The notes under the pieces: model-generated
The model's database searches: none
Seen by the model: only the letters and a program-made list of their open reading frames with translations
Told to the model about the DNA's origin: nothing
IMG/VR virus record: IMGVR_UViG_3300034117_001294
Span: 124,001 to 188,000 of that record
DNA length: 64,000 nt
Strand: one strand, 5' to 3'
Program-made: the position numbers and the translations under genes
Part shown: piece after piece, positions 1 through 64,000 of the stretch
How the letters are laid out: each line of letters starts with the position of its first letter
Position numbering within the stretch: the stretch's first letter is position 1

Positions 1-201
1 ACCGACCATAGAGATCAGTCACATAATGTTTGGTGGTGGTCGTACTTAACATTTGGCGAAGGTTGGCACTATAACCATCACACTACTCCCGGAAGTTGGA
101 AAATTGGAAAAGAATGGTGGCAGTTTGACCCCGGTCGATACGTTATCCAAATTTTGATATTTCTAGGACTTGCGTCGGAGAAGAAAATAAGTTATAATTA
201 A
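1..201 (+). CDS. C-terminal part of membrane fatty-acid (delta-9-type) desaturase
   Basis: Frame 1 reads ...SHNVWWWSYLTFGEGWHYNHH...WWQFDPG...; matches the third His box (GEGWHNNHH-type) and the W-x-x-DP tail of acyl-lipid desaturases; stop TAA 199-201. Confidence 0.8.
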   Translation, partial: TDHRDQSHNVWWWSYLTFGEGWHYNHHTTPGSWKIGKEWWQFDPGRYVIQILIFLGLASEKKISYN

Positions 202-203
202 TT

Positions 204-304
204 GCGGTCGTGAGCAAATTGGAAAAGCTCCCAAGGTCCACTGAGGGGAACGGGCACGGTCCTAGACGACGCCCTTGTAGGTTCGAAGCCTACCGACCGT
301 ACCA
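204..304 (+). tRNA. tRNA-like RNA, Leu-type body with non-canonical anticodon arm
   Basis: Acceptor stem GCGGTCG/CGACCGT, D-arm AGC-AAATTGGAAAA-GCT, T-arm GTAGG-TTCGAAG-CCTAC, discriminator A plus encoded CCA; the 46-nt central region has no canonical 5-bp/7-nt anticodon arm. Confidence 0.6.
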
Positions 305-317
305 AATTTAGTAAAGT

Positions 318-1013
318 ATGATTAAAACTATAATATCAGGTGTTGATGCTGACAAATACATATACAAAACAAATTTAAAATTTGCAGATGATTTTTGTCA
401 GGATCTGTTAGGTCAAGTTAAACTTAGCATAGACAATCTTGTTTTTAGAAATAACTACAACGACCCTAGAAATAACCCAAGAGATACTTTTAATTTAATA
501 GGAATTGAAGATTCAAGAGAATTGATTCGACGAGGCAGGCAAATCAAGGAATACTTTACAGAAAGTAATGTTATTAACTTTACTCAATATTTTCTTACAG
601 AACATGATACTTCTGAATTCCTTTCACTAACTCCGGACTTTTTAAAAGAACCCACTCCCGGCGAGCCAGTTCCTATATTCCAAATTAGCCACGGAGGAGA
701 AATCCTGCCGCCCCATAAAGGTCATAAAAGAAAAAGTTCTCTGTTTATGCTACTCGAAGGTAACGGAGAAGAGACTAGATGGTATCGAGAAAAAGAGCCA
801 TTCGAGATTATTCACACTACTAGAATACCAGACTTAGATAAAATCGAACATGTGGTCAGTGCCCAAATAGAGCCAGGGTATTGGTATGTGTTCAATCATC
901 TCGAGTGGCATAGTGTACATAAGTTTAGCACTGGTATTCGAATGAACATAGGCCTAGACTTTGACAGTATCTTAGCACCCGAACTAATTAACCTAATAAA
1001 AAAGAATTCTTAA
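318..1013 (+). CDS. putative cupin / 2OG-Fe(II) oxygenase-like protein
   Basis: ILPPHKGH and WYVFNHLEWHSVH motifs spaced like a double-stranded beta-helix metal site. Confidence 0.4.
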   Translation: MIKTIISGVDADKYIYKTNLKFADDFCQDLLGQVKLSIDNLVFRNNYNDPRNNPRDTFNLIGIEDSRELIRRGRQIKEYFTESNVINFTQYFLTEHDTSEFLSLTPDFLKEPTPGEPVPIFQISHGGEILPPHKGHKRKSSLFMLLEGNGEETRWYREKEPFEIIHTTRIPDLDKIEHVVSAQIEPGYWYVFNHLEWHSVHKFSTGIRMNIGLDFDSILAPELINLIKKNS

Positions 1014-1014
1014 A

Positions 1015-1746
1015 ATGTCAGAAGTTAAAAACAACTATATCAAAGCCTCATGGGCACGTAGAGCAGAACTTACAGAATTAGTGTATCAACGAACACAGGG
1101 ATTCGTACATCGAGGTCCATTTCAAGCAATGAAAATTTTGCACAAGTTTAGCTGGGGCGATGGCGACTGTGCTAGCAAATTACTAGGGTTATATGAATGT
1201 GAACTATTTGAAGACATTGAACGAGTTATTAATCAACCGCACGACCTAATCTTAAACATAGGATGTGCTGAAGGTTACTATGGTATTGGTTTGGCAAAAA
1301 GAACACAGACAAAAACCATAGTGTTTGATGTAAACAAAACTGCTGTGGACATTGCAAGAGAAAATGCTGCCGCCAACGGTGTAAACAAAATTCTATTCAG
1401 TACAGACTGCACTATAGACAACTATAGATCATTCCTTGCTTCGGCTAATAATCCGTTTATCTTTATGGATTGCGAAGGTGCAGAAGAAGAAATACTTGAC
1501 CTCAATGTGATGCCAGAACTAACCAAGACCGCAGTAATGGTTGAAAGTCATGACTGTAATAGGCCTGGCCTAACTGATAAGTTAGTTGCACGATTTGCAG
1601 AAACACACAATATTAAACTGATTAGGCAAGGAAATAAAAATCCCTATATGCCGTTAATTGACGATTTAGATGATTATGATAAAATGTTGCTATGTGTGGA
1701 AGCAAGGCCTAGCACAATGATCTGGTTATACATGTATCCTAAATGA
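1015..1746 (+). CDS. class I SAM-dependent methyltransferase (FkbM-like)
   Basis: LNIGCAEGYY glycine motif I, acidic FDVN motif II, FIFMDCEGAE motif. Confidence 0.6.
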   Translation: MSEVKNNYIKASWARRAELTELVYQRTQGFVHRGPFQAMKILHKFSWGDGDCASKLLGLYECELFEDIERVINQPHDLILNIGCAEGYYGIGLAKRTQTKTIVFDVNKTAVDIARENAAANGVNKILFSTDCTIDNYRSFLASANNPFIFMDCEGAEEEILDLNVMPELTKTAVMVESHDCNRPGLTDKLVARFAETHNIKLIRQGNKNPYMPLIDDLDDYDKMLLCVEARPSTMIWLYMYPK

Positions 1747-2381
1747 AGTACGAAATTTTTAAAGAACCATTTGTCCACATTGTGATAGATGATTTTGTAC
1801 CATGGGTGTACAATTTGCAGATTATCAACGAAGCTTGTAGATTAATTCCTGGAATGATTACTAGCAAGGTCAACAGTAATCAAGGCATTGTTATTAGTCC
1901 CGGCTCGAAGAGCAGTAAGAATATGTGGCTGTTCCAGCAATACGCTGCCCGACCAAACAATTTTCAAATTTCAACTTACCTTGAACAGAGAATTTGGTCC
2001 AACGAAGTTAAGCAGATATTACTTGAAGCAAATGATTCTCTCTTTACTAGTATGTTATATACTGATTCTAGTCAGATGCTAATGAGCAAATATACCCACG
2101 AAGATCATTACAGTTGGCATAGAGATTATAATCCCACTGCTACAATGAACTATATGTTTGCTAAAGACCCATCTAAATTTACAGGTGGGGATTTTGTGTT
2201 CGGCGATTGGGAAACTAAACAACCTCTTAAAACTATTCAATTTAAAAATAATAGATTAGTCATCTTTCCTAGCAGAGTCTACCACTGTGTAACTCCTGTA
2301 GTGAAAAAAGATAAAAATCCAGAGTACGATAGATTCACTGTTCAATACTGGAGTAAGCTCAAAGAGATCAGAGAAACTTGA
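1743..2381 (+). CDS. 2OG-Fe(II) oxygenase, prolyl-4-hydroxylase-like
   Basis: WHRD (HxD), FTGGDFVF, NNRLVIFPS..YHCVTPV, terminal R-F-T. Confidence 0.8.
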   Translation: MKYEIFKEPFVHIVIDDFVPWVYNLQIINEACRLIPGMITSKVNSNQGIVISPGSKSSKNMWLFQQYAARPNNFQISTYLEQRIWSNEVKQILLEANDSLFTSMLYTDSSQMLMSKYTHEDHYSWHRDYNPTATMNYMFAKDPSKFTGGDFVFGDWETKQPLKTIQFKNNRLVIFPSRVYHCVTPVVKKDKNPEYDRFTVQYWSKLKEIRET

Positions 2382-2406
2382 CATTCAGATCTAATAACGC
2401 TAATAT
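2378..2406 (+). promoter_or_regulatory. sigma70-type promoter
   Basis: TTGACA-17 bp-TAATAT upstream of tRNA-Thr. Confidence 0.6.
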
Positions 2407-2429
2407 AGTAGCTACTTAAATAAAACATT

Positions 2430-2505
2430 GCTGCCTTAGCTCAGTTGGTAGAGCACCGGTTTTGTAATCCGAAGGTCGTCAGTTCGATTCCGACAGGCAG
2501 CACCA
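2430..2505 (+). tRNA. tRNA-Thr(TGT)
   Basis: 76-nt cloverleaf: GCTGCCT/AGGCAGC acceptor, GCTC/GAGC D-stem, loop TT-TGT-AA, TTCGATT T-loop, encoded CCA. Confidence 0.9.
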
Positions 2506-2517
2506 ACTAATTAAATT

Positions 2518-3675
2518 ATGAGCCAAAAATTCAGATTCCACATATTGGGCTTGCCCCACACAGTATCCAGTAAAGAATATAATGCCTGTGCTTATACTCA
2601 GAAAGTCGTTAAATTCGGCAAGATGATGAAAGAGCGTGGGCATTATGTTATCCACTACGGACATGAAGACAGCGACCTAGTATGCGACGAGCATGTTACG
2701 GTCACTACAAACAAAGACTTAGAAATTGCTTACGGCAGCTATGACTGGCGTAAAAACTTCTTTAAGTTTGATACAGGCGATCATGCATATCAAACATTCT
2801 ATGCAAATGCTATCCGAGAAATTGGACTACGCAAACAACCTAAAGATTTTATCTTACCATTCTGGGGATCTGGTGTTCGTGCAGTATGTGATGCACACAA
2901 CGACCTAATTGTTGTTGAGCCGGGTATTGGCTACGCAGGAGGTCATTGGGCACGTTGGAAGATCTTTGAAAGCTATGCTATTATGCACGCCTTCTTTGGA
3001 TTACAAAGTGTGGGTACATGTAATCAAGATTGGTATCACGGTGTTGTTCCTAACTACTTTGACCTAGAAGACTTTACCTATGAGCCGGAAAAGAAAGAAG
3101 ATTACTTCCTGTTCTTGGGTCGAGTATATGAAGGCAAAGGAGCACACCTTGCCATTGAAGTGACTAGAAAGATTGGTGCAAAATTAATCATGGCTGGTCA
3201 GAATAACCTGGCATCAATGGGTTACGCAGAAACTCCAAGCCACGTAGAATTTGTAGGGTATGCAGATGTTGAAACTCGTAAGAAATTAATGAGCCGTGCC
3301 AAAGGAGCATTTGTTCCTAGTCTATATACCGAACCGTTTGGTGGTGTGCAAGTAGAGATGTTGTTGAGTGGTACTCCTACTATCACAACAGATTGGGGAT
3401 CATTTACAGAGAACAATGTACACGGTGTCACTGGATATCGTTGCAGAACATTTGATCAGTTTGTTTGGGCCGCTGAAAACATTGATAAGATCGATCCGGC
3501 TGCATGTCGTGCGTTTGGTGAGAACTTTAGCCTAGAACGAGTAGCACCGATGTATGAAGAATACTTCCAGATGGTGTATGATGTGCATAGCGGCAAAGGA
3601 TGGTACCAGGATCACCCAGAAAGAGAAAACCTTGATTGGTTGCGTAAGTACTATCCACCAATGGACAAGAAATGA
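2518..3675 (+). CDS. glycosyltransferase, GT4 / GT-B fold
   Basis: [12 protein letters not shown] and [23 protein letters not shown] (E-x7-E signature). Confidence 0.85.
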
Positions 3676-4610
3676 AAAGAGTAGTTTTTTACTTTGAGCC
3701 CAATTGGGCATTCGGCACAGTGCATTACGAGCTGTTCAAATATCTATGGGGACACGGATTTAACTGTCATCTGTTACCCTGGAATAAAAGTTACACTCGA
3801 GAAGAAATGTTGGAATTAAATTCCACAACTGATATTTTTGTAACTACCCCGCACGGATGGAGATTCTTAGGATATAATTACGGAACTGTTGCACCTGAAC
3901 AATGTGTTATTATAAGTCACGCTAAATTAGACATGACTGAACTTATTCATCATCACGGATATGAGGATTTTAAACGGTTCCGTAGATACGGTTGTGTCAG
4001 TCAATGGCTAGTTGATCTTAGCAAAGAGCTAGGTATCGAACGCCCGGCTGAACTAACGCCAGTAGCAATCAATTACAATACCTTCTACAGTACACCTAAC
4101 GATAATTTAAAAGTTGTAGGATATACAGGCAGCTTCCACAGAAAAGAAGAATTTGCACAGGATATGGTTGCGAGTGACTTAGCACAACCTAAGTATCATA
4201 AACGTGGTTGGTTAGTCGAAGAAGCAGTGAAACGTGCCGGATTAGAATTTAGAGTTGCCCAACAATACCATAATAGTTTTATCACTATGCCAGGATTCTA
4301 CAAAGGCATAGATGCTGTTATTGCAGCCAGTACAGAAGAAGGTGCCGGACTACCTGTTATGGAAGGCGGTGCAGCGGGCAAGCTGGTAATTGGTACTAAT
4401 GTTGGACACTGGGCTCAGAGAATTGGTGATGCAGGCGGATATGCTGTGCCTGTAGCAGAAGACGAATTCTTAGAAAAAACTGTGGAAATTTTAAGTTATT
4501 ATAAAGATAACCCTAACAAGTACAGACAACGATGCTTGGAAATTCAAGAACATGCTAAAAGTTACGATTGGAAGCACGTTATTGACAAGTGGGTTAACAT
4601 TTTATCTTAA
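3672..4610 (+). CDS. glycosyltransferase, GT4-like
   Basis: [27 protein letters not shown] matches the GT-B nucleotide-sugar binding motif. Confidence 0.7.
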
Positions 4611-4671
4611 TTAACTACCCTGATAACGTGGACTGATTTACGAATAATTATGTAAAATAGCTGAGGGGTTT

Positions 4672-5409
4672 ATGACTAAAGCTGCTACTTTTGATTGGTC
4701 TGCGTTAGATAGAAATCTAATAACAGAAATGGTAAATTTTATAAGCTACAATGTTGTGGATAAATCCTTATCTCCGACTAGCTTTTCTAACAAACTACGA
4801 GAAATCTTAAGATTTTTTAAAATACCTGTCAAGGTTAGATCCTGCTACAATACTAAAACAGAAAAAAATTCTGTATGGGTAGGTGGATTATACGACAGTG
4901 TGTTAGATCAAGAGGGCAAAACGTCCATCACGCTTTGTATCCAATATCATTCCTCCGACGTAATTATCAAAGCAAATAAAAATTTATTTCGCAGAGTCTG
5001 TATAGCAATAGCAGACACAGTAATGCACGAAGTTATTCATATGCGACAATATCGTAGACGAGGTTATAAAGACATTCCCGGATATGAAAGTTCTGCTAAT
5101 TTGGCAAGAAAACGCAACGAACAAGTGTATCTAGGAAATGGGGACGAGATTGATGCATACAGCTTTAACATCGCGTGTCAGCTGCTTGACAGATTTGGGG
5201 AAGATAAAACATCTATAGTAAATTATCTAAACACTGATCTCCGTGATAGGAGATTAAAAAAGGACGGCTTCAGAATGTATCTAGATACATTTGATCACAA
5301 TCACAGTCACAGAGTAATCCGTAAATTAAAAAAGAAGGTAATGAATTATATTCCTAATGCCCAGGAAATAGCAAAGCCTTATAAAACATCTGATTGGTTA
5401 AAAAAGTGA
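4672..5409 (+). CDS. HExxH zincin-like protein
   Basis: MHEVIHMRQ plus downstream DEIDAYSFNIA. Confidence 0.5.
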   Translation: MTKAATFDWSALDRNLITEMVNFISYNVVDKSLSPTSFSNKLREILRFFKIPVKVRSCYNTKTEKNSVWVGGLYDSVLDQEGKTSITLCIQYHSSDVIIKANKNLFRRVCIAIADTVMHEVIHMRQYRRRGYKDIPGYESSANLARKRNEQVYLGNGDEIDAYSFNIACQLLDRFGEDKTSIVNYLNTDLRDRRLKKDGFRMYLDTFDHNHSHRVIRKLKKKVMNYIPNAQEIAKPYKTSDWLKK

Positions 5410-6149
5410 GTAAAAGAACAAAAATGAAAAAATTCAACTGCTGCCCAAAGTTAGATAAAAAAGTAGTAGTCCCAACAAGAAAAGAAGTCCTTGAAATATT
5501 TAATGATATTAAACCTACAATAGTTAACCAATTTTATGCAGTTGATGAACTAATTCAAGACCTCGGAGTATTCATTGGAAAGCGTTTTAATATCGATGTT
5601 AAACATGCAGAAGCTACCCAAGTGGATCAAAATGACATTGAACTCAATGGATACTACGATGGCGGCTTAGATGAAGCCGGCGATGTTGCTATTGAGATAT
5701 ACCTAGTTACTAACCCAATGCAGGACGTCATGTTAATTGACGAAACTCAATTCGATATTATCACAAGAAAAATTGCAGATACCTTAAGTCATGAAGTTAT
5801 CCATATGCAGCAATTCCGTGCAAGAGATTTCTTAGAAGTTGAAAAATGGGACTTTGAAACAGCCTACGAAGAAGGCGATGACGAATACGACGAAGCAGAA
5901 GAAAATCGCTGGTACCTAAGTAGCCCAGATGAGATTAATGCCTATGCATATAACATTGCCAACGAATTGTTAGATAGAAATAGTTATCCACAAGTAATTG
6001 AAAAATTAAACAAAGTTAAAGACATTGCAATTGAAGACAGTATTAATCTTTGGGCATATGTTAACGCATTTTCCAAAGATGTAAATCATCCAGTTTTACG
6101 TAAATTAATCAAAAAAGTTTATAAAAGTTTAGATCGCTTAAACAGATAA
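5394..6149 (+). CDS. HExxH zincin-like protein, paralogue of 4672-5409
   Basis: SHEVIHMQQ plus DEINAYAYNIA; start may be a downstream Met. Confidence 0.5.
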   Translation: MVKKVSKRTKMKKFNCCPKLDKKVVVPTRKEVLEIFNDIKPTIVNQFYAVDELIQDLGVFIGKRFNIDVKHAEATQVDQNDIELNGYYDGGLDEAGDVAIEIYLVTNPMQDVMLIDETQFDIITRKIADTLSHEVIHMQQFRARDFLEVEKWDFETAYEEGDDEYDEAEENRWYLSSPDEINAYAYNIANELLDRNSYPQVIEKLNKVKDIAIEDSINLWAYVNAFSKDVNHPVLRKLIKKVYKSLDRLNR

Positions 6150-6165
6150 TTGGTAAAGTCGATAC

Positions 6166-6194
6166 TTGACAAAACCTTAAATGTGCTGTATTAT
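6166..6194 (+). promoter_or_regulatory. sigma70-type promoter
   Basis: TTGACA-17 bp-TATTAT. Confidence 0.7.
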
Positions 6195-6200
6195 ATACAC

Positions 6201-6443
6201 ATGTTTAAGGTTTTTTCTTTAGTGATCATTTTGTTAGCTGGCTGTTCTACTACCAGCTATAGAATTCTAACTCCTACGGAAGTTAGCAATATTCCAATTG
6301 ATTGCTGGAATAAAAATCGAATCAACGGATGGTTAACTGAACAACTGCAATTTGCAGAGAAAGATGCAAAAACAAATGGTGCCAGCATTAACGCTATTAA
6401 GCACAAAATTTGGCAAATTCGTACTGATTGCAACGGCCGCTAG
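6201..6443 (+). CDS. small lipoprotein
   Basis: ATG at 6201; signal peptide with lipobox LLAGC. Confidence 0.6.
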   Translation: MFKVFSLVIILLAGCSTTSYRILTPTEVSNIPIDCWNKNRINGWLTEQLQFAEKDAKTNGASINAIKHKIWQIRTDCNGR

Positions 6444-6732
6444 TCTAGTAGGGTGTGCAAGCACTACGCAACGTATTCTGCCGTCGTCGCATACTCTAGG
6501 TAGTTTTAAACCAGATTGCACCATTGCCAAAGAACAGGTTGAATGGTTACGCAGTATTCGGCCAACTCTACATGAGCGTCGAGACGCTTATCTTGAGGTA
6601 ACCTCTTGGGGTGGGTTTTCTAAAGAGTTTGCCAAAAACAAAGAGATTGCAAACGGTCGTATAGATTATTTGATTGACGCAAACATTGATGAGATTTACT
6701 ACAGATGCAACTTTCGACACAAATCTTACTAA
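6352..6732 (+). CDS. lipoprotein, apparent paralogue of upstream ORF
   Basis: Lipobox SLVGC; shares the C-S/A-(S)TT-x-RIL...DC...W-L pattern; exact start uncertain. Confidence 0.5.
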   Translation: MQRKMQKQMVPALTLLSTKFGKFVLIATAASLVGCASTTQRILPSSHTLGSFKPDCTIAKEQVEWLRSIRPTLHERRDAYLEVTSWGGFSKEFAKNKEIANGRIDYLIDANIDEIYYRCNFRHKSY

Positions 6733-7283
6733 CTGCTGTACTCTTTACTAATTCTGCGATCGCACAAGATTGCATTATGAAAGAGCGAACAACATCAAAA
6801 GAAATCGGACGGATACATGAAATTAAAAATGTAGTAGCCGAAGTTAATCCGTTTGGCAAAGGACAATACAAATGCACAGCTAGTCTAGAGGGCTATACTG
6901 GCGGGAAGTGGCATCAAGGTAAAGGTGAATTTATTTGGTCAGGTGACTATAGTCATGCCAAAGCCTGTGGTGCCGCAACTGAATTGGCAAAGAAAAATTT
7001 GCTCACAGGCTTATATTCAAGTACAATAACAAGTGAGACGTTCGTAGTTTGTAAAGAGCAGGAAGAAAAAGATAGACCTCTTTTAAATCCTAAGATTGGA
7101 ACAATTATAGATGATGTTCGTAGATTACGAGCCCATATAAATTATCCCAATGCATTTTACCACAACGGAGAAGAATGTAGATGGTATCTCGAAACTGGCT
7201 GGAATGGCAAGGACATTACACAGTTTCAAGGAATTGTTTGCAGATATGGTCCTACAAAATGGATCATAGTTGATAAATTTTAA
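6705..7283 (+). CDS. exported Cys-containing hypothetical protein
   Basis: N-terminal signal peptide (A-I-A|QDC), several Cys. Confidence 0.5.
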   Translation: MQLSTQILLTAVLFTNSAIAQDCIMKERTTSKEIGRIHEIKNVVAEVNPFGKGQYKCTASLEGYTGGKWHQGKGEFIWSGDYSHAKACGAATELAKKNLLTGLYSSTITSETFVVCKEQEEKDRPLLNPKIGTIIDDVRRLRAHINYPNAFYHNGEECRWYLETGWNGKDITQFQGIVCRYGPTKWIIVDKF

Positions 7284-7303
7284 CACACACAGAAAGAGTA
7301 GTT

Positions 7304-7432
7304 ATGACAAACTTTATTGTAGGAACAATCTTTGGAATTATCCTAGCCACTGCTGGAGCATCTGGCATTGCAAAAATTATCGACAGAGGTGTCGATCAAA
7401 CTAAAATTATCATTCAGGAGAATGTAAAATGA
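7304..7432 (+). CDS. small membrane protein (42 aa)
   Basis: MTNFIVGTIFGIILATAGASG...; stop overlaps the next ATG. Confidence 0.5.
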   Translation: MTNFIVGTIFGIILATAGASGIAKIIDRGVDQTKIIIQENVK

Positions 7433-8025
7433 AGCGTATTTCAATTGTTCTAGCAGTACTAGCGTTGTCTGCATGTTCGTCTATGACAGAACTGAGGACT
7501 GAGAATTTAGAGAAAAAGACTGTACCTACTTGGTATATCGATCATGTTGATGTAGGATCGGAAATGAAAGCATGGTATAAGCCGTGGGATCAAAACGGTA
7601 TGTATTATGCAGTAGCCGAAGATGTAAGTCCTTCAATGGAAATGGCCATGAAGAAAGCTACACTTAAGGCAAAAGCAAAAATTGCAGATCGAGTTAACGG
7701 TGAAATGAATAATCGTACAATTATTCGATACGACGAATCCGGTTCCCCAGATCGTCCATCAGGTCGGGCTCAGAGCCAAGATGTAATTGTAAATTTGATC
7801 GCCGAAAGTGTAGTACGTACTTACGGCGTTGAAAAGAAGATGGTCATCTTTAATCCAGAAGCAAATAACTTCAGAGTATTTGTTATGCTAAAAATTAGTC
7901 AACAAGATGTTAAGGCCATGGCAGCTACTTATGATCAAAACAAGCAGGTAAAACTTGAAGGTAGGGTTGGCGGCAAAACGCTAGATCAAACTGCTACTGA
8001 AGTTTTAGATCAAGCACGTCGATAA
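7429..8025 (+). CDS. LPP20-like lipoprotein
   Basis: Lipobox LSAC; P-x-W motif, 'YYAVAEDVSPSMEMA..KA...AK..IA' pattern. Confidence 0.55.
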   Translation: MKRISIVLAVLALSACSSMTELRTENLEKKTVPTWYIDHVDVGSEMKAWYKPWDQNGMYYAVAEDVSPSMEMAMKKATLKAKAKIADRVNGEMNNRTIIRYDESGSPDRPSGRAQSQDVIVNLIAESVVRTYGVEKKMVIFNPEANNFRVFVMLKISQQDVKAMAATYDQNKQVKLEGRVGGKTLDQTATEVLDQARR

Positions 8026-8086
8026 TCAAGAACGTAATAGCAGGTGCTTGATCTTAGATAATTAAAAGAATAAAACAAAGGATCCC

Positions 8087-8785
8087 ATGAAAAACAAACC
8101 CAAGTTCAATGTTAAGCCGGCACAGGCAGCACCTGCGGCTGCACCGGCACAACAAGGTAGAGCACCTAGCATTATGATCGCTGTTCCAGCAATGGAAATG
8201 GTCAATGCTGAATTTGCACAGCACTTAGCAATGGCGGCAGCTAATCTTGTTGCCAACGGAATTAAGATTAACTGTGCATTCAACATTGGTTCAGTTATTA
8301 CTATTGCTCGCCGTAACTTAACTGATATCTTTCTCAAGAGCGACTTCGATTATATTTGGTGGGTTGACTCAGATATGAAGTTTCCTATTGATGCACCTAT
8401 TCGTTTGCTCAAGAGAAACAAACCAATTGTCGGGGTAAACTATCGTCGACGCCGTTTCCCTAATGCTAACTTTACAGGTATGCTAGGGTCTAATGGTCAG
8501 TTCCGTGAATTTGAAACTAGAGATGATAGCCCTCCAATGGAATTGATTGATGTCCTACCGCACGGATGTGTATTAGTACATCGTTCAGTTTATGAAAAAA
8601 TCCCTCAACCTCACTACTTGCAAGAATATATTCCTGAGCTCAATCTTGAGATCGGTGAAGATATCTATTTCTGTCAACAGGCACAGAAGGCAGGTTATGA
8701 AGTTTGGTGTGATCAAGAGTTGAGTCGTGAAATAAGCCACATCGGCATATTCCACTTCAACTATAACCTAAGTGTGCCTAAATAA
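8087..8785 (+). CDS. glycosyltransferase family 2-like
   Basis: WVDSD (DxD), GCVLVHRSVYEKI, GEDIYFC. Confidence 0.7.
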   Translation: MKNKPKFNVKPAQAAPAAAPAQQGRAPSIMIAVPAMEMVNAEFAQHLAMAAANLVANGIKINCAFNIGSVITIARRNLTDIFLKSDFDYIWWVDSDMKFPIDAPIRLLKRNKPIVGVNYRRRRFPNANFTGMLGSNGQFREFETRDDSPPMELIDVLPHGCVLVHRSVYEKIPQPHYLQEYIPELNLEIGEDIYFCQQAQKAGYEVWCDQELSREISHIGIFHFNYNLSVPK

Positions 8786-8797
8786 AGAAAGATCACC

Positions 8798-8956
8798 ATG
8801 TTCGAAAGTATTGAATTGAGAAAAGTCGAGAACGGTATTGTTATTCTAATCAGAGATGACGAGAACAACGAAAAAGAGTTTGTATACGATACTGACCGCA
8901 AGGCTTTGAAATTCATCAAAGAATTGTTAGAAACTAAGGTAGCCAACGTAAAGTGA
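8798..8956 (+). CDS. hypothetical protein (52 aa)
   Basis: MFESIELRKVENG... fills the gap; stop overlaps the GTG of galE. Confidence 0.55.
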   Translation: MFESIELRKVENGIVILIRDDENNEKEFVYDTDRKALKFIKELLETKVANVK

Positions 8957-9957
8957 AAGTTATTTTAGTCACTGGCGGTAGTGGCTACGTAGGTAGTCAT
9001 GTTGCAAAAATGCTTTTCGAGCATGGGTATTTTCCTGTTGTATTTGACATGCAGGCCAAAGCAAGGCCGTGGGCAAGTCCCCATTGGCCTGCTGTTTGCG
9101 GAGACATAAACAACAAATGGTCATTAGACTTGTTATTTGAACAGTGGCAATTTGATGCAGTTATACACCTTGCCGCTAGTAGCGAAGTTGGTGCGAGTGT
9201 TACTGATCCATTAAGATACTATCAAAACAATGTAGGCGGAACAGCCGAGTTGTTGCGAGCCTGTGCAAAACATAACGTAACCAAAGTTATTTTTAGTTCT
9301 ACAAGTAGTGTCTACGGAGAGGTCAATATCAATAATCTTCCTACTAAAGAAGATCATGCTAAAACTCCAGTTACTAGTTACGGCTCAAGTAAATGGGCTG
9401 TTGAATGTATGCTACGAGATGTAGACATAGCACATAATATTAGGTCAGTTAGCTTACGATATTTTAATGCCAGCGGTGCTAGTCCGGATGGTACGATCGG
9501 AGAATTTCGTAACAGACCCACGCATTTGATTCCTAGCATACAAAATGTATACGACGGAAAAAAGGATGCGTTTGATATTTACGGAGTAGACTATCCTACA
9601 AAGGATGGTAGTGCTGTTCGTGACTTTACTCACATATGGGACATTGCAGATGCACATTTAAAAGCATTGCAGTATCTTGATGCAGGCGGAAAAACTGATG
9701 CAGTTAACATAGGTGCAGGGTCCGGCAAGAGTGTCTTAGAGATGTTAATCGAATACCAAGACCAAAAAGACCAAGCAATCACTGTTAACATAACGCCAAG
9801 AAGGCCCGGCGATATCCCTATGAATTATGCAGACATTGCCAAGGCAAAAAGCATTCTCGATTGGGAGCCAAAAATGAGTAGTGCTAAAAAAATTATAGAA
9901 GATGCTATTCAATGGTATTCAAGTGACCTTTACAAAGAACTAGCGAGTAATTCATGA
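8953..9957 (+). CDS. galE: UDP-glucose 4-epimerase
   Basis: TGGSGYVGSH, HLAA, FSSTSSVYG, YGSSK (YxxxK), LRYFNASG, DGSAVRDFTH, RRPGD. Confidence 0.9.
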   Translation: MKVILVTGGSGYVGSHVAKMLFEHGYFPVVFDMQAKARPWASPHWPAVCGDINNKWSLDLLFEQWQFDAVIHLAASSEVGASVTDPLRYYQNNVGGTAELLRACAKHNVTKVIFSSTSSVYGEVNINNLPTKEDHAKTPVTSYGSSKWAVECMLRDVDIAHNIRSVSLRYFNASGASPDGTIGEFRNRPTHLIPSIQNVYDGKKDAFDIYGVDYPTKDGSAVRDFTHIWDIADAHLKALQYLDAGGKTDAVNIGAGSGKSVLEMLIEYQDQKDQAITVNITPRRPGDIPMNYADIAKAKSILDWEPKMSSAKKIIEDAIQWYSSDLYKELASNS

Positions 9958-10310
9958 TCGAAGTATTAATCATATTGGCATTGTTACAGATCAAGCATTG
10001 GTACATCGACTTTGTTAACCAAACAACTGAAGAAGTACAGCACAAAGGAATTTACCTTAATTGGTTAGGTGTTAAGCATAGTCTTAAACACGGAGTTGCT
10101 ACTGCGGCTATCTTGTTCTTATTCACTCCAGTAAGTTGGGCAATCTTATTGGGGTTTATTGATTTCGTATTGCATTATCATATTGACTGGACTAAAATGA
10201 ATAAAGGCAATAGAGACATCACCACTCCTCAGTTCTGGAATCATCTAGGACTTGACCAAATGGCCCACCAACTAGTTTACCTAGTAATTGTAGCAGTACT
10301 AATAGTATGA
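9954..10310 (+). CDS. DUF3307-like membrane protein
   Basis: KHWYIDF, KHSLKHG, HYHIDWTK, GLDQMAHQ with hydrophobic helices. Confidence 0.65.
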   Translation: MIEVLIILALLQIKHWYIDFVNQTTEEVQHKGIYLNWLGVKHSLKHGVATAAILFLFTPVSWAILLGFIDFVLHYHIDWTKMNKGNRDITTPQFWNHLGLDQMAHQLVYLVIVAVLIV

Positions 10311-10789
10311 AAAAAGAATATAACATTAAAGACAGAGTTTGGATTCATTTAGGTGAACGTAAACTTGTAGAAGGTAGAGTGGTGGAAATTATTGACCTAG
10401 TACATTTAAAAGAAGGACATAGTTCCGATCGTGAACTATACATTATCGAACTTAAAACAGGAATTGACGACGTTTACGAAGTTAGAGATTACGATCAGAT
10501 TAGTCCTGATGCTAGAGGTCCCATTAATTTGTTTAGGAATAGTAAAACTGATATCCTAAAGAATCAACGATACTTGAATAAAGTAGGCATTAAGATGCCA
10601 GTAGATGGACCAAATCCTCTTGAAGATATTGCCAATGAAATTAATAGTGAGCTTGCTAGAAATGACGAAGGTCCAACTATTGAAGAAATTCATGCAGCAC
10701 TTGATAAGAGTTTAAAAGACACTGAGCACCAACCTCTAAATTTAAAAACAGATAAACCTAAGCGTAGATACTTTAAAAAGAAAAAATAA
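10307..10789 (+). CDS. hypothetical protein
   Basis: ATGA/TAATG coupled ORF; no recognised motif. Confidence 0.6.
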   Translation: MKKEYNIKDRVWIHLGERKLVEGRVVEIIDLVHLKEGHSSDRELYIIELKTGIDDVYEVRDYDQISPDARGPINLFRNSKTDILKNQRYLNKVGIKMPVDGPNPLEDIANEINSELARNDEGPTIEEIHAALDKSLKDTEHQPLNLKTDKPKRRYFKKKK

Positions 10790-11136
10790 TGAATAGTGAT
10801 CCCTGGATTGGTGTCCTTGAGCAATTAGAGCCCAATTATCAAGACCTTAAGTATATGTCAGAACACGCACCTAAGATTAGACTAGTATTGCGTAAAGTTA
10901 ATCTAGCATGGCGTGTGCGAATCGAAGAAGATTGGGAACACGTATCTGATGACGAACAGTATCTTTATTACACAGCAGATTACGGCAATTTAGATACAAG
11001 ATGCGAATGGTCTGCTACTCAACTAAAAGATTGGAAGTTAGTTAATCGCCTTAGTTATCAAGAATGGAAGTTTTGGAAACGTGAAGACGCCGATAAATTT
11101 TTAACCATATTCAATTTAAAATGGTCATGTCAGTAA
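10789..11136 (+). CDS. hypothetical protein (C-terminal F-x-LKW motif)
   Basis: Coupled ORF; ends ...FLTIFNLKWS. Confidence 0.55.
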   Translation: MNSDPWIGVLEQLEPNYQDLKYMSEHAPKIRLVLRKVNLAWRVRIEEDWEHVSDDEQYLYYTADYGNLDTRCEWSATQLKDWKLVNRLSYQEWKFWKREDADKFLTIFNLKWSCQ

Positions 11137-11432
11137 GATGTCAAGTTATTGAAGAAAACGGTACTAGCCGAGTAGTAGAAATACATAAAGTAGTAGTACA
11201 CCGATTTATGATGGGTGATGTTGACGACCCAGACTTGTATGCGGCTCAGCCATTATGGGAATGGGAAAAAAGCGAAGCTGGACAATATGTAATGGAACAC
11301 GCTATAGATAAACCAGAATGGCATAGGAACATTAGTCACTTGACAATGGGACACGAATATGCTATAATAGCTGAGTTAGAAAAGAAAAAACTGTCAGAAT
11401 TTTATTTAAAGTTTGGAAAAGTAAATGCGTAA
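11121..11432 (+). CDS. hypothetical protein (C-terminal F-x-LKF motif)
   Basis: Ends ...LSEFYLKFG. Confidence 0.55.
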   Translation: MVMSVRCQVIEENGTSRVVEIHKVVVHRFMMGDVDDPDLYAAQPLWEWEKSEAGQYVMEHAIDKPEWHRNISHLTMGHEYAIIAELEKKKLSEFYLKFGKVNA

Positions 11433-12261
11433 TCACTATTGGACATGCTCAAAGTTTGCGGATTGGATCCGCGGCACAGCCAAACTCAAGGCTGGCACAT
11501 CAGAAGAATGGGACGAATGGACTACTACTGCACAAATGCGACACAACTTCCGCTACTGGTTAGCAGAAGAAGGTTTAGATTACTTACAAAAAATTGTTTA
11601 TTTTATTCCGGACAAACTACATGCTATCAAGTACTACATTAACAACCGTTGGGTTAGTCGGACTCATAGTCTTACCGCTCATCCCCGGGATATTAAGCCT
11701 GGCCAGTGGCAAGACGTGGGGAACCGCTTTCTGCCTTGCCTATTCAATGAGCTGGTTGATTTTGTTGAGATAGAATCAGCGTGGAGTCATATTGCTTGGG
11801 GCGACAAAGAAGCTCGTGCCAAATACAATCCTCCATTCTATGCAAGTGGTTGGTGGCGTTGGAGAACTTGGCGTTGTCCCCAAGCTGGCCTTGATCACCT
11901 TGACTGGGCCATGACATTGACCATGGGCTCAGACTGGGGTGTGGAAGAAGACAATCTAAACTTTGGCAAGCCCACTGGACAAGCTATCCGTGCCAAAGAG
12001 CTTAAAGAGCTTTATGTTTGGTGGACTGTAACCTATCGCAATCGTCCTGACCCCTACGATGTAAGTGGCTGGACAGAATACTGCGAAAAGTCTCGGTTAC
12101 TTAACGATGGCAGACTCTTTGGCAGCAAGAAGACTCCCGAACTTGAAGAACTCAGCACACGTTCACATGAACTACTGCAAAAGATCGAAGCTGACTATAC
12201 GGCTGAAGACGAAGCCATGATGATCCGTTTGATCAAGGCACGTGACAGTCTTTGGACATGA
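11425..12261 (+). CDS. Trp-rich hypothetical protein
   Basis: 278-aa ORF in operon context. Confidence 0.6.
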   Translation: MRNHYWTCSKFADWIRGTAKLKAGTSEEWDEWTTTAQMRHNFRYWLAEEGLDYLQKIVYFIPDKLHAIKYYINNRWVSRTHSLTAHPRDIKPGQWQDVGNRFLPCLFNELVDFVEIESAWSHIAWGDKEARAKYNPPFYASGWWRWRTWRCPQAGLDHLDWAMTLTMGSDWGVEEDNLNFGKPTGQAIRAKELKELYVWWTVTYRNRPDPYDVSGWTEYCEKSRLLNDGRLFGSKKTPELEELSTRSHELLQKIEADYTAEDEAMMIRLIKARDSLWT

Positions 12262-12443
12262 TCCTAAGAATAATAACTATTGCAATAGTTCTAAGCATTC
12301 CTATATTGATTTTAGTCAATAATAGGTTGCCTAGAGTGCATTATTATAACTGCGAAATTGCAGAGTTTCATCCCGATTACCCGATTGCGGTTAAAGAAGA
12401 GTGCCGTAAGATTCGTTCAGATTCAAAACAAGTAACTATATGA
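12252..12443 (+). CDS. small membrane-anchored protein
   Basis: N-terminal TM helix, C..E.HPDYP....EEC. Confidence 0.5.
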   Translation: MDMILRIITIAIVLSIPILILVNNRLPRVHYYNCEIAEFHPDYPIAVKEECRKIRSDSKQVTI

Positions 12444-12976
12444 AACCTAGTAAAAGTCCAGACCGACATACCTTTCAAAAAGAAGGATATGTCGAACGTA
12501 TGAAAGAAAAAGGCGAAGAACCTAGTCAAGACTACTTGGACATGTTTCAAAAGATTTTAGAAGAAGCTGATCTAAAATGGCAAACTCCAGAGTCCAAGAT
12601 TGATAACATGGAATACGATCTAGTAACCACTGATTGGATTTTGGCAAAAGTTCGTGCTAACAAATCATATGCCCAAAATCTTTATGCCGCAATCTGCAAC
12701 AACGATTTCCAAAAGTTAGCAGTCATTCCTATCCTAACTGAAAAAACTTGGAGTGCCAGTTGGAGATCGGCTGGGGGCATTATTGCAGATATGCGTCAAG
12801 AGGGCGACTACATCGATTGGTATTGTTCGGGTATTCGAAACGACGGCAATTATGATCCAGAAATAAACATCAAGTTCCCAAACGGATATGTTCCGGAAAA
12901 GGTAGTTACTGATGAGATTCGAGAAGACCTAAAACGACTTGGTTGGATAGTCGTGGACCAAAATGATGAATTCTAA
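12440..12976 (+). CDS. hypothetical protein
   Basis: Coupled ORF. Confidence 0.6.
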   Translation: MKPSKSPDRHTFQKEGYVERMKEKGEEPSQDYLDMFQKILEEADLKWQTPESKIDNMEYDLVTTDWILAKVRANKSYAQNLYAAICNNDFQKLAVIPILTEKTWSASWRSAGGIIADMRQEGDYIDWYCSGIRNDGNYDPEINIKFPNGYVPEKVVTDEIREDLKRLGWIVVDQNDEF

Positions 12977-13254
12977 TGAGCAAACCAATTGTATTAAATT
13001 TGGAGCAATGGCTCCGTCTGCATTCTCAACTGACTAAAGATACCCCTCCCAGTGTAATGCTTATTCGAGATAAGATGAAGTCTGTTTTAGGATTTACTGT
13101 TAGGAGACATGCAGTATGGAAAACGGATTCAGATTTTGGACACAAATACCTGAAAGAATCTATACACTTGGATTTTTACAACGAGCCAAAACGCACCATG
13201 TTTCTGCTGAAATATAGTGAATATTTGGACAAAACTGGTATTACCGACTCTTGA
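12976..13254 (+). CDS. hypothetical protein (F-x-LKY motif)
   Basis: ...KRTMFLLKYS... Confidence 0.55.
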   Translation: MSKPIVLNLEQWLRLHSQLTKDTPPSVMLIRDKMKSVLGFTVRRHAVWKTDSDFGHKYLKESIHLDFYNEPKRTMFLLKYSEYLDKTGITDS

Positions 13255-13279
13255 CAAAGCCCCCAATTGGCTATATAAT
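13251..13279 (+). promoter_or_regulatory. consensus sigma70 promoter
   Basis: TTGACA-17 bp-TATAAT, followed by AAAGGAG and ATG 13311. Confidence 0.85.
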
Positions 13280-13310
13280 AATAACATACTGAAACACAAA
13301 GGAGCGACAC

Positions 13311-14525
13311 ATGGCAACAGTTGCAGGCATCAAGATCAAACCCAAAGTTAAAAAAGAAAAAATCACTAGCCAAAGCATTCGTGAGAATGCCAAACGTGAC
13401 TATAGCCCAAAGTGGGACAATACCGCAGAGCTAACTGGCGAAGAATTTAATCGTCACTTCCGTGGTGCTATGGCCTACTACCGTTTGGAAAAGACTAATA
13501 AGGATCTTAAGCCAGCAGTTATCAACTGGATGGCAGCAAACGGCTACGACAAGTCAGACATCAAAGCATTTAAAGACACTAAGGACAGTCGTTGCGGTAC
13601 AACTATGGGCAGTGTTGCCGCTTGCCTGCTTCGTGGTATGCCAGAAGTTCATGAAGACTTTAATCAAGGTCGAGACACTGCACAATGGTTGCGAAACGAA
13701 ATTGCCAAGGTAATTGAGCAAGGTGCTGATGACGAAGTTGAAGATGACAAAGAAATAAAATCTGCAAAAATTACAGTAGCACAACCTACTATTCAAGATC
13801 GTATGCGTGAGGCTGCTGGCACAATGAGCGAAGAACTCGATGCCGCCATCGACAGCTGGATCTTAGACCCAGAAGCATTCAATCCCAAGGATATCAAGAT
13901 TATTAATCTGTTGCGTAGTAAAGGTGCCAAGGCCGCCCACTCACGTTTTATTAAACAGTATTTTCAGCGAAACTTTGATGAACTAGCCGAACTGGCTAGT
14001 GGTAATGCCGATGAACAGTTGCGTGAAGCGTATAAGCACAACAGTCGAAAGAATGTTAAGAAACTGATTGAGTTCTACGAAATGATTATGGCTGCATGTG
14101 AACAGATTGCCGCCGAACAGAAAATTCTAAAGAAGCCACGTGCTAAGAAAGTTAAGCCAGCAGAAGAGCTAGTGGCAAAACTCAAATTTAAACCTATTGA
14201 CGATAAACTAGGTGTAGTGTCAGTGCCGGCTGCGGGCTTGATCGGAGCACAGGCGGCAGTTATTTACAACAGCAAGACTCGAAAAATTGGTATCTATATT
14301 GCTAAGACATCAGCCGGGCTGAGTGTCAAAGGTACTAGTATTGCTGAGTTTACTGAAAAGAGCTTCCAGAAAACTCTGCGTAAGCCGGCAGATCAACTAC
14401 GTGAGTTTAAAGAACAGAACACTCAGAGACGAGTTACAGATTGGTTTGGTAAGATTAAAGCTACCGAGACTATTATGAACGGGCGTATGAATGTGGACAT
14501 TATGATTTTAAAGGTGTTTAAATGA
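13311..14525 (+). CDS. early hypothetical protein (404 aa, basic C-terminus)
   Basis: Strong promoter and RBS; no recognised family. Confidence 0.7.
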   Translation: MATVAGIKIKPKVKKEKITSQSIRENAKRDYSPKWDNTAELTGEEFNRHFRGAMAYYRLEKTNKDLKPAVINWMAANGYDKSDIKAFKDTKDSRCGTTMGSVAACLLRGMPEVHEDFNQGRDTAQWLRNEIAKVIEQGADDEVEDDKEIKSAKITVAQPTIQDRMREAAGTMSEELDAAIDSWILDPEAFNPKDIKIINLLRSKGAKAAHSRFIKQYFQRNFDELAELASGNADEQLREAYKHNSRKNVKKLIEFYEMIMAACEQIAAEQKILKKPRAKKVKPAEELVAKLKFKPIDDKLGVVSVPAAGLIGAQAAVIYNSKTRKIGIYIAKTSAGLSVKGTSIAEFTEKSFQKTLRKPADQLREFKEQNTQRRVTDWFGKIKATETIMNGRMNVDIMILKVFK

Positions 14526-14740
14526 ATGTTGTAGAAACAGTTATGTGGAGGAAATACTCCATTGACTTAAACACTGGACCAGAGCTAGAATACATTAACA
14601 TGGCTGTGGAGTTAACTAACAATCGATGTGTGACTATATGTAAAGAAGTTCAAGAAAGTTTTGAAATTAGCCCTCGATTAAAACCTGTAGTAGTACAAGT
14701 AATTGATGCGTGTACGACAAAAATTAAAGTAACTAAATGA
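14522..14740 (+). CDS. hypothetical protein
   Basis: ATGA-coupled on both sides. Confidence 0.5.
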   Translation: MNVVETVMWRKYSIDLNTGPELEYINMAVELTNNRCVTICKEVQESFEISPRLKPVVVQVIDACTTKIKVTK

Positions 14741-15513
14741 AGAATATTATTTTAATAATGTGTCTTGCCTCTGCGGCAGTTGGATGTACTACAGTTCCTG
14801 AGTCATATTATCCAACAAAGGACACTAACTATCACACTAACGGAATTCCTATTGAGGAAAAGTATGTTTTTAAGGAAGTAAAAAATACTCCAAGGCCAAC
14901 TGTTATCATTGCACACGGGTGTGACGGCACTCAAAATCAGTCCTATAAAGAATGGTTAGTACAAGTTAGTCGTTGGGGTTACAATGGAGTTATGGTAGAT
15001 TCTTTTTTGCCAAGAGGTTTTTCTAACCTCTGTCATAGAGGATATGCAGTTAATCCCGAATTACGGGCATACGATATTGGCAAGTTAGTTGATTATATTA
15101 AAAAACAAACTTGGCATACTGGAAAAATAGCAGTAATAGGATTTAGCCACGGAGGCAGTACTGTGTTAAATCTAGCAAATAACGATCGGGTCAGCGGAGT
15201 AGATGCCGCAATAGCATATTATCCGAGCTGTTACAATAAGTATTTCAATTTTATAGGAAGAGATTGGTCAAGACCACAGTTTCCTGTGCAGATACATTTT
15301 GGAGATAAGGACACATGGACGCCGCCAGAATTATGTACAAATATAGAGAAATATGAATCACACATGTATAAAAATGCCACCCATGCGTTTGATATGAATT
15401 TTCCATCAAGAGTTGCATACGGATATTACATGGAGTATAATTCAGAAGCAGACAGGCTCTCAAGAAAACGAACAAAAGAATTTTTAGATAAAAATTTAGT
15501 TGCAAACAAATAA
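14737..15513 (+). CDS. dienelactone-hydrolase-family alpha/beta hydrolase, lipoprotein
   Basis: AHGCDG, GFSHGG nucleophile elbow, GDKD, ATHAFD; lipobox AVGC. Confidence 0.75.
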
Positions 15514-15528
15514 ACAATCTGCTACAAT
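15500..15528 (+). promoter_or_regulatory. sigma70-type promoter
   Basis: TTGCAA-17 bp-TACAAT. Confidence 0.55.
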
Positions 15529-15544
15529 AAACAAAGGAAAAATT

Positions 15545-16165
15545 ATGCTAGTACCAATGGTAATCGAAAAAACAAGTTCGGGAGAACGTGCATTTGACAT
15601 TTTTAGTCGACTGCTGAACGAACGAATTGTTTTCTTAAATGGTCCAGTTGATGACCATAGTGCCAATTTGATTGTGGCACAGATGCTGCATCTTGAAAGT
15701 CAAGATGCAGCCAAAGACATTCATTTTTACATTAACAGTCCTGGCGGAGTAGTCACCGCTGGACTTAGCATCTACGATGTTATGCAGTTTATCAAACCAG
15801 ATGTCTGCACTTATGTTATGGGACAAGCCTGCTCTATGGGCTCTTTCCTTGCACAAGCAGGTGCCAGGGGTAAACGATTTGTACTTCCAGAGGCTCGAAC
15901 AATGATCCATCGTGTTAGTTCAGGAACACGGGGCACAAGCGGATCAGTTCATGTACAAGATCTGCAATTTGAAGATGCTAAACGTAGTTTTGAAGAATCT
16001 AAACGAGTAAACGAACGGCTGACTCAGCTGTATGTCAAACACAATACTGCTGGGAAAACATACGAAGAAATGTTCGAAACTATGAAGTTTGACACATTTT
16101 TAAGTGCCGCAGAGGCTGTACAGCACGGTCTTGCTGATCAAGTAGTGGAAAATAGACCCGTATAA
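15545..16165 (+). CDS. clpP: ATP-dependent Clp protease proteolytic subunit
   Basis: [38 protein letters not shown] (Ser), MIH (His), D-T-FLSA-EA; ATG at 15545 after AAAGGA. Confidence 0.95.
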
Positions 16166-16182
16166 TCGTTCCTAAACTGTAG

Positions 16183-16221
16183 AGCCCCTATGTGCTAAAT
16201 ACACAAAAGCACTTAGGGGCT
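16183..16221. terminator. inverted repeat after clpP, with TAAATA in the loop
   Basis: AGCCCCTA-T-GTGCT / AGCAC-T-TAGGGGCT arms; weak U tract. Confidence 0.5.
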
Positions 16222-16244
16222 TCTCACATTTACGGAACAACACC

Positions 16245-17324
16245 ATGGTAAAGACATTTGATGCAGGTAATCTAGAAAATATTCCACGCGGCAGCTTATT
16301 AATTGTAGAAAACGATTTTAGCGGCGATGTTATTGATGGCGGAACAATTACCAATTTTGGTAGCACAGGTATTAAAGATCTTGCTACAAAACAGACGTTA
16401 GTTGTAGAAGATGATAAAATTACAGTACAGACACTGAATGTAAAGAACATCGAAGGTAACACTACATTCCGAGGGGATGTTAAAATCTATGGTGTACTAG
16501 ATGCAGGATTTGTTCGTACTACAGAAATTATCACAAATCAGATTTATGAAAAGCAATATCTAGAGTTTGCACACGGAGAAAGCGGTACAAACGTAGGTAC
16601 AGGATTGTTATGGCCAGGTGCCCCTTACAATAAACAATTGGTGTTGATGGCTGGTCCTGATCGATTCTTTAGTACAGAAAGCATCGAAATTGCCAAAGGC
16701 AGAAACTATCTTATTGGTGGTGCCAGTGTACTTACTAGCGAAAGCCTGGGCAGTAGCATTGTTAATTCCAGTTTAAAAACTGTAGGAACACTCCGTGACT
16801 TAAATGTAAGTGGTGCTGTAAACTTTAACGACTTTGTTTTTTACAACCCCATTGCTAATAGATTCAGCCTAGGACAAGATGCTCCTACTGCATTGTTTAC
16901 AGTTTACGATTATCCAAATAATGTTGAAGTAGTTATTGATTCAGACGATCGAGGCCGTGGCCGCATCGGTACTCTGAATACCAAGGCACTGGACATTATT
17001 ACAGATGACCAAGTTCGCGTAAGTATTGATGAACAGGGCCATATTACATTTGGACATGAACTCCGTGACAGCACAGTTATTCGTGCATACGGTAAACTGG
17101 CCATCAACGTGAAGAATCCAACTGAAGCATTTGAAGTTGGTGGGAATGTTCGAATTGGCGGAAAGCTACAGATGCGTGGAGTTGAACCTCCAACACAAGG
17201 TGCTTACCAACAAGGAGACATTGTATGGAATGACAATCCTCTACCACAGGGCTTCATTGGTTGGGTCTGTGTCAGATCTGGCACTCCGGGCACTTGGAAG
17301 AATTTTGGTGAAATTAGAGCTTAA
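16245..17324 (+). CDS. putative virion fibre/structural protein
   Basis: Beta-repeat-rich; C-terminal GDIVWN..P..G.IGWVC..SGTPGTWK motif typical of phage fibre ends; TAAATA upstream. Confidence 0.5.
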   Translation: MVKTFDAGNLENIPRGSLLIVENDFSGDVIDGGTITNFGSTGIKDLATKQTLVVEDDKITVQTLNVKNIEGNTTFRGDVKIYGVLDAGFVRTTEIITNQIYEKQYLEFAHGESGTNVGTGLLWPGAPYNKQLVLMAGPDRFFSTESIEIAKGRNYLIGGASVLTSESLGSSIVNSSLKTVGTLRDLNVSGAVNFNDFVFYNPIANRFSLGQDAPTALFTVYDYPNNVEVVIDSDDRGRGRIGTLNTKALDIITDDQVRVSIDEQGHITFGHELRDSTVIRAYGKLAINVKNPTEAFEVGGNVRIGGKLQMRGVEPPTQGAYQQGDIVWNDNPLPQGFIGWVCVRSGTPGTWKNFGEIRA

Positions 17325-17328
17325 ACAC

Positions 17329-17357
17329 TTGACAGAATAAATATCTGCCTATATAAT
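17329..17357 (+). promoter_or_regulatory. consensus sigma70 promoter
   Basis: TTGACA-17 bp-TATAAT. Confidence 0.85.
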
Positions 17358-17364
17358 AGTTACT

Positions 17365-17412
17365 AGCGGTCTTTAACGACTTTCACCCCGCTTTATAAAT
17401 TCTGCATGTCGT
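17365..17412 (+). ncRNA. candidate preQ1-I-like pseudoknot riboswitch in queD leader
   Basis: P1 AGCGG/CCGCT, loop starting UC and ending CACC, tail UUAUAAA, loop ACGAC pairs with downstream GTCGT. Confidence 0.45.
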
Positions 17413-17443
17413 CAAACTTGCTACCTTACAAAGGAGACTAGAG

Positions 17444-17950
17444 ATGGCAAATCTACAACCCGTACAATATAAGTACACCTCGACAAAAGAGTATCACGAT
17501 GCTTTTCCATGTGCATATCGCCAATGGAGAGCCGATAGTCACTGTAACCTAAATCACGGATACAGTTTTTCAATGAAGTTCTATTTTGGAACTAACGACC
17601 TAGACGTTCGTAATTGGGCGGCTGACTACGGTGGCTTAAAAGAACTTAAAAAAATCTTAGAAGATCAATTTGATCACACTACCCTAGTTAGTGCCGACGA
17701 TCCAGAACTAGAATTCTATAAAGAGATGGAACGCCGTAAGTTAGCAAAGCTAACAATACTGCCAGCATTAGGTTGCGAAGCACTGAGCGATATGCTGTAC
17801 AAGTATGTGAATGGTGTTTACATTCCAGACATGTGGGGTGACGGTGAAAGCAAACGTCTTTGGTGTTATCGTGTAGAAGTACGTGAAACCCAAAGTAACA
17901 TGGCATTCCGTGAAGGTCATCGTGAATGGAATGAAGATCTATTTGCGTAA
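17444..17950 (+). CDS. queD: 6-carboxytetrahydropterin synthase (QueD/PTPS family)
   Basis: HCNLNHGYS, DYGGLKELKKILEDQFDH, GCE, VEVRET. Confidence 0.85.
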   Translation: MANLQPVQYKYTSTKEYHDAFPCAYRQWRADSHCNLNHGYSFSMKFYFGTNDLDVRNWAADYGGLKELKKILEDQFDHTTLVSADDPELEFYKEMERRKLAKLTILPALGCEALSDMLYKYVNGVYIPDMWGDGESKRLWCYRVEVRETQSNMAFREGHREWNEDLFA

Positions 17951-18101
17951 AGTATGGAGACTTTGGGCCAAGGCCCTAGGTGAAAAAATGGGCGATACTG
18001 ATCGAGAAGCTGATCGTATTGCCCTTATTCGTACACTAATTGTATCTGTGTACATGATAACCAATTTGTTCATTATTGCTGGTGTTATTAGACATTGGTG
18101 A
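17931..18101 (+). CDS. small membrane protein
   Basis: MKIYLRKVWRLWAKALGEK... followed by a TM helix. Confidence 0.55.
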   Translation: MKIYLRKVWRLWAKALGEKMGDTDREADRIALIRTLIVSVYMITNLFIIAGVIRHW

Positions 18102-18130
18102 TTGACAATGCTACATAAATCCTGTACAAT
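18102..18130 (+). promoter_or_regulatory. sigma70-type promoter
   Basis: TTGACA-17 bp-TACAAT. Confidence 0.75.
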
Positions 18131-18147
18131 AAGATATTACTAGAAAG

Positions 18148-18330
18148 GTGTTTATGTGGAATTCATTTCGTAATTGGTACATTTATAATCAAGATCAAAT
18201 TACTTGGTTTATTATTGGATGGCTGACTTTTGCCGGCATTGATAGTATTGCTCGCGGTAACTACATTTGGGCACTTGTTAACTTTGCTCTTGTATACGTT
18301 AACTATAAATTTTCAAAGGTGAGAATGTGA
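18148..18330 (+). CDS. small two-TM membrane protein
   Basis: Two hydrophobic segments. Confidence 0.5.
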   Translation: MFMWNSFRNWYIYNQDQITWFIIGWLTFAGIDSIARGNYIWALVNFALVYVNYKFSKVRM

Positions 18331-18635
18331 TTGACTTTGCAGGTACCTCTAACCCTGTGGAAACACAGTATCAAGTTATTAAAGACATCCTCTATCAAGG
18401 TGTTTGTGAAGTTGAGTTTACTAAAGTAAGTGGCGAGCTTCGAGTCATGAAGTGTACGCTTCATAAAGATTGGATGCCTAGTGAAGCAATTCGCGAACAT
18501 CATCAAACCCGTCTGCTAGATTTAGAAACCGTTCCGGTTTTTGATACAGACAAACAAGAATGGCGTAGTTTCAAAACTATGCGTGTACTAACCGTTAAAT
18601 TAATAGATCATGGAACAGAAACACTGGACACTTAA
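18327..18635 (+). CDS. WYL_2 / Sm-like SH3 domain protein
   Basis: VEFTKVSGELRVMKCTL...VFDTDKQEWRSFK pattern. Confidence 0.65.
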   Translation: MIDFAGTSNPVETQYQVIKDILYQGVCEVEFTKVSGELRVMKCTLHKDWMPSEAIREHHQTRLLDLETVPVFDTDKQEWRSFKTMRVLTVKLIDHGTETLDT

Positions 18636-19080
18636 TATAGAAGAAGATCCCGCAACAGGAGATGCTATCCTAATGTTCCCTCCAGAACTGCTAGAGAAGG
18701 CAGGATGGAAAGAAGGGGACACGATAGAGTGGATTGATCGTAAAGACGGTTCTTGGGAACTTAAAAAGAAAGAACCAACTCAATGGGTGCTAGTTGAATG
18801 TGTTAGCACATTTCGTGAACGCTATATGGTTGAAGTGCCAGTAGGTGTAGACCAGTACGGTAAAGATAAAACTCTATGGGCATTAGATACTGTAACAATG
18901 AACGAAGCTAAAGAATTTAGCCAAGAACATATCGGCGAACAAATTGTGTCTCATCGTGTTGTTACTAAGGAAGAAGCACTGGCGTTGTGCGATAAAGACA
19001 ACGACTATGGTACTTCTTGGGATGAAGATACAAAAATCAAAAACTTTTTTACAACTTGGAAAGAACAAGTAAATGACTGA
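18610..19080 (+). CDS. AbrB/SpoVT-like N-terminal domain protein
   Basis: GDAILMFPPELLEKAGWKEGDTIEW. Confidence 0.55.
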   Translation: MEQKHWTLNIEEDPATGDAILMFPPELLEKAGWKEGDTIEWIDRKDGSWELKKKEPTQWVLVECVSTFRERYMVEVPVGVDQYGKDKTLWALDTVTMNEAKEFSQEHIGEQIVSHRVVTKEEALALCDKDNDYGTSWDEDTKIKNFFTTWKEQVND

Positions 19081-19243
19081 TACTAGCCAGGTTGTTACTC
19101 TAGAGGGAGATCCGGAGCATCCTGGAAAATTAATGATGCCTTTCCCTCCTGATCTATTGGCTCAAATGGGGTGGGACTACGGTGATGTACTAGTTTGGAA
19201 AGATTATAACGACAGTGGTTTTTCACTTTCTAAGAAAGAATAA
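19073..19243 (+). CDS. AbrB/SpoVT-like protein (56 aa)
   Basis: GKLMMPFPPDLLAQMGWDYGDVLVW; below the ORF-track cutoff. Confidence 0.55.
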   Translation: MTDTSQVVTLEGDPEHPGKLMMPFPPDLLAQMGWDYGDVLVWKDYNDSGFSLSKKE

Positions 19244-19244
19244 A

Positions 19245-20261
19245 ATGGGTAAGATTGGGTTTGCATGTAAATGGATTGATAATCCTGCACAAATTGACGG
19301 TATTAAGCCTACAGACGATGCTAAACAATACAACACAGGTTCTACTACTGTGGCATGGCTCAAACGTCAAAGCCAACAGGTAGCAGAAGAAAAACTGTGG
19401 GACCTAATGAAAGGCAACATTGAAGCTGTACGCAAACTAGTAGAAAAAGTAGGCACACTTGATGAATCTCTCCGAATGGTACGTATTAGCAGTGATATAC
19501 TTCCTGTCTATACCCAACCTGATTATAGCTACTTTTGGCGTCTACCAGACGTTCGTGCTTATGCGGAAAAGCACTTCGCCCAAGTGGGTGCTTTGGCTCG
19601 CACTAATAACGTTCGCTTGTCATTTCATCCTGGTCAGTTTACTGTGCTGGCTAGTGAAAATCCCGGCATTGTAGAACGTTCAATTGAGGAGTTTGAATAT
19701 CATGTGGATATGGCCCGCTGGATGGGATTCGGTAAGACCTTCCAAGATCTTAAAATCAATGTTCACATCTCGGGTAAACGCGGCCCCGAAGGCATCATTG
19801 ACGCATTGGGAAAGTTATCCCCAGAAGCAAGAAACTGCATCACAATCGAAAACGACGAAAACTGTTGGGGAATCGACTCAAGTATCGAACTCGCAAAACA
19901 TTGTGCCCTCGTACTTGATATACACCACCACTGGATCCGTACAGGAGACTACATTCAAGCCACCGACGATAGATGTCAGCGTGTGATTGAATCGTGGCGT
20001 GGCGTTCGTCCTGTTATTCATTATTCAGTCAGCCGAGAAGATGTGTTAATAGGGCATTGTCCAATTACGTTACCTGATCATGCATTATTGCTAGAGAACG
20101 GCTACAAAAAACAGAAGATGCGAGCACACAGCAACTTCTATTGGAACAAGTCTGTTAATGATTGGGCATTGACTTTTAGAAAAGACTTTGACATTATGTG
20201 CGAGTCTAAAGCTAAAAACCTAGCTTCTAAAACACTGTACGATTACAGTTTAACCAATTAA
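19245..20261 (+). CDS. uvsE: UV-damage endonuclease
   Basis: GKIGFAC, RISSDILP, RLSFHPGQFTVL, INVH, IENDE, LVLDIHHHW, HYS, AH..., DIMCESKAKNLA. Confidence 0.9.
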   Translation: MGKIGFACKWIDNPAQIDGIKPTDDAKQYNTGSTTVAWLKRQSQQVAEEKLWDLMKGNIEAVRKLVEKVGTLDESLRMVRISSDILPVYTQPDYSYFWRLPDVRAYAEKHFAQVGALARTNNVRLSFHPGQFTVLASENPGIVERSIEEFEYHVDMARWMGFGKTFQDLKINVHISGKRGPEGIIDALGKLSPEARNCITIENDENCWGIDSSIELAKHCALVLDIHHHWIRTGDYIQATDDRCQRVIESWRGVRPVIHYSVSREDVLIGHCPITLPDHALLLENGYKKQKMRAHSNFYWNKSVNDWALTFRKDFDIMCESKAKNLASKTLYDYSLTN

Positions 20262-20286
20262 AAAAGGGCTCTCGGAGCCCTTTTTT
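20260..20286. terminator. bidirectional intrinsic terminator
   Basis: AAAAAAGGGCTC-TCG-GAGCCCTTTTTT between convergent genes. Confidence 0.85.
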
Positions 20287-20629
20287 ATTTTACCTTCTTT
20301 GCTTTAATTACTGCTACCTTTTTTGGTGCAGTTTTTTCTGCTTTAGGCTTTGTGGCTTTTGCCGGAGTTGCAACCACAGCTTTAGGAGCACGTGGTTTAC
20401 GCGGCGTCTTAGCAGTTACCGGAGTAGTAGCGGTTGCAAAATCCATTGGTTCTAAATCTAATGCGACTGAAACCGGATCAACCTTAGCTTCTACTACTGG
20501 TTGCACTTCCTCAACTACCGGTTGTAGTACCACATCATTTGCATGTACAGGCTTTGTTTCTTCAACCTTGGGTGCTGCCGGTGTTTCAACTGGCTTGCCT
20601 AGGAAGAATTCTTTAATTGTTTTAAACAT
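20285..20629 (-). CDS. Ala/Lys/Pro-rich low-complexity protein
   Basis: AAGGAG RBS and TAAATA upstream on the minus strand; H1-like basic tail. Confidence 0.65.
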   Translation of the reverse strand: MFKTIKEFFLGKPVETPAAPKVEETKPVHANDVVLQPVVEEVQPVVEAKVDPVSVALDLEPMDFATATTPVTAKTPRKPRAPKAVVATPAKATKPKAEKTAPKKVAVIKAKKVK

Positions 20630-20790
20630 CGATATCTCCTTAAAAGTATTAACTCGATACTTTATTTACTATTACAGGAATTTCATTTAACACCCTTTGA
20701 GTAACTTAAAATAAATACTTGTAGAATACTACCTGCTGTTATTTTGACAGAATTTTACCAGAATAAATATGGTGTAGTACAGAGGAAATT

Positions 20791-23700
20791 ATGCCACTAA
20801 ATCAACAGATTATCAATATCGGTAGCGAACCAAACGATGGAACAGGCGACAGCGTCTATGCAGCTTTTCAGAAAGTTAACTCTAACTTTACAGACATCTA
20901 TACATTGTTAGGTTTTGGTGCTGGATTCAGCTTTTTAAGACTAAAGGAAGCTCCTAGCACATTAAGACCCAATGCTATTTTACAAGTTAACGCAGAAGGT
21001 AATAAATTTCTTAATAAAATTTTAGTAGCTGGCACAGGTATTAACATTGACTTTGTTACAAGTTCAACTGAAATCAGGATCGTTAATACTGCATCTAGCC
21101 TATCAAGTGATAAGAATCCAACACTAGCAGCAGACATCAGCGGTGAGAATGCATTTAGTATCATTAACATGGATAACACAGGTCCACATGCAGATTGGGA
21201 TGCAGTTAGTCGTAAGTGGGTTTATGAGAACTTTGTTAACCGTGACGGTATTACTAGATATGATAACACTAGTGTAAGTGAGAGCATATATGACGGAATG
21301 AGTACGATTCGGGATAATGTTGAATTATTAGTAAGTCCTACAAGTTCTACTCACATTGTTAACAAAGGATATGTTGACGAACTTGTTGACAACAGTGGTT
21401 TTGCAAGTCGCCAAAACTTCTTTGTTAGTTTAAGTGGTGACGATCATCAGTATTCTTTACCTAGCTATAAACGTGGGCGGGCCTTTGCCTATGCATTTAA
21501 AACTGTTAATCGTGCCGCAGAAGCAGCAGAACAATTTATTGCAGCAAGTCAAATTGTACTAGGACCGTACCAAAAAACTGTTTCGATGAGTAACGGCACA
21601 GCAAATCCTGTTGTTACTAACATAACCACTAGTACATTGCTAGACACTAGCTCTTTTGGTATCCGCTTAAGATTAACACTAGATCCAGCTAGTTTTAATA
21701 TTGGATCAGATCCCTTTATTAATAAAAGTATTTTCCCAGGAAACTACATCATTGGTGCAAGCAGTGAAGCAGTAGGTCTAGTTGAAGCTATTACACTCGA
21801 TGACGTGAATGGCTATGAATACTATGATATTACTCCAGTTGATTACGCTAAACCATATCGTATGGCAGTTGAACCAGAGCCGTTCAGCTATAATGCGTAT
21901 GTAACCAGTGGTGGTGAAATTACCGAAGTAGCGTTCTTATTAGACGTAGCAGACAGCATTGACATTCCAGATTTTTGGATTGGTTACAAATTTGTCATCA
22001 CTAATTCTAGTTACGGTGTCATAAGCTATGGATATATTTCTCGAATTATTCAAGAACTAGACGACGATCAAAACGTTAGAGACACTATTGTTGTTGAGTT
22101 TAGAGATGGTCTCGGATTACAAAATGGCGATGTTGTTGACTATGATAAGTGGCACGTCTATGCTGCCGACTTTGAATTAAACGAAGAGCTACAATGGGGC
22201 CAAAAACAGAACAAGAATCAATCTACTATTATGGTAGAGTCGGGTGAGCATAACGATCAATACCCAATTAAGGTTCCGGAAAACTGTTCTATCCGTGGTG
22301 ATGAATTCCGCCGAAGTGTTATTAAACCTGCACCTTTAGAAGGTACAAGACTTCCAGGTATTAGTAGTTCTAAATGGGCTAATACATACTTCTTTAGAGA
22401 TGCCCAAATTGACGGTATTATTGTAACACAATTAAACACTGCAACTGATTATGCAAGTGCAGCAGGTATTACTATCAGCTCAACTGATAATGACTCAGTT
22501 ACACAAACTGTTACTGTTACTGTAGATGCAGGAGTTGTTAGCACCAATTGGATTGGAAAGATTTTCAAAACTACCGGTGCAGTTTCTGCACAAGGTGAAG
22601 TTCGAGCCGTAAGTAGCAATACTTTTGCAGTTTCTCTAGCACAGAACGAAGTTAATTTTGAAAAGAGTGCTTACAATTATACAGTAGGCAATACTATTGC
22701 TTACGGTGCATGGCATATATATGAACCGTTCAAATACGGATATCATTACCTAAGAGATGCTAGTCGTCCAGTTAACACATTAACTACTCAGACTAACAGT
22801 GGTGGTTATAATAATGCCGGTTCTATTCTACTAGACAACCGAGAATTTATCAAAGCAGAATGTATTGGCTTCCTAAATGCTACATACCCTAGTTTTGTAT
22901 TTGATGAAGATAAATGTGCAAGAGACATCGGTATTATTGTTGATTCAATTGCATACGATTTAACTAACGGTGGAAATAATAGAACTATTAATGCAGGCGA
23001 TAGCTATCGAAATGTTGCAGTAGTTAAAGGATCCCAACTAGCAGAGACTGTTGCGGCTATTAACTATATTAACACTATTGGTCAACGAATTATTAAGAAT
23101 CAACAACCTGTTACTTCTTATCAAGCGGTCGAAGATCAAGTGTTCACTGACCCAGTTGGTGGTACACTAGTTAGTAGTGGGTCTGATTTAATCTTAGCAG
23201 ACTTAGTGCAGGCCTGCTCACGCATTGTCAACAACGATCCTGATTTTAATCCTCCCAAGTATAACGATCAAATGGATGTGTTCTTGATGAACGATGCAAC
23301 AATTAATCGATATATTAGTTGTCAAGGACACGGCGGCTTCATGAAAGTACTTGACCCAGACGGTCAAATTCTTGCCAAGTCCCCATATACTCAAACTGCT
23401 TCTAGCTTCTCTAAGAGCAAGAACAGGCACGTATTTGCAGGTGGTATGTTTATTGACGGATTCTCCGGCAATACTAAGATGACTCCTGCTAGCATTACTA
23501 CTGCATCAGGAACAGGCTATCCAGTAAGAATTAATTCAGCATTGACTACTGGCAGCATTGGACGTCCGAGTGTTGTGCCTGGTGAAGGATATATTCGTCC
23601 CCAAGTGCCTTGCTTCTTTGTTCATAGCGGTGTTACATACGAAGTCAGCTTTGTTAGTAACTTTAATCCAACAAACGGTACAGGTAGTTTAAACTTAAAT

Positions 23701-26700
23701 CCGTTACGTCCAGGTGGTATTGCCACTATTACTAATGCAGGAAACATTGCTACAGGATTTAAAGCTAACGCAGGAACAGTACCTGTAAGATTCAGTGCTC
23801 CGACACAGGCAGGTGGTCTAAATGCAACAGGTACTGCGGTGATTGGAGTTTCGGGTAATGTATCTAGTGTTTCTGTATCCTTCCCAGGATCAGGGTATAC
23901 AAACGGATTATTCACGTTCGGAACTACTCAAGGTTGCCCAAATATTGTTATTGGTGGTGCTCGAATTAGTTGGACTAGAAATAGTTCAGGTGCAATTACT
24001 GGTTACGAAATTATCGACGGTGGTGTTGGATACGCAGTTGGCACAGTTATTAATTTCCCAAGTTCCGGTGGTACAAGTGCTGCCGCAACAGTGGCCAGTG
24101 TAGACGGCAATGGTACAATTACTGCAATTACTATTGGAACAGCAGGCAGCGGCTATAATTCAGATCCGGCAGTAACATTTGGTACTGGGTTAGCATATGT
24201 GGCCACAGTTAAACCTGGATTCATTGTTACCGCAGCACATCCTTTACCAAGCGAGATCACATTAATCACAGCTGGTAATAGAAGTATGTTGGCTAACGAC
24301 TTCACACAGATCAACGACTTAGGCTACGGTATTTTTGCAACTAACGGCGGTTTAGTAGAAAACGTTTCCATGTTTACTTACTACTGCTATAGTGCGTACT
24401 ATTCTTTAAATGGTGCTCAATGTCGTAGTATTGCTGGTTCTACTTCCTACGGTCTAAATGGTCTTAAGTCAGAGGGGAGCGATCCAACAGAGGTTCCAAT
24501 TGCAGTTAGAAACAAACGTTCTACTAGCCAGATTGCCACAATTACCGCAGCAGGCACATACACAAACAAAGCTGAAGATGCAACCTTGTATGTAACTGGG
24601 TTGTCTTATGCACCTATTGCACAAAGTCAACTTGAAGTTAACCATAGTGGAACTGTTGTCCTTTATAATGTCAAGAGTGCAGTACAAGATACATTTGATA
24701 GTACCGTGTATTCTCTATCATTAGATGACGGGCAAGGACAGGGACTAAGGGCAGCTATTGCAAACGGTGAGAAAGCCACGTTACGCATATACTACAATCA
24801 AGAATTATTAGATGTAAATGCAGCAACATTAAGCCGTCCTAGTACTGTATTGACTTTAGACGAAGATCCAACATACGTATATCGTGTATTAAAATATTCA
24901 GACCTTGGCGGAGATACTGCACTTGCAGAAAGTGATACTCCTTACAACTATATTAACCTAACTCCGTGGACTGAGAGTAACGGTTTATACAGACAAGGCT
25001 TAGGCAAATTAACAATTACCAGCGGCGGTGCTGGATTTGGTTCGACTACCACAAACTATACTGCAACAATTCCTGCACCAAGTACCGCAGGAACTGCATC
25101 AGTTAATGGCACTGCAACAGATACTGATTTAATTACTATCAGTGGTGCAAGCGGCACTATAATGATAGGTAGTCGTGTAACTTTAACATCTGGTGGTGCT
25201 GATCCTAACGGTGCTGCAACTTATGTAACTTGGGTTAATTCTAGTTCTACACAGATTAGAGTTGACCGAACATGGACATGGCCTAACAGTACTGGCCTAA
25301 CATTCTCCGGAACACAGGCAGTTGGTTACGGCAAGGCTAACAGCAGTGGACAAATTTTTAAAGTTATTTTAACTAATCAGGGTGCAGGCTACGCCGGAAC
25401 CAGTGTTAGTAATATCACGATTACTGGAGGATCTGCCACAGCTACTGTAACAGCTTACCCAGATGGCGAAACTGGTAATAACAGGATCAAAGTTGTAGAC
25501 CTTGACGCAGATGATCAGGCAAGGATAGGTGCGGGATTAACTGCAAGTACTCCTTACTATTATATATTTGGTCATGCAGGTAATTTGTATAAAATTACAG
25601 ATTATATTAACAGCGACGAAACTTATAATGAATGGGGAGAAATTGTTGTTGAGAGAGTTAGTGATGGTGCTACATTACAACATCAAGTTTTGGCTACAGC
25701 ATTAAAAGCAGGTATTACATCTAATCAACCGGGTGATATTACTGTACGTATTTCTACAATGCGTGTTACCGGACACGACATGTTGAACGTAGGTACAGGA
25801 GGCTATGCTGACAGTAAGTATCCAAACGATTTATACGGCCCTCCAAGCAATCCTCCAGACTCGGCATTAGAAACTCAAGAGGTAGGAAAAGGTCGTGTAT
25901 ACTATGCCACTACTGACCAAGACGGTAACTTTAAAGTTGGTAAGTTCTTCAGCGTAGACCAAGGTCGCGGTACTGTGAGTATCAGTGCTCCGATTAGTTT
26001 AACTAACGTTGATGGCATTAGCTTTAAACGTGGGCAGACTCTTGTACAGGTGTTTAGCGTAGACGGTACGTTAGGCGGCAACAGTAATAACAGCGTTCCA
26101 ACTGAACGTGCTATACAAACATATGTTAATAGTAGATTAGGCCTAAACAGAAACAATACTACCGCAGGTGTCAGTCCAATCGGTAATGGATTCTTAGATC
26201 GTGGCGGCGTTTTAGAAATGCTCGATACTATCAAGATGGGCGACAACCGTATTGTTAATATGGCCGATCCAGCAGCTGATAAAGATGCTGTTAACAGACA
26301 ATGGGCTAACCTAAACTATATCAATACCAGTGGCGACACTATGGTAGGTACGTTAGTTACTCAAAAGTTAGAACCTAGTGCTAACTTAACATACGACATT
26401 GGTGAAAATGGCAAGCGATACGTTAATGTCTATGCGAACAGATTCCAAGGTACTGCAACTACTGCACAGAGCTTAGATGCTGCGGTAACTATTCAACTTA
26501 GCGGTGATGTTACTGGTAGTGCTAGTTTCTCTGGTGCAGGTGGTATCAACATTGTGACTACTATATCAAACAATAGTGTTGCATTAGGTACTGATACAAC
26601 TGGAGATTATGTATCTACTGGTGCAACTAGCGGATATGGTCTAAGCGGTAGCACAACAGGAGAAACTCAAACATTCACCGTTACTTCAAACGGTACAAGT

Positions 26701-27276
26701 TCTAATAGTGCAAGTACACTGGTCTTTAGAGACGGTAGTGGCAATTTTAGTGCAGGGACCGTTACTGCAACATTTAGCGGTAACATAACCGGTACTCCGA
26801 CTGTTCCGAGCATCACAAAGAGCGGCACTAACGGAACTGGCGACATTGGTCAAAGTGATAACTTGTTTGGAACAGTTTATGGCACTGCTTACTATGCAAA
26901 ATACGGTGACTTGGCAGAAAAATATTTGCCAGATGCACATTATGAGCCAGGTACTGTTGTAGTATTTGGCGGTGCAAAAGAAGTTACTGCTGCGGTAGAA
27001 TTCATGGACCGCAGGATCGCCGGCGTGGTTGCAACTAATCCGGCGTTCAAAATGAATGCCGAACTAGAAGGTGGCGTCTTTATTGCACTTACTGGTCGTG
27101 TTCCATGTAAAGTTGTAGGTAAAGTACGCAAAGGCGATATGTTAATTTCTAGTGGTGCTCCGGGTGTTGCAACTGCTGAAAAGAATCCTGCAATGGGTTC
27201 AGTAATTGGCAAAGCATTAGAAGATTATGATAGTCAAACAATTGGCGTCATTGAAGTTGTAGTAGGGAGAATTTAA
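20791..27276 (+). CDS. giant tail-fibre/baseplate protein with C-terminal intramolecular chaperone
   Basis: N-terminal INIGSEPNDGTGD (T4 gp9/gp10-like), beta-helix-like IRGDEFRRS segment, KCARDIG..VD repeat, GSGY repeats, C-terminal YGDLAEKY...GRVPCKV. Confidence 0.75.
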   Translation: MPLNQQIINIGSEPNDGTGDSVYAAFQKVNSNFTDIYTLLGFGAGFSFLRLKEAPSTLRPNAILQVNAEGNKFLNKILVAGTGINIDFVTSSTEIRIVNTASSLSSDKNPTLAADISGENAFSIINMDNTGPHADWDAVSRKWVYENFVNRDGITRYDNTSVSESIYDGMSTIRDNVELLVSPTSSTHIVNKGYVDELVDNSGFASRQNFFVSLSGDDHQYSLPSYKRGRAFAYAFKTVNRAAEAAEQFIAASQIVLGPYQKTVSMSNGTANPVVTNITTSTLLDTSSFGIRLRLTLDPASFNIGSDPFINKSIFPGNYIIGASSEAVGLVEAITLDDVNGYEYYDITPVDYAKPYRMAVEPEPFSYNAYVTSGGEITEVAFLLDVADSIDIPDFWIGYKFVITNSSYGVISYGYISRIIQELDDDQNVRDTIVVEFRDGLGLQNGDVVDYDKWHVYAADFELNEELQWGQKQNKNQSTIMVESGEHNDQYPIKVPENCSIRGDEFRRSVIKPAPLEGTRLPGISSSKWANTYFFRDAQIDGIIVTQLNTATDYASAAGITISSTDNDSVTQTVTVTVDAGVVSTNWIGKIFKTTGAVSAQGEVRAVSSNTFAVSLAQNEVNFEKSAYNYTVGNTIAYGAWHIYEPFKYGYHYLRDASRPVNTLTTQTNSGGYNNAGSILLDNREFIKAECIGFLNATYPSFVFDEDKCARDIGIIVDSIAYDLTNGGNNRTINAGDSYRNVAVVKGSQLAETVAAINYINTIGQRIIKNQQPVTSYQAVEDQVFTDPVGGTLVSSGSDLILADLVQACSRIVNNDPDFNPPKYNDQMDVFLMNDATINRYISCQGHGGFMKVLDPDGQILAKSPYTQTASSFSKSKNRHVFAGGMFIDGFSGNTKMTPASITTASGTGYPVRINSALTTGSIGRPSVVPGEGYIRPQVPCFFVHSGVTYEVSFVSNFNPTNGTGSLNLNPLRPGGIATITNAGNIATGFKANAGTVPVRFSAPTQAGGLNATGTAVIGVSGNVSSVSVSFPGSGYTNGLFTFGTTQGCPNIVIGGARISWTRNSSGAITGYEIIDGGVGYAVGTVINFPSSGGTSAAATVASVDGNGTITAITIGTAGSGYNSDPAVTFGTGLAYVATVKPGFIVTAAHPLPSEITLITAGNRSMLANDFTQINDLGYGIFATNGGLVENVSMFTYYCYSAYYSLNGAQCRSIAGSTSYGLNGLKSEGSDPTEVPIAVRNKRSTSQIATITAAGTYTNKAEDATLYVTGLSYAPIAQSQLEVNHSGTVVLYNVKSAVQDTFDSTVYSLSLDDGQGQGLRAAIANGEKATLRIYYNQELLDVNAATLSRPSTVLTLDEDPTYVYRVLKYSDLGGDTALAESDTPYNYINLTPWTESNGLYRQGLGKLTITSGGAGFGSTTTNYTATIPAPSTAGTASVNGTATDTDLITISGASGTIMIGSRVTLTSGGADPNGAATYVTWVNSSSTQIRVDRTWTWPNSTGLTFSGTQAVGYGKANSSGQIFKVILTNQGAGYAGTSVSNITITGGSATATVTAYPDGETGNNRIKVVDLDADDQARIGAGLTASTPYYYIFGHAGNLYKITDYINSDETYNEWGEIVVERVSDGATLQHQVLATALKAGITSNQPGDITVRISTMRVTGHDMLNVGTGGYADSKYPNDLYGPPSNPPDSALETQEVGKGRVYYATTDQDGNFKVGKFFSVDQGRGTVSISAPISLTNVDGISFKRGQTLVQVFSVDGTLGGNSNNSVPTERAIQTYVNSRLGLNRNNTTAGVSPIGNGFLDRGGVLEMLDTIKMGDNRIVNMADPAADKDAVNRQWANLNYINTSGDTMVGTLVTQKLEPSANLTYDIGENGKRYVNVYANRFQGTATTAQSLDAAVTIQLSGDVTGSASFSGAGGINIVTTISNNSVALGTDTTGDYVSTGATSGYGLSGSTTGETQTFTVTSNGTSSNSASTLVFRDGSGNFSAGTVTATFSGNITGTPTVPSITKSGTNGTGDIGQSDNLFGTVYGTAYYAKYGDLAEKYLPDAHYEPGTVVVFGGAKEVTAAVEFMDRRIAGVVATNPAFKMNAELEGGVFIALTGRVPCKVVGKVRKGDMLISSGAPGVATAEKNPAMGSVIGKALEDYDSQTIGVIEVVVGRI

Positions 27277-27800
27277 TGGCATTACAATACATCAACACTG
27301 GAACAAGTGCAAACAAAGGAGACGGTGATAGTCTCCGAGTAGCATTCCACAAAATTAATCAAAACTTTTCACAAGTTCAAAGTTCCAGTACGTCATCTGT
27401 TGTTATCAGCGATAGTGGTGAAGTGCCTGCAATTGAACTACAATCATTTGGTGGCACATTTACCTTACCGGGCGACAACTCTACGGCTGTGCAACTTTTT
27501 GAATTTGATAAAAGAATATATAGAGGTGCTAGCATAGATATTCTAGCAGAGAACCAAACTACTGATACACAGGATTCCGGAAGTAGCTATATGGTAACCT
27601 GGAATAGCACTACCAGTCATGTGTTAGGTACAGGAATTGTGAGCTTATTTGAAAACGGTAGCACCAATAATGCCAACTGGGACATTGTAGATACATCAAT
27701 CTATGACAATCGAGTGAGAGTACAGGCCTATAATGTTTCCGGACTAACTGCTACTAATGTAATTTCTTGGCGTGCTCAAGTAAGTTTGTTTAGGTTATAA
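27276..27800 (+). CDS. baseplate/fibre-connector protein
   Basis: INTGTSANKGDGDSLRVAFHKINQNF (gp9/gp10-like N-terminus). Confidence 0.6.
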   Translation: MALQYINTGTSANKGDGDSLRVAFHKINQNFSQVQSSSTSSVVISDSGEVPAIELQSFGGTFTLPGDNSTAVQLFEFDKRIYRGASIDILAENQTTDTQDSGSSYMVTWNSTTSHVLGTGIVSLFENGSTNNANWDIVDTSIYDNRVRVQAYNVSGLTATNVISWRAQVSLFRL

Positions 27801-27801
27801 T

Positions 27802-30531
27802 ATGACAGCACCAGTATGGATTACCAATGCGGGGTTCCTGGGCACGTTAACAGAACGAACTGCTATTAATATACCATTTTCAGTTGAAGGCACTGGATCT
27901 ACATTCAGTGTTATAAGCGGGAAGCTTCCGGACGGAATGGTTTTACAATTAGTAACTACTGCTACGTCGACTACTACAACTGGGTTTATTATTGGAAACC
28001 CTATGAGCGTGCCTTCTACAATTAGAAGTCAATTTGTAGTTCGTGCAAAAAATGCACAGGGTGTAGCTGACCGTACGTTTTCAGTAGATGTAACTAGCAA
28101 TCAAGATCCAGTATGGGTAACTCCTAGCGGATTCCTAGCAGTAGGAACCAGTGGTGAGTGTTTTGCAGTAAACGAACATATTGTAGATTATCAATTGTCT
28201 GCTGTAGCTAATGTCTTGTTTGAAAATATGAAACTAAGATATTACATTGCAGACGGAGACGGGCAACTACCCAAAGGGATTAAATTAACTGAAGACGGTA
28301 GATTAACTGGCGTTATTGATGAAATAACTGTGCAAGAAGAGCCGGTTGGAGTTTCAGGCAACGGATACGACACTGAAAAATATGACCGTTATCCGTATGA
28401 TAGTGCTTTCATTATTGAAAATAAAACTAATCGTCCAAAATACATTAAGAAAATTTATCAATTCTATGTAACTGCCACTGACAGTTTTAATAGCAGTCGT
28501 AAATTATTTAAATTGCAAGTTGTTGATGTAAACAGCTTACGTGCAGACACTGGGTATATTTCAGCAGATGCAAGATGTTTTCAAGCAGGCGACAGTTACT
28601 TGTATGCACCTGCTTGGCTAAGTCCGGCGAACTTGGGTATTCGTCGTGCCGCGAACTATCAAATTGTTAGAATACAAACATATGATCCGCACCCTGAACT
28701 AGGTGCAGTTAATTGGATCTGGGATAATATTAGTGTAAATCCGGAAGTACGAGCTATTGCTGATACTCAGTACAATACAGGACCAAGTGGCTTACCTGTA
28801 ACTGTAAGAGGTGTAGTTGATACGTTTGCTGAGTTACCGTTAGTTAATACCATCGGTGATTTGTACAATGTAGTAGATGAAACTGTTAGCTATGTGTGGA
28901 ACGGAACGGATTGGGAAAGTGCAGACTTCTTACCTAAGTATAACCGTGCTGGTATGAGTGAGGTGCATTTAAAGAGCTTGTCTAGCTTGCCTCAAGTTGG
29001 ACAATTGCTTAGATTGGACACATATGTGCCCGATGCAATATACGATACTACTTATACAATCAGTTCAGTGACAGGAACTACTTCAACTTGTGTAGTTGGT
29101 ATTAAACATAGTCCAGTACTTGTAGGCGATACGGTAGTATATGACACTACACTAAGAGACGACATTCCAGATAATACTATTCTATTCGTTGGAAGTGAGA
29201 GTCAAAAGCCGCCCGGATTTAATTTAAATGAAACGTCTGGAGACCTATACGGACAAATTCCGTACATACCTGCATATAGTGAAGATTACAAATTTACTAT
29301 TAGGATGATTAAAACTGATCCTAAGACCGGAGATCAAAGTAAAAGCGATAGAGTATTTCAATTAAGACTACAAGGCAGTGTAAACACTGATTTACAATGG
29401 ATTACTACCTCTACCGTAGGAACAATTGCAGCAGGATATCAAAGTGAGCTATCAGTAGTAGCACAACATGAAAATTTACCCGACTTAGGAATTCAATACA
29501 GATTTGTACAAGGTGAATTACCTGCAGGTTTAGAATTTAAGAATGACGGAAGTATTGTGGGGAAAATTCCTTATGGTGGAACTACTGAAGTTGATTACTA
29601 CCAACCTACAGAATTTACCATCGATGGTGGCGGAACTACATTTGACCGTGCATATACGTTTACAGTAGAAGCTACTAATGCCTATCGACTGGCAACAATT
29701 GATCAAGAGTTTACAATTCTTATTGGAGACAACGATCCAACTCCGTTTAGCAGCGTGTACATGAGACCGTTCATGGCACGACATAGAAGAAAAGTCTATA
29801 GAGATTTTATTAACAATAGAGATGTATTCGATCCAAAGGTATTATACCGACCATCGGATCCAGCATTCGGGCTACAAAAAGATATTCGAATGACTTTAGA
29901 GTACGGCATTGAGCGATTAAACTTAGCTGAATACGTTTTAGGGCTACAGAATTATTTCTACAATAAGAGATTCTATTTTGGAGATGTCAAGACAATTCCT
30001 GCAGAAGACGCTCAAGGAAATTATGTTTACGACTTTGTCTACGTTGACATTATTGACAGCCAAAGTAATACATTAGGGAAAAGTCCGGATAATATCAGTT
30101 TCTTGATTAATCAGGGACTGGTTAATTTATACAGTAATAGCGTTGAAAACTGGCAAAAGAGTCTAGAAAGCGTTCAAATATACGGCGAAACTATTAAAGT
30201 AGACGAATATTTACGTCCTAGATTTATGAGTACTATTCAACAGGCAACTGGAGCACCTTTAGGATTTATTAAAGCGATGCCAATTTGTTATGCATTACCC
30301 GGCGAAGGCTATAAAATTAAAAGAAAGATTGAGCTTAATGGATTTGACTTTAAGTTAATTGATTTCGAAGTTGATAGATTAATTATTGATCAAACACTAG
30401 ATTACAGTGGCGATAAATATCTCAAGTTCCCAATTAAGAATGTTGATGATGTACAACCATTAAATGTGCTGGCTGGTCCAGACGGTATCATTATTACTGA
30501 CTCTGATGGAAACGCACTACTAGTTGAATAA
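27802..30531 (+). CDS. baseplate wedge-like protein with Ig-like repeats
   Basis: Repeated P-x-W-(I/V)T...G.L and SG.LP.G...G.(I/L).G motifs. Confidence 0.6.
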   Translation: MTAPVWITNAGFLGTLTERTAINIPFSVEGTGSTFSVISGKLPDGMVLQLVTTATSTTTTGFIIGNPMSVPSTIRSQFVVRAKNAQGVADRTFSVDVTSNQDPVWVTPSGFLAVGTSGECFAVNEHIVDYQLSAVANVLFENMKLRYYIADGDGQLPKGIKLTEDGRLTGVIDEITVQEEPVGVSGNGYDTEKYDRYPYDSAFIIENKTNRPKYIKKIYQFYVTATDSFNSSRKLFKLQVVDVNSLRADTGYISADARCFQAGDSYLYAPAWLSPANLGIRRAANYQIVRIQTYDPHPELGAVNWIWDNISVNPEVRAIADTQYNTGPSGLPVTVRGVVDTFAELPLVNTIGDLYNVVDETVSYVWNGTDWESADFLPKYNRAGMSEVHLKSLSSLPQVGQLLRLDTYVPDAIYDTTYTISSVTGTTSTCVVGIKHSPVLVGDTVVYDTTLRDDIPDNTILFVGSESQKPPGFNLNETSGDLYGQIPYIPAYSEDYKFTIRMIKTDPKTGDQSKSDRVFQLRLQGSVNTDLQWITTSTVGTIAAGYQSELSVVAQHENLPDLGIQYRFVQGELPAGLEFKNDGSIVGKIPYGGTTEVDYYQPTEFTIDGGGTTFDRAYTFTVEATNAYRLATIDQEFTILIGDNDPTPFSSVYMRPFMARHRRKVYRDFINNRDVFDPKVLYRPSDPAFGLQKDIRMTLEYGIERLNLAEYVLGLQNYFYNKRFYFGDVKTIPAEDAQGNYVYDFVYVDIIDSQSNTLGKSPDNISFLINQGLVNLYSNSVENWQKSLESVQIYGETIKVDEYLRPRFMSTIQQATGAPLGFIKAMPICYALPGEGYKIKRKIELNGFDFKLIDFEVDRLIIDQTLDYSGDKYLKFPIKNVDDVQPLNVLAGPDGIIITDSDGNALLVE

Positions 30532-30534
30532 AAG

Positions 30535-33072
30535 ATGAGCACAATAAGTAATTTACCACCGTTAAACACACTAACCAATGCTGTTCTGATACCAGTAGCG
30601 GATACTTCTACCAGACAAACATACTATGTAACTGTAGAAACATTAGGAACATTTTTTAGTAGAGAAACTGCGGTAGGTGCTAGCGGAGCCACTGGACCGA
30701 TTGGTCTACGAGGTGCCACAGGCAGCGGATCAACTGGTGCTACGGGGCAAGGTGGTTCAACTGGATCTACTGGTCCAAAAGGTGATATTGGCTATCCCGG
30801 AGGAACTGGTGCTACTGGTCCGCAAGGTATCCCAGGTACTGCTGCATTTATGGGTGCAACTGGTGCAACCGGAAGTCAAGGGCCTGCTGGTAGTGCAGGT
30901 GCTACAGGTAGTGCAGGTGCTACTGGTAGCGGTGCTACTGGTTCTACAGGTGCCCAAGGTGCAACCGGTGAACAAGGTGCAACCGGTCTCCAGGGTATTC
31001 CCGGAATAGCAGCATTCCAAGGCGGTACTGGTTCCACTGGTCAACAAGGTATTCCCGGCCAAGGCGGTACAGGTGCAACTGGTGCTCAAGGATCAACAGG
31101 TTCTACAGGACCCCAAGGTGCTACTGGTATTGCTGGAACATTTGCAGGTCAAGGCGGTACGGGTTCAACTGGACCAATTGGTTCAACTGGTGCTACAGGC
31201 GAAGGTGCTACAGGTGCAACAGGGGAAATTGGTCAGCCATTTGTTATTGATGCTGTAGGGTATTGGCCAACTCCGTACGACGAACGAAGTCAATATGATG
31301 ATCGTCCGTTTGGTTTTGCATTTTTAGAACTAGGTACCGGAACATTATACATTAAACAAAACGGAGATGGTAACTGGAGTGCAGGTGCACCATTTGGCGG
31401 TGCAGGTGCAACTGGTGCTACTGGACAAGGAACTACAGGTGCAACTGGTATAGGCAGTCCGGGTGCTACTGGACCAGTTGGCGGAACTGGGGCTACTGGC
31501 AATTTTGGTGCAACTGGTGCTACTGGCATTCAAGGACCGACTGGCGACTTAGGTACAACAGGTGCAACTGGTCCGTTAGGATCAACAGGTGCTACAGGTA
31601 ACTTTGGTGCTACTGGTGCTACCGGACTCCGAGGTGCTACAGGTGCAACTGGTCCGCAAGGATCAACTGGATTAGGTGCTACAGGTGCAACCGGAGCAGA
31701 CGGTGCTACCGGTCCAGACGGTGCTACTGGTTCAACTGGACCAATTGGCGGTGACGGTGCTACCGGTGCAACTGGTATTCAAGGCGAGTTAGGCTCAACT
31801 GGTGCTACAGGCATTGGTTCAACTGGTGCCACAGGTGCTACTGGTAACCAAGGAGAGCCGGGTGCTACAGGTGCTACAGGACAAGGTGCTACAGGTGCAA
31901 CAGGTGCCATTGGAGCAACAGGTGCAACAGGTGCTACTGGATTACAAGGCAGCACAGGTGCAACTGGCCCGTTAGGAACTACAGGTGCAACCGGTGCAAC
32001 CGGTGCTACTGGTCCTGCAGGTGCTACTGGTTCAGAAGGTCCAAGTATACCGGGAACTACAGGTGCGACAGGTGCGACAGGGCCGGCTGGGGCTACCGGA
32101 GCAGTCGGTTTACAAGGCAGTGAAGGAGCATCTGGTGCTACTGGTGCAACTGGTCCTCAAGGCAAATATATTACCACTGCTACATTAACTTCTAGCAATA
32201 CAATAATTGAATTTACATTAAGCGATGCTTCCGTAATAAGTGTTGGTCCAATAACCGGTGCTACTGGTCCTAGTGGGGCTACAGGTGCAACTGGAGCAGA
32301 AGGTGTAATGGGTGCTACTGGTGCTACTGGAATAGGATCAACAGGTGCGACCGGAGCAACTGGTGCAACTGGATCAATGGGAGCAACTGGTCCACAAGGA
32401 GATATCGGACTTCCAGGAAGTACAGGATCAACTGGTTTGTGGGGGTCTACTGGGCCTGCTGGATATGATGGTGCCACAGGTGCCACAGGTGCTCAAGGAT
32501 CATCGGGTGCAACTGGTGCTCAAGGATCAACTGGTGCCACTGGATTAACTGGTGCTACTGGTTCGAGTAATGCACAGGCCGCAGCTTTAGAAATTGTGCC
32601 TTATGCAGGCGGATTTACATACTATGCTAAAGGATATGAAGATAATATTACTGCTACTATTGTTGCAAGAGATGACCTAGGTGATATTAGAGGATCGTTC
32701 TTTAGAGGAACTGCTACTGTTGCAGTGTATGCTGACTTGGCAGAAAAATATCTAACAGACCGAGAATACTCAGTCGGTACTGTGATGACAGTTGGTGGCA
32801 TTGCAGAAGTTACCGCGGTAACAACTAGTGACTGTTATGTTATCGGTGTAGTCTCCGGTAAGCCTGCATATATGATGAATAGTGAATTAGAAGGCGGAAC
32901 ATATATTGCGTTAACTGGTCGTGTACCAGTTAAAGTAGAAGGGTACGTGTTAAAAGGCGAACCTATTTGGCCGTACATGGATGGCAAAGGCAGTACAACT
33001 AGCAATGGCCGACAACCATTTGCATTTGCATTAGAAAACGGTTCAGGCATTGTGGAGTGTTTAGTTAAATGA
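30535..33072 (+). CDS. collagen-like fibre with C-terminal chaperone domain
   Basis: Long Gly-X-Thr repeats; C-terminal YADLAEKY...GRVPVKV. Confidence 0.8.
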
Positions 33073-36017
33073 GTACCATTAGTAATCTACCCGTTATTGG
33101 TTCAATAACAACGGCAACTAGTATGCCTGTTGCTGACGGCAACCTAACTAAACAGATGACTGTAGGGCAGTTAGGCGAATTCATTAATAATGAATTAGTC
33201 ACATTCAATGTGTCAACGGCAACTACTAGCACTATTGGCGGAATTAAAATTGGCGATGGTTTAAATATTGACCAAGAAGGATTTTTAAATGTAACAACTG
33301 TTGCTACTACTGCAACTACTTCTACTCTAGGAACAATTATAGTAGGCGACGGTTTAGAAATTGTTGAAGGTGTAGTCAATGTAGTTTCAATGGGTGCAAC
33401 TGGTGCTCGGGGTGCAACTGGCACTAGAGGATCGACTGGTGCAACTGGTCCTAGACTGACCGCAGTAATTTCAACTTCAAGACCATCGGTGGCAGCGGCT
33501 GGGGACATGTGGCTTGATACTCAAGAAACAGGACAACTGTTTACTTACAACGGTTCTGTTTGGGTATCAGCAAGTCCTGGTGGTGCTGTTGGAGAAACGG
33601 GAGCAACTGGTTCAGTCGGTGCTACGGGTGCAACTGGGTATCAGGGTGCCACCGGTGCTACCGGATTTACTGGCGGGCCAGGTGCTACAGGCTTAACCGG
33701 TGCAACTGGTGCCCAAGGCATTCCTGGCACATTTGCAGGTCAAGGGTCTACTGGTGCAAGCGGATTGCCGGGCGTAGACGGTGCAACTGGTGCAACTGGT
33801 AGTGGTAGCACAGGTGCAACCGGAGTTGGTTTCATTCCTTTGTATTCTCAAACTACTGCAACTATCAGTTTAAACACTGTAACTTTCGTAACTCATTTAT
33901 CGTCTAGTACTGTAGCGTATACAGTAAGTTCTAGAGTAAGGGCTACTGCGGACGCTGATATTTTATCAAACTTTGACGGCATTGTTGAAAGTTTTATTGG
34001 AGATCAGCTCACTATTAGACCGTTAACTAGCTTTGGTGCAGGAACATTCCAAGCATGGACTATAACATTAGTCGGCGGACAAGGTGCTAGAGGTTCTACA
34101 GGACCGGATGGTGCTACCGGAGCAACGGGTATTGGATCTACTGGTGCTACCGGTGCTACTGGACCTCAAGGTGCTACTGGTGCAGGTGCTACAGGTGCTC
34201 AGGGAGAAATTGGATCTACTGGTGCTACCGGTGCTACTGGACTTCAAGGGGCAACAGGTAGTGGTAGTACAGGTGCTACAGGAAATATTGGATCAACTGG
34301 TGCTACAGGTGCTACAGGTGCAACTGGGCCAGTTGGTTCAACAGGTGCTACAGGTGCTACAGGTGCTACTGGTCCTCAAGGTGCTACTGGGCCCCAAGGC
34401 ATTCCTGGAACGTTTGCAGGTCAAGGAGCAACAGGTGCTCAGGGAGAAATTGGATCTACTGGTGCAACTGGATTGCAAGGCGGCACAGGTTCTACTGGAC
34501 CTCAAGGATCTGAAGGAAATATTGGTGCTACTGGTGCTCAGGGATCAACTGGTGCAACCGGAGCAGGTGCAACTGGAGCGACAGGTGCTATTGGAGCAAC
34601 AGGTGCTACTGGTGCTACTGGTCCAGCAGGTGCTACAGGATCTGGTGCTACAGGTGCAACCGGTGCACAGGGTGCTACAGGCCCACAGGGACAAAACGGT
34701 GCCACCGGTCAAGGTGCTTCAGGTTCAACTGGACCGCAAGGTGATCAAGGATCAACAGGAGCAACCGGATTAACAGGTTCAACTGGTCTGGGTGCCACAG
34801 GTTCAACTGGTGCAACTGGATTCATCGGTGCTACAGGTGCCGTTGGTGAGTTCGGTAGTACAGGTGCTACAGGTATTCAAGGCACTACCGGAGCGTTTGG
34901 AGCAACAGGTGCTACAGGACCGACTGGAACTAGAGGATCAACAGGGGCTACTGGCCCAGCAGGTGCTACTGGTAGTGGTTCTACCGGTGCTACAGGTGCA
35001 GCCGGACAGTTTGGGTCTACTGGGGCTACAGGGCAATGGGGATCTACTGGTGCTACTGGTCTATGGGGATCTACTGGTGCCACTGGTCCAACAGGATCAA
35101 CTGGACCTGGATACCTACAACTAATTTCTACATCAACTACCTTAGTTATAACTACCAGTACTTCGACTTTTGTATTTCAAGTTGATAAAGCATACGGAAC
35201 TAATGCGTATACAACATCAACTCGTGTTCGTGCAGTGGCATTTACCAGTACTGCATTTAGCACAGTTATTGACGGCTACGTTGAATGGTATACTGGCACT
35301 AATATAGGTATTGCTCCATATACCATTAACGGGCCGGGAACATTTAAAGATTGGTCTATTAGTCTTACTGGTGCAAGAGGATTTCAAGGATTTACAGGTG
35401 CCACTGGTCCTGCTGGTGCAACAGGTGCAATTGCAAATCCATTAAGTAGCGTCTTTACAATTACAAATACTACCAGTGCAACTTCAACAAACTCTGGTGC
35501 TCTACAAGTTGTAGGTGGTGCTGGCATTGGCGGAAACTTACATGTTGGCGGAAATATTTCAGTCAATAATAGTCAGGCTGTAAACGGCCCTGCATTCTCA
35601 GTTTATCCAGACTCGGGAGTAACGCAGACAATTACTTCTGGAACACAACAAAAAGTGTTGTTCCAACTTGAAGATTTTGACACTAATGGAAATTTTGCCA
35701 GTTCAAGATTTACGCCCACTGTTGCAGGTTATTATCAACTAAATGCCGCAGTTCGCATAAGCGGTACTATGGGTACTGGTGAAAGCATGTTAGTTATTTG
35801 GAAAAATGGATCAGAGTATAAGCGTGGTTGGAATGCAAGTGGCACAGAAGTAGGTGCTAGTTTCTTTAGCATGGGCGTAAGCACTATAGCTTATGCTAAC
35901 GGAACTGGAGATTATTTTGAAGTCTATATTCAACAGACTAGCGGCAGCAGTAAAGATATTACCGTTGCTGGCGGAAACATTACATGGTTTAACGGCTGCA
36001 TGATGCGTGGTGCGTAA
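33069..36017 (+). CDS. collagen-like fibre with C1q-like head
   Basis: GAT/GST repeats; C-terminal PAFSVY...KVLFQ.EDFDT...[10 protein letters not shown]. Confidence 0.8.
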
Positions 36018-36038
36018 TTAGAAATATAGGAATACACA

Positions 36039-36872
36039 ATGGCAATTCAATTTCCATCAAGCCCGATAGCTGGTCAAGTTTACACTTACAACGGCAGTCT
36101 TTGGGTTTATAACAGCACATCAACAGCATGGGTTGCAGGCCCATTACCTAGAGGTGCCACAGGTGCAACTGGTATGCCGGGTGCCACAGGTCCTAGAGGA
36201 TTAGACGGAACTGTAGCGTTTGCAGGTGCTACTGGTGCAACTGGGCAAAGTGGATCAACAGGACCGGGTGGTGCTACCGGATTGCAAGGAATCCCCGGAA
36301 CTGCGGCAGCACAGGGCAGCACAGGTGCTACTGGCCCTCAAGGGGCAACCGGACCACAAGGAGCTACTGGTCAAGGTGCCACAGGTGCTACGGGTGCAAT
36401 TGGTTCGTCCGGTGCTACTGGTACTGGCAATGACGGTTCTACTGGTGCTACTGGTCTAAGAGGGGCAACAGGTGCTACTGGTATTACTGGTGCAACGGGT
36501 CAAATAGGCCTAACTGGCTCAACTGGACTAACTGGTGCAACAGGTAATCTAGGAGCAACTGGGGCTGTTACAGTAGTGGGCAATACTTACACTGTGCAGA
36601 CTCTTTACATCTCAACGCTAACTGTTACCGGAGTAAGCACTGCTGCAACTATTCAATCAGGCAACGATCTTAATTTACGGGCTGCTGGACAAATTACTGT
36701 TAACAGTCCTTTTGTATTAACTACTGCAACTACTGCACAATTATCTGCGTTAGGTGCAATTACACGACAAGGTGCAATACTTTATGTAGTAGATGCTGCG
36801 GGCGGTGGGCAACCTTGTTTCTATGACGGAGCCAATTGGAGACTATTCACTGATAGAACAGTGATATCGTAA
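36039..36872 (+). CDS. short collagen-like fibre
   Basis: N-terminal [21 protein letters not shown] repeats. Confidence 0.75.
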
Positions 36873-36875
36873 GGA

Positions 36876-38450
36876 ATGTCAATGTTACGAAAATATTATG
36901 TCGTAGTTGAAAATCCAAATGACAAGCCCGGCGTTCATGCAGATTTGACTACGGATTATTCAGACGAAGCCATTCCAGAACGTGCCGTAGAAATCATTAA
37001 CCCAATGCTGCACAGTGAGCACAATTCTACTGTGATGCTAACTGACGAAGAAGCGGCGGCACTGATGTCCGATCTTAGGATCAAAGAAGTTCATAGAGAT
37101 CCTGTTGAAATGGGCGTTAAGAAAAGAACAACAGGTATTAGAACTGGTGTTTTTAACAAATCAGTTGAGCCTTTTCAGACTTCAAAAAATTGGGGTTTGA
37201 TTAGATGCCTAAGCACAGTGACTAATTTTCCAACAGGGTTTGGGTCTAGTACTGGTCCATTTACTTTTAATCTAAATGGTTCAGGAGTTGATATAATTAT
37301 TATCGATACAGGTGTCGAGCCTAACCATCCAGAATTTGCAGTTAATGCAGACGGTACTGGAGGTAGCAGAGTTGTAGATTACGACTGGACACAGCACGGA
37401 ATTATTACATCTGCACCCACAGGCGGGTTCTTAGGGGACTGCGATGGACATGGCAGCAACTGTGCCAGCATTGCGGCAGGCAATACACAGGGTTGGGCAC
37501 CGGGTGCAAATATCTATAGTCTACGTTCAGTTGGTTCAGGTGCGGCAACAGAATACGATATAACAGATGGCAGAGAATTAGGACTGTTAGATGACTTTGA
37601 AGTTTGGCAAACTATCAGAGCATTTCATGTAGCTAAGTCTGTAGATCCCACAACTGGTTACAAGAGACCTACTATTGTTAATTGCAGTTTTGGTTTCTTT
37701 TATAGCTACACAAGAGTAACAGGTATTAGATATCGTAGTACTAACTATGCCGTATCAACTACTACTGCGGCATACGGAACTATCGGAATTCCCGAAGGTG
37801 GCATAGGTGTACACGGATATTTCTATCCTGCATTAAATGCTGAAATAGAAAGTTGTATCAATGCCGGAGTTATTGTAGTAGCTGCTGCCGGTAACGATCG
37901 TCATAAAATTGATGTCAGCGGTGGTCTCGATTATAACAACTATTGGACTGAATATACGGGCTTTACTTATTATTACCATAGAGGATCAACTCCTGCAGGT
38001 ACTAATGGAGTAATCTGTGTCGGTGCAATTGCAGCCTATGCAACTGCTGCGGTTAATCCCGAACATAAACGAGATTTTAGCTGCACAGGACCCGGGGTAG
38101 ATATATGGGCCCCAGGAGATTATATTATGGGTGCATATGCAAATAGTGCATATGCATATCCTGCGGTAGCGGATCCTAGAAATTCTAATTACTATCTAAA
38201 TGCCGTATCCGGAACCAGTCAAGCATGTCCACAGGTAGTGGGTGTATTGGCCAATGTGTTACAGGCAAGACCACAGATGACTCAACAACAGTGTTTAAAT
38301 TGGACAACTTCTACAGGCAGCACATGGAAAGTTAACGAAAGTTATTACGGCGGTTCTGGCTACACTAACTGGGGCAGCTTACAAGGTGGCTCAGCTAAAG
38401 CATTGTATCAGGTTTTTAATTCTGCAACACCCCTCACAATCTTCGGATAA
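36876..38450 (+). CDS. subtilisin-like S8 serine protease
   Basis: IIDTG (Asp), GHGSNCASIAAG (His), AAAGN oxyanion, SGTSQACPQV (Ser). Confidence 0.9.
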   Translation: MSMLRKYYVVVENPNDKPGVHADLTTDYSDEAIPERAVEIINPMLHSEHNSTVMLTDEEAAALMSDLRIKEVHRDPVEMGVKKRTTGIRTGVFNKSVEPFQTSKNWGLIRCLSTVTNFPTGFGSSTGPFTFNLNGSGVDIIIIDTGVEPNHPEFAVNADGTGGSRVVDYDWTQHGIITSAPTGGFLGDCDGHGSNCASIAAGNTQGWAPGANIYSLRSVGSGAATEYDITDGRELGLLDDFEVWQTIRAFHVAKSVDPTTGYKRPTIVNCSFGFFYSYTRVTGIRYRSTNYAVSTTTAAYGTIGIPEGGIGVHGYFYPALNAEIESCINAGVIVVAAAGNDRHKIDVSGGLDYNNYWTEYTGFTYYYHRGSTPAGTNGVICVGAIAAYATAAVNPEHKRDFSCTGPGVDIWAPGDYIMGAYANSAYAYPAVADPRNSNYYLNAVSGTSQACPQVVGVLANVLQARPQMTQQQCLNWTTSTGSTWKVNESYYGGSGYTNWGSLQGGSAKALYQVFNSATPLTIFG

Positions 38451-38477
38451 ATATCTACTGTTCTTAGAGAGAAACAT

Positions 38478-39056
38478 ATGTCAAGCACCGTAACCAATTT
38501 TAGTAACAATATCAATGTTTTATATCCTGTGCCAGGAGTAGATAACGATACTCAGGGATTTCGAGATAACTTTGCCAGCATCAAAAATGCACTGCAATCT
38601 GCGGCCCAAGAATTAACTCAACTAGAATTAACTTCTGTAAAACTAAACGATGTAAATGACTACGGATACGAAGGCAGCATATATCGAGGAGTGCTCAAAG
38701 CAACAGGTATTGCAGGAACAGTTATTGATGACATATCATCAAGTACTCAAATAAACTATCAACTAGGTGGATATCATAAAGTTACTGTAGACGGTGCTGC
38801 AACCTTAACAGTGATCAACTGGCCATCTGATAGCAACATATATTCAACAGTAAGGTTTGAAATCTTAAACGCAACTACGTTAACAGGAACTATCAGTTTT
38901 ACACAAGGTAGTAATGTGTTAAAGAAGGAAGCAAGTTTAACATTACCGCACGTTTTAGGAACTAATACAGAAGTATCTCACATATTTGAAATGTCAACTG
39001 CTGATGCAGGAGACACTGTATTCATAAAGTTTATCGGCACATATACTAATGTTTAA
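38478..39056 (+). CDS. putative structural protein
   Basis: TAAATA upstream; YPVPGVDNDTQGFRDNF motif. Confidence 0.5.
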   Translation: MSSTVTNFSNNINVLYPVPGVDNDTQGFRDNFASIKNALQSAAQELTQLELTSVKLNDVNDYGYEGSIYRGVLKATGIAGTVIDDISSSTQINYQLGGYHKVTVDGAATLTVINWPSDSNIYSTVRFEILNATTLTGTISFTQGSNVLKKEASLTLPHVLGTNTEVSHIFEMSTADAGDTVFIKFIGTYTNV

Positions 39057-39291
39057 CCCGTTGCTGGCAAATCCTGCTGATTTAAAAGATGCAGAACTAG
39101 AACAAAGAATTTTAGATCTCTCTAGAAAGTACGGTATTGCAGCAAGAACAGGAATGAATCAGGTATTACCACAAATTATTGTTGTGCTTAATACCTATAG
39201 AGAAGAAATGGCCAAACGGAATCAAGCAGCATTACAGGGTGCAACTAAGAAGAATAATGGCAATATTGACGACTTGATTAACGTAGATTAA
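39049..39291 (+). CDS. hypothetical protein
   Basis: Coupled ORF. Confidence 0.55.
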   Translation: MFNPLLANPADLKDAELEQRILDLSRKYGIAARTGMNQVLPQIIVVLNTYREEMAKRNQAALQGATKKNNGNIDDLINVD

Positions 39292-39308
39292 TATGTTAAA
39301 CTTGTTAA

Positions 39309-39833
39309 ATGAGATCTGACAACTACGGACAGTTAATATTAAACACAGACGATGCATTTAAGGCATTGTATTCTGGTAAAATCAAAAGTCTTGATAAGAT
39401 TTTATTTGACGATACCGCAGAAATTAAACAATTCAATGCTGCCGTCAAGGAAAACTTTGAACATACTGCCCTTTTAAAGATTTACCAACAACCTGCAGAT
39501 GTTGATTCTGTAGAGCTATTTGACAAAACTAATCAAAGTAATTGGTTTATGCCCGACAATTACTGCCCGGATTTGATACAACAAATTTACGGAATGTGCA
39601 AAACTGACGAACAAAGAGATAGAGTAAGTTCAGAACTAGAACTGTTTATTCAGCATGGCATGCTGGACCTATTGTATTACCTTAAATACTTGGTAGACAC
39701 TATGCGTGAACATCAACTAATTTGGGGTGTAGGCAGAGGCAGTAGTGTGGCCAGTTATGTGCTGTACCTAATAGGTATCCATAAAGTAGATAGTATCAAA
39801 TACAAACTCGATATACATGAGTTTTTAAAATAA
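39309..39833 (+). CDS. stand-alone DnaE (Pol III alpha)-like fragment
   Basis: RVSSELELF...YLKYLVD..RE....WGVGRGSSVASYVLYLIGIHKVD...EFLK*; ends before the PDxDxD catalytic motif. Confidence 0.7.
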   Translation: MRSDNYGQLILNTDDAFKALYSGKIKSLDKILFDDTAEIKQFNAAVKENFEHTALLKIYQQPADVDSVELFDKTNQSNWFMPDNYCPDLIQQIYGMCKTDEQRDRVSSELELFIQHGMLDLLYYLKYLVDTMREHQLIWGVGRGSSVASYVLYLIGIHKVDSIKYKLDIHEFLK

Positions 39834-39843
39834 GGAGTCAAAA

Positions 39844-40062
39844 ATGACACGTAAAGTATATAGAACAATGAAGGGCAAAGAAGTTGACATGGACCAACTT
39901 CTAGAAAAAAATCAACTAATGCCAGCAGTAGGCAATGTGCGAATGAATGCTCGTGGAGATGAATTAGGACCAGGCGGCAGGATTGTTAAGAAGCGTGAAG
40001 ACACTATTAATTCGTATTACGAAAGTAATCCAAACGCCACTATGAATAAAGGTAAAAAATGA
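39844..40062 (+). CDS. hypothetical protein
   Basis: AAGGAG RBS; ORF. Confidence 0.6.
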   Translation: MTRKVYRTMKGKEVDMDQLLEKNQLMPAVGNVRMNARGDELGPGGRIVKKREDTINSYYESNPNATMNKGKK

Positions 40063-40439
40063 AAGTCATAGGAAAGATTGTTCCTATTCGAGACAAGGTA
40101 CTTGTGTCGGACATGAATTTTGACAGTCAGAAAACTTTTTCAGGTATTATCATTCCTAGTGACAACGGTAAGGTGCAAGGCATTCATCCACGATGGGCTA
40201 AGGTCTTTGCAGTCGGTCCTGAACAAAAAGAAGTAAAAGTAGGCGAATGGATTTTAGTAGAGCACGGCCGTTGGACCAGAAGTATCGAATATGAACTTGA
40301 AGATGGCGAGATGATCGAGTTGCGTATGGTAGATAATGCTGCTATACTAATGTCAGCTGACGAAGTTCCTAACGATGCATTATTTGCATTCCAAGTAGGA
40401 GCACCGGCTGAAAATACTTCTAATGTAGGAAAACAATGA
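40059..40439 (+). CDS. groES: GroES-like co-chaperonin
   Basis: PIRDKVLV, SGIIIP mobile loop, VFAVGP..KEVKVGEWIL. Confidence 0.75.
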   Translation: MKVIGKIVPIRDKVLVSDMNFDSQKTFSGIIIPSDNGKVQGIHPRWAKVFAVGPEQKEVKVGEWILVEHGRWTRSIEYELEDGEMIELRMVDNAAILMSADEVPNDALFAFQVGAPAENTSNVGKQ

Positions 40440-40801
40440 CCAACCCATTTCGTGATCAAGAAAAGTTTATGCGGGCCTGTGACCAAACGGTCGAAGAGTT
40501 TAACCAAGAACAATTTAAAATGTATCTCGGATTAATTGAAGAAGAGTATAAAGAACTCAAAGAAGCTATTAATAATCATGATCAATTAGAAACGCTAGAT
40601 GCATTGATTGACATTCTAGTTGTTACTATTGGTACTATTCACAGTGCAGGTTATGATGCCGAAGGTGCATGGAAAGAAGTCATGAACACAAACTTTGCCA
40701 AGATTGACAAAGAAACTGGCAAGGTTCGCAAACGTGAAGATGGTAAGGTTCTCAAGCCAATAGGTTGGACGCCGCCGGATTTAAAACCGTTTGTAAAATA
40801 A
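40436..40801 (+). CDS. MazG-like / PRA-PH-family NTP pyrophosphohydrolase
   Basis: LIEEEYKEL, DALIDILVV, N..K....G....REDGKVLKP. Confidence 0.75.
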   Translation: MTNPFRDQEKFMRACDQTVEEFNQEQFKMYLGLIEEEYKELKEAINNHDQLETLDALIDILVVTIGTIHSAGYDAEGAWKEVMNTNFAKIDKETGKVRKREDGKVLKPIGWTPPDLKPFVK

Positions 40802-40805
40802 CACC

Positions 40806-40830
40806 AAAGGGTCTTGACAGACCCTTTTTT
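40806..40830 (+). terminator. intrinsic terminator whose loop carries a -35 box
   Basis: AAAGGGTCT-TGAC-AGACCCTTT-TTT. Confidence 0.75.
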
Positions 40831-40842
40831 AATCTCTACAAT
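40814..40842 (+). promoter_or_regulatory. sigma70-type promoter
   Basis: TTGACA-17 bp-TACAAT; ATG at 40849. Confidence 0.7.
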
Positions 40843-40848
40843 ATTTGT

Positions 40849-41097
40849 ATGGGATATAAACATTCATACGATATTATCGAAGCCACTAACCAAATACGTG
40901 CTGCGGCACGTGAGTGTAGTAATCCACGCAATGACGGATTTGTTGCCTGGGGTGTTAAACAAGACCTGTATCAACTGAAATGGCAGTTGGACAAATTATT
41001 AAAAGAATGTCCAACATTTAGTCCGGAAGAGGAATGGTTACATGAGCAAGAGCAAAAACGGATCATTAACATCCTTAGCACAGATAAACCTGTATAA
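40849..41097 (+). CDS. hypothetical protein
   Basis: Starts MGYKHSY just after the promoter. Confidence 0.55.
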   Translation: MGYKHSYDIIEATNQIRAAARECSNPRNDGFVAWGVKQDLYQLKWQLDKLLKECPTFSPEEEWLHEQEQKRIINILSTDKPV

Positions 41098-41359
41098 AGA
41101 ATTTACAGATGAACTGCAAAAAGACCCTGCACGGTTAAAAACATTTTTGCGTAAAATTATGGGGCTGCCTCATATTACGTTGGAAGGTAAAGAAAAGGAC
41201 AATGTTTTATTGTTGTTAGCATTAATGGAGCCGTTCAAGGCTACTAACAATCAGCACAGTTTTACAGAGTACTATATAATTGGTGAGACAGAATATCATG
41301 TTACTACCTTCCCTGGAGAAGATGTAATTGTTGACAAAATGTTAAAGGAAGAAGAATGA
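41042..41359 (+). CDS. hypothetical protein
   Basis: ORF in operon; start uncertain. Confidence 0.5.
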   Translation: MSKSKNGSLTSLAQINLYKEFTDELQKDPARLKTFLRKIMGLPHITLEGKEKDNVLLLLALMEPFKATNNQHSFTEYYIIGETEYHVTTFPGEDVIVDKMLKEEE

Positions 41360-41508
41360 AGTGTAATTTTTGTAGGAAAGAAATCGCACCAGATTGCGAC
41401 TATAATCAGGGCCGCTGCCCCTATCGTGAGCCTATGCTGACAAATTATCATTTTAGATTTTACAATCTAATACAAACTATTAAAGGATTTTTCAAACGTG
41501 GAAATTGA
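41356..41508 (+). CDS. small Cys4 protein (50 aa)
   Basis: MKCNFC...DC....GRCP; ATGA-coupled. Confidence 0.5.
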   Translation: MKCNFCRKEIAPDCDYNQGRCPYREPMLTNYHFRFYNLIQTIKGFFKRGN

Positions 41509-41671
41509 AGTACAACCAAAAGATACTAGCAAGGGACATTTTTATGTCAGCATTTGTAAGAGTGCAGTACGTATTGCCGCAGGTGCAGCCCTTATTATGG
41601 GGTCATTAGTTGTGTGCGGTGCTTTGCTTATTCTAGCAGAAATTCTAGGCATTGTTGAGGAAGTGGTATGA
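41498..41671 (+). CDS. small membrane protein (57 aa)
   Basis: GTG start; hydrophobic helices; ends LGIVEEVV. Confidence 0.55.
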   Translation: MEIEVQPKDTSKGHFYVSICKSAVRIAAGAALIMGSLVVCGALLILAEILGIVEEVV

Positions 41672-42126
41672 TCTTCAACAAAATACAAGAACTTAAAAAG
41701 CAAGGAATGAAGATTGGCATTACCTTTAGCCAATTTGATATGTTACATGCAGGACACATTGCCATGTTAAGTGAGGCCCGCAACCATTGCGATTACCTGA
41801 TTGCAGGTTTGCAAAACAATGCCAAGTGGGATCGTCCAGAAAAGAATGAGCCCATTCAAAGTATTGTAGAACGACAAATACAATTGGCTGCAACTCGGTA
41901 CGTGGACGAAATTGTGGTGTATAATACTGAAAAAGACCTTGAAGATCTCTTGCTCATTTTGCCAATTGATGTTAGAATATTAGGTATAGAGTACGAAAAG
42001 AAGGAATTTACTGGTAAAGCTATTTGCTTACAAAGAGGCATTAACTTAGTTTTTAACGGTAGAGATCACAGTTTTAGTTCATCCAGCCTACGCAAACGTG
42101 TGGCAGAAGCAGAAAGTAAAAAATGA
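41668..42126 (+). CDS. cytidylyltransferase (TagD-like HxGH nucleotidyltransferase)
   Basis: FDMLHAGH, CDYLIAGL, YVDEIVVY, SSSSLR. Confidence 0.8.
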   Translation: MIFNKIQELKKQGMKIGITFSQFDMLHAGHIAMLSEARNHCDYLIAGLQNNAKWDRPEKNEPIQSIVERQIQLAATRYVDEIVVYNTEKDLEDLLLILPIDVRILGIEYEKKEFTGKAICLQRGINLVFNGRDHSFSSSSLRKRVAEAESKK

Positions 42127-42971
42127 AGATCCAATTAGCGTCAGATTTACATCTAGAGTTTCATGATTTGAATCTCCAAAACCAAAACGGTGCAGATGTA
42201 CTGGTGCTGTCTGGCGACATTTGCACAGCACAGGATCTTCATGATCATCCTGCGGCTCAGTTTGATCCGTGGAGCCCCGGAGCATTAGAAGACCTTAAAC
42301 GTCAAGCAGGTAAAGCACAAAGATTCCGAGACTTCTTCAAGCGTGTTAGTTTTCAATTCTCTCATGTTATCTACGTGATGGGTAATCACGAACACTATCA
42401 TGGTAAGTTTGATCGTAGTGCAACCTATTTGAGGGACGAATTCACTAGTATGGGTTTGGACAATGTTCATCTGTTAGACAACAACACTAAAGAAATTGAC
42501 GGAGTTCATTTCATTGGGGGAACCTTGTGGACTGACATGAACAATCATGATGCACTTACTTTGTATCATATTGAGAATATGATGAACGACTTCCGAATTA
42601 TTCGCATTGCTAACGAAAACTTTAAAAAGTTCTTGCCCAAGCGAGCAGTAGTTGAACATATTAAGACCAAGCAATACCTTCAAACAGTTATACAAGGACT
42701 ACCTCAAGATGCTAAAGTAGTTGTATGTACACATCATGCACCTACTTTCCTCAGTATCGGAGAGCAGTACAAAGATGACACATTGATGAACGGTGGTTAT
42801 GCAAGTAATCTGAGTGAGTTTATATTAGATCATCCTAGAATCAAAGTATGGACACACGGCCACATGCATCAGAAGTTTGACTATATGGTAGGGGACACTA
42901 GAGTTGTATGCAACCCTAGAGGTTATCCTGGCGAAATAGAATTTGATGATAACTTTATTTTTGAGGTGTAA
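42123..42971 (+). CDS. calcineurin-like metallophosphoesterase
   Basis: SDLHLE, LSGDI, GNHEHY, THHAP, HGHMH, NPRGY. Confidence 0.9.
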   Translation: MKIQLASDLHLEFHDLNLQNQNGADVLVLSGDICTAQDLHDHPAAQFDPWSPGALEDLKRQAGKAQRFRDFFKRVSFQFSHVIYVMGNHEHYHGKFDRSATYLRDEFTSMGLDNVHLLDNNTKEIDGVHFIGGTLWTDMNNHDALTLYHIENMMNDFRIIRIANENFKKFLPKRAVVEHIKTKQYLQTVIQGLPQDAKVVVCTHHAPTFLSIGEQYKDDTLMNGGYASNLSEFILDHPRIKVWTHGHMHQKFDYMVGDTRVVCNPRGYPGEIEFDDNFIFEV

Positions 42972-42972
42972 A

Positions 42973-43434
42973 ATGGGTGATGAAGAACTAGAACCTTATG
43001 AGGTGTTTGCTGAACAAATGGAAACTCGCTTTCCAAAAATGTTCGAAGAAGGATACGGTGGATTTGCCTGCGGTGAAGGCTGGTGGCCTATTCTTGAAGC
43101 ATTGTGTGTTAATATTCAGGGCCATATTGATTGGAAGAATAAGACTCGTGCTCAATTATTAGAAGACAATCCGTATAATCACGATATTCCAGACGAAGTA
43201 GAACAAGTTGTAGTTCGTCAAATTAAAGAAAAATTTGGCGGACTACGTTTCTACTACGATGGTGGTGACGACGAAATTAGCGGAATGGTTAGAATGGCAG
43301 AAAGCTGGGCACAAAGATCTTGCGAAGATTGCGGTTCACCTGCTACTAAACAGACATCGGGTTGGATTAAGAATGTATGTGATAAACATTTTGAAGAATA
43401 CGAAGCTAAACGTAAAGCAAGGTTTGCAGAATGA
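42973..43434 (+). CDS. conserved phage hypothetical protein
   Basis: CGEGWWPIL...QIKEKFGGLRFYY...CEDCG. Confidence 0.6.
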   Translation: MGDEELEPYEVFAEQMETRFPKMFEEGYGGFACGEGWWPILEALCVNIQGHIDWKNKTRAQLLEDNPYNHDIPDEVEQVVVRQIKEKFGGLRFYYDGGDDEISGMVRMAESWAQRSCEDCGSPATKQTSGWIKNVCDKHFEEYEAKRKARFAE

Positions 43435-43583
43435 AATTACTCTGTGACGACTATAAAGAAATATATGTTTGGGTTGACGACCTAAATGAAGACTTAGAAT
43501 TGAGCCCGCATTTTGACTACGAAGAAGACGCAGTTAGGTGGCGGGATAGAATGAAGCAAGAACTACTGAGAGAAAAGAAATGA
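43431..43583 (+). CDS. hypothetical protein (50 aa)
   Basis: ATGA-coupled on both sides. Confidence 0.5.
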   Translation: MKLLCDDYKEIYVWVDDLNEDLELSPHFDYEEDAVRWRDRMKQELLREKK

Positions 43584-44005
43584 AAATCGGATTAAGTTAC
43601 AGCCGGTGTGTCCTGGACATTGTAGAAGGTCGAGTTGGCATAGAAGATGTACTAGTTTTAATTACTCGTACAAATTTTGATCCACGTGATGACGAACAAT
43701 GGGCAGGAATTTGGTCTGGATATTGCTATGGCGGGCTGAGCAATCCCGAATGGAGTGATTACGATTTTCATAGTAAAGATGACGAGGACAAATTCCGTAG
43801 CGTCAGCATTATGCTTTACGCAGATGGCAAGATGCATCAACCTCGACAGTTTGGAGCTCATCCCCGCCGCCGTCCTGAAATTTGGCTAGAAGCAGTCTTG
43901 CCAAGTAGTGAACTGGAAACAAATCCAGCCGCTAAGAAAGCGTGGGATAACTTCCAAGTTATTGCCGGACTTACCAACACTACCTTAGATAAGGAATATC
44001 AATAA
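43580..44005 (+). CDS. hypothetical protein
   Basis: Coupled ORF. Confidence 0.6.
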   Translation: MKIGLSYSRCVLDIVEGRVGIEDVLVLITRTNFDPRDDEQWAGIWSGYCYGGLSNPEWSDYDFHSKDDEDKFRSVSIMLYADGKMHQPRQFGAHPRRRPEIWLEAVLPSSELETNPAAKKAWDNFQVIAGLTNTTLDKEYQ

Positions 44006-44427
44006 TGAACTACGGTGCAGCAATAGCGTCGGCAAAATACGCAGAAGAAACAGATGTAGAGTACAGAATCGAATCTGCACTACAAAAAAAGAAAGTTAAA
44101 AAGCCAGGATTCTTTTCTCGATGGCTCATGAAGAAGTTGGTAGAAGGTGCCGATTTTGAAAAGCGTCAGAATCAAGAACGTGAATCAGCACAGAAAATAA
44201 GTCGATTATCTGGTTCTTTAATTAGTGTAGGCCCTCCAAATATTGATCAGCCAGAACGTGCAATTCAATTCACTGTGTATAATGCTAATGGTGGTAGAGT
44301 TATTGAGACACGCCGCTATGACAAGAAGACAGACCGCAATACAAACGGTTTGTACGTCATTAACAACGATGCAGATTTTGGTAAAGAGATTGATAAGATT
44401 ATTACTATGGAACATTTAAAATCATGA
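44005..44427 (+). CDS. hypothetical protein
   Basis: Coupled ORF. Confidence 0.6.
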   Translation: MNYGAAIASAKYAEETDVEYRIESALQKKKVKKPGFFSRWLMKKLVEGADFEKRQNQERESAQKISRLSGSLISVGPPNIDQPERAIQFTVYNANGGRVIETRRYDKKTDRNTNGLYVINNDADFGKEIDKIITMEHLKS

Positions 44428-45347
44428 GCAAAGAACTCTGGGTAGAAAAATACAGACCAAAGACAGTTGACGGCTATGTGTTCAAAGATGCACAGCAACG
44501 CAGGCAGGTCAATACATGGATTAAGGACAAGAGTATCCCTCATCTGTTGCTCAGTGGTACTGCCGGAATCGGCAAGACTACTATGGCTAAATTATTAATT
44601 AACGAGTTAGGCATTGAAGAATTTGATGTGTTGGAAATCAACGCCAGTCGTACTAACTCAGTTGAAGATGTTCGAGACAAAATCACAAACTTTGTTTCAA
44701 TGATTCCTTTTGGACCTTTTAAAGTTGTACTACTTGATGAAGCAGATTATCTTACACCTAATGCACAAGCTGCCCTCCGCGGAGTTATGGAGCAGTTTGC
44801 TTCGACCGCTCGTTTCATACTTACTTGCAATTATCCTGCTCGTATTATCCCTGCTATCCACAGTAGATGTCAAGGATTCCACATCGACAGAGTCGATCAA
44901 ACCGAGTTCACCGGACGAGTTGCGGTCATCCTGGTAGAAGAGAATATTGAATTTGAATTAGACGATCTTGATACTTTCGTCAAAGCAACATACCCGGACT
45001 TGCGTAAATGTATTAATACCGTACAACAACATGTGCAGGGCGGACAATTAGTTAAGCCAACGTCAGAAACTTCCACTACATCAGATTGGAAGATTGATAT
45101 GGTTGATCTCTTTAAAAAGAAAAAGTTTAAAGAAGCAAGAACACTAGTATGTAGTAAAGCTAGACCTGAGGAGATTGATGAAATCTTTAGATGGCTATAT
45201 GATAACCTAGACTTGTTCAGCACTGACGAAGATACTAAGGATGCTGCTATCCTTATTATCAAACAAGGACTAGTTGACCACACTATTATTGCAGATCCAG
45301 AAATTAATCTGGCAGCAACTATAATTAAATTAGCTAGAATACAATAA
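44424..45347 (+). CDS. sliding-clamp loader AAA+ subunit (RFC/T4 gp44-like)
   Basis: LWVEKYRP, GTAGIGKT, EINAS, LLDEAD, RFILTCN, SRC motif. Confidence 0.9.
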   Translation: MSKELWVEKYRPKTVDGYVFKDAQQRRQVNTWIKDKSIPHLLLSGTAGIGKTTMAKLLINELGIEEFDVLEINASRTNSVEDVRDKITNFVSMIPFGPFKVVLLDEADYLTPNAQAALRGVMEQFASTARFILTCNYPARIIPAIHSRCQGFHIDRVDQTEFTGRVAVILVEENIEFELDDLDTFVKATYPDLRKCINTVQQHVQGGQLVKPTSETSTTSDWKIDMVDLFKKKKFKEARTLVCSKARPEEIDEIFRWLYDNLDLFSTDEDTKDAAILIIKQGLVDHTIIADPEINLAATIIKLARIQ

Positions 45348-45351
45348 AAAA

Positions 45352-45394
45352 ATCAGGTAGTGTGCAGGCCGGATAAACGGTTACACTACCTGAT
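45352..45394. terminator. inverted repeat between convergent genes
   Basis: ATCAGGTAGTGT / ACACTACCTGAT 12-bp arms. Confidence 0.6.
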
Positions 45395-45424
45395 CGTACG
45401 ATTTATGTTTAGCGAATGTGGTGT

Positions 45425-46165
45425 TTATTCGTTATCTGATTCCTTATAGATCTTTAATACTTCTCGAACTACAGGGTGACGTTCAACGTCTTTTGTTTCA
45501 AACCTTGCCATCGCAATCATACGATACTCACCTCCTTGGGCGTATAAACTGCAAAATTCTAGCAAGCCGTTCTCTCTAGGACGGTCCGCTTGATTCAAAT
45601 CTCCTGTGACTACCATGCGACTGCCGTCGCCTAATCTAGTTAATAACATTTTCATCTGTGACGGTGTGGCGTTTTGCATTTCGTCAGCAATGACAAAGGC
45701 GTTCTTAAAGGTTCTGCCTCGCATATAAGCTAACGGCGATATTTCAATCGCTCCATCCTCTAGCATTTCTGCTATTTCTTTTGGATGGTAATACTCTTCA
45801 AATACATCGAAAATGGGCCTTGTCCAAGGTGCCATCTTAGCATTCAAATCACCCGGTAAAAAACCGTGTTCCTCATCTACGCTAACCGCAGGTCTGGTTA
45901 CAATGATCTTACTGATTGCACCCTCTTTAAACAACTTAATGGCCATTTGAACGGCTAGCATAGTTTTACCCGTGCCGGCTGGACCAATAGCAAAAACAAT
46001 GTATTTTCGAGGATTTTTCAGCAGTTCTAAGTATGTTTCCTGCGAAAGATTTCGCGGAACTATATTGACCTGTGTTTTTTTACGCAGATATTGATTCATT
46101 TGAATCAGATTTTGACCTTGTTCGGGACGAGCCATTACTCTTTCCTTACGTTTTGCTCTAGACAA
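45425..46165 (-). CDS. phoH: PhoH-family ATPase
   Basis: GPAGTGKT, TRPAV, GFLPGD...KM.PW..P, YMRGRTF, DEMQN, GD..Q.D; TTG start with AGGAGG. Confidence 0.9.
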   Translation of the reverse strand: MSRAKRKERVMARPEQGQNLIQMNQYLRKKTQVNIVPRNLSQETYLELLKNPRKYIVFAIGPAGTGKTMLAVQMAIKLFKEGAISKIIVTRPAVSVDEEHGFLPGDLNAKMAPWTRPIFDVFEEYYHPKEIAEMLEDGAIEISPLAYMRGRTFKNAFVIADEMQNATPSQMKMLLTRLGDGSRMVVTGDLNQADRPRENGLLEFCSLYAQGGEYRMIAMARFETKDVERHPVVREVLKIYKESDNE

Positions 46166-46248
46166 ATTATGCCTCCTTTGTGAGCGACCTGCATAGATAT
46201 TTACTCAAGAGTATAAAAAAGCTAATCAAATAGGGTTCTTTCGAATCG

Positions 46249-46256
46249 TATAAATA
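46249..46256 (+). promoter_or_regulatory. T4-type late promoter TATAAATA
   Basis: Exact gp55 consensus 18 nt upstream of ATG 46274. The TAAATA core also occurs at 16196, 20712, 20764, 30414, 38448, 48981, 51193, 54621, 55109, 60611 (+) and 20663, 46198 (-), all shortly upstream of genes; the hexamer is AT-rich, so some may be chance. Confidence 0.65.
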
Positions 46257-46273
46257 TTACAAAGAGAACCCCT

Positions 46274-46834
46274 ATGCACGATATTGTAGATATTATTAAA
46301 AACGTACAGACTCTAAGCTCTAACGACACTGCATTTCAAATCCTAAAAGATTTTGAACGTGTAATCGACGAGTTAGATATCTATGTGTTTAAAAACTGGG
46401 AAGACGGTGAACTTATCGAAGGTCCTACTGTAAACAGGTATTCAGTTACCTGCAAGTTTATGTGGCCTCGTGAAGAGATGCCTGATCCTAGTGGCGGCGA
46501 AAGATTGTTAGACTATGGTTGCAAAATCACTTATCAGAAAGACAATCTACTCGTTCCTAGAAAAGTATATAGTCCAGATGATTTTAGACCTAATACTAAA
46601 AAAGGAAAACTAGATGCACATCCTGTTTGGATTGTGACTATCACTATTCCTAAAAAATTAATGCAGGATATCTTCCAAGGATACGAAGATCGAGAGAATA
46701 GTGCGTTGGCAGATTCACTAAAATACGAACAGTTACAGCAGGCAAATCAATCAGCTGTTGCTGGAGGTGGAGAAGAAGCCGCAGCAGGCGGCCAAGTTGC
46801 AGGAGGAGCACCTAATGAAGCACCAGTTGTTTGA
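46274..46834 (+). CDS. hypothetical late protein
   Basis: ORF behind the late promoter. Confidence 0.6.
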   Translation: MHDIVDIIKNVQTLSSNDTAFQILKDFERVIDELDIYVFKNWEDGELIEGPTVNRYSVTCKFMWPREEMPDPSGGERLLDYGCKITYQKDNLLVPRKVYSPDDFRPNTKKGKLDAHPVWIVTITIPKKLMQDIFQGYEDRENSALADSLKYEQLQQANQSAVAGGGEEAAAGGQVAGGAPNEAPVV

Positions 46835-47561
46835 AGGTCTTAGGAGAGGTGATCTGCAAGGATTTGTAGATACAACTTTTACTATTGATCAATATACTAG
46901 CAAGATGGGGCAAGACTCCGATGTACTAGTCTTAGGATTTAAAGTTAACGATAAGCATCCTGCTATCGATTTGATGGAGTTTATTGAAAAGGGCTATCCT
47001 TTTGTACTCGATGCTGACATGAGCAGCGGAGAAGAGAGAGATGGCAAATATCAAGTGTTTGTAGAAATACAAAGAACTAAACATTTGCCTGGACAAATTA
47101 GAGATTTGTTAAGTGGCGTTGGTCAACTGGTCGACAGTGTTGATTGGAGATACCGATACCATAAAGGCGGAAAAAGCAGAGCGTTTAGCGAACAGGCAAT
47201 CCAAGAAGACATTCCGTTGTCTGAAGAAGATTACAAAAATAAAATGCTAGAAATTAAAGGAGACGCTATTAAAGAATTCTTTGATAGAACTCCGTTTGAT
47301 TCTGTAAAAATTGACGAGAATCACAGCGTTACTATTTCTAAGCCATTTTCAGGATCTGTTAATTTAGAACTATTAGCAATGGGGCCGTATCAAGAAATAC
47401 AAGACAGCTTACAAGGTGCTATTCAGTTAGACGAAGCTAGCCAAAGTCAGGTTAATTTTTTAGAAAAATATTTAGGTCCTTACGAAATACATAAAATTAA
47501 TGATAAATTTTTAGTTCGTAATGGAGATACAGCGTTAGTTTTTAAAAAGGAACGATGGTAA
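46815..47561 (+). CDS. hypothetical late protein
   Basis: Likely start MKHQLFEG at 46815. Confidence 0.6.
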   Translation: MKHQLFEGLRRGDLQGFVDTTFTIDQYTSKMGQDSDVLVLGFKVNDKHPAIDLMEFIEKGYPFVLDADMSSGEERDGKYQVFVEIQRTKHLPGQIRDLLSGVGQLVDSVDWRYRYHKGGKSRAFSEQAIQEDIPLSEEDYKNKMLEIKGDAIKEFFDRTPFDSVKIDENHSVTISKPFSGSVNLELLAMGPYQEIQDSLQGAIQLDEASQSQVNFLEKYLGPYEIHKINDKFLVRNGDTALVFKKERW

Positions 47562-47608
47562 TGGATCAAGAAGAATGCCCTAAATGCGGCGGAAAACATA
47601 AGAGGTAA
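47561..47608 (+). CDS. tiny ORF MDQEECPKCGGKHKR
   Basis: TAATG-coupled to the upstream gene; AAGGA upstream; contains the SD of the endolysin. Confidence 0.3.
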   Translation: MDQEECPKCGGKHKR

Positions 47609-47610
47609 TA

Positions 47611-48240
47611 ATGAGCTTTACATTTGATTTTAAAAAAGAACATCTAGAAGAAATGATTCACGGCAATCCGTATGTGGATCAATGGTATGATGCATTATAT
47701 GCAATTTTGCCAGAATACCAGATCAACACACCAGAACGTGTAGCAGCATTTGTTGCTCAATGTGCTCACGAAAGTGGCGGCTTTAGAGCACTTAAAGAAA
47801 ACTTAAACTACCGTGCAGTGACATTAAGGAAAGTATTTCCTAAATATTTCACAAGTGATGAAATGGCCGCACAATACGCTAACAAGCAAGAAGCAATTGC
47901 TAACAGAGTTTATGCGAATCGTATGGGCAACGGTAGCGAAGCAAGCGGAGACGGATTCCGTTATTGTGGTCGTGGATTAATTCAGTTAACTGGTAAAGAA
48001 AACTATTCTTGGTTTGCTGCTAGTTTAGAAATGTCTGTCGAAGAGGTTCCTGAATACTTGGCAACATTTGAAGGTGCTGTACAATCAGCGTGTTGGTTCT
48101 GGGAAAGCACTGGATTGAATAAAGAAGCAGATGCTGGCGATATTAAAACAATGACCAAAAAAATCAACGGCGGTTTTATTGGTTTAGAAGATCGTATTAA
48201 GCATTACAATCACGCATTGCATGTTCTAGGAGCACACTAA
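47611..48240 (+). CDS. GH19 chitinase-like endolysin
   Basis: AAFVAQCAHESGGF..LKENLNY, GRGLIQLTGKENY, SACWFW, TKKINGG..GLEDR. Confidence 0.9.
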   Translation: MSFTFDFKKEHLEEMIHGNPYVDQWYDALYAILPEYQINTPERVAAFVAQCAHESGGFRALKENLNYRAVTLRKVFPKYFTSDEMAAQYANKQEAIANRVYANRMGNGSEASGDGFRYCGRGLIQLTGKENYSWFAASLEMSVEEVPEYLATFEGAVQSACWFWESTGLNKEADAGDIKTMTKKINGGFIGLEDRIKHYNHALHVLGAH

Positions 48241-48241
48241 A

Positions 48242-48721
48242 ATGTGGCAATTAACTTGGATGCTAGGTCTATTACCTGATTGGTTTTGGGCATTAGTATT
48301 AATAGCAGGAGTGCTGGCGGTGCTAGCATCATTTGTTCTCAAGTTCATTCCTTTTGTTTCTACATACCGCTTGCCTTTACAGGTTGGCGGTATTTTAGCT
48401 TTGTTAGTGGGAGTTTACTTTCAAGGAGTAATTGCCAATGAAGCAAAGTGGGAAGCACGAGTAAAAGAATTAGAAGCTAAGTTAGTAATAGCCGAACAAG
48501 AAAGCAAACAGACAAATACTGTTATACAAGAAAAGATTGTAAAACAAAAAGAATTTGTCAAAGGCAAAACTGAATATATTACAAGATATATTGATAAAGA
48601 AATTATCAAGAAAGAAGAAATTGTCAAATATATCGAAACTTGTCCAGTTCCAAAAGAAATTATTGAGCTACATAATGCTGCTACTGAAATGAACAAAGCC
48701 GCAGAAGGAGCAAAGAAATGA
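48242..48721 (+). CDS. i-spanin (Rz-like)
   Basis: N-terminal TM helices and coiled coil, directly after the endolysin. Confidence 0.65.
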   Translation: MWQLTWMLGLLPDWFWALVLIAGVLAVLASFVLKFIPFVSTYRLPLQVGGILALLVGVYFQGVIANEAKWEARVKELEAKLVIAEQESKQTNTVIQEKIVKQKEFVKGKTEYITRYIDKEIIKKEEIVKYIETCPVPKEIIELHNAATEMNKAAEGAKK

Positions 48722-48987
48722 AATACAGTATTTTAGCACTTGTATTTTTTCTAGCAGCGTGTTCTACTGCGGTACCCGTAAAACAAAAATGGCCCGAGGC
48801 ACCTAAAGAACTTTTAGACAAGTGCCAGGCTTTGCAAAAAGCAGACCCTTCAAAGCCTGCTATAACAGATTTGCTAAAAACTGTAGTAGAAAATTACGGA
48901 CTGTATTATCAATGCAGTTTGAAGGTAGAAGGTTGGAATGAATGGTACACTGAGCAAAAACGAATATTTGATAATTCAAATAAATAA
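48718..48987 (+). CDS. o-spanin (Rz1-like lipoprotein)
   Basis: Lipobox LAAC, Pro-rich P..PKELL..C; 4-nt overlap with the i-spanin. Confidence 0.7.
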   Translation: MKYSILALVFFLAACSTAVPVKQKWPEAPKELLDKCQALQKADPSKPAITDLLKTVVENYGLYYQCSLKVEGWNEWYTEQKRIFDNSNK

Positions 48988-49014
48988 TTAACACTACACT
49001 TATTAGGAGCGACA

Positions 49015-49551
49015 ATGTCAGAAGTGAAACCACTATCACGTTCAGAGCGTGAAGCAAAGATTAAAGACAAAGCAGGATGGGTCATTACCGTCATTGCTCT
49101 GTTACTAGCAGGCAACACATATGTTGCTAGCGGATTTAGTAGCAAAATTTTAGGTAATACTATTAAAGCTAACGATACTTGGAACTTTTATCAGGCAAAA
49201 AGTATCAAGCAAAGTATTGCAGAAGGTCAATTAGAAGCTACTAATGATACCCAACGTAAGGCCACACTACAGGCTAAAATTGATCGATACGAAAGTGATC
49301 CTAAGTCAGGTGAAGGAAAGAAAGAACTGATGGCCAAAGCTATCAGCATCGAAGCAGAACGAGATCAGGCTAAACAACATACACCGTGGCTAACATTTGC
49401 TGGCATGGCTTTCCAACTAGGAATCGTGTTGTTAAGTGCAAGTATTCTAGCTGTCAGTATGCCCATGTTTTGGGGCAGTATTGCAGTAGGTGCATTTGGT
49501 TCTCTACTACTAAGTCAGGGCCTGTGGCTGTGGCTACCACTATCACTATAA
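49015..49551 (+). CDS. DUF4337-like membrane protein
   Basis: TM - ANDTWNFYQAKSIKQ coiled coil - two TMs. Confidence 0.55.
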   Translation: MSEVKPLSRSEREAKIKDKAGWVITVIALLLAGNTYVASGFSSKILGNTIKANDTWNFYQAKSIKQSIAEGQLEATNDTQRKATLQAKIDRYESDPKSGEGKKELMAKAISIEAERDQAKQHTPWLTFAGMAFQLGIVLLSASILAVSMPMFWGSIAVGAFGSLLLSQGLWLWLPLSL

Positions 49552-49560
49552 GGGGCGATC

Positions 49561-50094
49561 ATGACAGAAGAAGTTAAACAAAGCGAAAGCGAAAAGAAAA
49601 AAGAAGATTGGATGAACAGTAAGTGGCGTCCAATGATGGGATGGATGTATATGGTTGTCTGTACTATGGACATGGTTATATTTCCAATTCTGTGGAGTTT
49701 ATTACAAACTACAACAGGCACACAAATCACACAATGGAATCCGTTAACCCTGCAAGGTGCTGGATTATTCCATATTGCAATGGGTGCTGTTTTAGGTATT
49801 GCGGCATTTGGTCGAACTCAGGAGAAATTAAATGGAGCAAACAATGGAGGCATCTCCGTACCATCAACTAACGGTCCAGCATTTGGCTCGCCGTCAGCAG
49901 GAGGCTTCGGCACACCCAGTAGCTTTGGTTCACCAGCAGCAACACCGAGTTTCGGAGCACCGGCAGCAGGCCCAAGTTTTGGAGCACCAGCAGCAAGGTC
50001 ACCAGTAACTCAACCATCGTTTACTCCTAGCTCAACATTTGTTTCAAGCAGCGGTAAGCCGGGTCCTATGCAGGGCCCAGATCCAGAACTATAA
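49561..50094 (+). CDS. holin-like membrane protein with low-complexity tail
   Basis: WMNSKWRPMMGW..., FHIAMGAVLGIAAFGRTQEK; lies in the lysis cassette. Confidence 0.6.
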   Translation: MTEEVKQSESEKKKEDWMNSKWRPMMGWMYMVVCTMDMVIFPILWSLLQTTTGTQITQWNPLTLQGAGLFHIAMGAVLGIAAFGRTQEKLNGANNGGISVPSTNGPAFGSPSAGGFGTPSSFGSPAATPSFGAPAAGPSFGAPAARSPVTQPSFTPSSTFVSSSGKPGPMQGPDPEL

Positions 50095-50105
50095 AAGGAA
50101 AAACT

Positions 50106-50309
50106 ATGAAAAATATTATTTTTGTCGCAGGTCTAGCATTAGCATTAGCTACAGGAGCCCAGGCTGAAGAAGCTAAACCAGAAACTAAAAAAGTGTGTGT
50201 TAAAACCACAGATGCAAAGACTCAGAAAGAAGTTGAAAAGTGCAAAACTGTAAAAATACACGAAAAGCACGAAGGAACAAAAGTTCCAGAAAAAGCACCT
50301 AAGAAATAA
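50106..50309 (+). CDS. small exported basic protein
   Basis: Signal peptide A-Q-A|EE, Cys pair. Confidence 0.55.
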   Translation: MKNIIFVAGLALALATGAQAEEAKPETKKVCVKTTDAKTQKEVEKCKTVKIHEKHEGTKVPEKAPKK

Positions 50310-50315
50310 TCTTAG

Positions 50316-50344
50316 TTGACAATTAGAAAAAGGTATAGTATAAT
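50316..50344 (+). promoter_or_regulatory. consensus sigma70 promoter embedded in a palindrome
   Basis: TTGACA-17 bp-TATAAT; arms AAAAGGTATAGT/ACTATACCTTTT flank the -10. Confidence 0.8.
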
Positions 50345-50361
50345 AAACTATACCTTTTCTT

Positions 50362-51195
50362 ATGGACCATTACAAAACTTTAGGCATTTCAAAAGAAGCA
50401 ACACAAGACGAAATTAAAAAAGCGTTTCGTAGTCTAGCTTCAAAACATCACCCAGATAAGGGAGGTGATACTGCCTCTTTTCAAAAAATTCAAGAAGCAT
50501 ATGCTACACTGGGAGATCCAGAAAAACGAGCAGCATATGATAATCCCAGTCCGTTTGGACAAGATCCATTTGGAGGATGGCAACAGGCAAATACCGGCGG
50601 AGTTCCGCAAGGATTTGAACAATTCTTTCATCACTTTGGTCCAGACCTGGGTGCAGTGTTTGGCAGAAGGCCTCAGCGTAATAAAAATATAAATCTTGAA
50701 ACAGTTATTAGTCTAGAAGAAGCATTTGCTGGTAAAGAAATTATTGCAAGCTATCGTTTAATAAATCATCAAGAAAGAACGTTTGAAGTTAAAATTCCTG
50801 CTGGTATTAATGATGGAATAGTACTAAGGATTGCAGGTGCAGGAGATAATTCATTTGCAGGTATGCCTCCCGGTGATGCTATGCTGTCAGTAAGAATTCG
50901 CCCTCACTCAAGATTTCAGAGAAATGGAAATGATCTTGTTGAACAGATTAATATCACTGCCTGGGATGCAATGTTAGGCAAAGACCTTGAAGTAATTACA
51001 GTTGGAGGAGATAAACTAACTGTTCAAATAAAAGAAGGCACTCAACCAGATTCGTTCCTACGAATACAAGGCTACGGAATGCCAGTAATGAATAATCCCG
51101 GTATTAAAGGCAATCATATGATACTGATTAAAGTATCAATTCCTAATAACCTTACAGAGTATCAAAAGAATACACTGAGATCAATTGCATCTTAA
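50362..51195 (+). CDS. dnaJ: DnaJ class II (CbpA-like) co-chaperone
   Basis: J-domain with HPD, G/F-rich linker, C-terminal domain; no Cys zinc finger. Confidence 0.85.
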   Translation: MDHYKTLGISKEATQDEIKKAFRSLASKHHPDKGGDTASFQKIQEAYATLGDPEKRAAYDNPSPFGQDPFGGWQQANTGGVPQGFEQFFHHFGPDLGAVFGRRPQRNKNINLETVISLEEAFAGKEIIASYRLINHQERTFEVKIPAGINDGIVLRIAGAGDNSFAGMPPGDAMLSVRIRPHSRFQRNGNDLVEQINITAWDAMLGKDLEVITVGGDKLTVQIKEGTQPDSFLRIQGYGMPVMNNPGIKGNHMILIKVSIPNNLTEYQKNTLRSIAS

Positions 51196-51203
51196 ATATT
51201 ACT

Positions 51204-51704
51204 ATGTTGACAATTATAAAAAATCCAGACCCAATATTGGCTGAAAGAATGCCAGAATTTGATTTTGAAAATCCACTAACCGATCCTGTTCAACTTGAAA
51301 AAGACATGATTGAAGCTATGCTTGCCAATGGCGGCATTGGATTATCTGCTAATCAAATAGGTGTTAGAACTCGTATGTTTGTTATGGGACATCAGAAATA
51401 TCGAGATCATGCACAGGCATTTTTCAATCCAATCATTGCGAGAGTAACAGACGACTTGCTCGAAGAAGAGGAAGGATGCTTGAGTTTTCCCAACATTTAT
51501 GCTAAAATAAAAAGACCAAGAGGAATTCTTGTTAGGTTTCAAAACTCAAAAGGTGAGACCCAAGAAGCTGAATTTTTTGGTTACGAGTGTCGATGCTTTT
51601 TACATGAATTTGATCATCTAGAAGGAATCACATTTCAAAATAGAACAAGTGCTCTCAAGTGGGCGTTGGCAGTAAAGAAATCAATCAAAAGGAAATACAA
51701 ATAA
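51204..51704 (+). CDS. def: peptide deformylase
   Basis: GIGLSANQIG, EEGCLS, HEFDHLEGI. Confidence 0.95.
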   Translation: MLTIIKNPDPILAERMPEFDFENPLTDPVQLEKDMIEAMLANGGIGLSANQIGVRTRMFVMGHQKYRDHAQAFFNPIIARVTDDLLEEEEGCLSFPNIYAKIKRPRGILVRFQNSKGETQEAEFFGYECRCFLHEFDHLEGITFQNRTSALKWALAVKKSIKRKYK

Positions 51705-53974
51705 TGCTGGAACCAAATAACGATCTCGAAGGAATGTTTGAACGTGCGATCGAAGTTGCCGCTAAACATAAACATGAGTATATCACGCTGGAACATTTTT
51801 TGTACAGTATGATAACTGATGAAAACTTCAAAGGGATGCTAAAAGATTTTGGTGCCGAAGTTGAGTTGTTAAAGAAGAGTCTCGAAAAGTTTATTCGAGA
51901 TGATCTTAACGATATTAAAACTGACAAAGAAAATTATCGTCCAAAGAAAACAAACACTGTAGAGCGTATGTTGAATCGTGCTTTTACACAAGTGTTGTTT
52001 AGCGGCCGTACAGTAATTGAACCAATTGACTGCTTTATTAGTATTTTTAGTGAAAAGAAGAGCTTTGCTAACTTCTTTCTACGCAAGGCTAAAATTGATA
52101 AAGACAAGTTTATTGAATTTCTACATAACAGTGCGTTAAACGAAGACGGTGAGGCTAGCGAAGTAGGTAGCAATCAACTAGAAAAAATGATTGTTCAATA
52201 CTGTGCAAACTTAACTAATAGGGTCAAGCAGAAAAAGATTGATCCTGTTATCGGTCGTGAGAAAGAAATTGAAGAAATTCAACTTGCACTAGCACGCCGT
52301 CAAAAATCAAATGTTATGTTGATCGGCGACCCAGGTGTAGGTAAAACTGCTATTGCAGAGGGCCTTGCTCGCAAGATTGAAGAAGGCAAGGTTCCTAAGT
52401 TTATTCAAGGTCATACTGTTTACAGTCTAGATATCAGTGCATTACTAGCAGGCAGTAAGTATCGTGGCGACTTTGAAGAACGCTTAAAGATGGTTATTAC
52501 TGCACTTGAAAAGAAAAAGAACTGTATCTTGTTCATCGACGAAGCACATATGATGAACGGTGCTGGATCAGCAAGTGGCGGATCTAATGACATGGCAAAT
52601 ATGTTGAAACCAGCATTAGGTAAAGGTACTATCAAAGTTGTGGCATCGACTACATGGGAAGAATTCCGTAAGCACTTTGAAAAGGATCGTGCCCTGATGC
52701 GTCGATTCCAACGTGTTGTAGTTAACGAGCCAGATGAAGCTACTGCTATTAAAATCCTTAAAGGTCTTAAGAAGTACTATGAACAGCATCACGGTGTTAA
52801 GATCACTAATCAGGCAGTTATTGACAGCGTAAAATATTCTATCAAGTATATGACTGATAAGAAGCTGCCAGATAAAGCAATTGACCTAATTGACTGTGCA
52901 TGTGCTAGATTCAAAGTCAGAGACGAAGAAGCAGGCATTGTTGATCACGATGAAATTTTATTTGAAGTGTCAAAGTTAACTGGCTTACCTTTAGATCAAA
53001 TTGCACAAAAAGAAAACAAGAATCTTAAAGACCTTGACAAGAACATGCGTAACAAAGTGTTTGGTCAGGAAACTGCAATTGAAATATTGTTAGATAAAAT
53101 CTTTATTGCACAAGCAGGTTTAAAGAGCTTAAACAAACCAGTAGGTAGTTTCCTATTTACAGGACCAACCGGTGTAGGTAAGACTGAAACTGCAAAAGTA
53201 TTGGCTGCAAGTATGGGAGTAGAACTAGTTCGCTTTGATATGAGTGAATTCCAAGAGAAACACTCAATTGCTAAGTTTATTGGTGCTCCCCCCGGCTATA
53301 TTGGATTTGAAGACAATGCAGGTATGTTGATTACCAAACTGCAAGAGCATCCAACTGCTATTTTACTGTTTGATGAAATTGAGAAAGCTCATCCTGATGT
53401 TGCTAACTTACTACTACAAATGATGGACAATGGTTATGTTACTGGATCTAATGGTAAGAAGGCTGATGGTCGAAATGCCATTCTTATCCTTACTAGTAAT
53501 TTAGGTGCTGCCGATAACGATCGTAATGCAGTTGGATTTAGTAGTTTAGAAAGAGGTGACGAAACTGATGGTGCAATTAACAGTTTCTTTAAACCAGAAT
53601 TCCGCAATCGATTAGACGGTATTATCAAGTTTGGTAAACTAGATCACAATACCATGGCTAAGATTGTCAAGAAGTTTATTGACGAACTAAACAGTTTGTT
53701 GAAAGATAAGAATGTTGCTGTTAAGTTAACTGCTGACGCTGCCGAATTGTTAATCAAGAAAGGATTTAATCGTAAGATGGGTGCTCGTCCACTACAACGT
53801 ACAATTGATGATATGATTAAGAAGCCGCTGAGTAAGGAAATTTTATTTGGTCGGTTAGTAAACGGTGGAGTTGTTGAAGTAGGTGCTAACAGTAATGATC
53901 TTACCTTAACTTATCCTGAAATTTTACCCGTAGTAGAAAATGTTGAAATTGATAAAGCGACAGAAAGTCGATAA
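51704..53974 (+). CDS. clpA: ClpA-type AAA+ unfoldase
   Basis: N-domain HEYITLEH, two Walker A motifs (GDPGVGKT, GPTGVGKT), FIDEAH, RFDMSE, VGF ClpP-docking loop, GARPL; ATG at 51704. Confidence 0.9.
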   Translation: MLEPNNDLEGMFERAIEVAAKHKHEYITLEHFLYSMITDENFKGMLKDFGAEVELLKKSLEKFIRDDLNDIKTDKENYRPKKTNTVERMLNRAFTQVLFSGRTVIEPIDCFISIFSEKKSFANFFLRKAKIDKDKFIEFLHNSALNEDGEASEVGSNQLEKMIVQYCANLTNRVKQKKIDPVIGREKEIEEIQLALARRQKSNVMLIGDPGVGKTAIAEGLARKIEEGKVPKFIQGHTVYSLDISALLAGSKYRGDFEERLKMVITALEKKKNCILFIDEAHMMNGAGSASGGSNDMANMLKPALGKGTIKVVASTTWEEFRKHFEKDRALMRRFQRVVVNEPDEATAIKILKGLKKYYEQHHGVKITNQAVIDSVKYSIKYMTDKKLPDKAIDLIDCACARFKVRDEEAGIVDHDEILFEVSKLTGLPLDQIAQKENKNLKDLDKNMRNKVFGQETAIEILLDKIFIAQAGLKSLNKPVGSFLFTGPTGVGKTETAKVLAASMGVELVRFDMSEFQEKHSIAKFIGAPPGYIGFEDNAGMLITKLQEHPTAILLFDEIEKAHPDVANLLLQMMDNGYVTGSNGKKADGRNAILILTSNLGAADNDRNAVGFSSLERGDETDGAINSFFKPEFRNRLDGIIKFGKLDHNTMAKIVKKFIDELNSLLKDKNVAVKLTADAAELLIKKGFNRKMGARPLQRTIDDMIKKPLSKEILFGRLVNGGVVEVGANSNDLTLTYPEILPVVENVEIDKATESR

Positions 53975-54623
53975 GCTATTCTACAACAAGTGGCCCTACA
54001 AGATTGAATGTCTTGTATCGGCCTCTAGTAGAATAGTTCGATATGGTGCTGACACTGTTTTAGATTATTGTGACGGTAAGGTTGCTAATCTGGGATATTC
54101 AAAGATTGCAGTTGACAAGGATAAACTTCGTGAATTTACCAAGGCAGTTATATCTTACCTAGGTCGCAAAGAAGAAATACAGGTCAGAGCAGAGGGCAGT
54201 AAGTTCTGCCTTTTCTGTAAAGACCCTGCTGTCTATGACAGTATTGTAAAAGACTTATCTCCTTGGGTATGGACAATATCCGAACCAGAAACTCCGGACC
54301 AATTAACATTCTTATTAGATAACGAAAACAAACGAATTTTATGTGATGTTATTCCATATGAAAAATACGCTTATAAAGTTGTTATGCGAAGTGTAGCATC
54401 TAATGTGAAATTTCAATTCTACGAGTGGGCTAAAAAATACGGCGACAATATTAAAATTAGTCCCACAACCGAAAAATGGATGACTGGAAGATACTCTTAT
54501 AAACAAGATCCGTTCTTTTATGTCAAGGACAGTAAGATGTTAACCATGACTCATTTGTTCTTAGGTAATAACATTCGTAAAGTGTACGAATACATACCTC
54601 GAGATACATTAGTTAAGGGCTAA
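53940..54623 (+). CDS. hypothetical protein
   Basis: ORF in operon. Confidence 0.6.
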   Translation: MLKLIKRQKVDKLFYNKWPYKIECLVSASSRIVRYGADTVLDYCDGKVANLGYSKIAVDKDKLREFTKAVISYLGRKEEIQVRAEGSKFCLFCKDPAVYDSIVKDLSPWVWTISEPETPDQLTFLLDNENKRILCDVIPYEKYAYKVVMRSVASNVKFQFYEWAKKYGDNIKISPTTEKWMTGRYSYKQDPFFYVKDSKMLTMTHLFLGNNIRKVYEYIPRDTLVKG

Positions 54624-54644
54624 ATATAGCTTTAGAGCCGTAAT

Positions 54645-55094
54645 ATGCCATCACTAAGTAAGAGTTTTAAATTCACCGTATATACAGGAATAGGATCAAC
54701 TGGTACCAGTGTAGCAGTTGCATACCCACTTTATCCTATTGGTACCACAGGTACTCAAGTCTTTACCAGTGTTCCGGAACACGGAGCAGGTTATTATGGA
54801 ACTACTTCAGGTTTACACACGCTTATAGTGAATACTACTCCTACATTTGTAGGAACAGCAACTATCCAAGCTACGTTAGCAGTGAGTCCGGCGGATACTG
54901 ACTGGTTCAATATAGACAATGCGGAGTTTGTCTATACTACAAATAGCCCGGGCTATATACCTCCAGCTAGAGTAGGTGCCATTGAAGGTCCTATTCGCAC
55001 AGAACACCTTAATTTTACAGGACAATTTGCATGGTTACGTGCAATATTTGCTGTAAATTCCGGTGCTGTGACCTCAGTCAGCTACAATTACTAA
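54645..55094 (+). CDS. putative structural protein
   Basis: TAAATA upstream; Thr/Gly beta-rich. Confidence 0.5.
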   Translation: MPSLSKSFKFTVYTGIGSTGTSVAVAYPLYPIGTTGTQVFTSVPEHGAGYYGTTSGLHTLIVNTTPTFVGTATIQATLAVSPADTDWFNIDNAEFVYTTNSPGYIPPARVGAIEGPIRTEHLNFTGQFAWLRAIFAVNSGAVTSVSYNY

Positions 55095-55165
55095 GCAAAC
55101 ATTTCAGCTAAATACTCTACTAGAGCGTTAGCCTCTCTATTGGTTATATTAGGGCCTATAAACAT

Positions 55166-55540
55166 ATGCTATTAAATGAATTCTTTGGACGATTAAACAT
55201 CAAAAACGACAAGCCGTCGAGAAATGAAGAAACTGACAAACTTCAAGAAACACAGATGTTAGAGGATATACTAGAGTATATCATAAATGACGACAATTTG
55301 CATAAAAAGGTCTTCTTCCCAATCGCAGAAGAGATTGGAAACAAACCGACTGATGAGCATACTCCAAAAGTTTGGATGCCATTGGCAAACAAAGGCTGCA
55401 TGAAATTTTATCACAAATTTGATCTTAAAGAAGATCCTGTAAAGTTATTTTCTAAAGAGTTTAGAGAGTCTTTATGCACTCGATTATCAGAACACTATAA
55501 CGGCGACATTCTCAAAGGCCTATATCAATTAGGAAAATAA
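55166..55540 (+). CDS. putative internal head protein
   Basis: N-terminus MLLNEFF. Confidence 0.45.
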   Translation: MLLNEFFGRLNIKNDKPSRNEETDKLQETQMLEDILEYIINDDNLHKKVFFPIAEEIGNKPTDEHTPKVWMPLANKGCMKFYHKFDLKEDPVKLFSKEFRESLCTRLSEHYNGDILKGLYQLGK

Positions 55541-55541
55541 A

Positions 55542-58500
55542 ATGAATTTAAATGAGCTGTTTAGTAACAAAAAGAAAGTTGTGTCAGAAGGTGGAAATTT
55601 ATCGCTACCTGGCGGGCACGATGCACAGCAAATCGATCTTAAAGTGCATAATCGTTCCTACATTGTACCAATTTTAGATACACTGTTGATTAATATCAAC
55701 AGTTCTTTTGCAAAAAAATACAAAAAACCTTTGTGGAATCCGCAACTACTACAGAGTAAACAATTTCTAAGTGGAAGTAGTCTACACTTCTTTAATACCA
55801 AAGGTATTACTGACCAACAATTTGTAGAAAAGAAACCAAAAGTAGGCGACATTGACACACAGGTCAACAAAGAAAACGAACAAGAATTAGAACAATGGTT
55901 ATCTGCTAGTCAAGGTAAGATGGTAGGCAATGCCAAGTTCTTAGGTTTCCAAAGAGGCAACGAACAATTCTCCAGTTTATGGGAGCTACAAGACCCACCT
56001 ATTAAAGTGCAAATTGACTTAGAATTTGTAGAGTTTGACAAAGACGAACCCACTCCATGGAGCAAATTTAGTCATAGCAGCAGCTGGGATGATCTAAACG
56101 CAGGAGTTAAGGGTGTATTCCACAAGTTTTTAATTCAAAGTCTAGCATCATTAAGTAGAAAAGATTTCTTACTACGCAAAGCTGTAGGACGAGGCAAGGC
56201 CAAAGAAATACAAGATGTTCCTACAACTGATAACATGGTCAGCTTTGCAGTATCCAGTAAAGAAGGCGGCGGCCTACGTGCCAAATACGAACCAGTATTA
56301 GATGCAAACGGACAGCCTTTAATTAGTAACGGTATGCCAGTTATGCAGGCATTACCAGCAACTGGTTACGAACAAGACATTGGAAAGATTTTTGGATCTA
56401 TCTTTGGTTCGAGATTAAATCCTAAACAAGCTGCACAATTAGAAAGCAAGTACTGGAGCTTTACTGGTTTAGTTGATGCAATGAATACGCTAGTAACTCC
56501 AGAAGAAAAGCAGTCAGTGTTGTCTGCATTTATTGACAAAATATTTGGCAAGGGTGCCCAAGGTCTTTACAAAGGCGATCCAGAGCGTGATAGTGCAGAA
56601 AAATCTGCTGCATTGGATTTAATGATCAATAAATTAGGAGTTCAGACACCTAGTGATCTTGAACAGATGAAGCAGCAATACAAGGCATCGTACAGAGTTA
56701 CTGCTGAAAGTTTGCAAGAAGCAGAAGTTAAAGCACAGTTCCGTAAGAACATGCCACACCTACGTGATCTAAAGCCTATTGACTTTTTAGATCTATTGGA
56801 CGAGATTCACGATGGTAATGGTAATTTTAAATTACAAAACATTCCGTTAAATGTTAAGATTGACGGATTTGGCGGACGTTTTGGTAAGGATGCAGAAGGC
56901 AAGCCTTTTATGGCTACCAGCAATACTCCTCCAAGATATAAAGCAGGATTTGTACAATATCATCAAGACAAGGGCACAACTGATCCTGAAATTTTAGGTC
57001 GTGCAGAAAAGTTTGATGAACTGTTTAATGAAATGATGAACGCTATCAAATTGGTTGATAGCAAGCTAGGTGCAGACTTTCTTGTTAATAAACAGGTCAC
57101 CTGTGAAGTATTGTTCTTGCCGTTTGCAGCCGAAACGTCAGAGGGCAAATTAAAATTTGTAGGAATTCAATACGATAAGTTTCCTCCAGGTGTAGAATTA
57201 GTTCTTGTGCCGTTCCGTGTAGTAGATGCTAGTTCCGGAGAAGATGTACCTGATGCTAACGATGTTGTTACAAGTCTAAGCAAATTAGGCGGACAAGGAA
57301 GTGTTAGATTCCTTAGTAATAGTCTAGTACAAAAAGACGGACTTGATGTTACTGAGATTATTAATCCTTTAGATAATATCGAAGAACTAAAACAAATTGT
57401 ATCTGACACAGCAGGCAAAAGAGATCGTGCCAGTTTGCAACTAAGACGCGAAGTAGAAGAAAAATTAATGCCTGTTAAGATTGCACTGGAAAAGGCAATT
57501 GATGCAGATCCTAACATTATTGGCAAAGATATATTAGGTCAAGACTACGAAGGTATTGTTATCAACAGTCGTCTTGGCCCTATCAAAGTTACTAGCCAAC
57601 AACAAAAAGATATTATTACCCAAAAGAACGCTGCCAAAGCTGCCGCTCGTGCAGAACAGCCGCGTGGTGAAAACAAAACTGCGGTAGTTGCTATCGGTAG
57701 CTTTGTGGGACACAAAGGTCATCAACAGCTATTTGGTCTTACAATTAATAAGGCAAAAGAAGTCAGCGGCGATCCTTATCTGTTTATGGGCAGTGCAGTA
57801 GGTGCAGACGATCCTATTCCAGTTGCTGACAAAATTAAAACTTGGAAACAATTGTATCCCGAGTATGCAGGCAATATCAGTGCTGTAACACAAGAGGGCG
57901 GATCTTTGATGCAAAAGATCAAGCACGAGTTAATCAACCCGTTGCCAGGCAAGCCACCACGCTACGATAATGTTATTATTATGGTAGGTGAAGATCAGGC
58001 CAAGATGCCTATCGCACAGGCCCTAATGAAGGCAGTTAATAAGTTTCCTGGATACGAGCATGTTAAGGTACAATTAGAAGTTACTCCTAGAGGAACTGGC
58101 ATGAGCTTTACTAAGCTACGTAACGTGTTAAAAACTGGAGATGAGCAACAAGCATTCCAAATGTGGAATGATGCATTCAATGGCGGCCAGGATGGAGCAA
58201 AACCATTACCGTCACAATGGATTAAACATTTAATGGATGTGTCAAAGACCGGAATGAGCACACCTCAACCAAAGCCAGCAGTTAAGAAGCCTGCTGTACT
58301 ACCTACTCCGCAGACTGTTCAACAACCTGCACTAGGTGAAATGAGATTGTTTAATGCACTAATGAGTCCTAAAAAAATTGTAAATGAAAAGACTATTGAA
58401 GAACGTAAACGTAAAAAAAGTAAAGGTGCAGCATGGGGTCCAGGGCCATATGGTTGGTACGGATTTGATGCAGGTTATAGTGGTAACGGTGGAGATGGTG

Positions 58501-60350
58501 GTAGTGATGGTGGTGAGAGCATGAATCAAGAAAACTTTGCTGATAGTCGTAATCCACAAGACAACAGCAACAGTAAACGGCAAATGTTAAAAATTGCATC
58601 ATTAAACAATATTAAAGATGTGAACAAAATTAATGCAGGGCAGATGTTAAAATTGCCTAACGGCACAACTTATAAAGTAATGCCTGGAGATACCCTGTCT
58701 ACAATTGCGGCAAGACAAGTGAAAGATCAATCTTCTCCAATGCCCCAACCCTCAGTTAAACAAGGTCCAAACTCTAACATAGATCAAACGACAAGAGATA
58801 AAGCACAGGCATTTGTTGGTCAACAAAAACCAGAAATGGGTGGTGGCAGGGGGGTCGTTAATCCAGCAACCGTCCGGCCCGACGAACCAACCCAAACCGG
58901 AGTTCGAAGTGGTCCTAACACAAACATAGATCAACCAGCAAGAGATAGGGCCAAAGCGGCTGTTACTAAAATTTCTAGTGAAGACGATATCATGAATATG
59001 GTTAAAGATCATGAAGGTGTAAAAAATAAACCATACCAAGATACAAAAGGATTATGGACTGTAGGAGTAGGTCACTTAATTGGTGATGGCAAGACTCTCC
59101 CTTCAGAGTGGAAAAGAACATTTTCAGACGCAGAAATAATGAATCTGTTTAAAAAGGATTATCAGCATCATAAACAGGCAGCAGAAAAAATTCCTGGATT
59201 TAGTAATTTAAACATGAACGGACAGGCTGCTCTAATTGATCTAACATTTAACATGGGTCCAAGATGGTGGAAGGCTTGGCCTAATTTTACAAAAGCCATG
59301 CAAGCAGGAAACATAGATCAAGCAGCAAATGCATTAAAAAATAGTGCATGGTATTCACAAGTTGGTAGAAGAGCACCTAAAATTGTATCTCTTTTACAGA
59401 GCGGAGATCGATCTGTAGCAGAAAACTTTGCGGATGGACGTAATCCACAAGACAAGGGCGACAGTAAACGTCACGGCGTTCCTACAAAATCGTCAGTGAG
59501 CAATCTACGTAAAGTAGCTAAACAAGGCGGCCGTAAAGGACAATTAGCACATTGGATGGCAAATATGAAAGCAGGTAAAGCAAAAGCTAAGAATGAAGAC
59601 TTCAACGGCGAATACGACGACGAAGCAGGAATGGCACAGAGTAATCTACGCACAATGGCTCGTGCAGTTGATGGTTTATTAAAAACTATTAAGAGCAACG
59701 ATAACTTGCCAGAATGGGGACAAGAAAAGATTGCCAAAGCAGAAATGATGTTGGTCAGTGTCTGGGATTATTTGTTAAGCCAAAAAGAAATGGGCATGGA
59801 TCCTAAGATCAACGAAAGCAAGGCTGTAGAAAGTTTAAGACAGATTGTCGCAGAGTTGTCCAATGAAAAATTAGGACAATATAAAAAGGCCGCCGGTGAT
59901 CAAGCAACTGCCGCAGACAAAGCGGGCGACTATGCTAAGGGTCATAAACGTTTCAAAGGAATTGTTAAAGCAACTAACAAGCAGTTTGATAATGATGCTA
60001 AAAAGCATAGAGAGCAAGGTATGGCGGAGGCTGGCAGCAATGCTATAGATACTGTATCTAAACGCTTAACTGATCCTAAAGATGGAATGACAGCCAAACT
60101 TAGAGCAGCTGGTGATAAGAAACGCGATAGTCAGTACATGGGCACACAGATTGCTAAGAATGATCGAACCAGTAAAGACGAATGGGGCAACTTAAAAGAA
60201 AAGATTAAAGGTGCAGACGGCAAAGCCTGTTGGAAAGGTTATAAGTACGCAGGTACTAAGAACGGTAAAGACAAGTGTGTGCCAATTGGCGAAGCCTACG
60301 AACTTGAAATGACCCTGGCTATTCTAAAGCTGTTTGAAAGTAATAAATGA
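55542..60350 (+). CDS. 1602-aa multidomain polyprotein: pol-beta-like NTase, ligase-like adenylation domain, HxGH nucleotidyltransferase, LysM, GH24 lysozyme, short head-protein modules
   Basis: GSS..VGDID; KIDG/CEVLF/EGIVI/IKV; GHKGH...VGEDQ...MSFTKLR; LysM YKVMPGDTLSTIA; HEGVKNKPYQDTKGLWT (E-x8-D-x5-T). Confidence 0.7.
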   Translation: MNLNELFSNKKKVVSEGGNLSLPGGHDAQQIDLKVHNRSYIVPILDTLLININSSFAKKYKKPLWNPQLLQSKQFLSGSSLHFFNTKGITDQQFVEKKPKVGDIDTQVNKENEQELEQWLSASQGKMVGNAKFLGFQRGNEQFSSLWELQDPPIKVQIDLEFVEFDKDEPTPWSKFSHSSSWDDLNAGVKGVFHKFLIQSLASLSRKDFLLRKAVGRGKAKEIQDVPTTDNMVSFAVSSKEGGGLRAKYEPVLDANGQPLISNGMPVMQALPATGYEQDIGKIFGSIFGSRLNPKQAAQLESKYWSFTGLVDAMNTLVTPEEKQSVLSAFIDKIFGKGAQGLYKGDPERDSAEKSAALDLMINKLGVQTPSDLEQMKQQYKASYRVTAESLQEAEVKAQFRKNMPHLRDLKPIDFLDLLDEIHDGNGNFKLQNIPLNVKIDGFGGRFGKDAEGKPFMATSNTPPRYKAGFVQYHQDKGTTDPEILGRAEKFDELFNEMMNAIKLVDSKLGADFLVNKQVTCEVLFLPFAAETSEGKLKFVGIQYDKFPPGVELVLVPFRVVDASSGEDVPDANDVVTSLSKLGGQGSVRFLSNSLVQKDGLDVTEIINPLDNIEELKQIVSDTAGKRDRASLQLRREVEEKLMPVKIALEKAIDADPNIIGKDILGQDYEGIVINSRLGPIKVTSQQQKDIITQKNAAKAAARAEQPRGENKTAVVAIGSFVGHKGHQQLFGLTINKAKEVSGDPYLFMGSAVGADDPIPVADKIKTWKQLYPEYAGNISAVTQEGGSLMQKIKHELINPLPGKPPRYDNVIIMVGEDQAKMPIAQALMKAVNKFPGYEHVKVQLEVTPRGTGMSFTKLRNVLKTGDEQQAFQMWNDAFNGGQDGAKPLPSQWIKHLMDVSKTGMSTPQPKPAVKKPAVLPTPQTVQQPALGEMRLFNALMSPKKIVNEKTIEERKRKKSKGAAWGPGPYGWYGFDAGYSGNGGDGGSDGGESMNQENFADSRNPQDNSNSKRQMLKIASLNNIKDVNKINAGQMLKLPNGTTYKVMPGDTLSTIAARQVKDQSSPMPQPSVKQGPNSNIDQTTRDKAQAFVGQQKPEMGGGRGVVNPATVRPDEPTQTGVRSGPNTNIDQPARDRAKAAVTKISSEDDIMNMVKDHEGVKNKPYQDTKGLWTVGVGHLIGDGKTLPSEWKRTFSDAEIMNLFKKDYQHHKQAAEKIPGFSNLNMNGQAALIDLTFNMGPRWWKAWPNFTKAMQAGNIDQAANALKNSAWYSQVGRRAPKIVSLLQSGDRSVAENFADGRNPQDKGDSKRHGVPTKSSVSNLRKVAKQGGRKGQLAHWMANMKAGKAKAKNEDFNGEYDDEAGMAQSNLRTMARAVDGLLKTIKSNDNLPEWGQEKIAKAEMMLVSVWDYLLSQKEMGMDPKINESKAVESLRQIVAELSNEKLGQYKKAAGDQATAADKAGDYAKGHKRFKGIVKATNKQFDNDAKKHREQGMAEAGSNAIDTVSKRLTDPKDGMTAKLRAAGDKKRDSQYMGTQIAKNDRTSKDEWGNLKEKIKGADGKACWKGYKYAGTKNGKDKCVPIGEAYELEMTLAILKLFESNK
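58530..59473 (+). repeat. 53-bp direct repeat pair (58530-58582 and 59421-59473)
   Basis: 46/53 identical by hand alignment; both encode ENFAD(S/G)RNPQD..(N/D)SKR. Confidence 0.85.
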
Positions 60351-60613
60351 AGCAATATCGAATAGCAGGATTTCCTGTAGATACTTCAACTGATCCAGAC
60401 TGTGCTCTAAGCCCAGATGATCCTATACATGCACTACAATCTAGTAACTGGTTAGGAGAGTTAGGTGCAGAACAGCGTATGCGTGAATACTTAAAAAAGA
60501 GAGACACACCTTTGCATAGTCAGCACGGTAATGAAAATGCTCGCATAATGCGTGAACAAGGAATTAAACCGGGTACACCGGCTTGGTTCGAACTTTGGTT
60601 TGGTAAAAAATAA
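60347..60613 (+). CDS. hypothetical protein
   Basis: Ends EQGIKPGTPAWFELWF. Confidence 0.6.
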   Translation: MKQYRIAGFPVDTSTDPDCALSPDDPIHALQSSNWLGELGAEQRMREYLKKRDTPLHSQHGNENARIMREQGIKPGTPAWFELWFGKK

Positions 60614-60621
60614 ATAACATT

Positions 60622-60993
60622 ATGAGAGCAAAAGAATTCATCGCTGAAAGAAAAGAAGGTAAGATAACAAAACGTCAGCAACAATCTACTAGGGGTCTGC
60701 ATCGTTATTCAGACGCCGAAAAAGCAGATAGCGGTTATGTTAGCTTTAGAGTAGGCATGGCCGCAGCTATGAGCGATGGAAAAAATAAATTAGACATCGA
60801 TTCAAAGAGTTGGGCAGGAAAGAAAAAGACTGCACATCCTTACACTCAAGTGGAAGCAGACATGCTCAAAGCAGCATACAAAGCTGCCGGTGCCAGTTAT
60901 GAAGATATGAATCACGGCGATATGGATAGTTGCGAGTTAGACTCGACTAATATATACGGGCCTGTACCAGATAGAAAGAAACTAACAAAATGA
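60622..60993 (+). CDS. putative internal head protein with T4 CTS-like N-terminus
   Basis: MRAKEFIAE versus T4 capsid-targeting sequence MKTYQEFIAE; TAAATA upstream. Confidence 0.6.
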   Translation: MRAKEFIAERKEGKITKRQQQSTRGLHRYSDAEKADSGYVSFRVGMAAAMSDGKNKLDIDSKSWAGKKKTAHPYTQVEADMLKAAYKAAGASYEDMNHGDMDSCELDSTNIYGPVPDRKKLTK

Positions 60994-62177
60994 GAATTAA
61001 ACAACTTTTAGAATCAGCAACTACTGGAGGCACAAGCTCAGCATCAGTAGCAACAGTTGCAAAAGGCAGTAAGGGAATGATTAAACGTCAGAAACCTACT
61101 GACAATGCATTGGATAGTGGAAAGTTGTTTCAAGAAACTAACGCTGCGGAAGGCAAGGAAGATAAGATTGCTCAACTAAAGAAAGACCATGACACCGCAG
61201 TGCATTGGAGCAAGAATGAAACAAGCCCACAAAAGCGTGAGGCTGCTCGTCAAAAGGCTGAAAAGATCAAGCGTCACTTAGATACACAATACAAGCAAGG
61301 TGTGGCGGAGGTTAGTGATGCTACGCTAACCAGTTATCTAACAAAATTAGATAAAGATAATCTTAAACACAGAATGGATCCCACAAAACGCAGTGACACA
61401 AAACGCATGAAAAGTGGTCCTAATTTTGTTAAAGCGTTTACCAAATTGGATAATAAAAAGCAAGGTGTGGCGGAGGCCACAGGTGACGAAAAATTTGATA
61501 AATCAATGAGAAAAATGACTGGAAAAATTACTCCAGGCGATGCTGACGAGATGTGGCCGACACAAGAATTTGAACCAGTTGATCTTGATCCATCATACTT
61601 GCCAAGTATGGAAAAATACAAGGCAAAATTATTTCCATTGGCTTACCAATACTGGACTGACGGCGACAATGCAGATGAATTAAGAGCATTAGGATGGGAA
61701 CCCGATTATGGCGACGACTATGTTATGGTGGTGCTGTCTGGCATCGGACACGACGGTCACATTCAATACGACAAATATGATTTTGATGCTGAAGATGAAA
61801 ACAATGAAGGTGTGGCGGAGGTAGCACCGCCGGGAGCCAAAGCCGAACGCATGGTCAAGCATATTAAAAAGGGATATGCTAAAGATGGTAAGTTAACTAA
61901 AACTGAAAAAAGCAAGGCATACGGTGCTGCATGGAAAGCACACAATGCCGGCAAAGTAGAAGAACAAAGTGTAGAAGAAAACAAGAAAGGTGTACGTGCT
62001 GTGAAACATGCAGTTAAGCCTAGAAACTTTGTTGCCAAGAACGCAGTACAAAGTGGTGCAGGTGCTCACAAAGATAAAAAGAAAGCACAAAAGCAAGGTG
62101 ATGTAAAACACAAGGCTAAAGAGCCAGCTTACGAATCTAAGCTATGGGCAGCATTAGATCGAAGAATTATCAAGTAA
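60990..62177 (+). CDS. modular putative internal head polyprotein
   Basis: MRIKQLLES start; modules separated by (Q/E)GVAE. Confidence 0.6.
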   Translation: MRIKQLLESATTGGTSSASVATVAKGSKGMIKRQKPTDNALDSGKLFQETNAAEGKEDKIAQLKKDHDTAVHWSKNETSPQKREAARQKAEKIKRHLDTQYKQGVAEVSDATLTSYLTKLDKDNLKHRMDPTKRSDTKRMKSGPNFVKAFTKLDNKKQGVAEATGDEKFDKSMRKMTGKITPGDADEMWPTQEFEPVDLDPSYLPSMEKYKAKLFPLAYQYWTDGDNADELRALGWEPDYGDDYVMVVLSGIGHDGHIQYDKYDFDAEDENNEGVAEVAPPGAKAERMVKHIKKGYAKDGKLTKTEKSKAYGAAWKAHNAGKVEEQSVEENKKGVRAVKHAVKPRNFVAKNAVQSGAGAHKDKKKAQKQGDVKHKAKEPAYESKLWAALDRRIIK

Positions 62178-62593
62178 TGAAAATCATAGACCTATTAGAG
62201 GATGTAAATTCAAAACCTGATTTTATGAAAATACTTCAGGAGTTTCTTCCCTTTGCAGTCAATGAACTTAAATTAAAATCTGTTCCAAAAATTAAAATGC
62301 ATTTACGTATTGGCAGCGTAGATGATCAACCTAGTTTTGGTAGTTTTAACAGTGAAACTAAAATAATCAATATTGCAATTGAAGATAGACATCCTTTAGA
62401 TATTTTAAGAACTCTTGCACACGAGATGGTACATTACAAACAAAACGAAGAAACTGGACTGAAGCCAGGTGCGGGTGCTACCGGTAGCCCTGAAGAAAAT
62501 CAAGCACACGAACTAGCTGGTATTGTGATGCGTAAATTTAATAAAGCGAACCCTGAATTTTTTAATACCGACGCTGTTAATCTAGAAGAATAA
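62177..62593 (+). CDS. HExxH zincin-like protein with CTS-like N-terminus
   Basis: MKIIDLLED; LAHEMVHYKQ...EENQA; ATG at 62177. Confidence 0.55.
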   Translation: MKIIDLLEDVNSKPDFMKILQEFLPFAVNELKLKSVPKIKMHLRIGSVDDQPSFGSFNSETKIINIAIEDRHPLDILRTLAHEMVHYKQNEETGLKPGAGATGSPEENQAHELAGIVMRKFNKANPEFFNTDAVNLEE

Positions 62594-62594
62594 A

Positions 62595-63230
62595 ATGAGT
62601 TTCTTAGTTGCAAACTTACCTCCGGTGCATTGTTTTGTACGCAAAGAATTTTTGTATGATTTTAAGTCAGGACAGGGCGAATACGAACCGTGCATATGGG
62701 TGTCAATCAAAAGCCTGCGTAGTCAAGCATTCCGTATAGAAAGCTATTTGCCCAGATACGGAGCACTGTACGACAAACTACCTTTACATGCCTATGTAAG
62801 CAGAAACACCGATTTAGAGCCAGACAAGTTTGTACCACTCGATACACTGCAAATATGGGACTGCTTCAGCTATGATATTGCTGTAATACAAAAGGCGTTC
62901 TTACGTAATCTTTCCTGCGAGTTCTATGCCAAGGATCGTCAGCTACACAAAGGCGACTATATGTTTACCGTAGACAATGCTAGTCCAGATCTCAATGTTA
63001 TAGACACTAGCTACTCAGAGTGGCCCGAAGATCACAAAAGTTTTAACTTTATACAACTAGATAATGGACAATATGCCGCACAGCCCAATAATCGTTGCAG
63101 ATTCTTTGATGCAGCCAGTAACCCTAAAGAAATGTTATTTCCAGATTTTAAAGTTGCTACAAAAAAATGGGTTGTAGAAACAAACCCCAAATGGCGATTG
63201 GGCGACTCCGATACAGTAACTTACGAATAA
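62595..63230 (+). CDS. conserved phage hypothetical protein
   Basis: VANLPPVHCFVRKEFLYD...NGQYAAQPNNR. Confidence 0.6.
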   Translation: MSFLVANLPPVHCFVRKEFLYDFKSGQGEYEPCIWVSIKSLRSQAFRIESYLPRYGALYDKLPLHAYVSRNTDLEPDKFVPLDTLQIWDCFSYDIAVIQKAFLRNLSCEFYAKDRQLHKGDYMFTVDNASPDLNVIDTSYSEWPEDHKSFNFIQLDNGQYAAQPNNRCRFFDAASNPKEMLFPDFKVATKKWVVETNPKWRLGDSDTVTYE

Positions 63231-63234
63231 AAGT

Positions 63235-63263
63235 TTGACACTGTGGTTGCATTAGTATATACT
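63235..63263 (+). promoter_or_regulatory. sigma70-type promoter
   Basis: TTGACA-17 bp-TATACT. Confidence 0.75.
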
Positions 63264-63286
63264 TAATGTTCACAGGAGATTAATTT

Positions 63287-63556
63287 ATGTCAAAAGCATT
63301 CGGTGCACCAGAGCAAGCAAAGATTAAGCAGATTGTCGCAGAAGGTATGACAGTTATGCAGGAAATTCAAGACTTAACAGAAGGATTGAATGAAACAATC
63401 AAAGCTGTTGCAGAGGAACTTGAAGTCAAGCCAAGCGTTATCAAGAAGGCTATCAAGATTGCACAAAAAGATACATGGGATCAAGTGTTCCGTGAGTTTG
63501 ATGATTTGGAAACTATTGTTGATATTAGCGGTCACAGTTTTCGTAAGGAAGATTAA
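63287..63556 (+). CDS. T4 DsbA/GapR-like small DNA-binding protein
   Basis: Helical pattern ...IQDLTEGLNETIKAVAEELEVKPSVIKKAIKIA. Confidence 0.55.
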   Translation: MSKAFGAPEQAKIKQIVAEGMTVMQEIQDLTEGLNETIKAVAEELEVKPSVIKKAIKIAQKDTWDQVFREFDDLETIVDISGHSFRKED

Positions 63557-63843
63557 TGGGCCTTGTCCAAAAAATATATAATTGGGCGAGAACTGATTAT
63601 CGAGAGTGGCCAACTCGATTTTCATTAGAAATTGCTGCCTGGCTAATGAGTCTCGGATGTTCCTTAACATTGGCCGCAGGAGCAACTGATCCTTTATTTT
63701 TCTATCTATATCCTATATTCATTTTACAATGTGCAATATTCGGGTGGGCTGCTTGGACTCGTAAGAGTACTGGCATGGTTGCAAACTATCTACTATTAGT
63801 CACTATTGACATTGTTGGATACGTTAGACTATTAAATATATAA
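63556..63843 (+). CDS. three-TM membrane protein
   Basis: Hydrophobic segments. Confidence 0.55.
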   Translation: MGLVQKIYNWARTDYREWPTRFSLEIAAWLMSLGCSLTLAAGATDPLFFYLYPIFILQCAIFGWAAWTRKSTGMVANYLLLVTIDIVGYVRLLNI

Positions 63844-63853
63844 GAGAAAGGTT

Positions 63854-63907
63854 TGATCAGCCATAAATGATCATGTTGGTATTTGTAGGCCACAAACTAC
63901 AAAGGAG
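63854..63907 (+). promoter_or_regulatory. twin-hairpin leader (candidate translational operator)
   Basis: TGATCA-GCCATAAA-TGATCA and TTTGTAG-GCCACAAA-CTACAAA abutting GGAG. Confidence 0.55.
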
Positions 63908-63913
63908 AAAAAA

Positions 63914-64000
63914 ATGAGCTACGTCGATTCAATGTGGGATCGCGACAAGGACGTTATTCGCGTCGTTGAGCGTGATCCCAAAAAAGGCAGAATCTTTCAA
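63914..64000 (+). CDS. N-terminus of probable family-B DNA polymerase (runs off window)
   Basis: MSYVDSMWDRDKDVIRVVERD... resembles jumbo-phage PolB N-termini as I recall them; only 29 codons visible. Confidence 0.5.
   Translation, partial: MSYVDSMWDRDKDVIRVVERDPKKGRIFQ

What the first reader, a model, noticed from the sequence alone, without database searches (positions are those of the whole stretch)
55542..60350. Packaged multi-enzyme polyprotein: three nucleotidyl-transfer domains plus LysM-lysozyme
Seen, in order: CTS-like start; pol-beta-type NTase motifs (GSS...GDID at ~55840); ligase-type motifs (KIDG at ~56856, CEVLF, EGIVI, IKV); HxGH nucleotidyltransferase (~57711); LysM (~58590-58720); GH24 lysozyme with an E-x8-D-x5-T triad (~58980-59400); and short basic modules. 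Linkers are rich in hydrophobic-x-E sites (SLQE, ALGE, IVNE, SVAE, KINE, GMAE, KLFE). Inference: the prohead protease cuts it into separate enzymes delivered at infection. The lysozyme would breach the wall, and the nucleotide enzymes may repair tRNA/RNA, rebuild NAD or make or destroy signalling nucleotides to counter immunity. The substrates are unknown, and I know of no described pathway for this three-domain set.
Basis: partly seen in the sequence, partly recalled or inferred. Interest (0 to 1): 0.85.

Follow-up and report, generated by a model that had tools for sequence, protein, structure and literature searches.

The report
Capsid-targeted three-enzyme phage polyprotein with lysozyme
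A jumbo-phage gene encodes one 1602-residue protein that fuses three different nucleotide-transferring enzymes to a cell-wall-cutting module, and it carries the address tag and cut sites that T4-type phages use to load proteins into the capsid for injection; what the three enzymes act on is still unknown.

Summary
ORF 55542-60350 (+, 1602 aa) is real and has the reported domains at the reported coordinates. D1 (aa 17-393) is a Pol-beta-type NTase, D2 (396-705) a ligase-type covalent NTase, and D3 (706-915) a HIGH/HxGH NTase. These are followed by LysM, a GH24 lysozyme with an intact E-x8-D-x5-T triad, and a basic tail. The claim that linkers are rich in hydrophobic-x-E sites is at chance level overall.

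Three specific sites are nevertheless conserved:
- a T4-CTS-like 13-17 aa leader ending (L/I/V)-x-E|GGN
- a site at the D1/D2 junction (113/120 homologs; controls 0/120)
- a G-V-A-E|G/A motif at module edges in the variable tails (74 observed against about 2 expected)

No such site separates D2 from D3.

D3 is homologous to the cyanophage "cytidyltransferase", which mass spectrometry found in two cyanophage virions and which carries a CTS-like leader. D1, D2 and a HIGH NTase are adjacent separate genes in Xanthomonas and Stenotrophomonas phages. LysM-lysozyme is a cassette bracketed by 54-nt repeats and occurs in about 3% of the listed relatives.

Best reading: a head-packaged, protease-processed, injected multi-enzyme protein. 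This is a new variant of known kinds. The substrate is unknown; nucleic-acid end repair is the leading guess.

The parts
55542..60350 (+). Whole ORF, 1602 aa, including stop
   Evidence: RBS and coupling to the upstream ORF
55542..55589 (+). N-terminal leader (aa 1-16, MNLNELF...VSE|GGN), a T4 capsid-targeting-sequence-like propeptide
   Evidence: The leader is disordered in the AF2 model. In the family it is 13-17 aa long, with F7 invariant and [LIV]-x-E before GGN in 102-118 of about 120 homologs. Of 56 standalone D1 homologs, 26 start at M-GGN and the rest carry leaders such as MKKFKQFLKE|GGN. T4 IPII/III begin MKTYQEFIAE|A.
55590..56720 (+). D1 (aa 17-393): Pol-beta-superfamily nucleotidyltransferase of a family with no Pfam model; catalytic G78-S79, D103, D105, D159
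56712..56723 (+). Conserved cleavage-type site L-Q-E|A at the D1/D2 junction (aa 391-394)
   Evidence: [LIVM]xE[AGS] occurs in 113/120 homologs within a linker of variable length, against 0/120 in control windows.
56727..57656 (+). D2 (aa 396-705): covalent (ligase/capping-type) nucleotidyltransferase; K439 (motif I KIDG), E522 (III), F539 (IIIa), E670-G671 (IV), K682 (V); no OB domain
57657..58286 (+). D3 (aa 706-915): HIGH-superfamily (cytidylyltransferase-like) nucleotidyltransferase; H724-K-G-H727, SFTKLR860
58287..58583 (+). Pro/Gln-rich linker plus a Gly/aromatic-rich insertion that the closest relatives lack; it ends in the first ENFADxRNPQD...SKR module
58529..58582 (+). Left copy of the 54-nt direct repeat bracketing the LysM-lysozyme cassette
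   Evidence: 87% identical to 59420-59473
58584..58727 (+). LysM-like peptidoglycan-binding element (aa 1015-1062) with permuted or partial order of the profile halves
58744..58964 (+). Two copies of a GPNxNIDQxxRDxA repeat (74-nt units, 70% identical)
59004..59378 (+). GH24 (T4-type) lysozyme domain, aa 1155-1279, with the E1158-x8-D1167-x5-T1173 triad
   Evidence: Pfam PF00959, E = 1e-15, above the curated cut-off; PHROG hits; triad
59420..59473 (+). Right copy of the 54-nt direct repeat
59421..60227 (+). Basic, Lys-rich modular tail (pI about 9.5); contains the family motif Q-G-M-A-E|A at aa 1492-1497 (nt 60015-60032)
60228..60347 (+). Conserved C-terminal element CWKGY...CVP plus about 20 residues
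   Evidence: Occupancy in the family is about 0.8-0.9. The motif occurs in 65/121 members and in a neighbouring CTS-bearing protein of L003.
55166..55540 (+). Upstream coupled ORF beginning MLLNEFF, the same start as family leaders (context)
60622..62177 (+). Two downstream ORFs with CTS-like N-termini (MRAKEFIAE|R and MRIKQLLE|S); candidate fellow internal proteins (context)
   Evidence: the L003 orthologs begin MRARDFIKE|A

Best explanation
The gene encodes a capsid-internal (ejection) polyprotein of a PA5oct-related, T4-like jumbo phage.

Proposed mechanism. Apart from the sequence-level observations noted, every step is inferred:
1. The 16-residue N-terminal leader acts like a T4 capsid-targeting sequence and brings the whole 1602-aa precursor into the prohead core.
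2. The T4-type prohead protease, which cuts after Glu, removes the leader at E16|G17.
3. The protease releases D1 at E393|A394.
4. It probably also cuts at G-(V/M)-A-E|(A/G)-type sites in the tail (E1496|A, perhaps E1294|N).
5. D2 and D3 stay joined as one two-domain enzyme.
6. The fragments are ejected with the DNA.

Inferred roles of the parts:
- The LysM-lysozyme module is an optional cassette in this lineage and would locally open the peptidoglycan.
- The basic tail modules would travel with the DNA.
- The three nucleotidyltransferases would work together as one pathway at the very start of infection, before any phage gene is expressed. They are a Pol-X/PAP-like NMP adder, a lysine-nucleotidylating ligase-type enzyme, and a HIGH-type NTP:phosphate-substrate transferase.

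The most likely job is healing and sealing broken nucleic-acid ends. RNA/tRNA is my first guess and nicks or gaps in the injected DNA my second. The substrate is not established.
For: Shown:
- Domain identities and conserved catalytic residues.
- The core is conserved at 63-90% identity in hundreds of metagenomic proteins, on contigs of up to 330 kb.

The leader:
- Its length (13-17 aa), its F at position 7 and its (L/I/V)-x-E end all match the published CTS definition: 10-19 residues, targeting through residues 4 and 7, processing through residues 8 and 10, cleavage after Glu (PMC9026906).
- It matches the real T4 IPI/II/III N-termini.
- It is facultative. Of 56 standalone D1 proteins, 26 begin exactly at M-GGN, and the rest carry CTS-like leaders ending at E|GGN.

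Cleavage-type sites:
- D1/D2 linker: 113/120. D2/D3 linker: 0/120. Core control windows: 0/120.
- G[VAMIL]AE[GAS] occurs 74 times in the tails against 1.9 +/- 1.3 expected, and at chance in the cores. It sits at the edges of indels.

Virion presence of homologs:
- S-SZBM1_140 (hhalign prob 94.7%, E = 6e-8) and S-CREM2 gp154 (95.1%, E = 3e-8) were detected by LC-MS in purified virions (PMC9146016; PMC10665884 Table 3).
- They begin MRFRQFIIE|A and MKNFSSFLTE|A.

Context:
- Neighbouring ORFs carry CTS-like starts: 3 of 7 near the gene against 1 of 66 elsewhere (with a pattern defined after seeing the data).
- A separate GH19 endolysin cassette lies at 47.6-49 kb.
- Cell-wall modules recur in relatives' tails: LysM, lysozyme, VanY, PG_binding_1.
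- The nearest cultured relative, PA5oct, has a prohead scaffold/protease and T4-like affinities (PMC7318152).

The three domains as one functional unit:
- The gene order D1 - X - D2 - HIGH NTase occurs in Xanthomonas phage BUDD and Stenotrophomonas phage Ps15.
- A D2-like gene precedes the D3-like gene in cyanophages.
- D1+D2 and D2+D3 fusions exist.
- Pol-beta NTases are known to partner RNA ligases in repair: RlaP (PMC7824862; bioRxiv 10.64898/2025.12.29.696909).
Against: - There is no direct evidence, by MS or otherwise, that this protein or any D1-D2-D3 fusion is in a virion.
- The query's own leader is a weaker CTS match than many relatives: N at position 4, and V rather than L/I at the -3 position.
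- The invariant E before GGN could be part of the enzyme rather than a cleavage residue.
- The gene lies between chaperone genes (DnaJ, deformylase, Clp-like ATPase) and replication genes, not in a head module.
- The prohead protease of this phage is not in the window.
- PA5oct's leaderless D3-like protein (EST35_0307) was not flagged by virion MS.
- The two cyanophage MS detections rest on only 2-3 peptides.
- The motif enrichments are computed on related sequences, so the counts are not independent events.
- The very high conservation of the core is unusual for injected anti-defence cargo.
- For the RNA-repair idea, no kinase or phosphatase end-healing domain is present, D1 is not a member of RlaP/PF10127, and D3 has no known role in polynucleotide repair.
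Confidence: 0.58

Rival explanations
1. A cytoplasmic, non-packaged multifunctional enzyme made early or mid infection, for example for RNA/DNA end repair or nucleotide-cofactor metabolism. On this view the N-terminal extension is just part of the protein, and the conserved x-E motifs are structural or linker features. The lysozyme cassette would be an incidental fusion.
For: - The neighbourhood is chaperones and replication genes, conserved in a 330-kb relative.
- The core is very highly conserved, as expected of a housekeeping enzyme.
- About half of standalone D1 proteins and several D3 proteins (S-H9-1 gp145, PA5oct 0307) have no leader.
- PA5oct 0307 was not MS-flagged.
Against: - It does not explain why cell-wall-binding and cell-wall-cutting modules keep being fused to a cytoplasmic enzyme when the phage has its own endolysin.
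- It does not explain why leaders that match the T4 CTS appear and disappear exactly at the domain boundary.
- It does not explain why a hypervariable linker keeps a hydrophobic-x-E|A site in 113/120 homologs.
- It does not explain why leader-bearing D3 homologs are found in virions (PMC9146016, PMC10665884).
Confidence: 0.22
2. A tail- or baseplate-associated structural protein with a muralytic domain (in the manner of T4 gp5, tape-measure or tail-lysin proteins). The enzyme-like domains would serve mainly as structural scaffolds.
For: [quoted passage not shown]
- In Ps15 and BUDD the D1-D2 cluster lies next to baseplate hub genes.
- Tail fibre genes are present in the window.
Against: - The lysozyme is absent from about 97% of the listed relatives, so it cannot define the family's role.
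- Catalytic residues of all three NTases are invariant, which argues for active enzymes.
- There is no similarity to tail, tape-measure or hub folds in the core.
- The leader is of the head-targeting type.
Confidence: 0.1
3. The protein is the phage's endolysin, or a lysis accessory with extra domains.
For: PHROG phrog_7 and NCBIfam 'endolysin' hits cover the GH24 region.
Against: - A separate compact lysis cassette exists: a GH19 endolysin, a membrane protein and a lipoprotein at 47.6-49 kb.
- The lysozyme cassette is optional in the family.
- A 1602-aa, three-enzyme endolysin has no precedent.
Confidence: 0.03

Closest known systems
T4 internal proteins and Alt (CTS-targeted, gp21-processed, injected head proteins)
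   Same: - A short N-terminal propeptide of the MKTYQEFIAE / MKTFKEF type ending hydrophobic-x-E.
- Proposed cleavage after Glu.
- Enzyme cargo delivered with the DNA.
- A cluster of neighbouring genes with similar leaders.
   Different: - T4 IPs are small, single-function proteins. This is a 1602-aa multi-enzyme precursor with internal cleavage-type sites.
- The cargo enzymes (Pol-beta NTase, ligase-type NTase, HIGH NTase, lysozyme) are not among T4's packaged proteins.
- Packaging is inferred here, not shown.
Polyvalent proteins of phages and conjugative elements (Iyer et al. 2017, PMC5512222)
   Same: - A large multidomain protein that combines unrelated catalytic domains with a lysozyme.
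- Proposed co-delivery with the invading DNA.
- Variable domain complements between relatives.
   Different: - There is no embedded zincin peptidase and no MuF or portal fusion. Processing would be by the prohead protease.
[quoted passage not shown] This protein has both.
- The N-terminal 900 aa are a fixed, highly conserved core rather than shuffled modules.
Cyanophage 'cytitidyltransferase' (T4-GC190; e.g. P-SSM2_194, S-SZBM1_140, S-CREM2 gp154) with the adjacent DUF6267 gene
   Same: - D3 is homologous to it (hhalign prob 95-98%).
- The order of a ligase-like gene followed by a HIGH NTase is the same.
- Leader-bearing members are virion-associated by MS (PMC9146016, PMC10665884).
- Foldseek aligns D2-D3 with 590-730-aa cyanophage proteins.
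   Different: - In most cyanophages these are separate genes.
- No D1 partner was recognised there.
- The D2-DUF6267 homology is only suggestive (E = 0.002, prob 13%).
- The function is unknown in cyanophages too.
RNA repair sets: RNA ligase plus RlaP Pol-beta NTase (T4 NrdC.11 / PF10127)
   Same: A Pol-beta NTase is genetically linked to a ligase-type NTase. RlaP adds 1-2 NMPs to damaged RNA 3' ends before ligation (PMC7824862; bioRxiv 10.64898/2025.12.29.696909).
   Different: - D1 does not match PF10127 (0 of 57 members).
- D2 matches no RNA- or DNA-ligase Pfam family.
- There is no kinase or phosphatase partner.
- A HIGH NTase partner is not part of any described RNA repair set.
ASFV Pol X plus ASFV DNA ligase (minimal gap-filling and nick-sealing pair)
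   Same: Structural neighbours of D1 include family-X polymerases (Pol beta, Pol mu, AsfvPolX). The best solved-structure neighbour of D2 is AsfvLIG.
   Different: - The matches are weak (E = 8e-3 and 5e-3, TM about 0.2-0.37).
- D2 has no OB domain.
- There is no evidence for a DNA substrate.

Membership tests
Pol-beta nucleotidyltransferase superfamily (D1) | hG[GS] motif followed by [DE]h[DE]h, plus a third carboxylate on a later strand | tested here: met
   G78-S79, D103-I-D105 and D159 are invariant in 57 diverse homologs. They lie on a helix-turn, strand 103-109 and strand 155-163 of the model. The GS-to-DxD spacing is 24 residues, longer than usual.
Pol-beta nucleotidyltransferase superfamily (D1) | Palm-domain fold shared with solved members | tested here: met
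   The Foldseek top hits are almost all Pol-beta-fold NTases (Pol beta, Pol mu, MenT4, JHP933, PAP, TUT1/7, PolX), but they are weak: best E = 8e-3, prob 0.97-0.98, TM 0.25-0.37.
RlaP (PF10127) RNA-ligase-associated NTase | Match to the PF10127 profile | tested here: not met
   No PF10127 hit (nor any NTase family) at E <= 0.1 in any of 57 D1 homologs, nor in the query at E <= 1.
Covalent nucleotidyltransferases (ATP/NAD ligases, RNA ligases, capping enzymes) (D2) | Motif I KxDG with the catalytic lysine, and motifs III, IIIa, IV (EG) and V (K) in order | tested here: met
   K439-x-D441-G442 (+R446), E522, F539, E670-G671 and K682 are invariant or >=90% conserved. Motif V has a single Lys (K-V-T).
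Covalent nucleotidyltransferases (D2) | NTase-domain fold | tested here: met
   AsfvLIG, prob 0.95-0.97, E = 5e-3. Viral 'RNA ligase' models, E = 7e-6 and 3.5e-5. The D2 hits are diluted because the model also holds D3.
DNA ligase / mRNA capping enzyme subgroup | C-terminal OB domain with motif VI | tested here: not met
   Motif V is followed by one helix and then D3. There are no Pfam ligase or capping hits.
Covalent nucleotidyltransferases (D2) | Formation of a lysyl-NMP adduct | not testable with these tools
   This needs an adenylylation/guanylylation assay with labelled NTP or NAD.
DUF6267 (PF19782; cyanophage gene upstream of the cytidyltransferase) | Match to the family profile | tested here: inconclusive
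   The query has no Pfam hit. Profile-profile comparison gives E = 0.002, prob 13.5%, collinear over motifs I-III. The shared features are the N-terminal H-L element, KxDG at about residue 45-50, and a 12-residue spacing between the motif IV E and the motif V K.
HIGH / cytidylyltransferase-like nucleotidylyltransferases (D3) | (H/T)xGH motif after the first beta strand, and a second ISxxxxR-type motif | tested here: met
   G719-S-F-V-G-H724-K-G-H727 is one residue shorter than the canonical GxFxxxHxGH. S-F-T-K-L-R860 is conserved.
HIGH / cytidylyltransferase-like nucleotidylyltransferases (D3) | Rossmann-like fold of PPAT / NMNAT / FMNAT | tested here: met
   RibF FMNAT E = 7e-5, PPAT TM up to 0.64 (normalised to target), NadD, all at prob 1.00.
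HIGH / cytidylyltransferase-like nucleotidylyltransferases (D3) | Pfam or NCBIfam match above the curated cut-off | tested here: not met
   Only sub-threshold FAD_syn (14-16 bits against a 27-bit cut-off, in 16/19 homologs) and RibF NCBIfam (17.5 bits).
Cyanophage cytidyltransferase family (T4-GC190) | Profile homology to annotated members | tested here: met
   hhalign results: S-H9-1 gp145 98.1% (E = 1e-13), P-SSM2_194 96.8%, S-CREM2 gp154 95.1%, S-SZBM1_140 94.7%, PA5oct 0307 88%.
T4-type CTS-targeted internal head proteins | 10-19-residue N-terminal propeptide with targeting residues 4 and 7 and processing residues at -3 and -1 (Glu) | tested here: met
   The family leader is 13-17 aa with F7 invariant. 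Position 4 is F in half the family (N in the query). The leader ends [LIV]-x-E (V-S-E in the query) (PMC9026906).
T4-type CTS-targeted internal head proteins | A T4-type (gp21) prohead protease in the same genome | not testable with these tools
   The head module is not in the 64-kb window. The closest cultured relative, PA5oct, has one (PMC7318152).
T4-type CTS-targeted internal head proteins | Presence of the processed protein in virions | not tested
   Shown only for distant D3 homologs in two cyanophages (PMC9146016, PMC10665884).
Polyvalent proteins (Iyer et al. 2017) | Several unrelated effector domains in one polypeptide of a mobile element | tested here: met
   There are three NTases, LysM and a lysozyme. 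Relatives carry VanY, Amidoligase_2, DUF6934 and PG_binding_1.
Polyvalent proteins (Iyer et al. 2017) | Embedded zincin-like peptidase, or fusion to MuF or portal, for processing and packaging | tested here: not met
   No such domain was found by Pfam, PHROGs or NCBIfam.
GH24 T4-type lysozyme | PF00959 above the cut-off and the Glu-x8-Asp-x5-Thr catalytic triad | tested here: met
   58.5 bits against a 22.3-bit cut-off; E1158, D1167, T1173.
LysM | Complete beta-alpha-alpha-beta domain in canonical order | tested here: not met
   The Pfam score is above the cut-off (28.9 against 20.9), but it comes as two partial stretches. Profile positions 22-43 come first, then the N-terminal half. The arrangement is conserved in P0001, P0003 and P0018.

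The most novel reading that the evidence does not exclude
D1, D2 and D3 form a previously unrecognised three-step nucleotidyl-transfer pathway. T4-related jumbo phages and cyanophages would pre-load it into their capsids and inject it, so that it acts before any phage gene is expressed. One possibility is restoring and sealing cleaved tRNA/RNA, which would solve the problem that a cell with cut tRNAs cannot translate phage repair genes. Another is nucleotidyl-capping or repairing the ends of the incoming DNA or RNA. If true, this would assign a function to DUF6267 and to the 'cytidyltransferase' core gene of T4-like cyanophages. It would also show that the prohead protease can turn one CTS-tagged polyprotein into several injected enzymes.
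Probability: 0.3. Interest if true: 0.85.

Novelty: new variant of a known kind. Interest (0 to 1): 0.66.

Why it matters
Packaged, injected proteins are a phage's first move against the host, and few enzymatic ones are known beyond T4 Alt, the IPs and virion RNA polymerases.

This family is abundant. There are hundreds of 90%-identity clusters of the fusion. The related 'cytidyltransferase' occurs in 557 cultured-phage records, and DUF6267 gives at least 8000 metagenomic clusters. All of them lack a known function.

The fusion acts as a Rosetta stone. It says that three unassigned phage enzymes work together. The leader and cut-site pattern suggests how they may reach the host, which has not been shown. 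That turns a set of 'hypothetical' cyanophage and jumbo-phage core genes into a testable biochemical problem. If the leader is confirmed as a CTS, it would also extend the T4 capsid-targeting and processing system to polyprotein cargo, and the leader could then serve as a portable packaging tag.

Tried and rejected
- Megablast against cultured phages found no match. No cultured phage has the fusion: the best tblastn coverage was 31%.
- Single-sequence and profile HMM searches of D1 and D2 against PDB sequences found nothing usable. The Huntingtin hit is a low-complexity artefact.
- Pfam, NCBIfam and PADLOC give no named family for D1 or D2.
- The P-SSM2 'tRNA ligase' and the large hypothetical genes next to cyanophage cytidyltransferases (S-SZBM1_139 and _142, S-H9-1 gp143, P-SSM2_195) show no detectable relation to the core. 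Neither does the BUDD gene between D1 and D2.
- The small cytidyltransferase of BUDD is only weakly related to D3 (E = 0.011). It is an analogue in position, not a proven orthologue.
- Literature searches for 'cytitidyltransferase' and 'DUF6267' found nothing. The Burroughs and Aravind 2016 RNA-repair paper is not held in the library.
- No virion proteome exists for Ps15.
- Promoter and terminator scans around the gene were at or near background and uninformative.
- My first CTS regular expression was too strict and missed obvious cases. The revised one was defined after seeing the data, so its p-value is indicative only.
- I considered CD-NTase/cGAS-like signalling synthesis for D1 and rejected it as unsupported. 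No such structural neighbours appeared among the top 50 hits, and there were no PADLOC hits.


Full report
**1. The observation**

The window has one uninterrupted ORF at 55542-60350 (+), 1602 aa. An AGGA-type ribosome-binding site lies about 8 nt upstream. The ATG comes 1 nt after the stop of the preceding ORF, so the two genes are tightly coupled.

- G78-S-S and G-D103-I-D105 at nt 55773-55856
- K439-I-D-G at nt 56856, with C-E522-V-L-F, E670-G-I-V-I and I-K682-V
- H724-K-G-H at nt 57711
- LysM at about nt 58590-58720
- a GH24 lysozyme with E1158-x8-D1167-x5-T1173

Only LysM and Phage_lysozyme pass Pfam thresholds. The three N-terminal domains had to be tested in other ways.

**2. The three enzyme domains are real**

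A word-indexed search found 769 relatives. In these, the first ~900 residues are 63-90% identical while the rest varies. An exhaustive HMMER scan of 1.8 billion representative proteins found 972 relatives. They include D1 alone, D1+D2, D2 alone and D2+D3, which sets the boundaries at about 1-390, 396-700 and 707-915.

D1:
- The invariant residues among 57 diverse homologs are G78, S79, D103, D105, D159, K190, K195, D350 and K354. This is the Pol-beta NTase signature plus a third carboxylate.
- The AF2 model is confident (pLDDT 92.7, pTM 0.89).
- Its solved-structure neighbours are almost all Pol-beta-fold NTases: Pol beta, Pol mu, MenT4, JHP933, PAP, TUT1/7 and AsfvPolX. The scores are weak (best E = 8e-3, TM 0.25-0.37), so only the palm is shared.
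- No Pfam family, including RlaP/PF10127 and NTP_transf_2, matches any of the 57 homologs.

D2:
- The conserved columns are K439, D441, G442, R446, E522, F539, E670, G671 and K682. These are motifs I, III, IIIa, IV and V of the ligase/capping superfamily.
- The D2-D3 model is confident (pLDDT 92.1).
- D2 resembles ASFV DNA ligase (prob 0.95-0.97) and viral RNA ligase models (E = 7e-6).
- There is no OB domain, and no ligase Pfam family matches.

D3:
- It keeps H724-x-G-H727 and S-F-T-x-L-R860.
- A family profile hits the HxGH region of RibF FAD synthetase (E = 0.0015).
- The model matches FMN adenylyltransferase, PPAT (TM up to 0.64 normalised to target) and NadD at prob 1.00.

The 'three nucleotidyl-transfer domains' are therefore confirmed. 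D1 and D2 belong to families that have no curated model.

**3. The three domains form one unit**

- In Xanthomonas phage BUDD, adjacent genes encode D1 (hhalign prob 99.9%), an unknown protein, D2 (99.2%, full length) and a small annotated adenylyl/cytidylyltransferase.
- Stenotrophomonas phage Ps15 has the same order, ending in an annotated NMN adenylyltransferase. There the cluster lies next to a virion structural protein, the baseplate hub and an 'internal virion protein with endolysin domain'.
- D3 is homologous to the 'cytitidyltransferase' of T4-like cyanophages (S-H9-1 gp145 98%, P-SSM2_194 97%). That family is present in 557 cultured-phage records.
- The gene directly upstream of it in S-SZBM1 and S-H9-1 is DUF6267. 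Its layout resembles D2: an N-terminal H-L element, KWDG at about residue 50, and an EG(F/Y)VAI...K element near the C-terminus.
- The profile-profile link between D2 and DUF6267 is weak but collinear (E = 0.002, prob 13.5%). Foldseek aligns D2-D3 with 590-730-aa cyanophage proteins.
- I found no paper on the function of any of these genes.

**4. Packaging and processing**

The general claim that the protein is rich in hydrophobic-x-E sites fails: 31 sites against 28.7 +/- 4.4 in shuffles. Specific sites, however, are conserved.

(a) The leader.
- Family N-termini are 13-17 residues long, of the form M-(N/I/L)-L-x-(E/D)-(L/I/F)-F ... (L/I/V)-x-E, and are followed by an invariant GGN.
- Of 56 standalone D1 proteins, 26 begin exactly at M-GGN. 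The rest carry leaders such as MKKFKQFLKE|GGN, MRAREFITE|GGN and MKSFKEFLSLLSE|GGN.
- T4's own internal proteins, read from the T4 record, begin MKTYQEFIAE|A and MKTFKEF...ITE|A.
- The published definition of a CTS is a 10-19-residue propeptide, with targeting through residues 4 and 7, processing through residues 8 and 10, and cleavage after Glu (PMC9026906).
- Residues 1-17 are disordered in the model.

(b) The D1/D2 linker. Its length and sequence vary, but 113/120 homologs keep (L/I/V/M)-x-E|(A/G/S) just before the start of D2. Same-length windows inside the domains give 0/120, and so does the D2/D3 linker.

(c) The tails. The motif G-(V/A/M/I/L)-A-E-(G/A/S) occurs 74 times in the variable tails against 1.9 +/- 1.3 expected, and at chance level in the cores. 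It marks the edges of module-sized indels between close relatives. The query has Q-G-M-A-E|A at residues 1492-1497.

These counts come from related sequences, so they are not independent events.

**5. Virion evidence from homologs**

- In cyanophage S-SZBM1, LC-MS of CsCl-purified particles detected the cytidylyltransferase (ORF140) and the next ORF (139) (PMC9146016).
- In S-CREM2, ORF154 (cytidylyltransferase) and ORFs 155 and 156 were detected. The authors suggested that the enzyme is encapsidated (PMC10665884, Table 3).
- Both proteins are D3 homologs (94.7% and 95.1%).
- Both begin with textbook leaders, MRFRQFIIE|A and MKNFSSFLTE|A. P-SSM2_194 begins MKSFSQFLTE|T.
- Leaderless members exist: S-H9-1 gp145 and PA5oct EST35_0307. 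The PA5oct protein is not flagged by virion MS, although it lies among MS-confirmed structural genes.

**6. Context in the window**

- The phage is closest to PA5oct-like jumbo phages: the clamp loader is 57% identical. PA5oct encodes a prohead scaffold/protease and groups with T4-like viruses (PMC7318152).
- Upstream of the gene lie genes for a DnaJ-like protein, a deformylase-like protein and a Clp-type ATPase, plus three small ORFs. This order is conserved in a 330-kb contig, where a family-B DNA polymerase lies downstream.
- Several neighbours start with CTS-like sequences: 60622-60993 with MRAKEFIAE|R, 60990-62177 with MRIKQLLE|S, and 55166-55540 with MLLNEFF. Their orthologs in L003 do the same.
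- With a pattern defined after seeing the data, such starts occur in 3 of 7 ORFs at 55-63 kb against 1 of 66 elsewhere.
- A separate lysis cassette lies at 47.6-49 kb: a GH19 endolysin, a membrane protein and a lipoprotein. The GH24 domain is therefore not the endolysin.

**7. The C-terminal half**

- LysM and lysozyme occur in only about 3% of the listed relatives.
- In this gene they form an 891-nt unit bracketed by 54-nt direct repeats that are 87% identical (58529-58582 and 59420-59473). The repeats encode duplicated ENFADxRNPQD...SKR modules.
- Other relatives carry VanY plus LysM, PG_binding_1, Amidoligase_2 or DUF6934.
- The tail is basic, with pI about 9.5.
- The last ~40 residues, with a CWKGY...CVP element, are widely conserved. 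The element recurs in a neighbouring CTS-bearing protein of L003.

**8. Interpretation**

The most economical reading is a CTS-tagged precursor that is loaded into the prohead. It would be trimmed after Glu at the leader, at the D1/D2 junction and at tail-module edges, and then ejected with the DNA. D2-D3 would stay as one enzyme.

The chemistry is inferred only from the families:
- D1 transfers an NMP to a hydroxyl.
- D2 forms a lysyl-NMP and transfers it to a 5' phosphate.
- D3 joins an NMP to a phosphorylated substrate.

The known pairing of Pol-beta NTases (RlaP) with RNA ligases in RNA repair makes end repair the leading hypothesis (PMC7824862; bioRxiv 10.64898/2025.12.29.696909). The Pol X / ASFV-ligase-like structural neighbours point the same way. 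Against it:
- D1 is not an RlaP member.
- No kinase or phosphatase is present.
- D3 has no known place in such a pathway.

Confidence is about 0.58 for packaging and processing and about 0.3 for RNA repair in particular.

**9. Novelty**

The concepts are known: T4 CTS cargo, polyvalent proteins (PMC5512222), and virion-associated cyanophage cytidyltransferases. I could not find the following described anywhere:
- the fused three-NTase core
- the two unmodelled families D1 and D2
- their conserved linkage
- CTS-type leaders that appear and disappear at the D1 and D3 boundaries
- a polyprotein apparently designed for the prohead protease

I therefore rate it a new variant of a known kind, with moderately high interest.

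Noticed in passing
window 58529-58582 and 59420-59473: A 54-nt direct repeat (87% identical, 891 nt apart) brackets exactly the LysM-lysozyme segment. It suggests cassette gain or loss by recombination between duplicated ENFADxRNPQD...SKR linker modules.
   Followed up: partly
window 58584-58727 (aa 1015-1062): The LysM element has the C-terminal half of the Pfam profile first, then NGTT, then the N-terminal half. It may be a circularly permuted LysM. The arrangement is conserved in the lysozyme-bearing relatives P0001, P0003 and P0018.
   Followed up: partly
window 60622-60993, 60990-62177, 55166-55540, 62144-62593 (internal start 62225): Neighbouring ORFs begin with T4-CTS-like sequences (MRAKEFIAE|R, MRIKQLLE|S, MLLNEFF..., MKILQEFLPFAVNE|L). 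This may be a cluster of internal head proteins. The L003 orthologs have similar starts.
   Followed up: partly
window 60228-60290; L003 about 15883: The C-terminal CWKGY...CVP element of the target also occurs near the C-terminus of a different CTS-bearing protein in the related 330-kb contig. It may be a second shared packaging or anchoring element.
   Followed up: no
window 47611-48987: A compact lysis cassette: a GH19/chitinase-type endolysin (phrog_181, E = 7e-78), then a membrane protein and a lipoprotein with a signal-peptide-like start.
   Followed up: partly
window 63287-63556: A small ORF that closely resembles PA5oct EST35_0310, an MS-confirmed 91-aa structural protein that precedes the DNA polymerase. 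This suggests synteny with PA5oct.
   Followed up: no
window 30535-36017: Two adjacent large collagen-like tail-fibre paralogs (845 and 982 aa) with identical N-terminal starts (MSTISNLP...) and higher GC (0.45-0.48) than the rest of the window (about 0.39).
   Followed up: no
window 2518-4610, 8953-9957, 41668-42126: A sugar-modification gene set: two glycosyltransferases, a nucleotide-sugar epimerase, and an RfaE-domain-II-like heptose-1-phosphate adenylyltransferase, which is a second, unrelated HIGH-type NTase.
   Followed up: no
L008 (S-SZBM1 ORFs 139-142), L010 (S-CREM2 gp154-156), L005 (P-SSM2_194-195): In cyanophages, the ORFs just downstream of the cytidyltransferase are also virion-detected but show no similarity to the target's tail. 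DUF6267 has at least 8000 clusters at 90% identity in metagenomes and no known function.
   Followed up: partly

What the first reader, a model, noticed from the sequence alone, without database searches (positions are those of the whole stretch)
58530..59473. LysM-lysozyme cassette inserted in frame between 53-bp direct repeats
Seen: the repeats (46/53 identical) are 891 bp apart (297 codons). The first copy breaks off into LysM, while the second continues as the intact motif ...DSKRHGVPTK. A second internal duplication (GPN(S/T)NIDQ..RD(K/R)A, ~58763 and ~58911) lies in the linker. Inference: the muramidase was acquired by recombination at a head-protein motif and can be excised cleanly, making it an optional cargo module.
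Basis: partly seen in the sequence, partly recalled or inferred. Interest (0 to 1): 0.7.

Follow-up and report, generated by a model that had tools for sequence, protein, structure and literature searches.

The report
Swappable lysozyme cassette in phage protein
A cell-wall-cutting enzyme module sits in frame inside a giant protein of an uncultured lake jumbo phage, and the short repeats on either side of it have carried the same module between different genes and phages, which shows how such phages swap protein parts without breaking the reading frame.

Summary
Two direct repeats (58529-58582 and 59420-59473) match at 47 of 54 nt and lie 891 nt apart, in frame, in a 1602-aa ORF. They flank a permuted LysM, a disordered linker with a 49-codon tandem duplication, and an intact T4-type (GH24) lysozyme.

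The module is optional. Syntenic orthologues exist with exactly this interval missing, and only 4 of the 120 best orthologues carry it.

The same unit (left stump, cassette, right repeat) also occurs in a non-orthologous gene of a phage whose backbone is only 76-80% identical. There the core differs at 2 of about 860 nt, and the other differences cluster in the repeats. This points to homologous exchange through the repeats.

The repeat belongs to a roughly 56-aa basic "NFADG" module:
- It occurs in at least 1445 protein clusters and matches no Pfam or PHROG family.
- It is single copy in 3 of 3 complete genomes.
- It always follows Glu, with V/L/I/M at P3, which fits the T4 prohead-protease motif.

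Not shown:
- Clean excision. The left copy is a decayed stump, and eight lake runs gave no deletion junction.
- Packaging in the head, cleavage by the protease, and any role in cell entry. These are inferred.

Verdict: a new variant of motif-mediated modular shuffling, operating at the level of protein domains.

The parts
55542..60350 (+). Host gene: 1602-aa multi-module protein. It has a constant N-terminal part of about 925 aa and a variable C-terminal chain of modules.
   Evidence: ORF. One search found 769 homologues, with the N-terminal part 60-92% identical and the C-terminal part variable. Gene order around it is conserved in L085-L090. Sliding-window identity shows the gene is a recombinational mosaic.
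55542..55589 (+). N-terminal leader MNLNELFSNKKKVVSE, loosely like a T4 capsid-targeting sequence and ending in V-S-E.
   Evidence: Sequence. Annotated internal virion and head proteins of phage JD18 start MKTYQEFLNE and MKTYKEFITE. Clearer look-alikes start other ORFs of this genome. The assigned function is inference.
58335..58388 (+). RLFNAL linker that ends the constant part. It is bounded by Glu-ended sites (LGE before it, VNE after it).
   Evidence: In 95 orthologues the constant part ends ..PVAE, followed by RL(F/S)xAL..xxE and then unrelated modules. Coordinates.
58389..58529 (+). Gly/aromatic-rich 'GPGPYG' module. In many unrelated proteins it lies directly before an intact NFADG module.
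   Evidence: It is also present in the empty alleles P0004, P0006, P0111 and P0015.
58530..58582 (+). R1: left repeat, a 17-codon stump of the NFADG module with decayed residues (S6, N12, S13, N14).
   Evidence: The corresponding positions G6, K12, G13 and D14 are invariant in 150/150 intact modules. The junction DNA is identical in L088 and L128.
58557..58730 (+). Circularly permuted LysM-like domain (helix, strand, strand, helix). Its first helix includes the tail of R1.
   Evidence: Pfam LysM matches only the second half of the profile, at aa 1017-1039. The first-half motif YKVMPGDTL..IA follows it. The canonical order is seen in P0099. The AlphaFold2 model has pLDDT 82-92 for model residues 10-67. 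The same arrangement occurs in an unrelated protein in L099/L100.
58744..58964 (+). Disordered linker with a tandem 49-codon duplication carrying the GPNxNIDQ..RD.A motif.
   Evidence: Repeat family D1. pLDDT is below 50 for model residues 68-141. The same motif follows each canonical LysM in P0099.
58977..59405 (+). T4-type (GH24) lysozyme domain. Its catalytic residues are E1158 (59013-59015), D1167 and T1173.
   Evidence: Pfam PF00959, E = 1.1e-15. It aligns to the JD18 lysozyme at 30% identity, E = 8e-21. E and T are invariant and D nearly invariant in 54 sequences. pLDDT is 96-98. Foldseek matches T4 lysozyme with TM 0.72-0.75.
59412..59423 (+). S-V-A-E: a separator and presumed prohead-protease site at the end of the cassette. 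Cleavage would fall between E1294 and N1295.
   Evidence: E precedes the NFADG module in 150/150 proteins, and P3 is V/L/I/M in 126/150. The T4 gp21 motif is L/I-X-E (PMC9026906). Cleavage itself was not tested.
59421..59473 (+). R2: right repeat, the start of the intact NFADG module.
59424..59597 (+). Intact NFADG module: about 56-58 aa, pI 10.8, extremely conserved.
   Evidence: 33 invariant columns. pI. No Pfam, PHROG or PDB family matches. It is single copy in G001-G003.
59598..60347 (+). Further C-terminal modules, including a Q-G-M-A-E separator at 60015-60029.
   Evidence: G[VM]AE occurs 86 times in the variable parts of orthologues and never in the constant parts.

Best explanation
The interval is an optional, in-frame cargo cassette: a permuted LysM, a disordered linker and an active-looking T4-type lysozyme. 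It is lodged inside the phage's single copy of a very conserved basic 56-aa 'NFADG' module. That module sits within a 1602-aa multi-module protein of an uncultured lake jumbo phage related to the T4 superfamily.

The left repeat is a 17-codon decaying stump of the module, and the right repeat is the start of the intact module.

I infer that the unit was made once. A lysozyme module that already ended in ..SVAE|NFADG.. (the arrangement seen in P0003) was joined by one illegitimate crossover to the interior of another phage's NFADG module, after ..SKR. The right side was resolved by homology.

Since then the unit (stump, cassette, intact module) has spread by homologous recombination within its two arms during co-infection. 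It has entered different backbones and even a different host gene.

The functional model is inferred. The host protein would be carried into the prohead by its N-terminal leader. The T4-type (Peptidase_S77) prohead protease would cut after (V/L/I/M)-x-Glu at the module separators. The roughly 32-kDa lysozyme piece would then be packaged and ejected with the DNA, binding and cutting peptidoglycan during entry.

Shown here: the repeats, the presence/absence polymorphism, the shared junction, the transfer pattern, the domain identities, the separator statistics and the presence of the protease gene. Inferred: packaging, cleavage, ejection, the role in entry, and how the unit was first formed.
For: Repeats and reading frame.

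Exact empty alleles in syntenic genes: P0004, P0006 and P0111. The cassette is present in only 4 of 120 orthologues.

The same junction DNA occurs in the window, in L088 (P0001) and in L128 (P0121). P0121 is a 472-aa DUF6321 protein found on three independent contigs. Its backbone is 76-80% identical to the window's genome, but the unit is 98.1% identical. The core 58570-59431 has 2 mismatches. The other mismatches lie in R1 (3) and in the right arm (16 between 59432 and 59591).

In P0018 the cassette is flanked by a different duplicated linker, and in P0003 it lacks R1.

Seven of 150 NFADG proteins show the same architecture around other cargos: a partial left copy, a cargo and a full right copy. 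The truncation points differ and the stump residues are decayed.

NFADG module: 1445 clusters; E at P1 in 150/150; V/L/I/M at P3 in 126/150; C-terminal in 121/150; 71 of 130 carrier proteins start with MRAxEF..E-type leaders.

G[VM]AE occurs 86 times in variable regions and 0 times in constant regions, against a shuffle mean of 1.8. The same left-hand context is joined to many different right-hand contexts.

Peptidase_S77 is encoded in G007, which carries a 100% identical copy of this gene, and in G001-G003 and G006.

The lysozyme looks intact, and dN/dS for the cassette is 0.30.

The T4 cleavage motif L/I-X-E, the 10-residue capsid-targeting sequence, and processing of Alt at both termini are described in PMC9026906.
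Against: There is no proteomic or biochemical evidence that this protein is in the virion or is cleaved.

The window's own record (65% complete) shows no protease, major capsid or portal match.

The leader of this particular protein (MNLNELFS..VSE) resembles the T4-type leader less than those of neighbouring ORFs do.

The residue at P3 before R1 in the window is Asn (M-N-Q-E), so the left end of the cassette may not be cut there.

Across phages, NFADG-coding DNA is only about 78% identical, with a median longest identical run of 15 nt. The arms can therefore serve only close relatives or very short homologies.

The origin by one illegitimate plus one homologous crossover is a reconstruction, not an observation.
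Confidence: 0.7

Rival explanations
1. The cassette is ancestral at this site, and the empty alleles are excision products made by recombination between the two direct repeats. On this view loss, not gain, is the main process.
For: Direct repeats flanking a dispensable segment allow deletion. T4-type phages recombine on homology patches shorter than 50 bp and excise cassettes between flanking repeats (PMC2839356). Most orthologues lack the cassette.
Against: The empty alleles carry fully canonical motifs with none of the R1-specific substitutions. GPGPYG followed directly by NFADG is a common arrangement in unrelated proteins, so the uninterrupted state looks original. The longest identical run between R1 and R2 is 17 nt, and only a crossover in the first 12-nt run would give a canonical module. 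No 891-nt deletion joint appeared in eight runs. The cassette also sits in other contexts with other flanks.
Confidence: 0.12
2. The lysozyme is the phage's ordinary lysis enzyme or a tail-associated lysin, and the host protein is not a capsid-internal, protease-processed protein. On this view the Glu-ended motifs are only linkers.
For: It is the only PF00959 match in the 229-kb record. The nearest named relatives of the domain are cyanophage endolysins at 40-46% identity, and T4 gp5-type tail lysozymes also match. LysM plus GH24 is a common endolysin layout.
Against: Most orthologues and all three complete related genomes lack any PF00959 gene, so lysis in this group does not depend on it. 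The domain is embedded 1150 residues into a 1602-aa protein. The separators match the specificity of the S77 protease that these phages encode. NFADG-carrying proteins commonly start with T4-type capsid-targeting-like leaders.
Confidence: 0.12
3. The repeats and the cassette's contexts are artefacts of metagenome assembly, that is, chimeric joins at a conserved motif.
For: The NFADG motif is shared by many co-occurring phages. Many foreign contigs pile up on it, with loose ends at 58530, 58564, 59421 and 59476.
Against: Contigs with no differences span both repeats and the cassette in six independent runs. Three further IMG/VR records carry the interval. P0121 was recovered on three contigs from different samples and sources. 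The repeats are only 87% identical over 54 nt, shorter than a read, so reads bridge them.
Confidence: 0.03

Closest known systems
T4 internal proteins (IPI-III) and Alt: capsid-targeting sequence plus gp21 processing
   Same: Both have an N-terminal leader of the M-(K/R)-x-x-x-E-F-(I/L)-x-E type. These phages encode a gp21-type Peptidase_S77. The presumed cuts follow (L/I/V/M)-x-Glu. In both systems the cargos are highly variable behind a conserved targeting element (PMC3012670, PMC9026906, PMC12373910). Alt is also trimmed at both ends.
   Different: Here many modules are chained in one polyprotein-like ORF. A conserved 56-aa basic module usually sits at the C-terminus. The cargo is exchanged in frame inside a gene rather than as whole genes. 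Packaging is not demonstrated.
PeSL-mediated modular shuffling in T4-type phages (Arbiol et al. 2010, PMC2839356; Comeau et al. 2014, PMC4122927) and the repeat-flanked IP loci of T-even phages
   Same: Short conserved repeats flank optional cassettes and act as homologous recombination sites. One copy is left at empty sites. Patches of homology under 50 bp suffice.
   Different: PeSLs are intergenic promoter and stem-loop elements that move whole genes. Here the repeats are coding sequence for a protein module and move a protein domain in frame. The interval shows no enrichment of promoters or terminators.
Virion-associated peptidoglycan hydrolases (the T4 gp5 lysozyme domain; 'internal virion lysozyme motif' phrog_2083)
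   Same: Both have the GH24 T4-lysozyme fold with the Glu/Asp/Thr residues, embedded in a large structural or ejected protein.
   Different: This domain is not part of a baseplate hub. It is preceded by a permuted LysM and is optional among orthologues.
Processed head and ejection proteins of giant phages (phiKZ, 201phi2-1, SPN3US)
   Same: In these jumbo phages many head proteins are cut after Glu by a gp21 homologue, with several sites per protein (PMC5694885, PMC9026906).
   Different: Their motif is S/A/G-x-E or A-x-E, whereas here P3 is mainly Val/Leu/Ile/Met. Neither the NFADG module nor in-frame cassette exchange has been described for them.
LysM-GH24 endolysins
   Same: The domain pair is the same, and lysozyme identity to metagenomic LysM-GH24 and GH24 proteins is 44-78%.
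   Different: The LysM is circularly permuted. The pair is internal to a 1602-aa protein and flanked by protease-type separators.

Membership tests
GH24 / Phage_lysozyme (PF00959) | Profile match above the curated cut-off | tested here: met
   58.5 bits against a cut-off of 22.3, at aa 1155-1279.
GH24 / Phage_lysozyme (PF00959) | Catalytic Glu, Asp and Thr equivalent to T4 lysozyme E11, D20 and T26 | tested here: met
   E1158, D1167 and T1173 align with the IDEG, KDTEG and WTIG motifs of the JD18 lysozyme. E and T are invariant and D is at least 90% conserved in 54 sequences. The T4 residue numbering is from memory.
GH24 / Phage_lysozyme (PF00959) | T4-lysozyme fold | tested here: met
   pLDDT is 96-98. 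Foldseek matches many T4 lysozyme entries with TM 0.72-0.75 and rmsd 2.3-2.8.
GH24 / Phage_lysozyme (PF00959) | Muramidase activity | not testable with these tools
   Needs an enzyme assay.
LysM (PF01476) | Full beta-alpha-alpha-beta domain in the canonical order | tested here: not met
   The Pfam match covers only profile positions 22-43 (28.9 bits, cut-off 20.9). The first-half motif follows the second half. The model is helix-strand-strand-helix. The domain works like a circular permutant of LysM but is not a canonical member.
T4-type internal head protein (IP/Alt-like) | N-terminal capsid-targeting leader ending in (L/I)-x-E | tested here: inconclusive
   The host protein starts MNLNELFS..VVSE. 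Clearer matches (MRAKEFIAE, MRAREFLLRE, MRAHEFINE) start other ORFs of this genome. Reference leaders were taken from JD18.
T4-type internal head protein (IP/Alt-like) | The phage encodes a gp21-type prohead protease (Peptidase_S77) | tested here: met
   No match in the window's own incomplete record. The protease is present in G007, which carries a 100% identical copy of this gene.
T4-type internal head protein (IP/Alt-like) | Protein is present in the capsid, cleaved at the motif and injected | not testable with these tools
   Only the motif statistics bear on this.
PeSL-type mobile cassette | Flanking repeats are intergenic promoter plus stem-loop elements | tested here: not met
   The repeats are coding and in frame. 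Promoter-like and terminator-like sites occur at the level expected from shuffles.
PeSL-type mobile cassette | Cassette present or absent between conserved flanking repeats, with a single repeat at empty sites | tested here: met
Homing-endonuclease, intein or transposon insertion | A mobility enzyme, or splicing or terminal motifs, inside the insert | tested here: not met
   The insert holds only the LysM-like domain, the linker and the lysozyme. The ORFs on the opposite strand are short and have no matches.

The most novel reading that the evidence does not exclude
The single-copy NFADG module may be a capsid-delivered basic peptide that has to be made as a cleavable fusion behind a leader-bearing protein. 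Its very conserved coding sequence would also act as the docking site of a protein-level 'cargo integron'. Any module recombined in frame just upstream of it, or into it, would automatically be packaged, cut out by the prohead protease and injected. Lake jumbo phages would then trade injected enzymes such as lysozyme, VanY-type peptidase and others through this one site.
Probability: 0.3. Interest if true: 0.8.

Novelty: new variant of a known kind. Interest (0 to 1): 0.62.

Why it matters
Modular exchange in phages is usually described for whole genes flanked by intergenic linkers. Here the linkers are coding sequence, so whole protein domains are swapped in frame. One exchange is caught almost in the act, with 2 differences in about 860 nt between backbones that are only 76-80% identical.

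The analysis also exposes an undescribed and extraordinarily conserved peptide module. It occurs in at least 1445 protein clusters and is absent from Pfam, PHROGs, the PDB and 50,697 GenBank phage records. It also reveals a G-V-A-E separator grammar. Both give direct, testable handles on what uncultured jumbo phages package and inject.

If the packaging model holds, the module and its separators could be used to predict injected proteins from sequence alone.

Tried and rejected
1. Megablast of the gene against GenBank phages found no match. No cultured close relative exists there.

2. Searches for Peptidase_S77, Gp23 and Portal_T4 in the window's own record found nothing. A protein search with a relative's protease also found nothing. 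The record is only 65% complete and the Pfam controls did not ring, so these results are uninformative. The question was settled indirectly through G007.

3. The NFADG module gave only sub-threshold noise against Pfam, PHROGs and the PDB, no match in GenBank phages, and no match in the literature.

4. I tested whether BLAST HSP boundaries in the variable regions coincide with (V/I/L/M/F)-x-E. The enrichment was only twofold (122 observed, 59 expected) because HSP ends are fuzzy. I replaced this with the much cleaner G[VM]AE count.

5. A deletion-junction search in eight runs found no 891-nt joint. One 975-nt joint had a 21-nt side and was found at 85% likeness, so it most likely comes from a relative that carries only the motif. 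These runs are held as contigs, so rare variants cannot be seen.

6. AlphaFold2 on the NFADG module alone gave low to moderate confidence (mean pLDDT 64, a small helical hairpin), and I drew no functional conclusion from it.

7. I considered that the first LysM half had been truncated by the insertion. I rejected this because the same permuted arrangement occurs in P0003 and P0018, which lack the stump, and in an unrelated protein.

8. I considered many NFADG landing sites per genome. I rejected this because each of three complete genomes has exactly one copy.
Full report
**What is in the sequence**

The window is part of a 228,849-bp IMG/VR virus record estimated 65% complete, which implies a jumbo phage of roughly 350 kb. 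It occurs in many lake-water metagenomes.

The finding lies in one ORF, 55542-60350 (+), encoding 1602 aa. The two direct repeats are at 58529-58582 and 59420-59473. They match at 47/54 nt and start 891 nt apart, in frame. Codon shuffles of the ORF never gave more than 35/54 matches.

Copy 1 encodes ENFADSRNPQDNSNSKR and runs straight into a LysM-like sequence. Copy 2 encodes ENFADGRNPQDKGDSKR and continues HGVPTK...

Between the copies lie three elements:
- A LysM-like domain that matches only the second half of the Pfam profile.
- A linker with a 49-codon tandem duplication.
- A Phage_lysozyme domain.

Contigs with no differences span the whole interval in six independent runs, and three other IMG/VR records carry it, so it is not an assembly artefact.

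**The cassette's domains**

The AlphaFold2 model built from 54 aligned sequences has three parts:
- A confident helix-strand-strand-helix unit (pLDDT 82-92).
- A disordered stretch that holds the GPN.. duplication.
- A lysozyme domain (pLDDT 96-98) that Foldseek matches to T4 lysozyme with TM 0.72-0.75.

E1158, D1167 and T1173 align with the catalytic residues of a T4-type lysozyme from phage JD18 and are invariant or nearly so among homologues. dN/dS between the window's cassette and that of P0003 is 0.30. The enzyme therefore looks functional.

The LysM is a circular permutant. The segment LNNIKDVNKINAGQMLKLP corresponds to the second half of the canonical LysM of orthologue P0099. The following YKVMPGDTLSTIAA corresponds to its first half. 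The same order occurs in P0003 and P0018 and in an unrelated protein. The insertion therefore did not create it.

**Presence or absence among orthologues**

The N-terminal part of about 925 aa has hundreds of homologues at 60-92% identity, in conserved gene order. Only 4 of the 120 best carry the lysozyme.

- P0004, P0006 and P0111 equal the window protein minus exactly the 297 codons. The upstream GPGPYG module runs directly into a single canonical motif.
- P0005 and P0007-P0013 have the motif straight after the RLFNAL linker.
- P0001 has the cassette with both repeats and the same junction DNA, but a different upstream context.
- P0003 and P0018 have the cassette without the left repeat. In P0018 it is instead flanked by a duplicated RLFNAL linker.
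- P0099 carries a VanY-type peptidase with two canonical LysM domains in the same slot.

**Evidence for movement through the repeats**

P0121 is a 472-aa protein recovered on three contigs from different samples. It has a different N-terminal part (DUF6321), followed by the same stump, the same junction, the same cassette and an intact module at its C-terminus.

Its contig is 76-78% identical to a distant region of the window's genome (10.3-13.2 kb). The DUF6321 part is 80% identical to a gene at 72.5 kb. The unit itself is 98.1% identical to window 58528-59596.

Within the unit the core 58570-59431 has two mismatches. Three mismatches lie in R1 and sixteen in the right arm between 59432 and 59591. 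A near-identical core with older arms is what a double crossover inside the arms would produce.

The host gene itself is a mosaic of segments whose closest relative changes along its length. Recombination among these phages is therefore frequent.

**Direction of the event**

In 150 intact modules, positions G6, K12, G13 and D14 are invariant. The stump departs from them:
- The window's stump has S, N, S and N at these positions.
- The P0001 stump has R6, H7 and S9.
- The P0121 stump has S6.

The stump is thus a relic under relaxed constraint. The empty alleles carry canonical motifs, and GPGPYG followed directly by NFADG is common in unrelated proteins. The uninterrupted state therefore looks ancestral.

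R1 and R2 share identical runs of only 12, 17 and 10 nt. Only a crossover in the first run would restore a canonical module. Excision is possible but would usually leave a damaged module, and no deletion joint was seen. Contigs cannot reveal rare variants, so this negative result is weak.

**What the repeat is**

The right repeat begins a module of about 56 aa (59424-59597, pI 10.8). Its properties are as follows:
- It is found in at least 1445 clusters at 50% identity, 628 of them at E <= 1e-10.
- It typically shares 80-98% amino-acid identity with other copies, and 33 columns are invariant.
- Among the best 150 proteins it is C-terminal in 121. It is preceded by Glu in all 150, with V/L/I/M at P3 in 126. 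Of the 130 carrier proteins that start with Met, 71 begin with leaders such as MRAKEFIVE.
- It has no Pfam, PHROG or PDB family, is absent from 50,697 GenBank phage records, and did not turn up in the literature.
- Three of three complete genomes hold exactly one copy, each on a different protein (1416, 752 and 432 aa).
- Third-codon-position identity among copies is about 51% while amino-acid identity is 92%, so the constraint acts on the protein.
- Seven of the 150 proteins repeat the architecture found here, with a decayed partial left copy, another cargo and a full right copy. The truncation points range from 9 to 17 residues.

The window's case is thus one instance of a recurrent process.

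**Why a head-protein, protease-processed model**

Annotated internal virion and head proteins of the T4-like phage JD18 start MKTYQEFLNE and MKTYKEFITE. Several ORFs of this genome start MRAKEFIAE, MRAREFLLRE or MRAHEFINE.

The T4 prohead protease gp21 cuts after L/I-X-E. The first ten residues of IPIII target proteins to the capsid, and Alt is processed at both ends (PMC9026906). A Peptidase_S77 gene is present in G007, which carries a 100% identical copy of this gene, and in G001-G003 and G006.

In orthologues the constant part ends ..PVAE, followed by RL(F/S)xAL..xxE and then unrelated modules.

The tetrapeptide G[VM]AE occurs 86 times (84 distinct contexts) in 36.5 kaa of variable regions and never in 86.7 kaa of constant regions. 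The shuffle mean is 1.8. The same left-hand context is joined to many different right-hand contexts. The neighbouring 395-aa ORF (60990-62177) has three such sites.

These are the marks of a chain of modules separated by protease sites. Packaging and cleavage themselves remain untested.

**Function**

None of the three complete related genomes has a PF00959 gene, and the window's record has only this one. The cassette is therefore an accessory and not the group's lysis enzyme.

The most likely role is an ejected or virion-borne muramidase that helps entry through peptidoglycan. The permuted LysM would act as the wall-binding part. A role in lysis or in the tail cannot be excluded.

**Comparison with what is known**

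The closest mechanism is PeSL-mediated modular shuffling and the repeat-flanked IP loci of T4-type phages (PMC2839356). The difference is that here the repeats are coding and the exchange is in frame at domain level. No promoter or terminator signal is present.

The closest functional analogues are T4 IPs and Alt, and the processed ejection proteins of giant phages.

I rate the finding a new variant of a known kind. The NFADG module and the GVAE grammar are its most novel by-products.

Noticed in passing
window 59424-59597; loci L009-L081; proteins P0237-P0386: A basic 'NFADG' module of about 56 aa is 80-98% identical across at least 1445 protein clusters. It is usually C-terminal, always follows Glu, is single copy in three complete genomes, and is unknown to Pfam, PHROGs, the PDB and GenBank phages.
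   Followed up: yes
window 60015-60029, window 60990-62177, and the C-terminal regions of P0001-P0120: The tetrapeptide G-(V/M)-A-E acts as a module separator. It occurs 86 times in variable regions and never in constant regions, and joins left-hand and right-hand contexts combinatorially. The neighbouring 395-aa ORF has three such sites.
   Followed up: yes
window 60622-60993; G000 13420, 64697 and 72549: Several ORFs start with leaders like the T4 capsid-targeting sequence (MRAKEFIAE, MRAREFLLRE, MRAREFLKE, MRAHEFINE). This suggests a family of packaged proteins scattered over the genome.
   Followed up: partly
window 58557-58730; L099 and L100: The LysM-like domain is circularly permuted, with the second half before the first half, and is predicted with confidence as helix-strand-strand-helix. 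The same form occurs in an unrelated phage protein.
   Followed up: partly
window 58389-58529; L030, L037, L039, L040, L047, L059, L067, L081: A basic, then Gly/aromatic-rich, then acidic 'GPGPYG' module often sits directly before the NFADG module in unrelated proteins. Its function is unknown.
   Followed up: no
window 57696-57722 (aa 719-727) and aa 1-925: The constant N-terminal part holds a GSFVGHKGH motif that resembles the HxGH signature of cytidylyltransferase-type nucleotidyltransferases. Pfam gives only a weak FAD_syn hit (E = 0.008). The ESM Atlas nearest clusters are DUF6267 / CTP_transf_like phage proteins. Residues 1-384 have 27-31% identical homologues in Vibrio and Campylobacter phages; Xanthomonas phages match a longer stretch (aa 37-593, 26-28%); Stenotrophomonas phages are also among the 39 matching records.
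   Followed up: partly
P0099 (orthologue, no locus fetched): One orthologue carries a VanY-type D-Ala-D-Ala carboxypeptidase with two canonical LysM domains in the same slot. Each LysM is followed by the same GPN..TR..A..FV motif that is duplicated in the window's linker. This is an alternative wall-hydrolase cargo.
   Followed up: partly
window 55542-60350 compared with L085, L087, L088, L089 and L005: The host gene is a recombinational mosaic. Its nearest relative switches along the gene: for example 96-98% to L088 at the 5' end, 59-84% in the middle, and 94-99% again from the cassette onward.
   Followed up: yes
window 58563-58571: The window's stump differs from the P0121 and P0001 stumps by three substitutions within 5 nt (AACAGCAAC against AAAGGCGAC), which creates a CAACAG repeat. 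The 860-nt core has only two changes, so a single multi-base event seems likely.
   Followed up: no
window 51659-53974: A 771-aa ClpB/ClpA-like double-AAA 'ATP-dependent protease' (phrog_4871, E = 4e-244) lies three genes upstream and keeps that position in all orthologous loci.
   Followed up: no
window 20791-36017: A run of very large tail-fibre-like genes (2161, 909, 845 and 982 aa); three of the four match tail-fibre PHROG families, two of them with collagen-like repeats, and the 909-aa one has no PHROG match.
   Followed up: no
L091 (Klebsiella phage JD18, 2498-4624): In this T4-like phage the lysozyme gene lies directly upstream of three internal-protein genes. A lysozyme next to internal-protein genes is thus an old neighbourhood that could favour fusions.
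   Followed up: no

Follow-up and report, generated by a model that had tools for sequence, protein, structure and literature searches.

The internal proteins of phage T4 are small, basic and diverse (PMC9026906, PMC3012670), and the sole conserved part of these otherwise diverse T-even proteins is the capsid-targeting sequence (PMC3012670, PMC9026906), a propeptide of 10-19 aa in which residues 8 and 10 are determinants of processing (PMC9026906). Glu precedes the cuts made by the prohead protease gp21 and its homologues in giant phages; in T4 Alt the cleaved sites are ITE and LTE (PMC5694885). Also in T4-type genomes, PeSL elements are ~100-bp intergenic promoter-terminator elements that flank whole ORFs; their excision mini-circles have been shown, the authors drew the comparison with integrons, and small patches of homology suffice for the T4 recombination machinery (Arbiol et al. 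2010, PMC2839356). In the gp38 adhesins and gp37 tail fibres of T-even phages, variable segments alternate with conserved in-frame motifs, in or near which genetic exchange takes place; the gp38 motifs form one structural core in fixed order (PMC3157838). These three are closer precedents than integrons for the locus described here. The polyvalent proteins of phages and conjugative elements (Iyer et al. 2017, PMC5512222) are likewise large and hold many unrelated enzymatic and binding domains (GNAT, ParB_N, deaminase, lysozyme, nucleotidyltransferase); the paper describing them favours embedded zincin-like or assemblin-like peptidases, makes no mention of a conserved joint between domains and never uses the word "linker".

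Two neighbouring genes of a giant, uncultured, T4-like phage were analysed within a window of 64,000 nucleotides (IMG/VR record IMGVR_UViG_3300034117_001294, positions 124,001 to 188,000). They are probably polyprotein versions of T4-type internal head (cargo) proteins, in which a recurrent joint would be both a protease site and a short-homology recombination point. Like T4 IPI, IPII, IPIII and Alt, the window proteins appear to be small, mostly basic and highly diverse cargo behind a short N-terminal leader whose last residues are hydrophobic-x-Glu. Both kinds lie in T4-type genomes that encode Peptidase_S77, and a family homologous to the window proteins has been detected in cyanophage virions; the window proteins share no sequence homology with the T4 proteins. 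Unlike the T4 proteins, they concatenate many modules per frame (up to 11 per ORF; 1602 aa in the window) with internal sites between them, and their internal joint, in its canonical form of six residues, is conserved down to the DNA. Delivery with the DNA is predicted for polyvalent and window-type proteins alike, and for both it has been proposed that peptidases free the domains and that recombination varies them like cassettes, but the modules here are mostly tiny (~50 aa) and separated by a recurring, defined cleavage-type joint. As with PeSLs, short conserved sequences flank variable cassettes in T4-type genomes, here as probable sites of homologous exchange; the joint, in contrast, is an 18-nt coding word with a separate, putative protein-level role, and because it lies inside ORFs, exchanges must be, and are, in frame. 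The units also differ from those of gp38 in being autonomous modules, free in order and number, at a joint that looks like a protease site.

The 15-mer AAGGTRTGGCGGAGG occurs four times on the + strand of the window, in frame and in a common codon register within the two genes (Table 1), and no further match at up to two mismatches was found in the window; none of 100 shuffled windows contained four matches (mean 0.12). The original prediction had placed the four copies at the same sites, extended by a few bases 5', and its spacing of copies 2-4 (165 and 345 bp), its partial copy near 61146 and its description of the enclosed modules as basic (aa 108-162, pI 9.9) and acidic (aa 163-277, pI 4.1) were correct. 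It had also called the motif's codons atypical, which agrees with window usage (GCG 6.8% of Ala, GAG 19.3% of Glu and GTG 13.4% of Val codons); the motif codons are absent from every other G-(V/M/I/L)-A-E of the window. A proposed resemblance between the module after copy 2 and the polyprotein module after I-V-A-E found no BLASTP support, the sole match being 10 aa in a different register (E = 0.07).

Table 1. Features of the two motif genes and their surroundings (window coordinates; a slash marks the point after the joint Glu).
Feature	Position	Strand	Details
1602-aa polyprotein ORF	55542..60350	+	ORF list, Pfam, PHROG, HSP endpoints
LysM-lysozyme block, 352 aa, in-frame	58365..59420	+	blastn, window vs L014
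Decayed joint S-V-A-E/N	59415..59426	+	GTA GCA GAA; upstream of basic NFADG module
Decayed joint I-V-A-E/L	59847..59858	+	GTC GCA GAG; upstream of basic LSNE module
Canonical joint copy 1, Q-G-M-A-E/A	60015..60032	+	CAA GGT ATG GCG GAG GCT; 15-mer 60016-60030; QGMAE, aa 1492-1496 of 1602-aa ORF
Generic joint N-L-K-E/K	60189..60200	+	upstream of C-terminal Cys CWKGY knuckle module
123-aa gene	60622..60993	+	leader M-R-A-K-E-F-I-A-E resembling capsid-targeting sequence
395-aa cassette protein	60990..62177	+	
Degenerate joint A-A-E/G	61143..61154	+	GCT GCG GAA GGC
Canonical joint copy 2, Q-G-V-A-E/V	61296..61313	+	15-mer 61297-61311; QGVAE, aa 103-107 of 395-aa ORF
Canonical joint copy 3, Q-G-V-A-E/A	61461..61478	+	15-mer 61462-61476; QGVAE, aa 158-162 of 395-aa ORF
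Canonical joint copy 4, E-G-V-A-E/V	61806..61823	+	15-mer 61807-61821; EGVAE, aa 273-277 of 395-aa ORF
138-aa HExxH-motif protein	62177..62593	+	leader M-K-I-I-D-L-L-E

The 1602-aa polyprotein comprises an N-terminal region, a cytidylyltransferase-like segment (~aa 700-880), a LysM and phage lysozyme region (aa ~1017-1279; Pfam LysM 1017-1039, Phage_lysozyme 1155-1279) and five small shared modules with boundaries set from HSP endpoints. The cassette protein starts with the leader M-R-I-K-Q-L-L-E and a segment resembling a capsid protein N-arm, followed by modules F3 (aa 55-107), F2 (108-162), the acidic F5 (163-277), a DUF6321-type module (278-~327) and a DUF7230-type module (~328-395). Its AlphaFold model, of low confidence (pLDDT 55), shows bead-like units on a string; the joints lie in coil, copy 2 following helix 80-102. 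The 123-aa gene belongs to a conserved neighbourhood and has homologues in 44 loci.

The cassette protein matched 2068 metagenomic proteins, which are mosaics of the same small modules; many matches combine 80-98% identity with coverage of just 15-30% of the query. The best 120 of the 2068 matches contain 278 QGVAE-type joints, including 188 QGVAE, 43 EGVAE, 14 KGVAE and 11 QGMAE. Modules between joints fall into discrete families, each with its own fixed length (F2, 55 aa in 25 proteins; F3, 53 aa in 19 proteins), that occur in many orders, and the joint borders over 100 unrelated module families spread over more than 2000 proteins and more than 120 viral contigs. In the protein alignments, HSP ends have their maximum precisely at the joint Glu (25% within 3 aa vs 4% for random positions). 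At the DNA level, 281 endpoints of recent-exchange blocks (identity at least 93%) were counted, and the 21-nt joint holds 35% of them, against 0.9% expected at random. Within the cassette gene, identity blocks of five loci end at 61309-61311 in joint copy 2, a block of 98.9% identity in locus L007 (61461-61819) starts at copy 3 and ends in copy 4, and the block of another locus (L019) begins at 61807, in copy 4.

Comparison with an 87%-identical relative (L014) revealed one inserted module block, one diverged allele and one replacement, all bounded by Glu joints. The LysM-lysozyme block, missing from the relative, has the S-V-A-E/N joint as its right edge, and its lysozyme segment was matched only in identical loci. 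At the place of joint copy 1 the relative has K-K-V-G-E, and the module after it is a diverged allele. The degenerate A-A-E/G joint is the left boundary of both the F3 cassette and the replaced segment and coincides with a module boundary in five other loci. In two loci (L021 and L028), LSNE rather than CWKGY is the module that comes after the one ending in WGNLKE, so module order has changed. These comparisons place the exchange of modules between phages at the joint, and they support the proposal that in-frame cassettes are gained, lost, replaced and reordered at the motif; neither free synonymous variation nor a fixed module order was found. Breakpoints at joints could also be left by random recombination if selection then kept the recombinants with intact modules; homology-driven recombination is the inferred cause here.

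A common grammar was observed at module starts. Across 94 independent contexts, Glu occupies P1 in 82 (87%; background 7.4%) and L/I/V/M/F occupies P3 in 68 (72%; background 2.1%). The same modules are elsewhere preceded by a generic hydrophobic-x-Glu, the T4 gp21 (Peptidase_S77) site; QGVAE is the commonest, DNA-conserved form of this generic joint, and no unique signal. The NFADG module has Glu immediately before it in 26 of 26 other contexts and a hydrophobic P3 in 21 of them, and the LSNE module has Glu at P1 in 10 of 10. The first module of a gene follows an 8-9-residue leader resembling a capsid-targeting sequence: standalone modules follow leaders such as MRASEFIIE and MKPSDFLTE, and three window genes start MRAKEFIAE, MRIKQLLE and MKIIDLLE. 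One point against a gp21 site is that P5 (Gln) and P4 (Gly) are also conserved, beyond the known gp21 requirement.

The genomic setting is T4-type. The genes for gp17, gp18, gp20, gp21 and gp23 adjoin motif genes in T4-type genomes carrying Peptidase_S77, which is also present in giant relatives; motif genes sometimes lie beside gp21-gp22-gp23, and among 45 loci picked by capsid gene only 2 have one next to gp23. The window has T4-type clamp loader and baseplate matches; the phage's own gp21 and gp23 were not located in the window or up to 10 kb around it, and a subtilase and a canonical ClpP account for all protease matches inside the window. In the cultured cyanophage S-SM1, the protein T4-GC119 was detected in virions with 13 peptide counts (PMC3037559 Table S8), which establishes presence in the virion and says nothing on processing. 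This protein shares at least four modules with QGVAE proteins, but uses generic joints. Together, the module-start rule, the Peptidase_S77 genomes and this virion-associated homologue family make it more plausible that the joint is a gp21-type protease site.

The joints might instead be uncleaved structural linkers, with QGVAE as a helix cap or hinge, the proteins acting as intact multidomain polyvalent proteins and the breakpoints reflecting selection for whole domains. Such a linker would agree with the coil modelled between helical units and with the polyvalent domains (GNAT, ParB_N, deaminase, lysozyme) of motif proteins, and polyvalent proteins are commonly held to function, or to be transferred, as one intact polypeptide (PMC5512222). 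It appears unlikely, however, since a hinge leaves unexplained the invariant Glu and hydrophobic P3 at module starts whose upstream sequences are otherwise unrelated, the same hydrophobic-x-Glu end on the short leaders of standalone modules, and the fixed codons.

Cleavage by another enzyme, in the cytoplasm before or after delivery and independent of capsid assembly, is improbable. One candidate is the adjacent HExxH (zincin-like) protein, whose start overlaps the cassette gene stop (TAATG), translationally coupling the two genes, whose 138-aa length agrees with an independent gene call, and which has homologues in 26 loci; zincin-like metallopeptidases are the commonest polyvalent-protein domain and proposed processing enzymes (PMC5512222). 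The other is phage ClpP, encoded in the window with a ClpA/B-like ATPase. The family match of the HExxH protein is weak, though (DUF6782, E = 0.015), its leader, resembling a capsid-targeting sequence, makes it look like cargo, and its gene is not within reach in most motif loci; the protein could be packaged along as cargo or act as a metallopeptidase in processing. Moreover, the documented signature of strict Glu at P1 plus a hydrophobic residue at P3 belongs to gp21/S77-S80, not to zincins or ClpP.

Conservation of the joint extends to its DNA. The codons GGT (60/63, 95%), GTG (41/55, 75%) and GCG (49/63, 78%) predominate at joint instances over backgrounds of 41%, 16% and 6%, statistics that overstate independent events because the instances are not phylogenetically independent. 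In pairs 80-95% identical, codon identity is 95% at the joint vs 69% in cassette bodies. Use of GTG and GCG is 74 and 83% at G-VAE, 39 and 31% at other x-VAE, and 14 and 3% at V-A without Glu next. The commonest joint, K/E-Q-G-V-A-E then Gly, Ala or Val, is encoded by a near-constant 18-nt word (CAA GGT GTG GCG GAA GGC; ending in GAG GYN in the window). The DNA-level constraint originally proposed is upheld by these data, as the DNA form is conserved beyond the needs of the peptide.

Selection on translation is a decidedly improbable source of the fixed codons; in that case ribosomes would pause at domain boundaries on the rare GTG-GCG codons, or on Shine-Dalgarno-like words (GGTG, GGAGG), to the benefit of co-translational folding. 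GCG and GTG are rare in the window, its joint version contains GGAGG, and starts have a modest excess of Shine-Dalgarno-like words upstream (37% vs 20%). Yet the relatives' commonest form, GCG-GAA-GGC, lacks GGAGG, joint Gly uses the commonest codon, and generic hydrophobic-x-Glu joints at equivalent boundaries use ordinary codons; the third base of the Glu codon tracks the downstream module, and recent exchange endpoints concentrate in the joint word. Despite three copies within 525 bp of one gene, the idea that the repeats are a functionless residue of recent tandem duplication is refuted by the mutually unrelated flanking modules and the spread of the mosaic family, and its probability is negligible.

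In the favoured reading of internal-protein polyproteins, the modules are mostly Lys-rich and basic, with some enzymes such as lysozyme. Upstream of each stands a hydrophobic-x-Glu site of the type that the gp21-family prohead protease (Peptidase_S77) cleaves, and the initial module lies behind the leader that resembles a capsid-targeting sequence. Import of the polyprotein into the prohead would be followed, as the head matures, by its cutting into separate modules, with later ejection into the host. The 18-nt homology of the joints would let the recombination-proficient T4-type replication machinery exchange, insert and delete modules in frame, within and between co-infecting phages, and any recombinant at a joint would automatically bear the correct cleavage site.

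Pre-toxin motifs of polymorphic toxins (CdiA VENN, Rhs DPxGL) mark the boundary of a swappable C-terminal module; the Rhs motif is also a proteolytic site, and the conserved DNA of such motifs is thought to guide recombination with orphan modules. These systems are bacterial and secreted, with one boundary per protein and a different protease chemistry, whereas the analogous proteins here have many boundaries and are probably phage head-associated. Integron arrays and R64-type shufflons also hold exchangeable units delimited by a recurring short sequence, but the units here are not promoterless whole-gene cassettes, and no integrase, Rci recombinase, attC-like hairpin or inverted motif copy was found. 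The "integron-like array" of the original prediction thus holds only as a functional analogy, for want of integrase, attC-like structure and inverted repeats. Its overall interpretation is partly supported, and its injected micro-effectors with anti-defence roles are conjectural. The results suggest that phages possess a natural plug-and-play system for their head cargo.

The 15-mer AAGGTRTGGCGGAGG was found four times in the window, always on the plus strand and in one common codon register; no fifth match was present in the window even with up to two mismatches, and four matches were reached in 0 of 100 shuffles. The copies mark joints, K/E-Q-G-V-A-E-type boundaries between small protein modules (cassettes), in two genes encoding a 1602-aa polyprotein and a 395-aa cassette protein. 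GCG and GAG are rare in window genes (6.8% of Ala and 19% of Glu codons, with GTG at 13% of Val codons), and the chance that four independent A-E dipeptides would all be written GCG-GAG, estimated from window codon usage, is therefore roughly 3e-8. The repeated in-frame motif in atypical codons, as described in the original prediction, was confirmed with all four copies in the same register, and the partial copy is real. Homology of the F2 cassette (aa 108-162 of the 395-aa protein) to a polyprotein module, also claimed there, found no support on comparison. No in-frame ATG, GTG or TTG that could serve as an internal translation start follows the joint GGAGG in any of the four copies.

Positions of the joint copies, the two cassette genes and associated features
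Feature	Position	Strand	Description
Polyprotein gene	55542-60350	+	1602 aa
Cassette gene	60990-62177	+	395 aa
Joint copy 1	60016	+	Q-G-M-A-E, near C-terminus of 1602-aa ORF
Joint copy 2	61297	+	Q-G-V-A-E, in 395-aa ORF
Joint copy 3	61462	+	Q-G-V-A-E, in 395-aa ORF
Joint copy 4	61807	+	E-G-V-A-E, in 395-aa ORF
Degenerate fifth copy	61143-61154		A-A-E-G, encoded by GCT GCG GAA GGC
HExxH gene	62177-62593		138 aa, own capsid-targeting-like leader; homologues in 26 motif loci
Capsid-like N-terminal segment, ~40 aa	60990-61160; in comparison locus L105, 6534-6860		aligned by hhalign

With the 395-aa protein as query, 2068 proteins of 220 to 690 aa were matched, many of them 80-98% identical over just 15-30% of the query, and the best 120 of these 2068 matches contained 188 QGVAE, 43 EGVAE, 14 KGVAE and 11 QGMAE motifs. 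Cassettes were defined by in-silico cutting of the matched proteins after the motif, followed by clustering. The segments between joints had discrete lengths and grouped into families, e.g. the F2 cassette of the window protein measured 55 aa every time in 25 proteins and the preceding cassette (aa 55-107) 53 aa in 19 proteins. Cassette families occurred in many orders and combinations across proteins, and the related locus L019 has one ORF with eleven cassettes and ten joints. In whole-protein comparisons, 336 internal BLASTP HSP ends fell on the joint Glu and 210 one residue further, and 25% of HSP ends lay within 3 aa of a joint versus 4% for random positions. The joint and its cassettes are thus a widespread system and not a local repeat; tandem duplication is excluded as an explanation of the repeats, since the same joint type is spread over a wide mosaic family. 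No close cultured relatives were present in the phage collection, where cyanomyoviruses gave module-sized matches only, and no sequence relatives of the cassette protein were found among solved structures.

At the DNA level, comparison among loci revealed the in-frame gain, loss and reordering of cassettes at the motif that had been predicted. Blocks of identity shared by the window with other loci start and stop at motif copies: locus L007 is 98.9% identical over 61461-61819 (joint 3 to joint 4) and unalignable beyond, five loci are ~90% identical over 61146-61309/61311, and the block in L019 starts at 61807 of the window. When all loci were considered, 35% of 281 distinct internal endpoints of blocks at least 93% identical fell inside the 21-nt joint; for positions drawn at random from these loci the share was 0.9%. 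L014, a relative with ~87% identity to the window across 10 kb, shows three in-frame differences, each bounded by Glu joints. A 1056-nt LysM-lysozyme block (58365-59420) is present in the window and absent from L014; the polyprotein Q-G-M-A-E is followed by an allele that is diverged in L014, where the equivalent joint is K-K-V-G-E; and window positions 61155-61952 (three cassettes and a DUF6321 module) correspond to 513 nt of different cassettes. Order varies as well, with a module ending in W-G-N-L-K-E located upstream of the 'LSNE' module in L021 and L028 and downstream of it in the window. A GIY-YIG-like ORF of 240-248 aa lies between gp23 (major capsid protein) and the cassette gene in L105 (7870-8592), L080 (3241-3987) and L138 (1956-2678), and homing-endonuclease matches were also observed among neighbours of motif genes; endonuclease-driven co-conversion could add to cassette turnover.

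In order to assess synonymous sites, codons were compared across 63 distinct joints from loci picked by protein similarity, not by DNA word. Conservation was far above background codon bias at Gly (GGT in 60/63 versus 41%), Val (GTG in 41/55 versus 16%) and Ala (GCG in 49/63 versus 6%), bearing out the predicted DNA-level constraint, although the joints are related by descent and these counts are not independent events. Glu codon use was the same as background. In a small sample of homologous pairs with 80-95% protein identity, the same codon was used at conserved G/V/A residues in 95% of cases in joints versus 69% in cassette bodies. Which Glu codon is used varies with the codon that follows, GAA preceding Gly (GGC) at 32:3 and GAG preceding Ala/Val/Asp (GCN/GTN/GAY) at 15:6, and the residue after the joint Glu (P1', the Glu being P1) is GNN-encoded in 93% of 243 joint contexts versus 38% overall. 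Since the Glu codon is tied to the downstream residue and P1' is mostly GNN, the DNA consensus is an 18-mer, CAA GGT GTG GCG GAA GGC, with the window version ending in GAG GYN; the G bias at P1' may reflect either a peptide preference or DNA-level constraint. GTG and GCG use was graded, at 74/83% in G-VAE, 39/31% in other x-VAE of the same proteins and 14/3% in V-A without a following Glu, as would be expected from decay of a common canonical joint.

The exact 16-mer occurred in at least 120 viral contigs, and 111 of 115 occurrences in viral contigs were in frame within long ORFs. Bacterial genomes (596 Gb) contained the 18-mer at about chance level and gave no host clue; the sole contig above chance is probably a mis-binned phage contig. 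Selection of the fixed codons for translational pausing, an explanation that would draw on the same rare codons, is considered of lower probability than a role of the word in recombination. The synonymous sites appear to be constrained by exchangeability, a rare example of its kind.

The protein-level joint was broader than the canonical motif. For nine window modules, 94 distinct upstream contexts were collected elsewhere: the preceding residue (P1) was Glu in 82/94 (87%) versus 7.4% background and P3 was L/I/V/M/F in 68/94 (72%), with a background for hydrophobic-x-Glu of 2.1% per residue, while canonical G-[VMLI]-A-E made up just 28%. Where a module is first in its ORF in relatives, it is preceded by a short leader with the same ending, e.g. 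M-R-A-S-E-F-I-I-E or M-K-P-S-D-F-L-T-E, and three consecutive window genes (60622, 60990, 62177) open with M-R-A-K-E-F-I-A-E, M-R-I-K-Q-L-L-E and M-K-I-I-D-L-L-E. These 8-9-aa leaders have, by pattern only, the hydrophobic P3 and Glu P1 of T4-type internal proteins. The T4 prohead protease gp21 cuts after Glu, as do its homologues from giant phages, the sites being I-T-E and L-T-E in T4 Alt and A-x-E in SPN3US (PMC5694885). T4 internal proteins carry capsid-targeting propeptides of 10-19 residues, in which residues 8 and 10 determine processing (PMC9026906), and are small, basic, abundant and very diverse among phages (PMC9026906; PMC3012670). Judged by these patterns, the module-start grammar is that of T4 head maturation. 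The window modules are likewise for the most part basic and Lys-rich (K:R of 60:15 in the 395-aa protein), two of them being acidic. An AlphaFold model of this protein had a pLDDT of 55 and a pTM of 0.29, low global confidence being expected of a beads-on-a-string architecture; the regions modelled with confidence form helical units, and each of the three joints is placed in coil by this low-confidence model. An uncleaved linker could also lie in coil, and is considered the less probable reading; putative cleavage at the joints and injection of the modules are plausible.

The window sits on the 350,846-bp contig Ga0453973_0000005 of JGI 3300042385, with a T4-type clamp loader, baseplate and fibre matches, and a family-B polymerase. 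A search of motif-bearing loci with P-HM2 head genes as probes recovered gp17 (8 loci), gp18 (8), gp20, gp21 and gp23, and the gene order in L105, L080 and L138 is portal, gp21, gp22, gp23, GIY-YIG-like insert and cassette gene. In giant relatives, whose contigs reach 364 kb, Pfam identified Portal_T4, Peptidase_S77 (the gp21 family), Gp23 and a scaffold gene. Adjacency of the cassette gene to gp23 was rejected as a general rule, as it was found in 2 of 45 capsid-selected loci. In a neighbour census, the top ORF families adjoining motif genes included cytidylyltransferases, endolysins and T4 replication genes and no capsid module. The gp21 and head genes of the window phage itself were not found in the window or in 10 kb beyond each end.

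Indirect virion evidence comes from cultured T4-like cyanomyoviruses, which encode like proteins but with generic (hydrophobic-x-Glu) joints. The T4-GC119 family is located between gp16 and gp17 in P-HM2 and S-SM1, and Table S8 of PMC3037559 records it in purified S-SM1 virions, with 13 peptide counts. At least four modules of the S-SM1 protein recur in QGVAE proteins (79% identity over 47 aa in one match, E = 3e-18), and in locus L062 the C-terminal module that the two share lies directly behind canonical Q-G-V-A-E.

Other genes of the region were also annotated. A PHROG match to 'head maturation protease' at 15500-16165 is a canonical ClpP (PF00574, 211 bits) that lies with metabolic genes and is no prohead protease of the T4 type. 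It belongs to a proteostasis set with DnaJ (50362-51195), peptide deformylase (51204-51704) and a ClpA/B-like double-AAA+ protein of 771 aa (51659-53974), the last just upstream of the conserved cargo-gene block. Within 20791-38450 lie genes for a fibre protein of 2161 aa and, in a row, for three collagen-like tail fibres of 845, 982 and 277 aa; a subtilase gene (Peptidase_S8, 524 aa) comes after them. The 10 kb left of the window (L321, 1-9900) contain, on the opposite strand, a dense island with fatty-acid desaturases, one hydroxylase, an ATP-grasp gene, a PP-binding carrier protein and two radical-SAM/B12-binding genes, a lipid- or peptide-modification cluster that is unusual for a phage. 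A cytidylyltransferase/NadR-like unit is fused into the window polyprotein (57600-58200, aa ~700-880) and is separate, adjoining module-protein genes, in S-RSM4, Sf-CH11 and S-CREM1 (L181, L183, L319), a linkage kept across distant T4-like phages. A 211-aa ORF (62595-63230) matches PHROG 3704 ('ferredoxin', E = 2e-86), is 86-97% conserved in relatives and gave no Pfam domain.

The N-terminus of the cassette proteins aligns with the T4-type major capsid protein over the maturation site and N-arm, with a pairwise E of 3e-5 and, by hhalign, a probability of 87% and E = 4e-6 over 40 columns (alignments A4, A5). This hints, with moderate support, at mimicry of the N-terminal region of the capsid protein by the targeting segment, or at an origin of the segment in that region. 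The HExxH gene downstream overlaps the cassette-gene stop (TAATG) and is translationally coupled, its start being confirmed by an independent gene caller. Its product matched DUF6782 weakly and below cut-off (E = 0.015), with no sequence relatives among solved structures.

The window proteins also fit the concept of polyvalent proteins (Iyer et al. 2017), phage and plasmid polypeptides of two to 15 biochemically disparate domains for which peptidase release and cassette-like variability were predicted and no joint was described (PMC5512222). The window polyprotein combines LysM, lysozyme, a nucleotidyltransferase-like segment and at least five small modules, and relatives carry GNAT, deaminase, ParB_N, GH19 and NTP_transf_2 domains. 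The embedded or associated processing peptidase of polyvalent proteins is most often a zincin-like metallopeptidase (PMC5512222). Cleavage of the joint by the neighbouring HExxH protein is considered of lower probability than cleavage by the S77 protease.

The original prediction had likened the cassettes to an integron array; the cassettes and the DNA-level constraint stand, and the integron analogy was overstated. Integrons are defined by an IntI tyrosine recombinase with attI and by attC imperfect-palindrome hairpins flanking promoterless ORFs, whereas the joints here lie inside ORFs, in frame. Pfam or PHROG scans of about 50 window ORFs, covering part of the small ones, detected no recombinase, and no attC-like hairpin was detected at the joints, which have no common fold (z-scores of -0.8 to -2.5, each for a different structure). 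In R64-type shufflons, the Rci recombinase inverts C-terminal segments at inverted short repeats; no inverted copies of the joint were found in the window, all four being direct repeats on one strand. On these defining features, as far as the scans reached, the system does not qualify as an integron or a shufflon.

Cassette shuffling at conserved motifs in T4-type phages has been described for the glycine-rich motifs of gp38 (PMC3157838). In PeSLs, intergenic elements of about 100 bp with an early promoter and stem-loop terminator, cassettes are shuffled by T4 recombination, mini-circles are formed, and a likeness to integrons has been drawn (PMC2839356). The joint, at 15-18 nt, coding and without a stem-loop, is PeSL-like in its working and is not a PeSL. 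For the T4 recombination machinery, small homology patches suffice. No description of the QGVAE joint was found in the searchable literature, where the sole QGVAE match was an unrelated human protein with the same five letters, and none of GVAE joints with prohead or of DUF6321. The feature is a variation on capsid-targeted internal proteins, polyvalent proteins and motif-mediated shuffling.

The best-supported model has two parts. The cassette proteins would be a polyprotein form of T4-type internal head proteins, cut by the S77 protease at hydrophobic-x-Glu joints, and the canonical joint would also act as a short-homology recombination point. As both cleavage site and homology, the joint would allow in-frame exchange of modules such that every recombinant carries a cleavage site. 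A more far-reaching proposal, doubtful when all its parts are taken jointly, is that the 18-nt word is an actively maintained coding recombination signal, the in-frame counterpart of a PeSL or attC, kept uniform because uniformity makes cassettes exchangeable and possibly with the help of a phage nuclease or recombination machinery. Through it, hundreds of capsid-delivered micro-protein families, each freed by the head protease, would be linked in one pan-phage pool, behind a leader borrowed from the maturation-site segment of the capsid protein for prohead entry.

Internal ejected proteins are the earliest phage products to face host defences and, to our knowledge, are almost uncharted except in T4 and a few giant phages. 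If the model is correct, uncultured T4-type phages of freshwater, a very large group in which some genomes are at least 350 kb long, would encode their cargo as cleavable polyproteins with modules drawn from a shared, fast-reshuffled pool. A single short joint would secure both frame and correct processing of any recombinant, offering a concrete route for the diversification of phage cargo repertoires. It would also provide a simple rule by which metagenomic cargo proteins could be found (a leader followed by a module and hydrophobic-x-Glu, in this order), and hundreds of small module families (DUF6321, DUF7230 and others) would become candidates for DNA condensation, host takeover and counter-defence.
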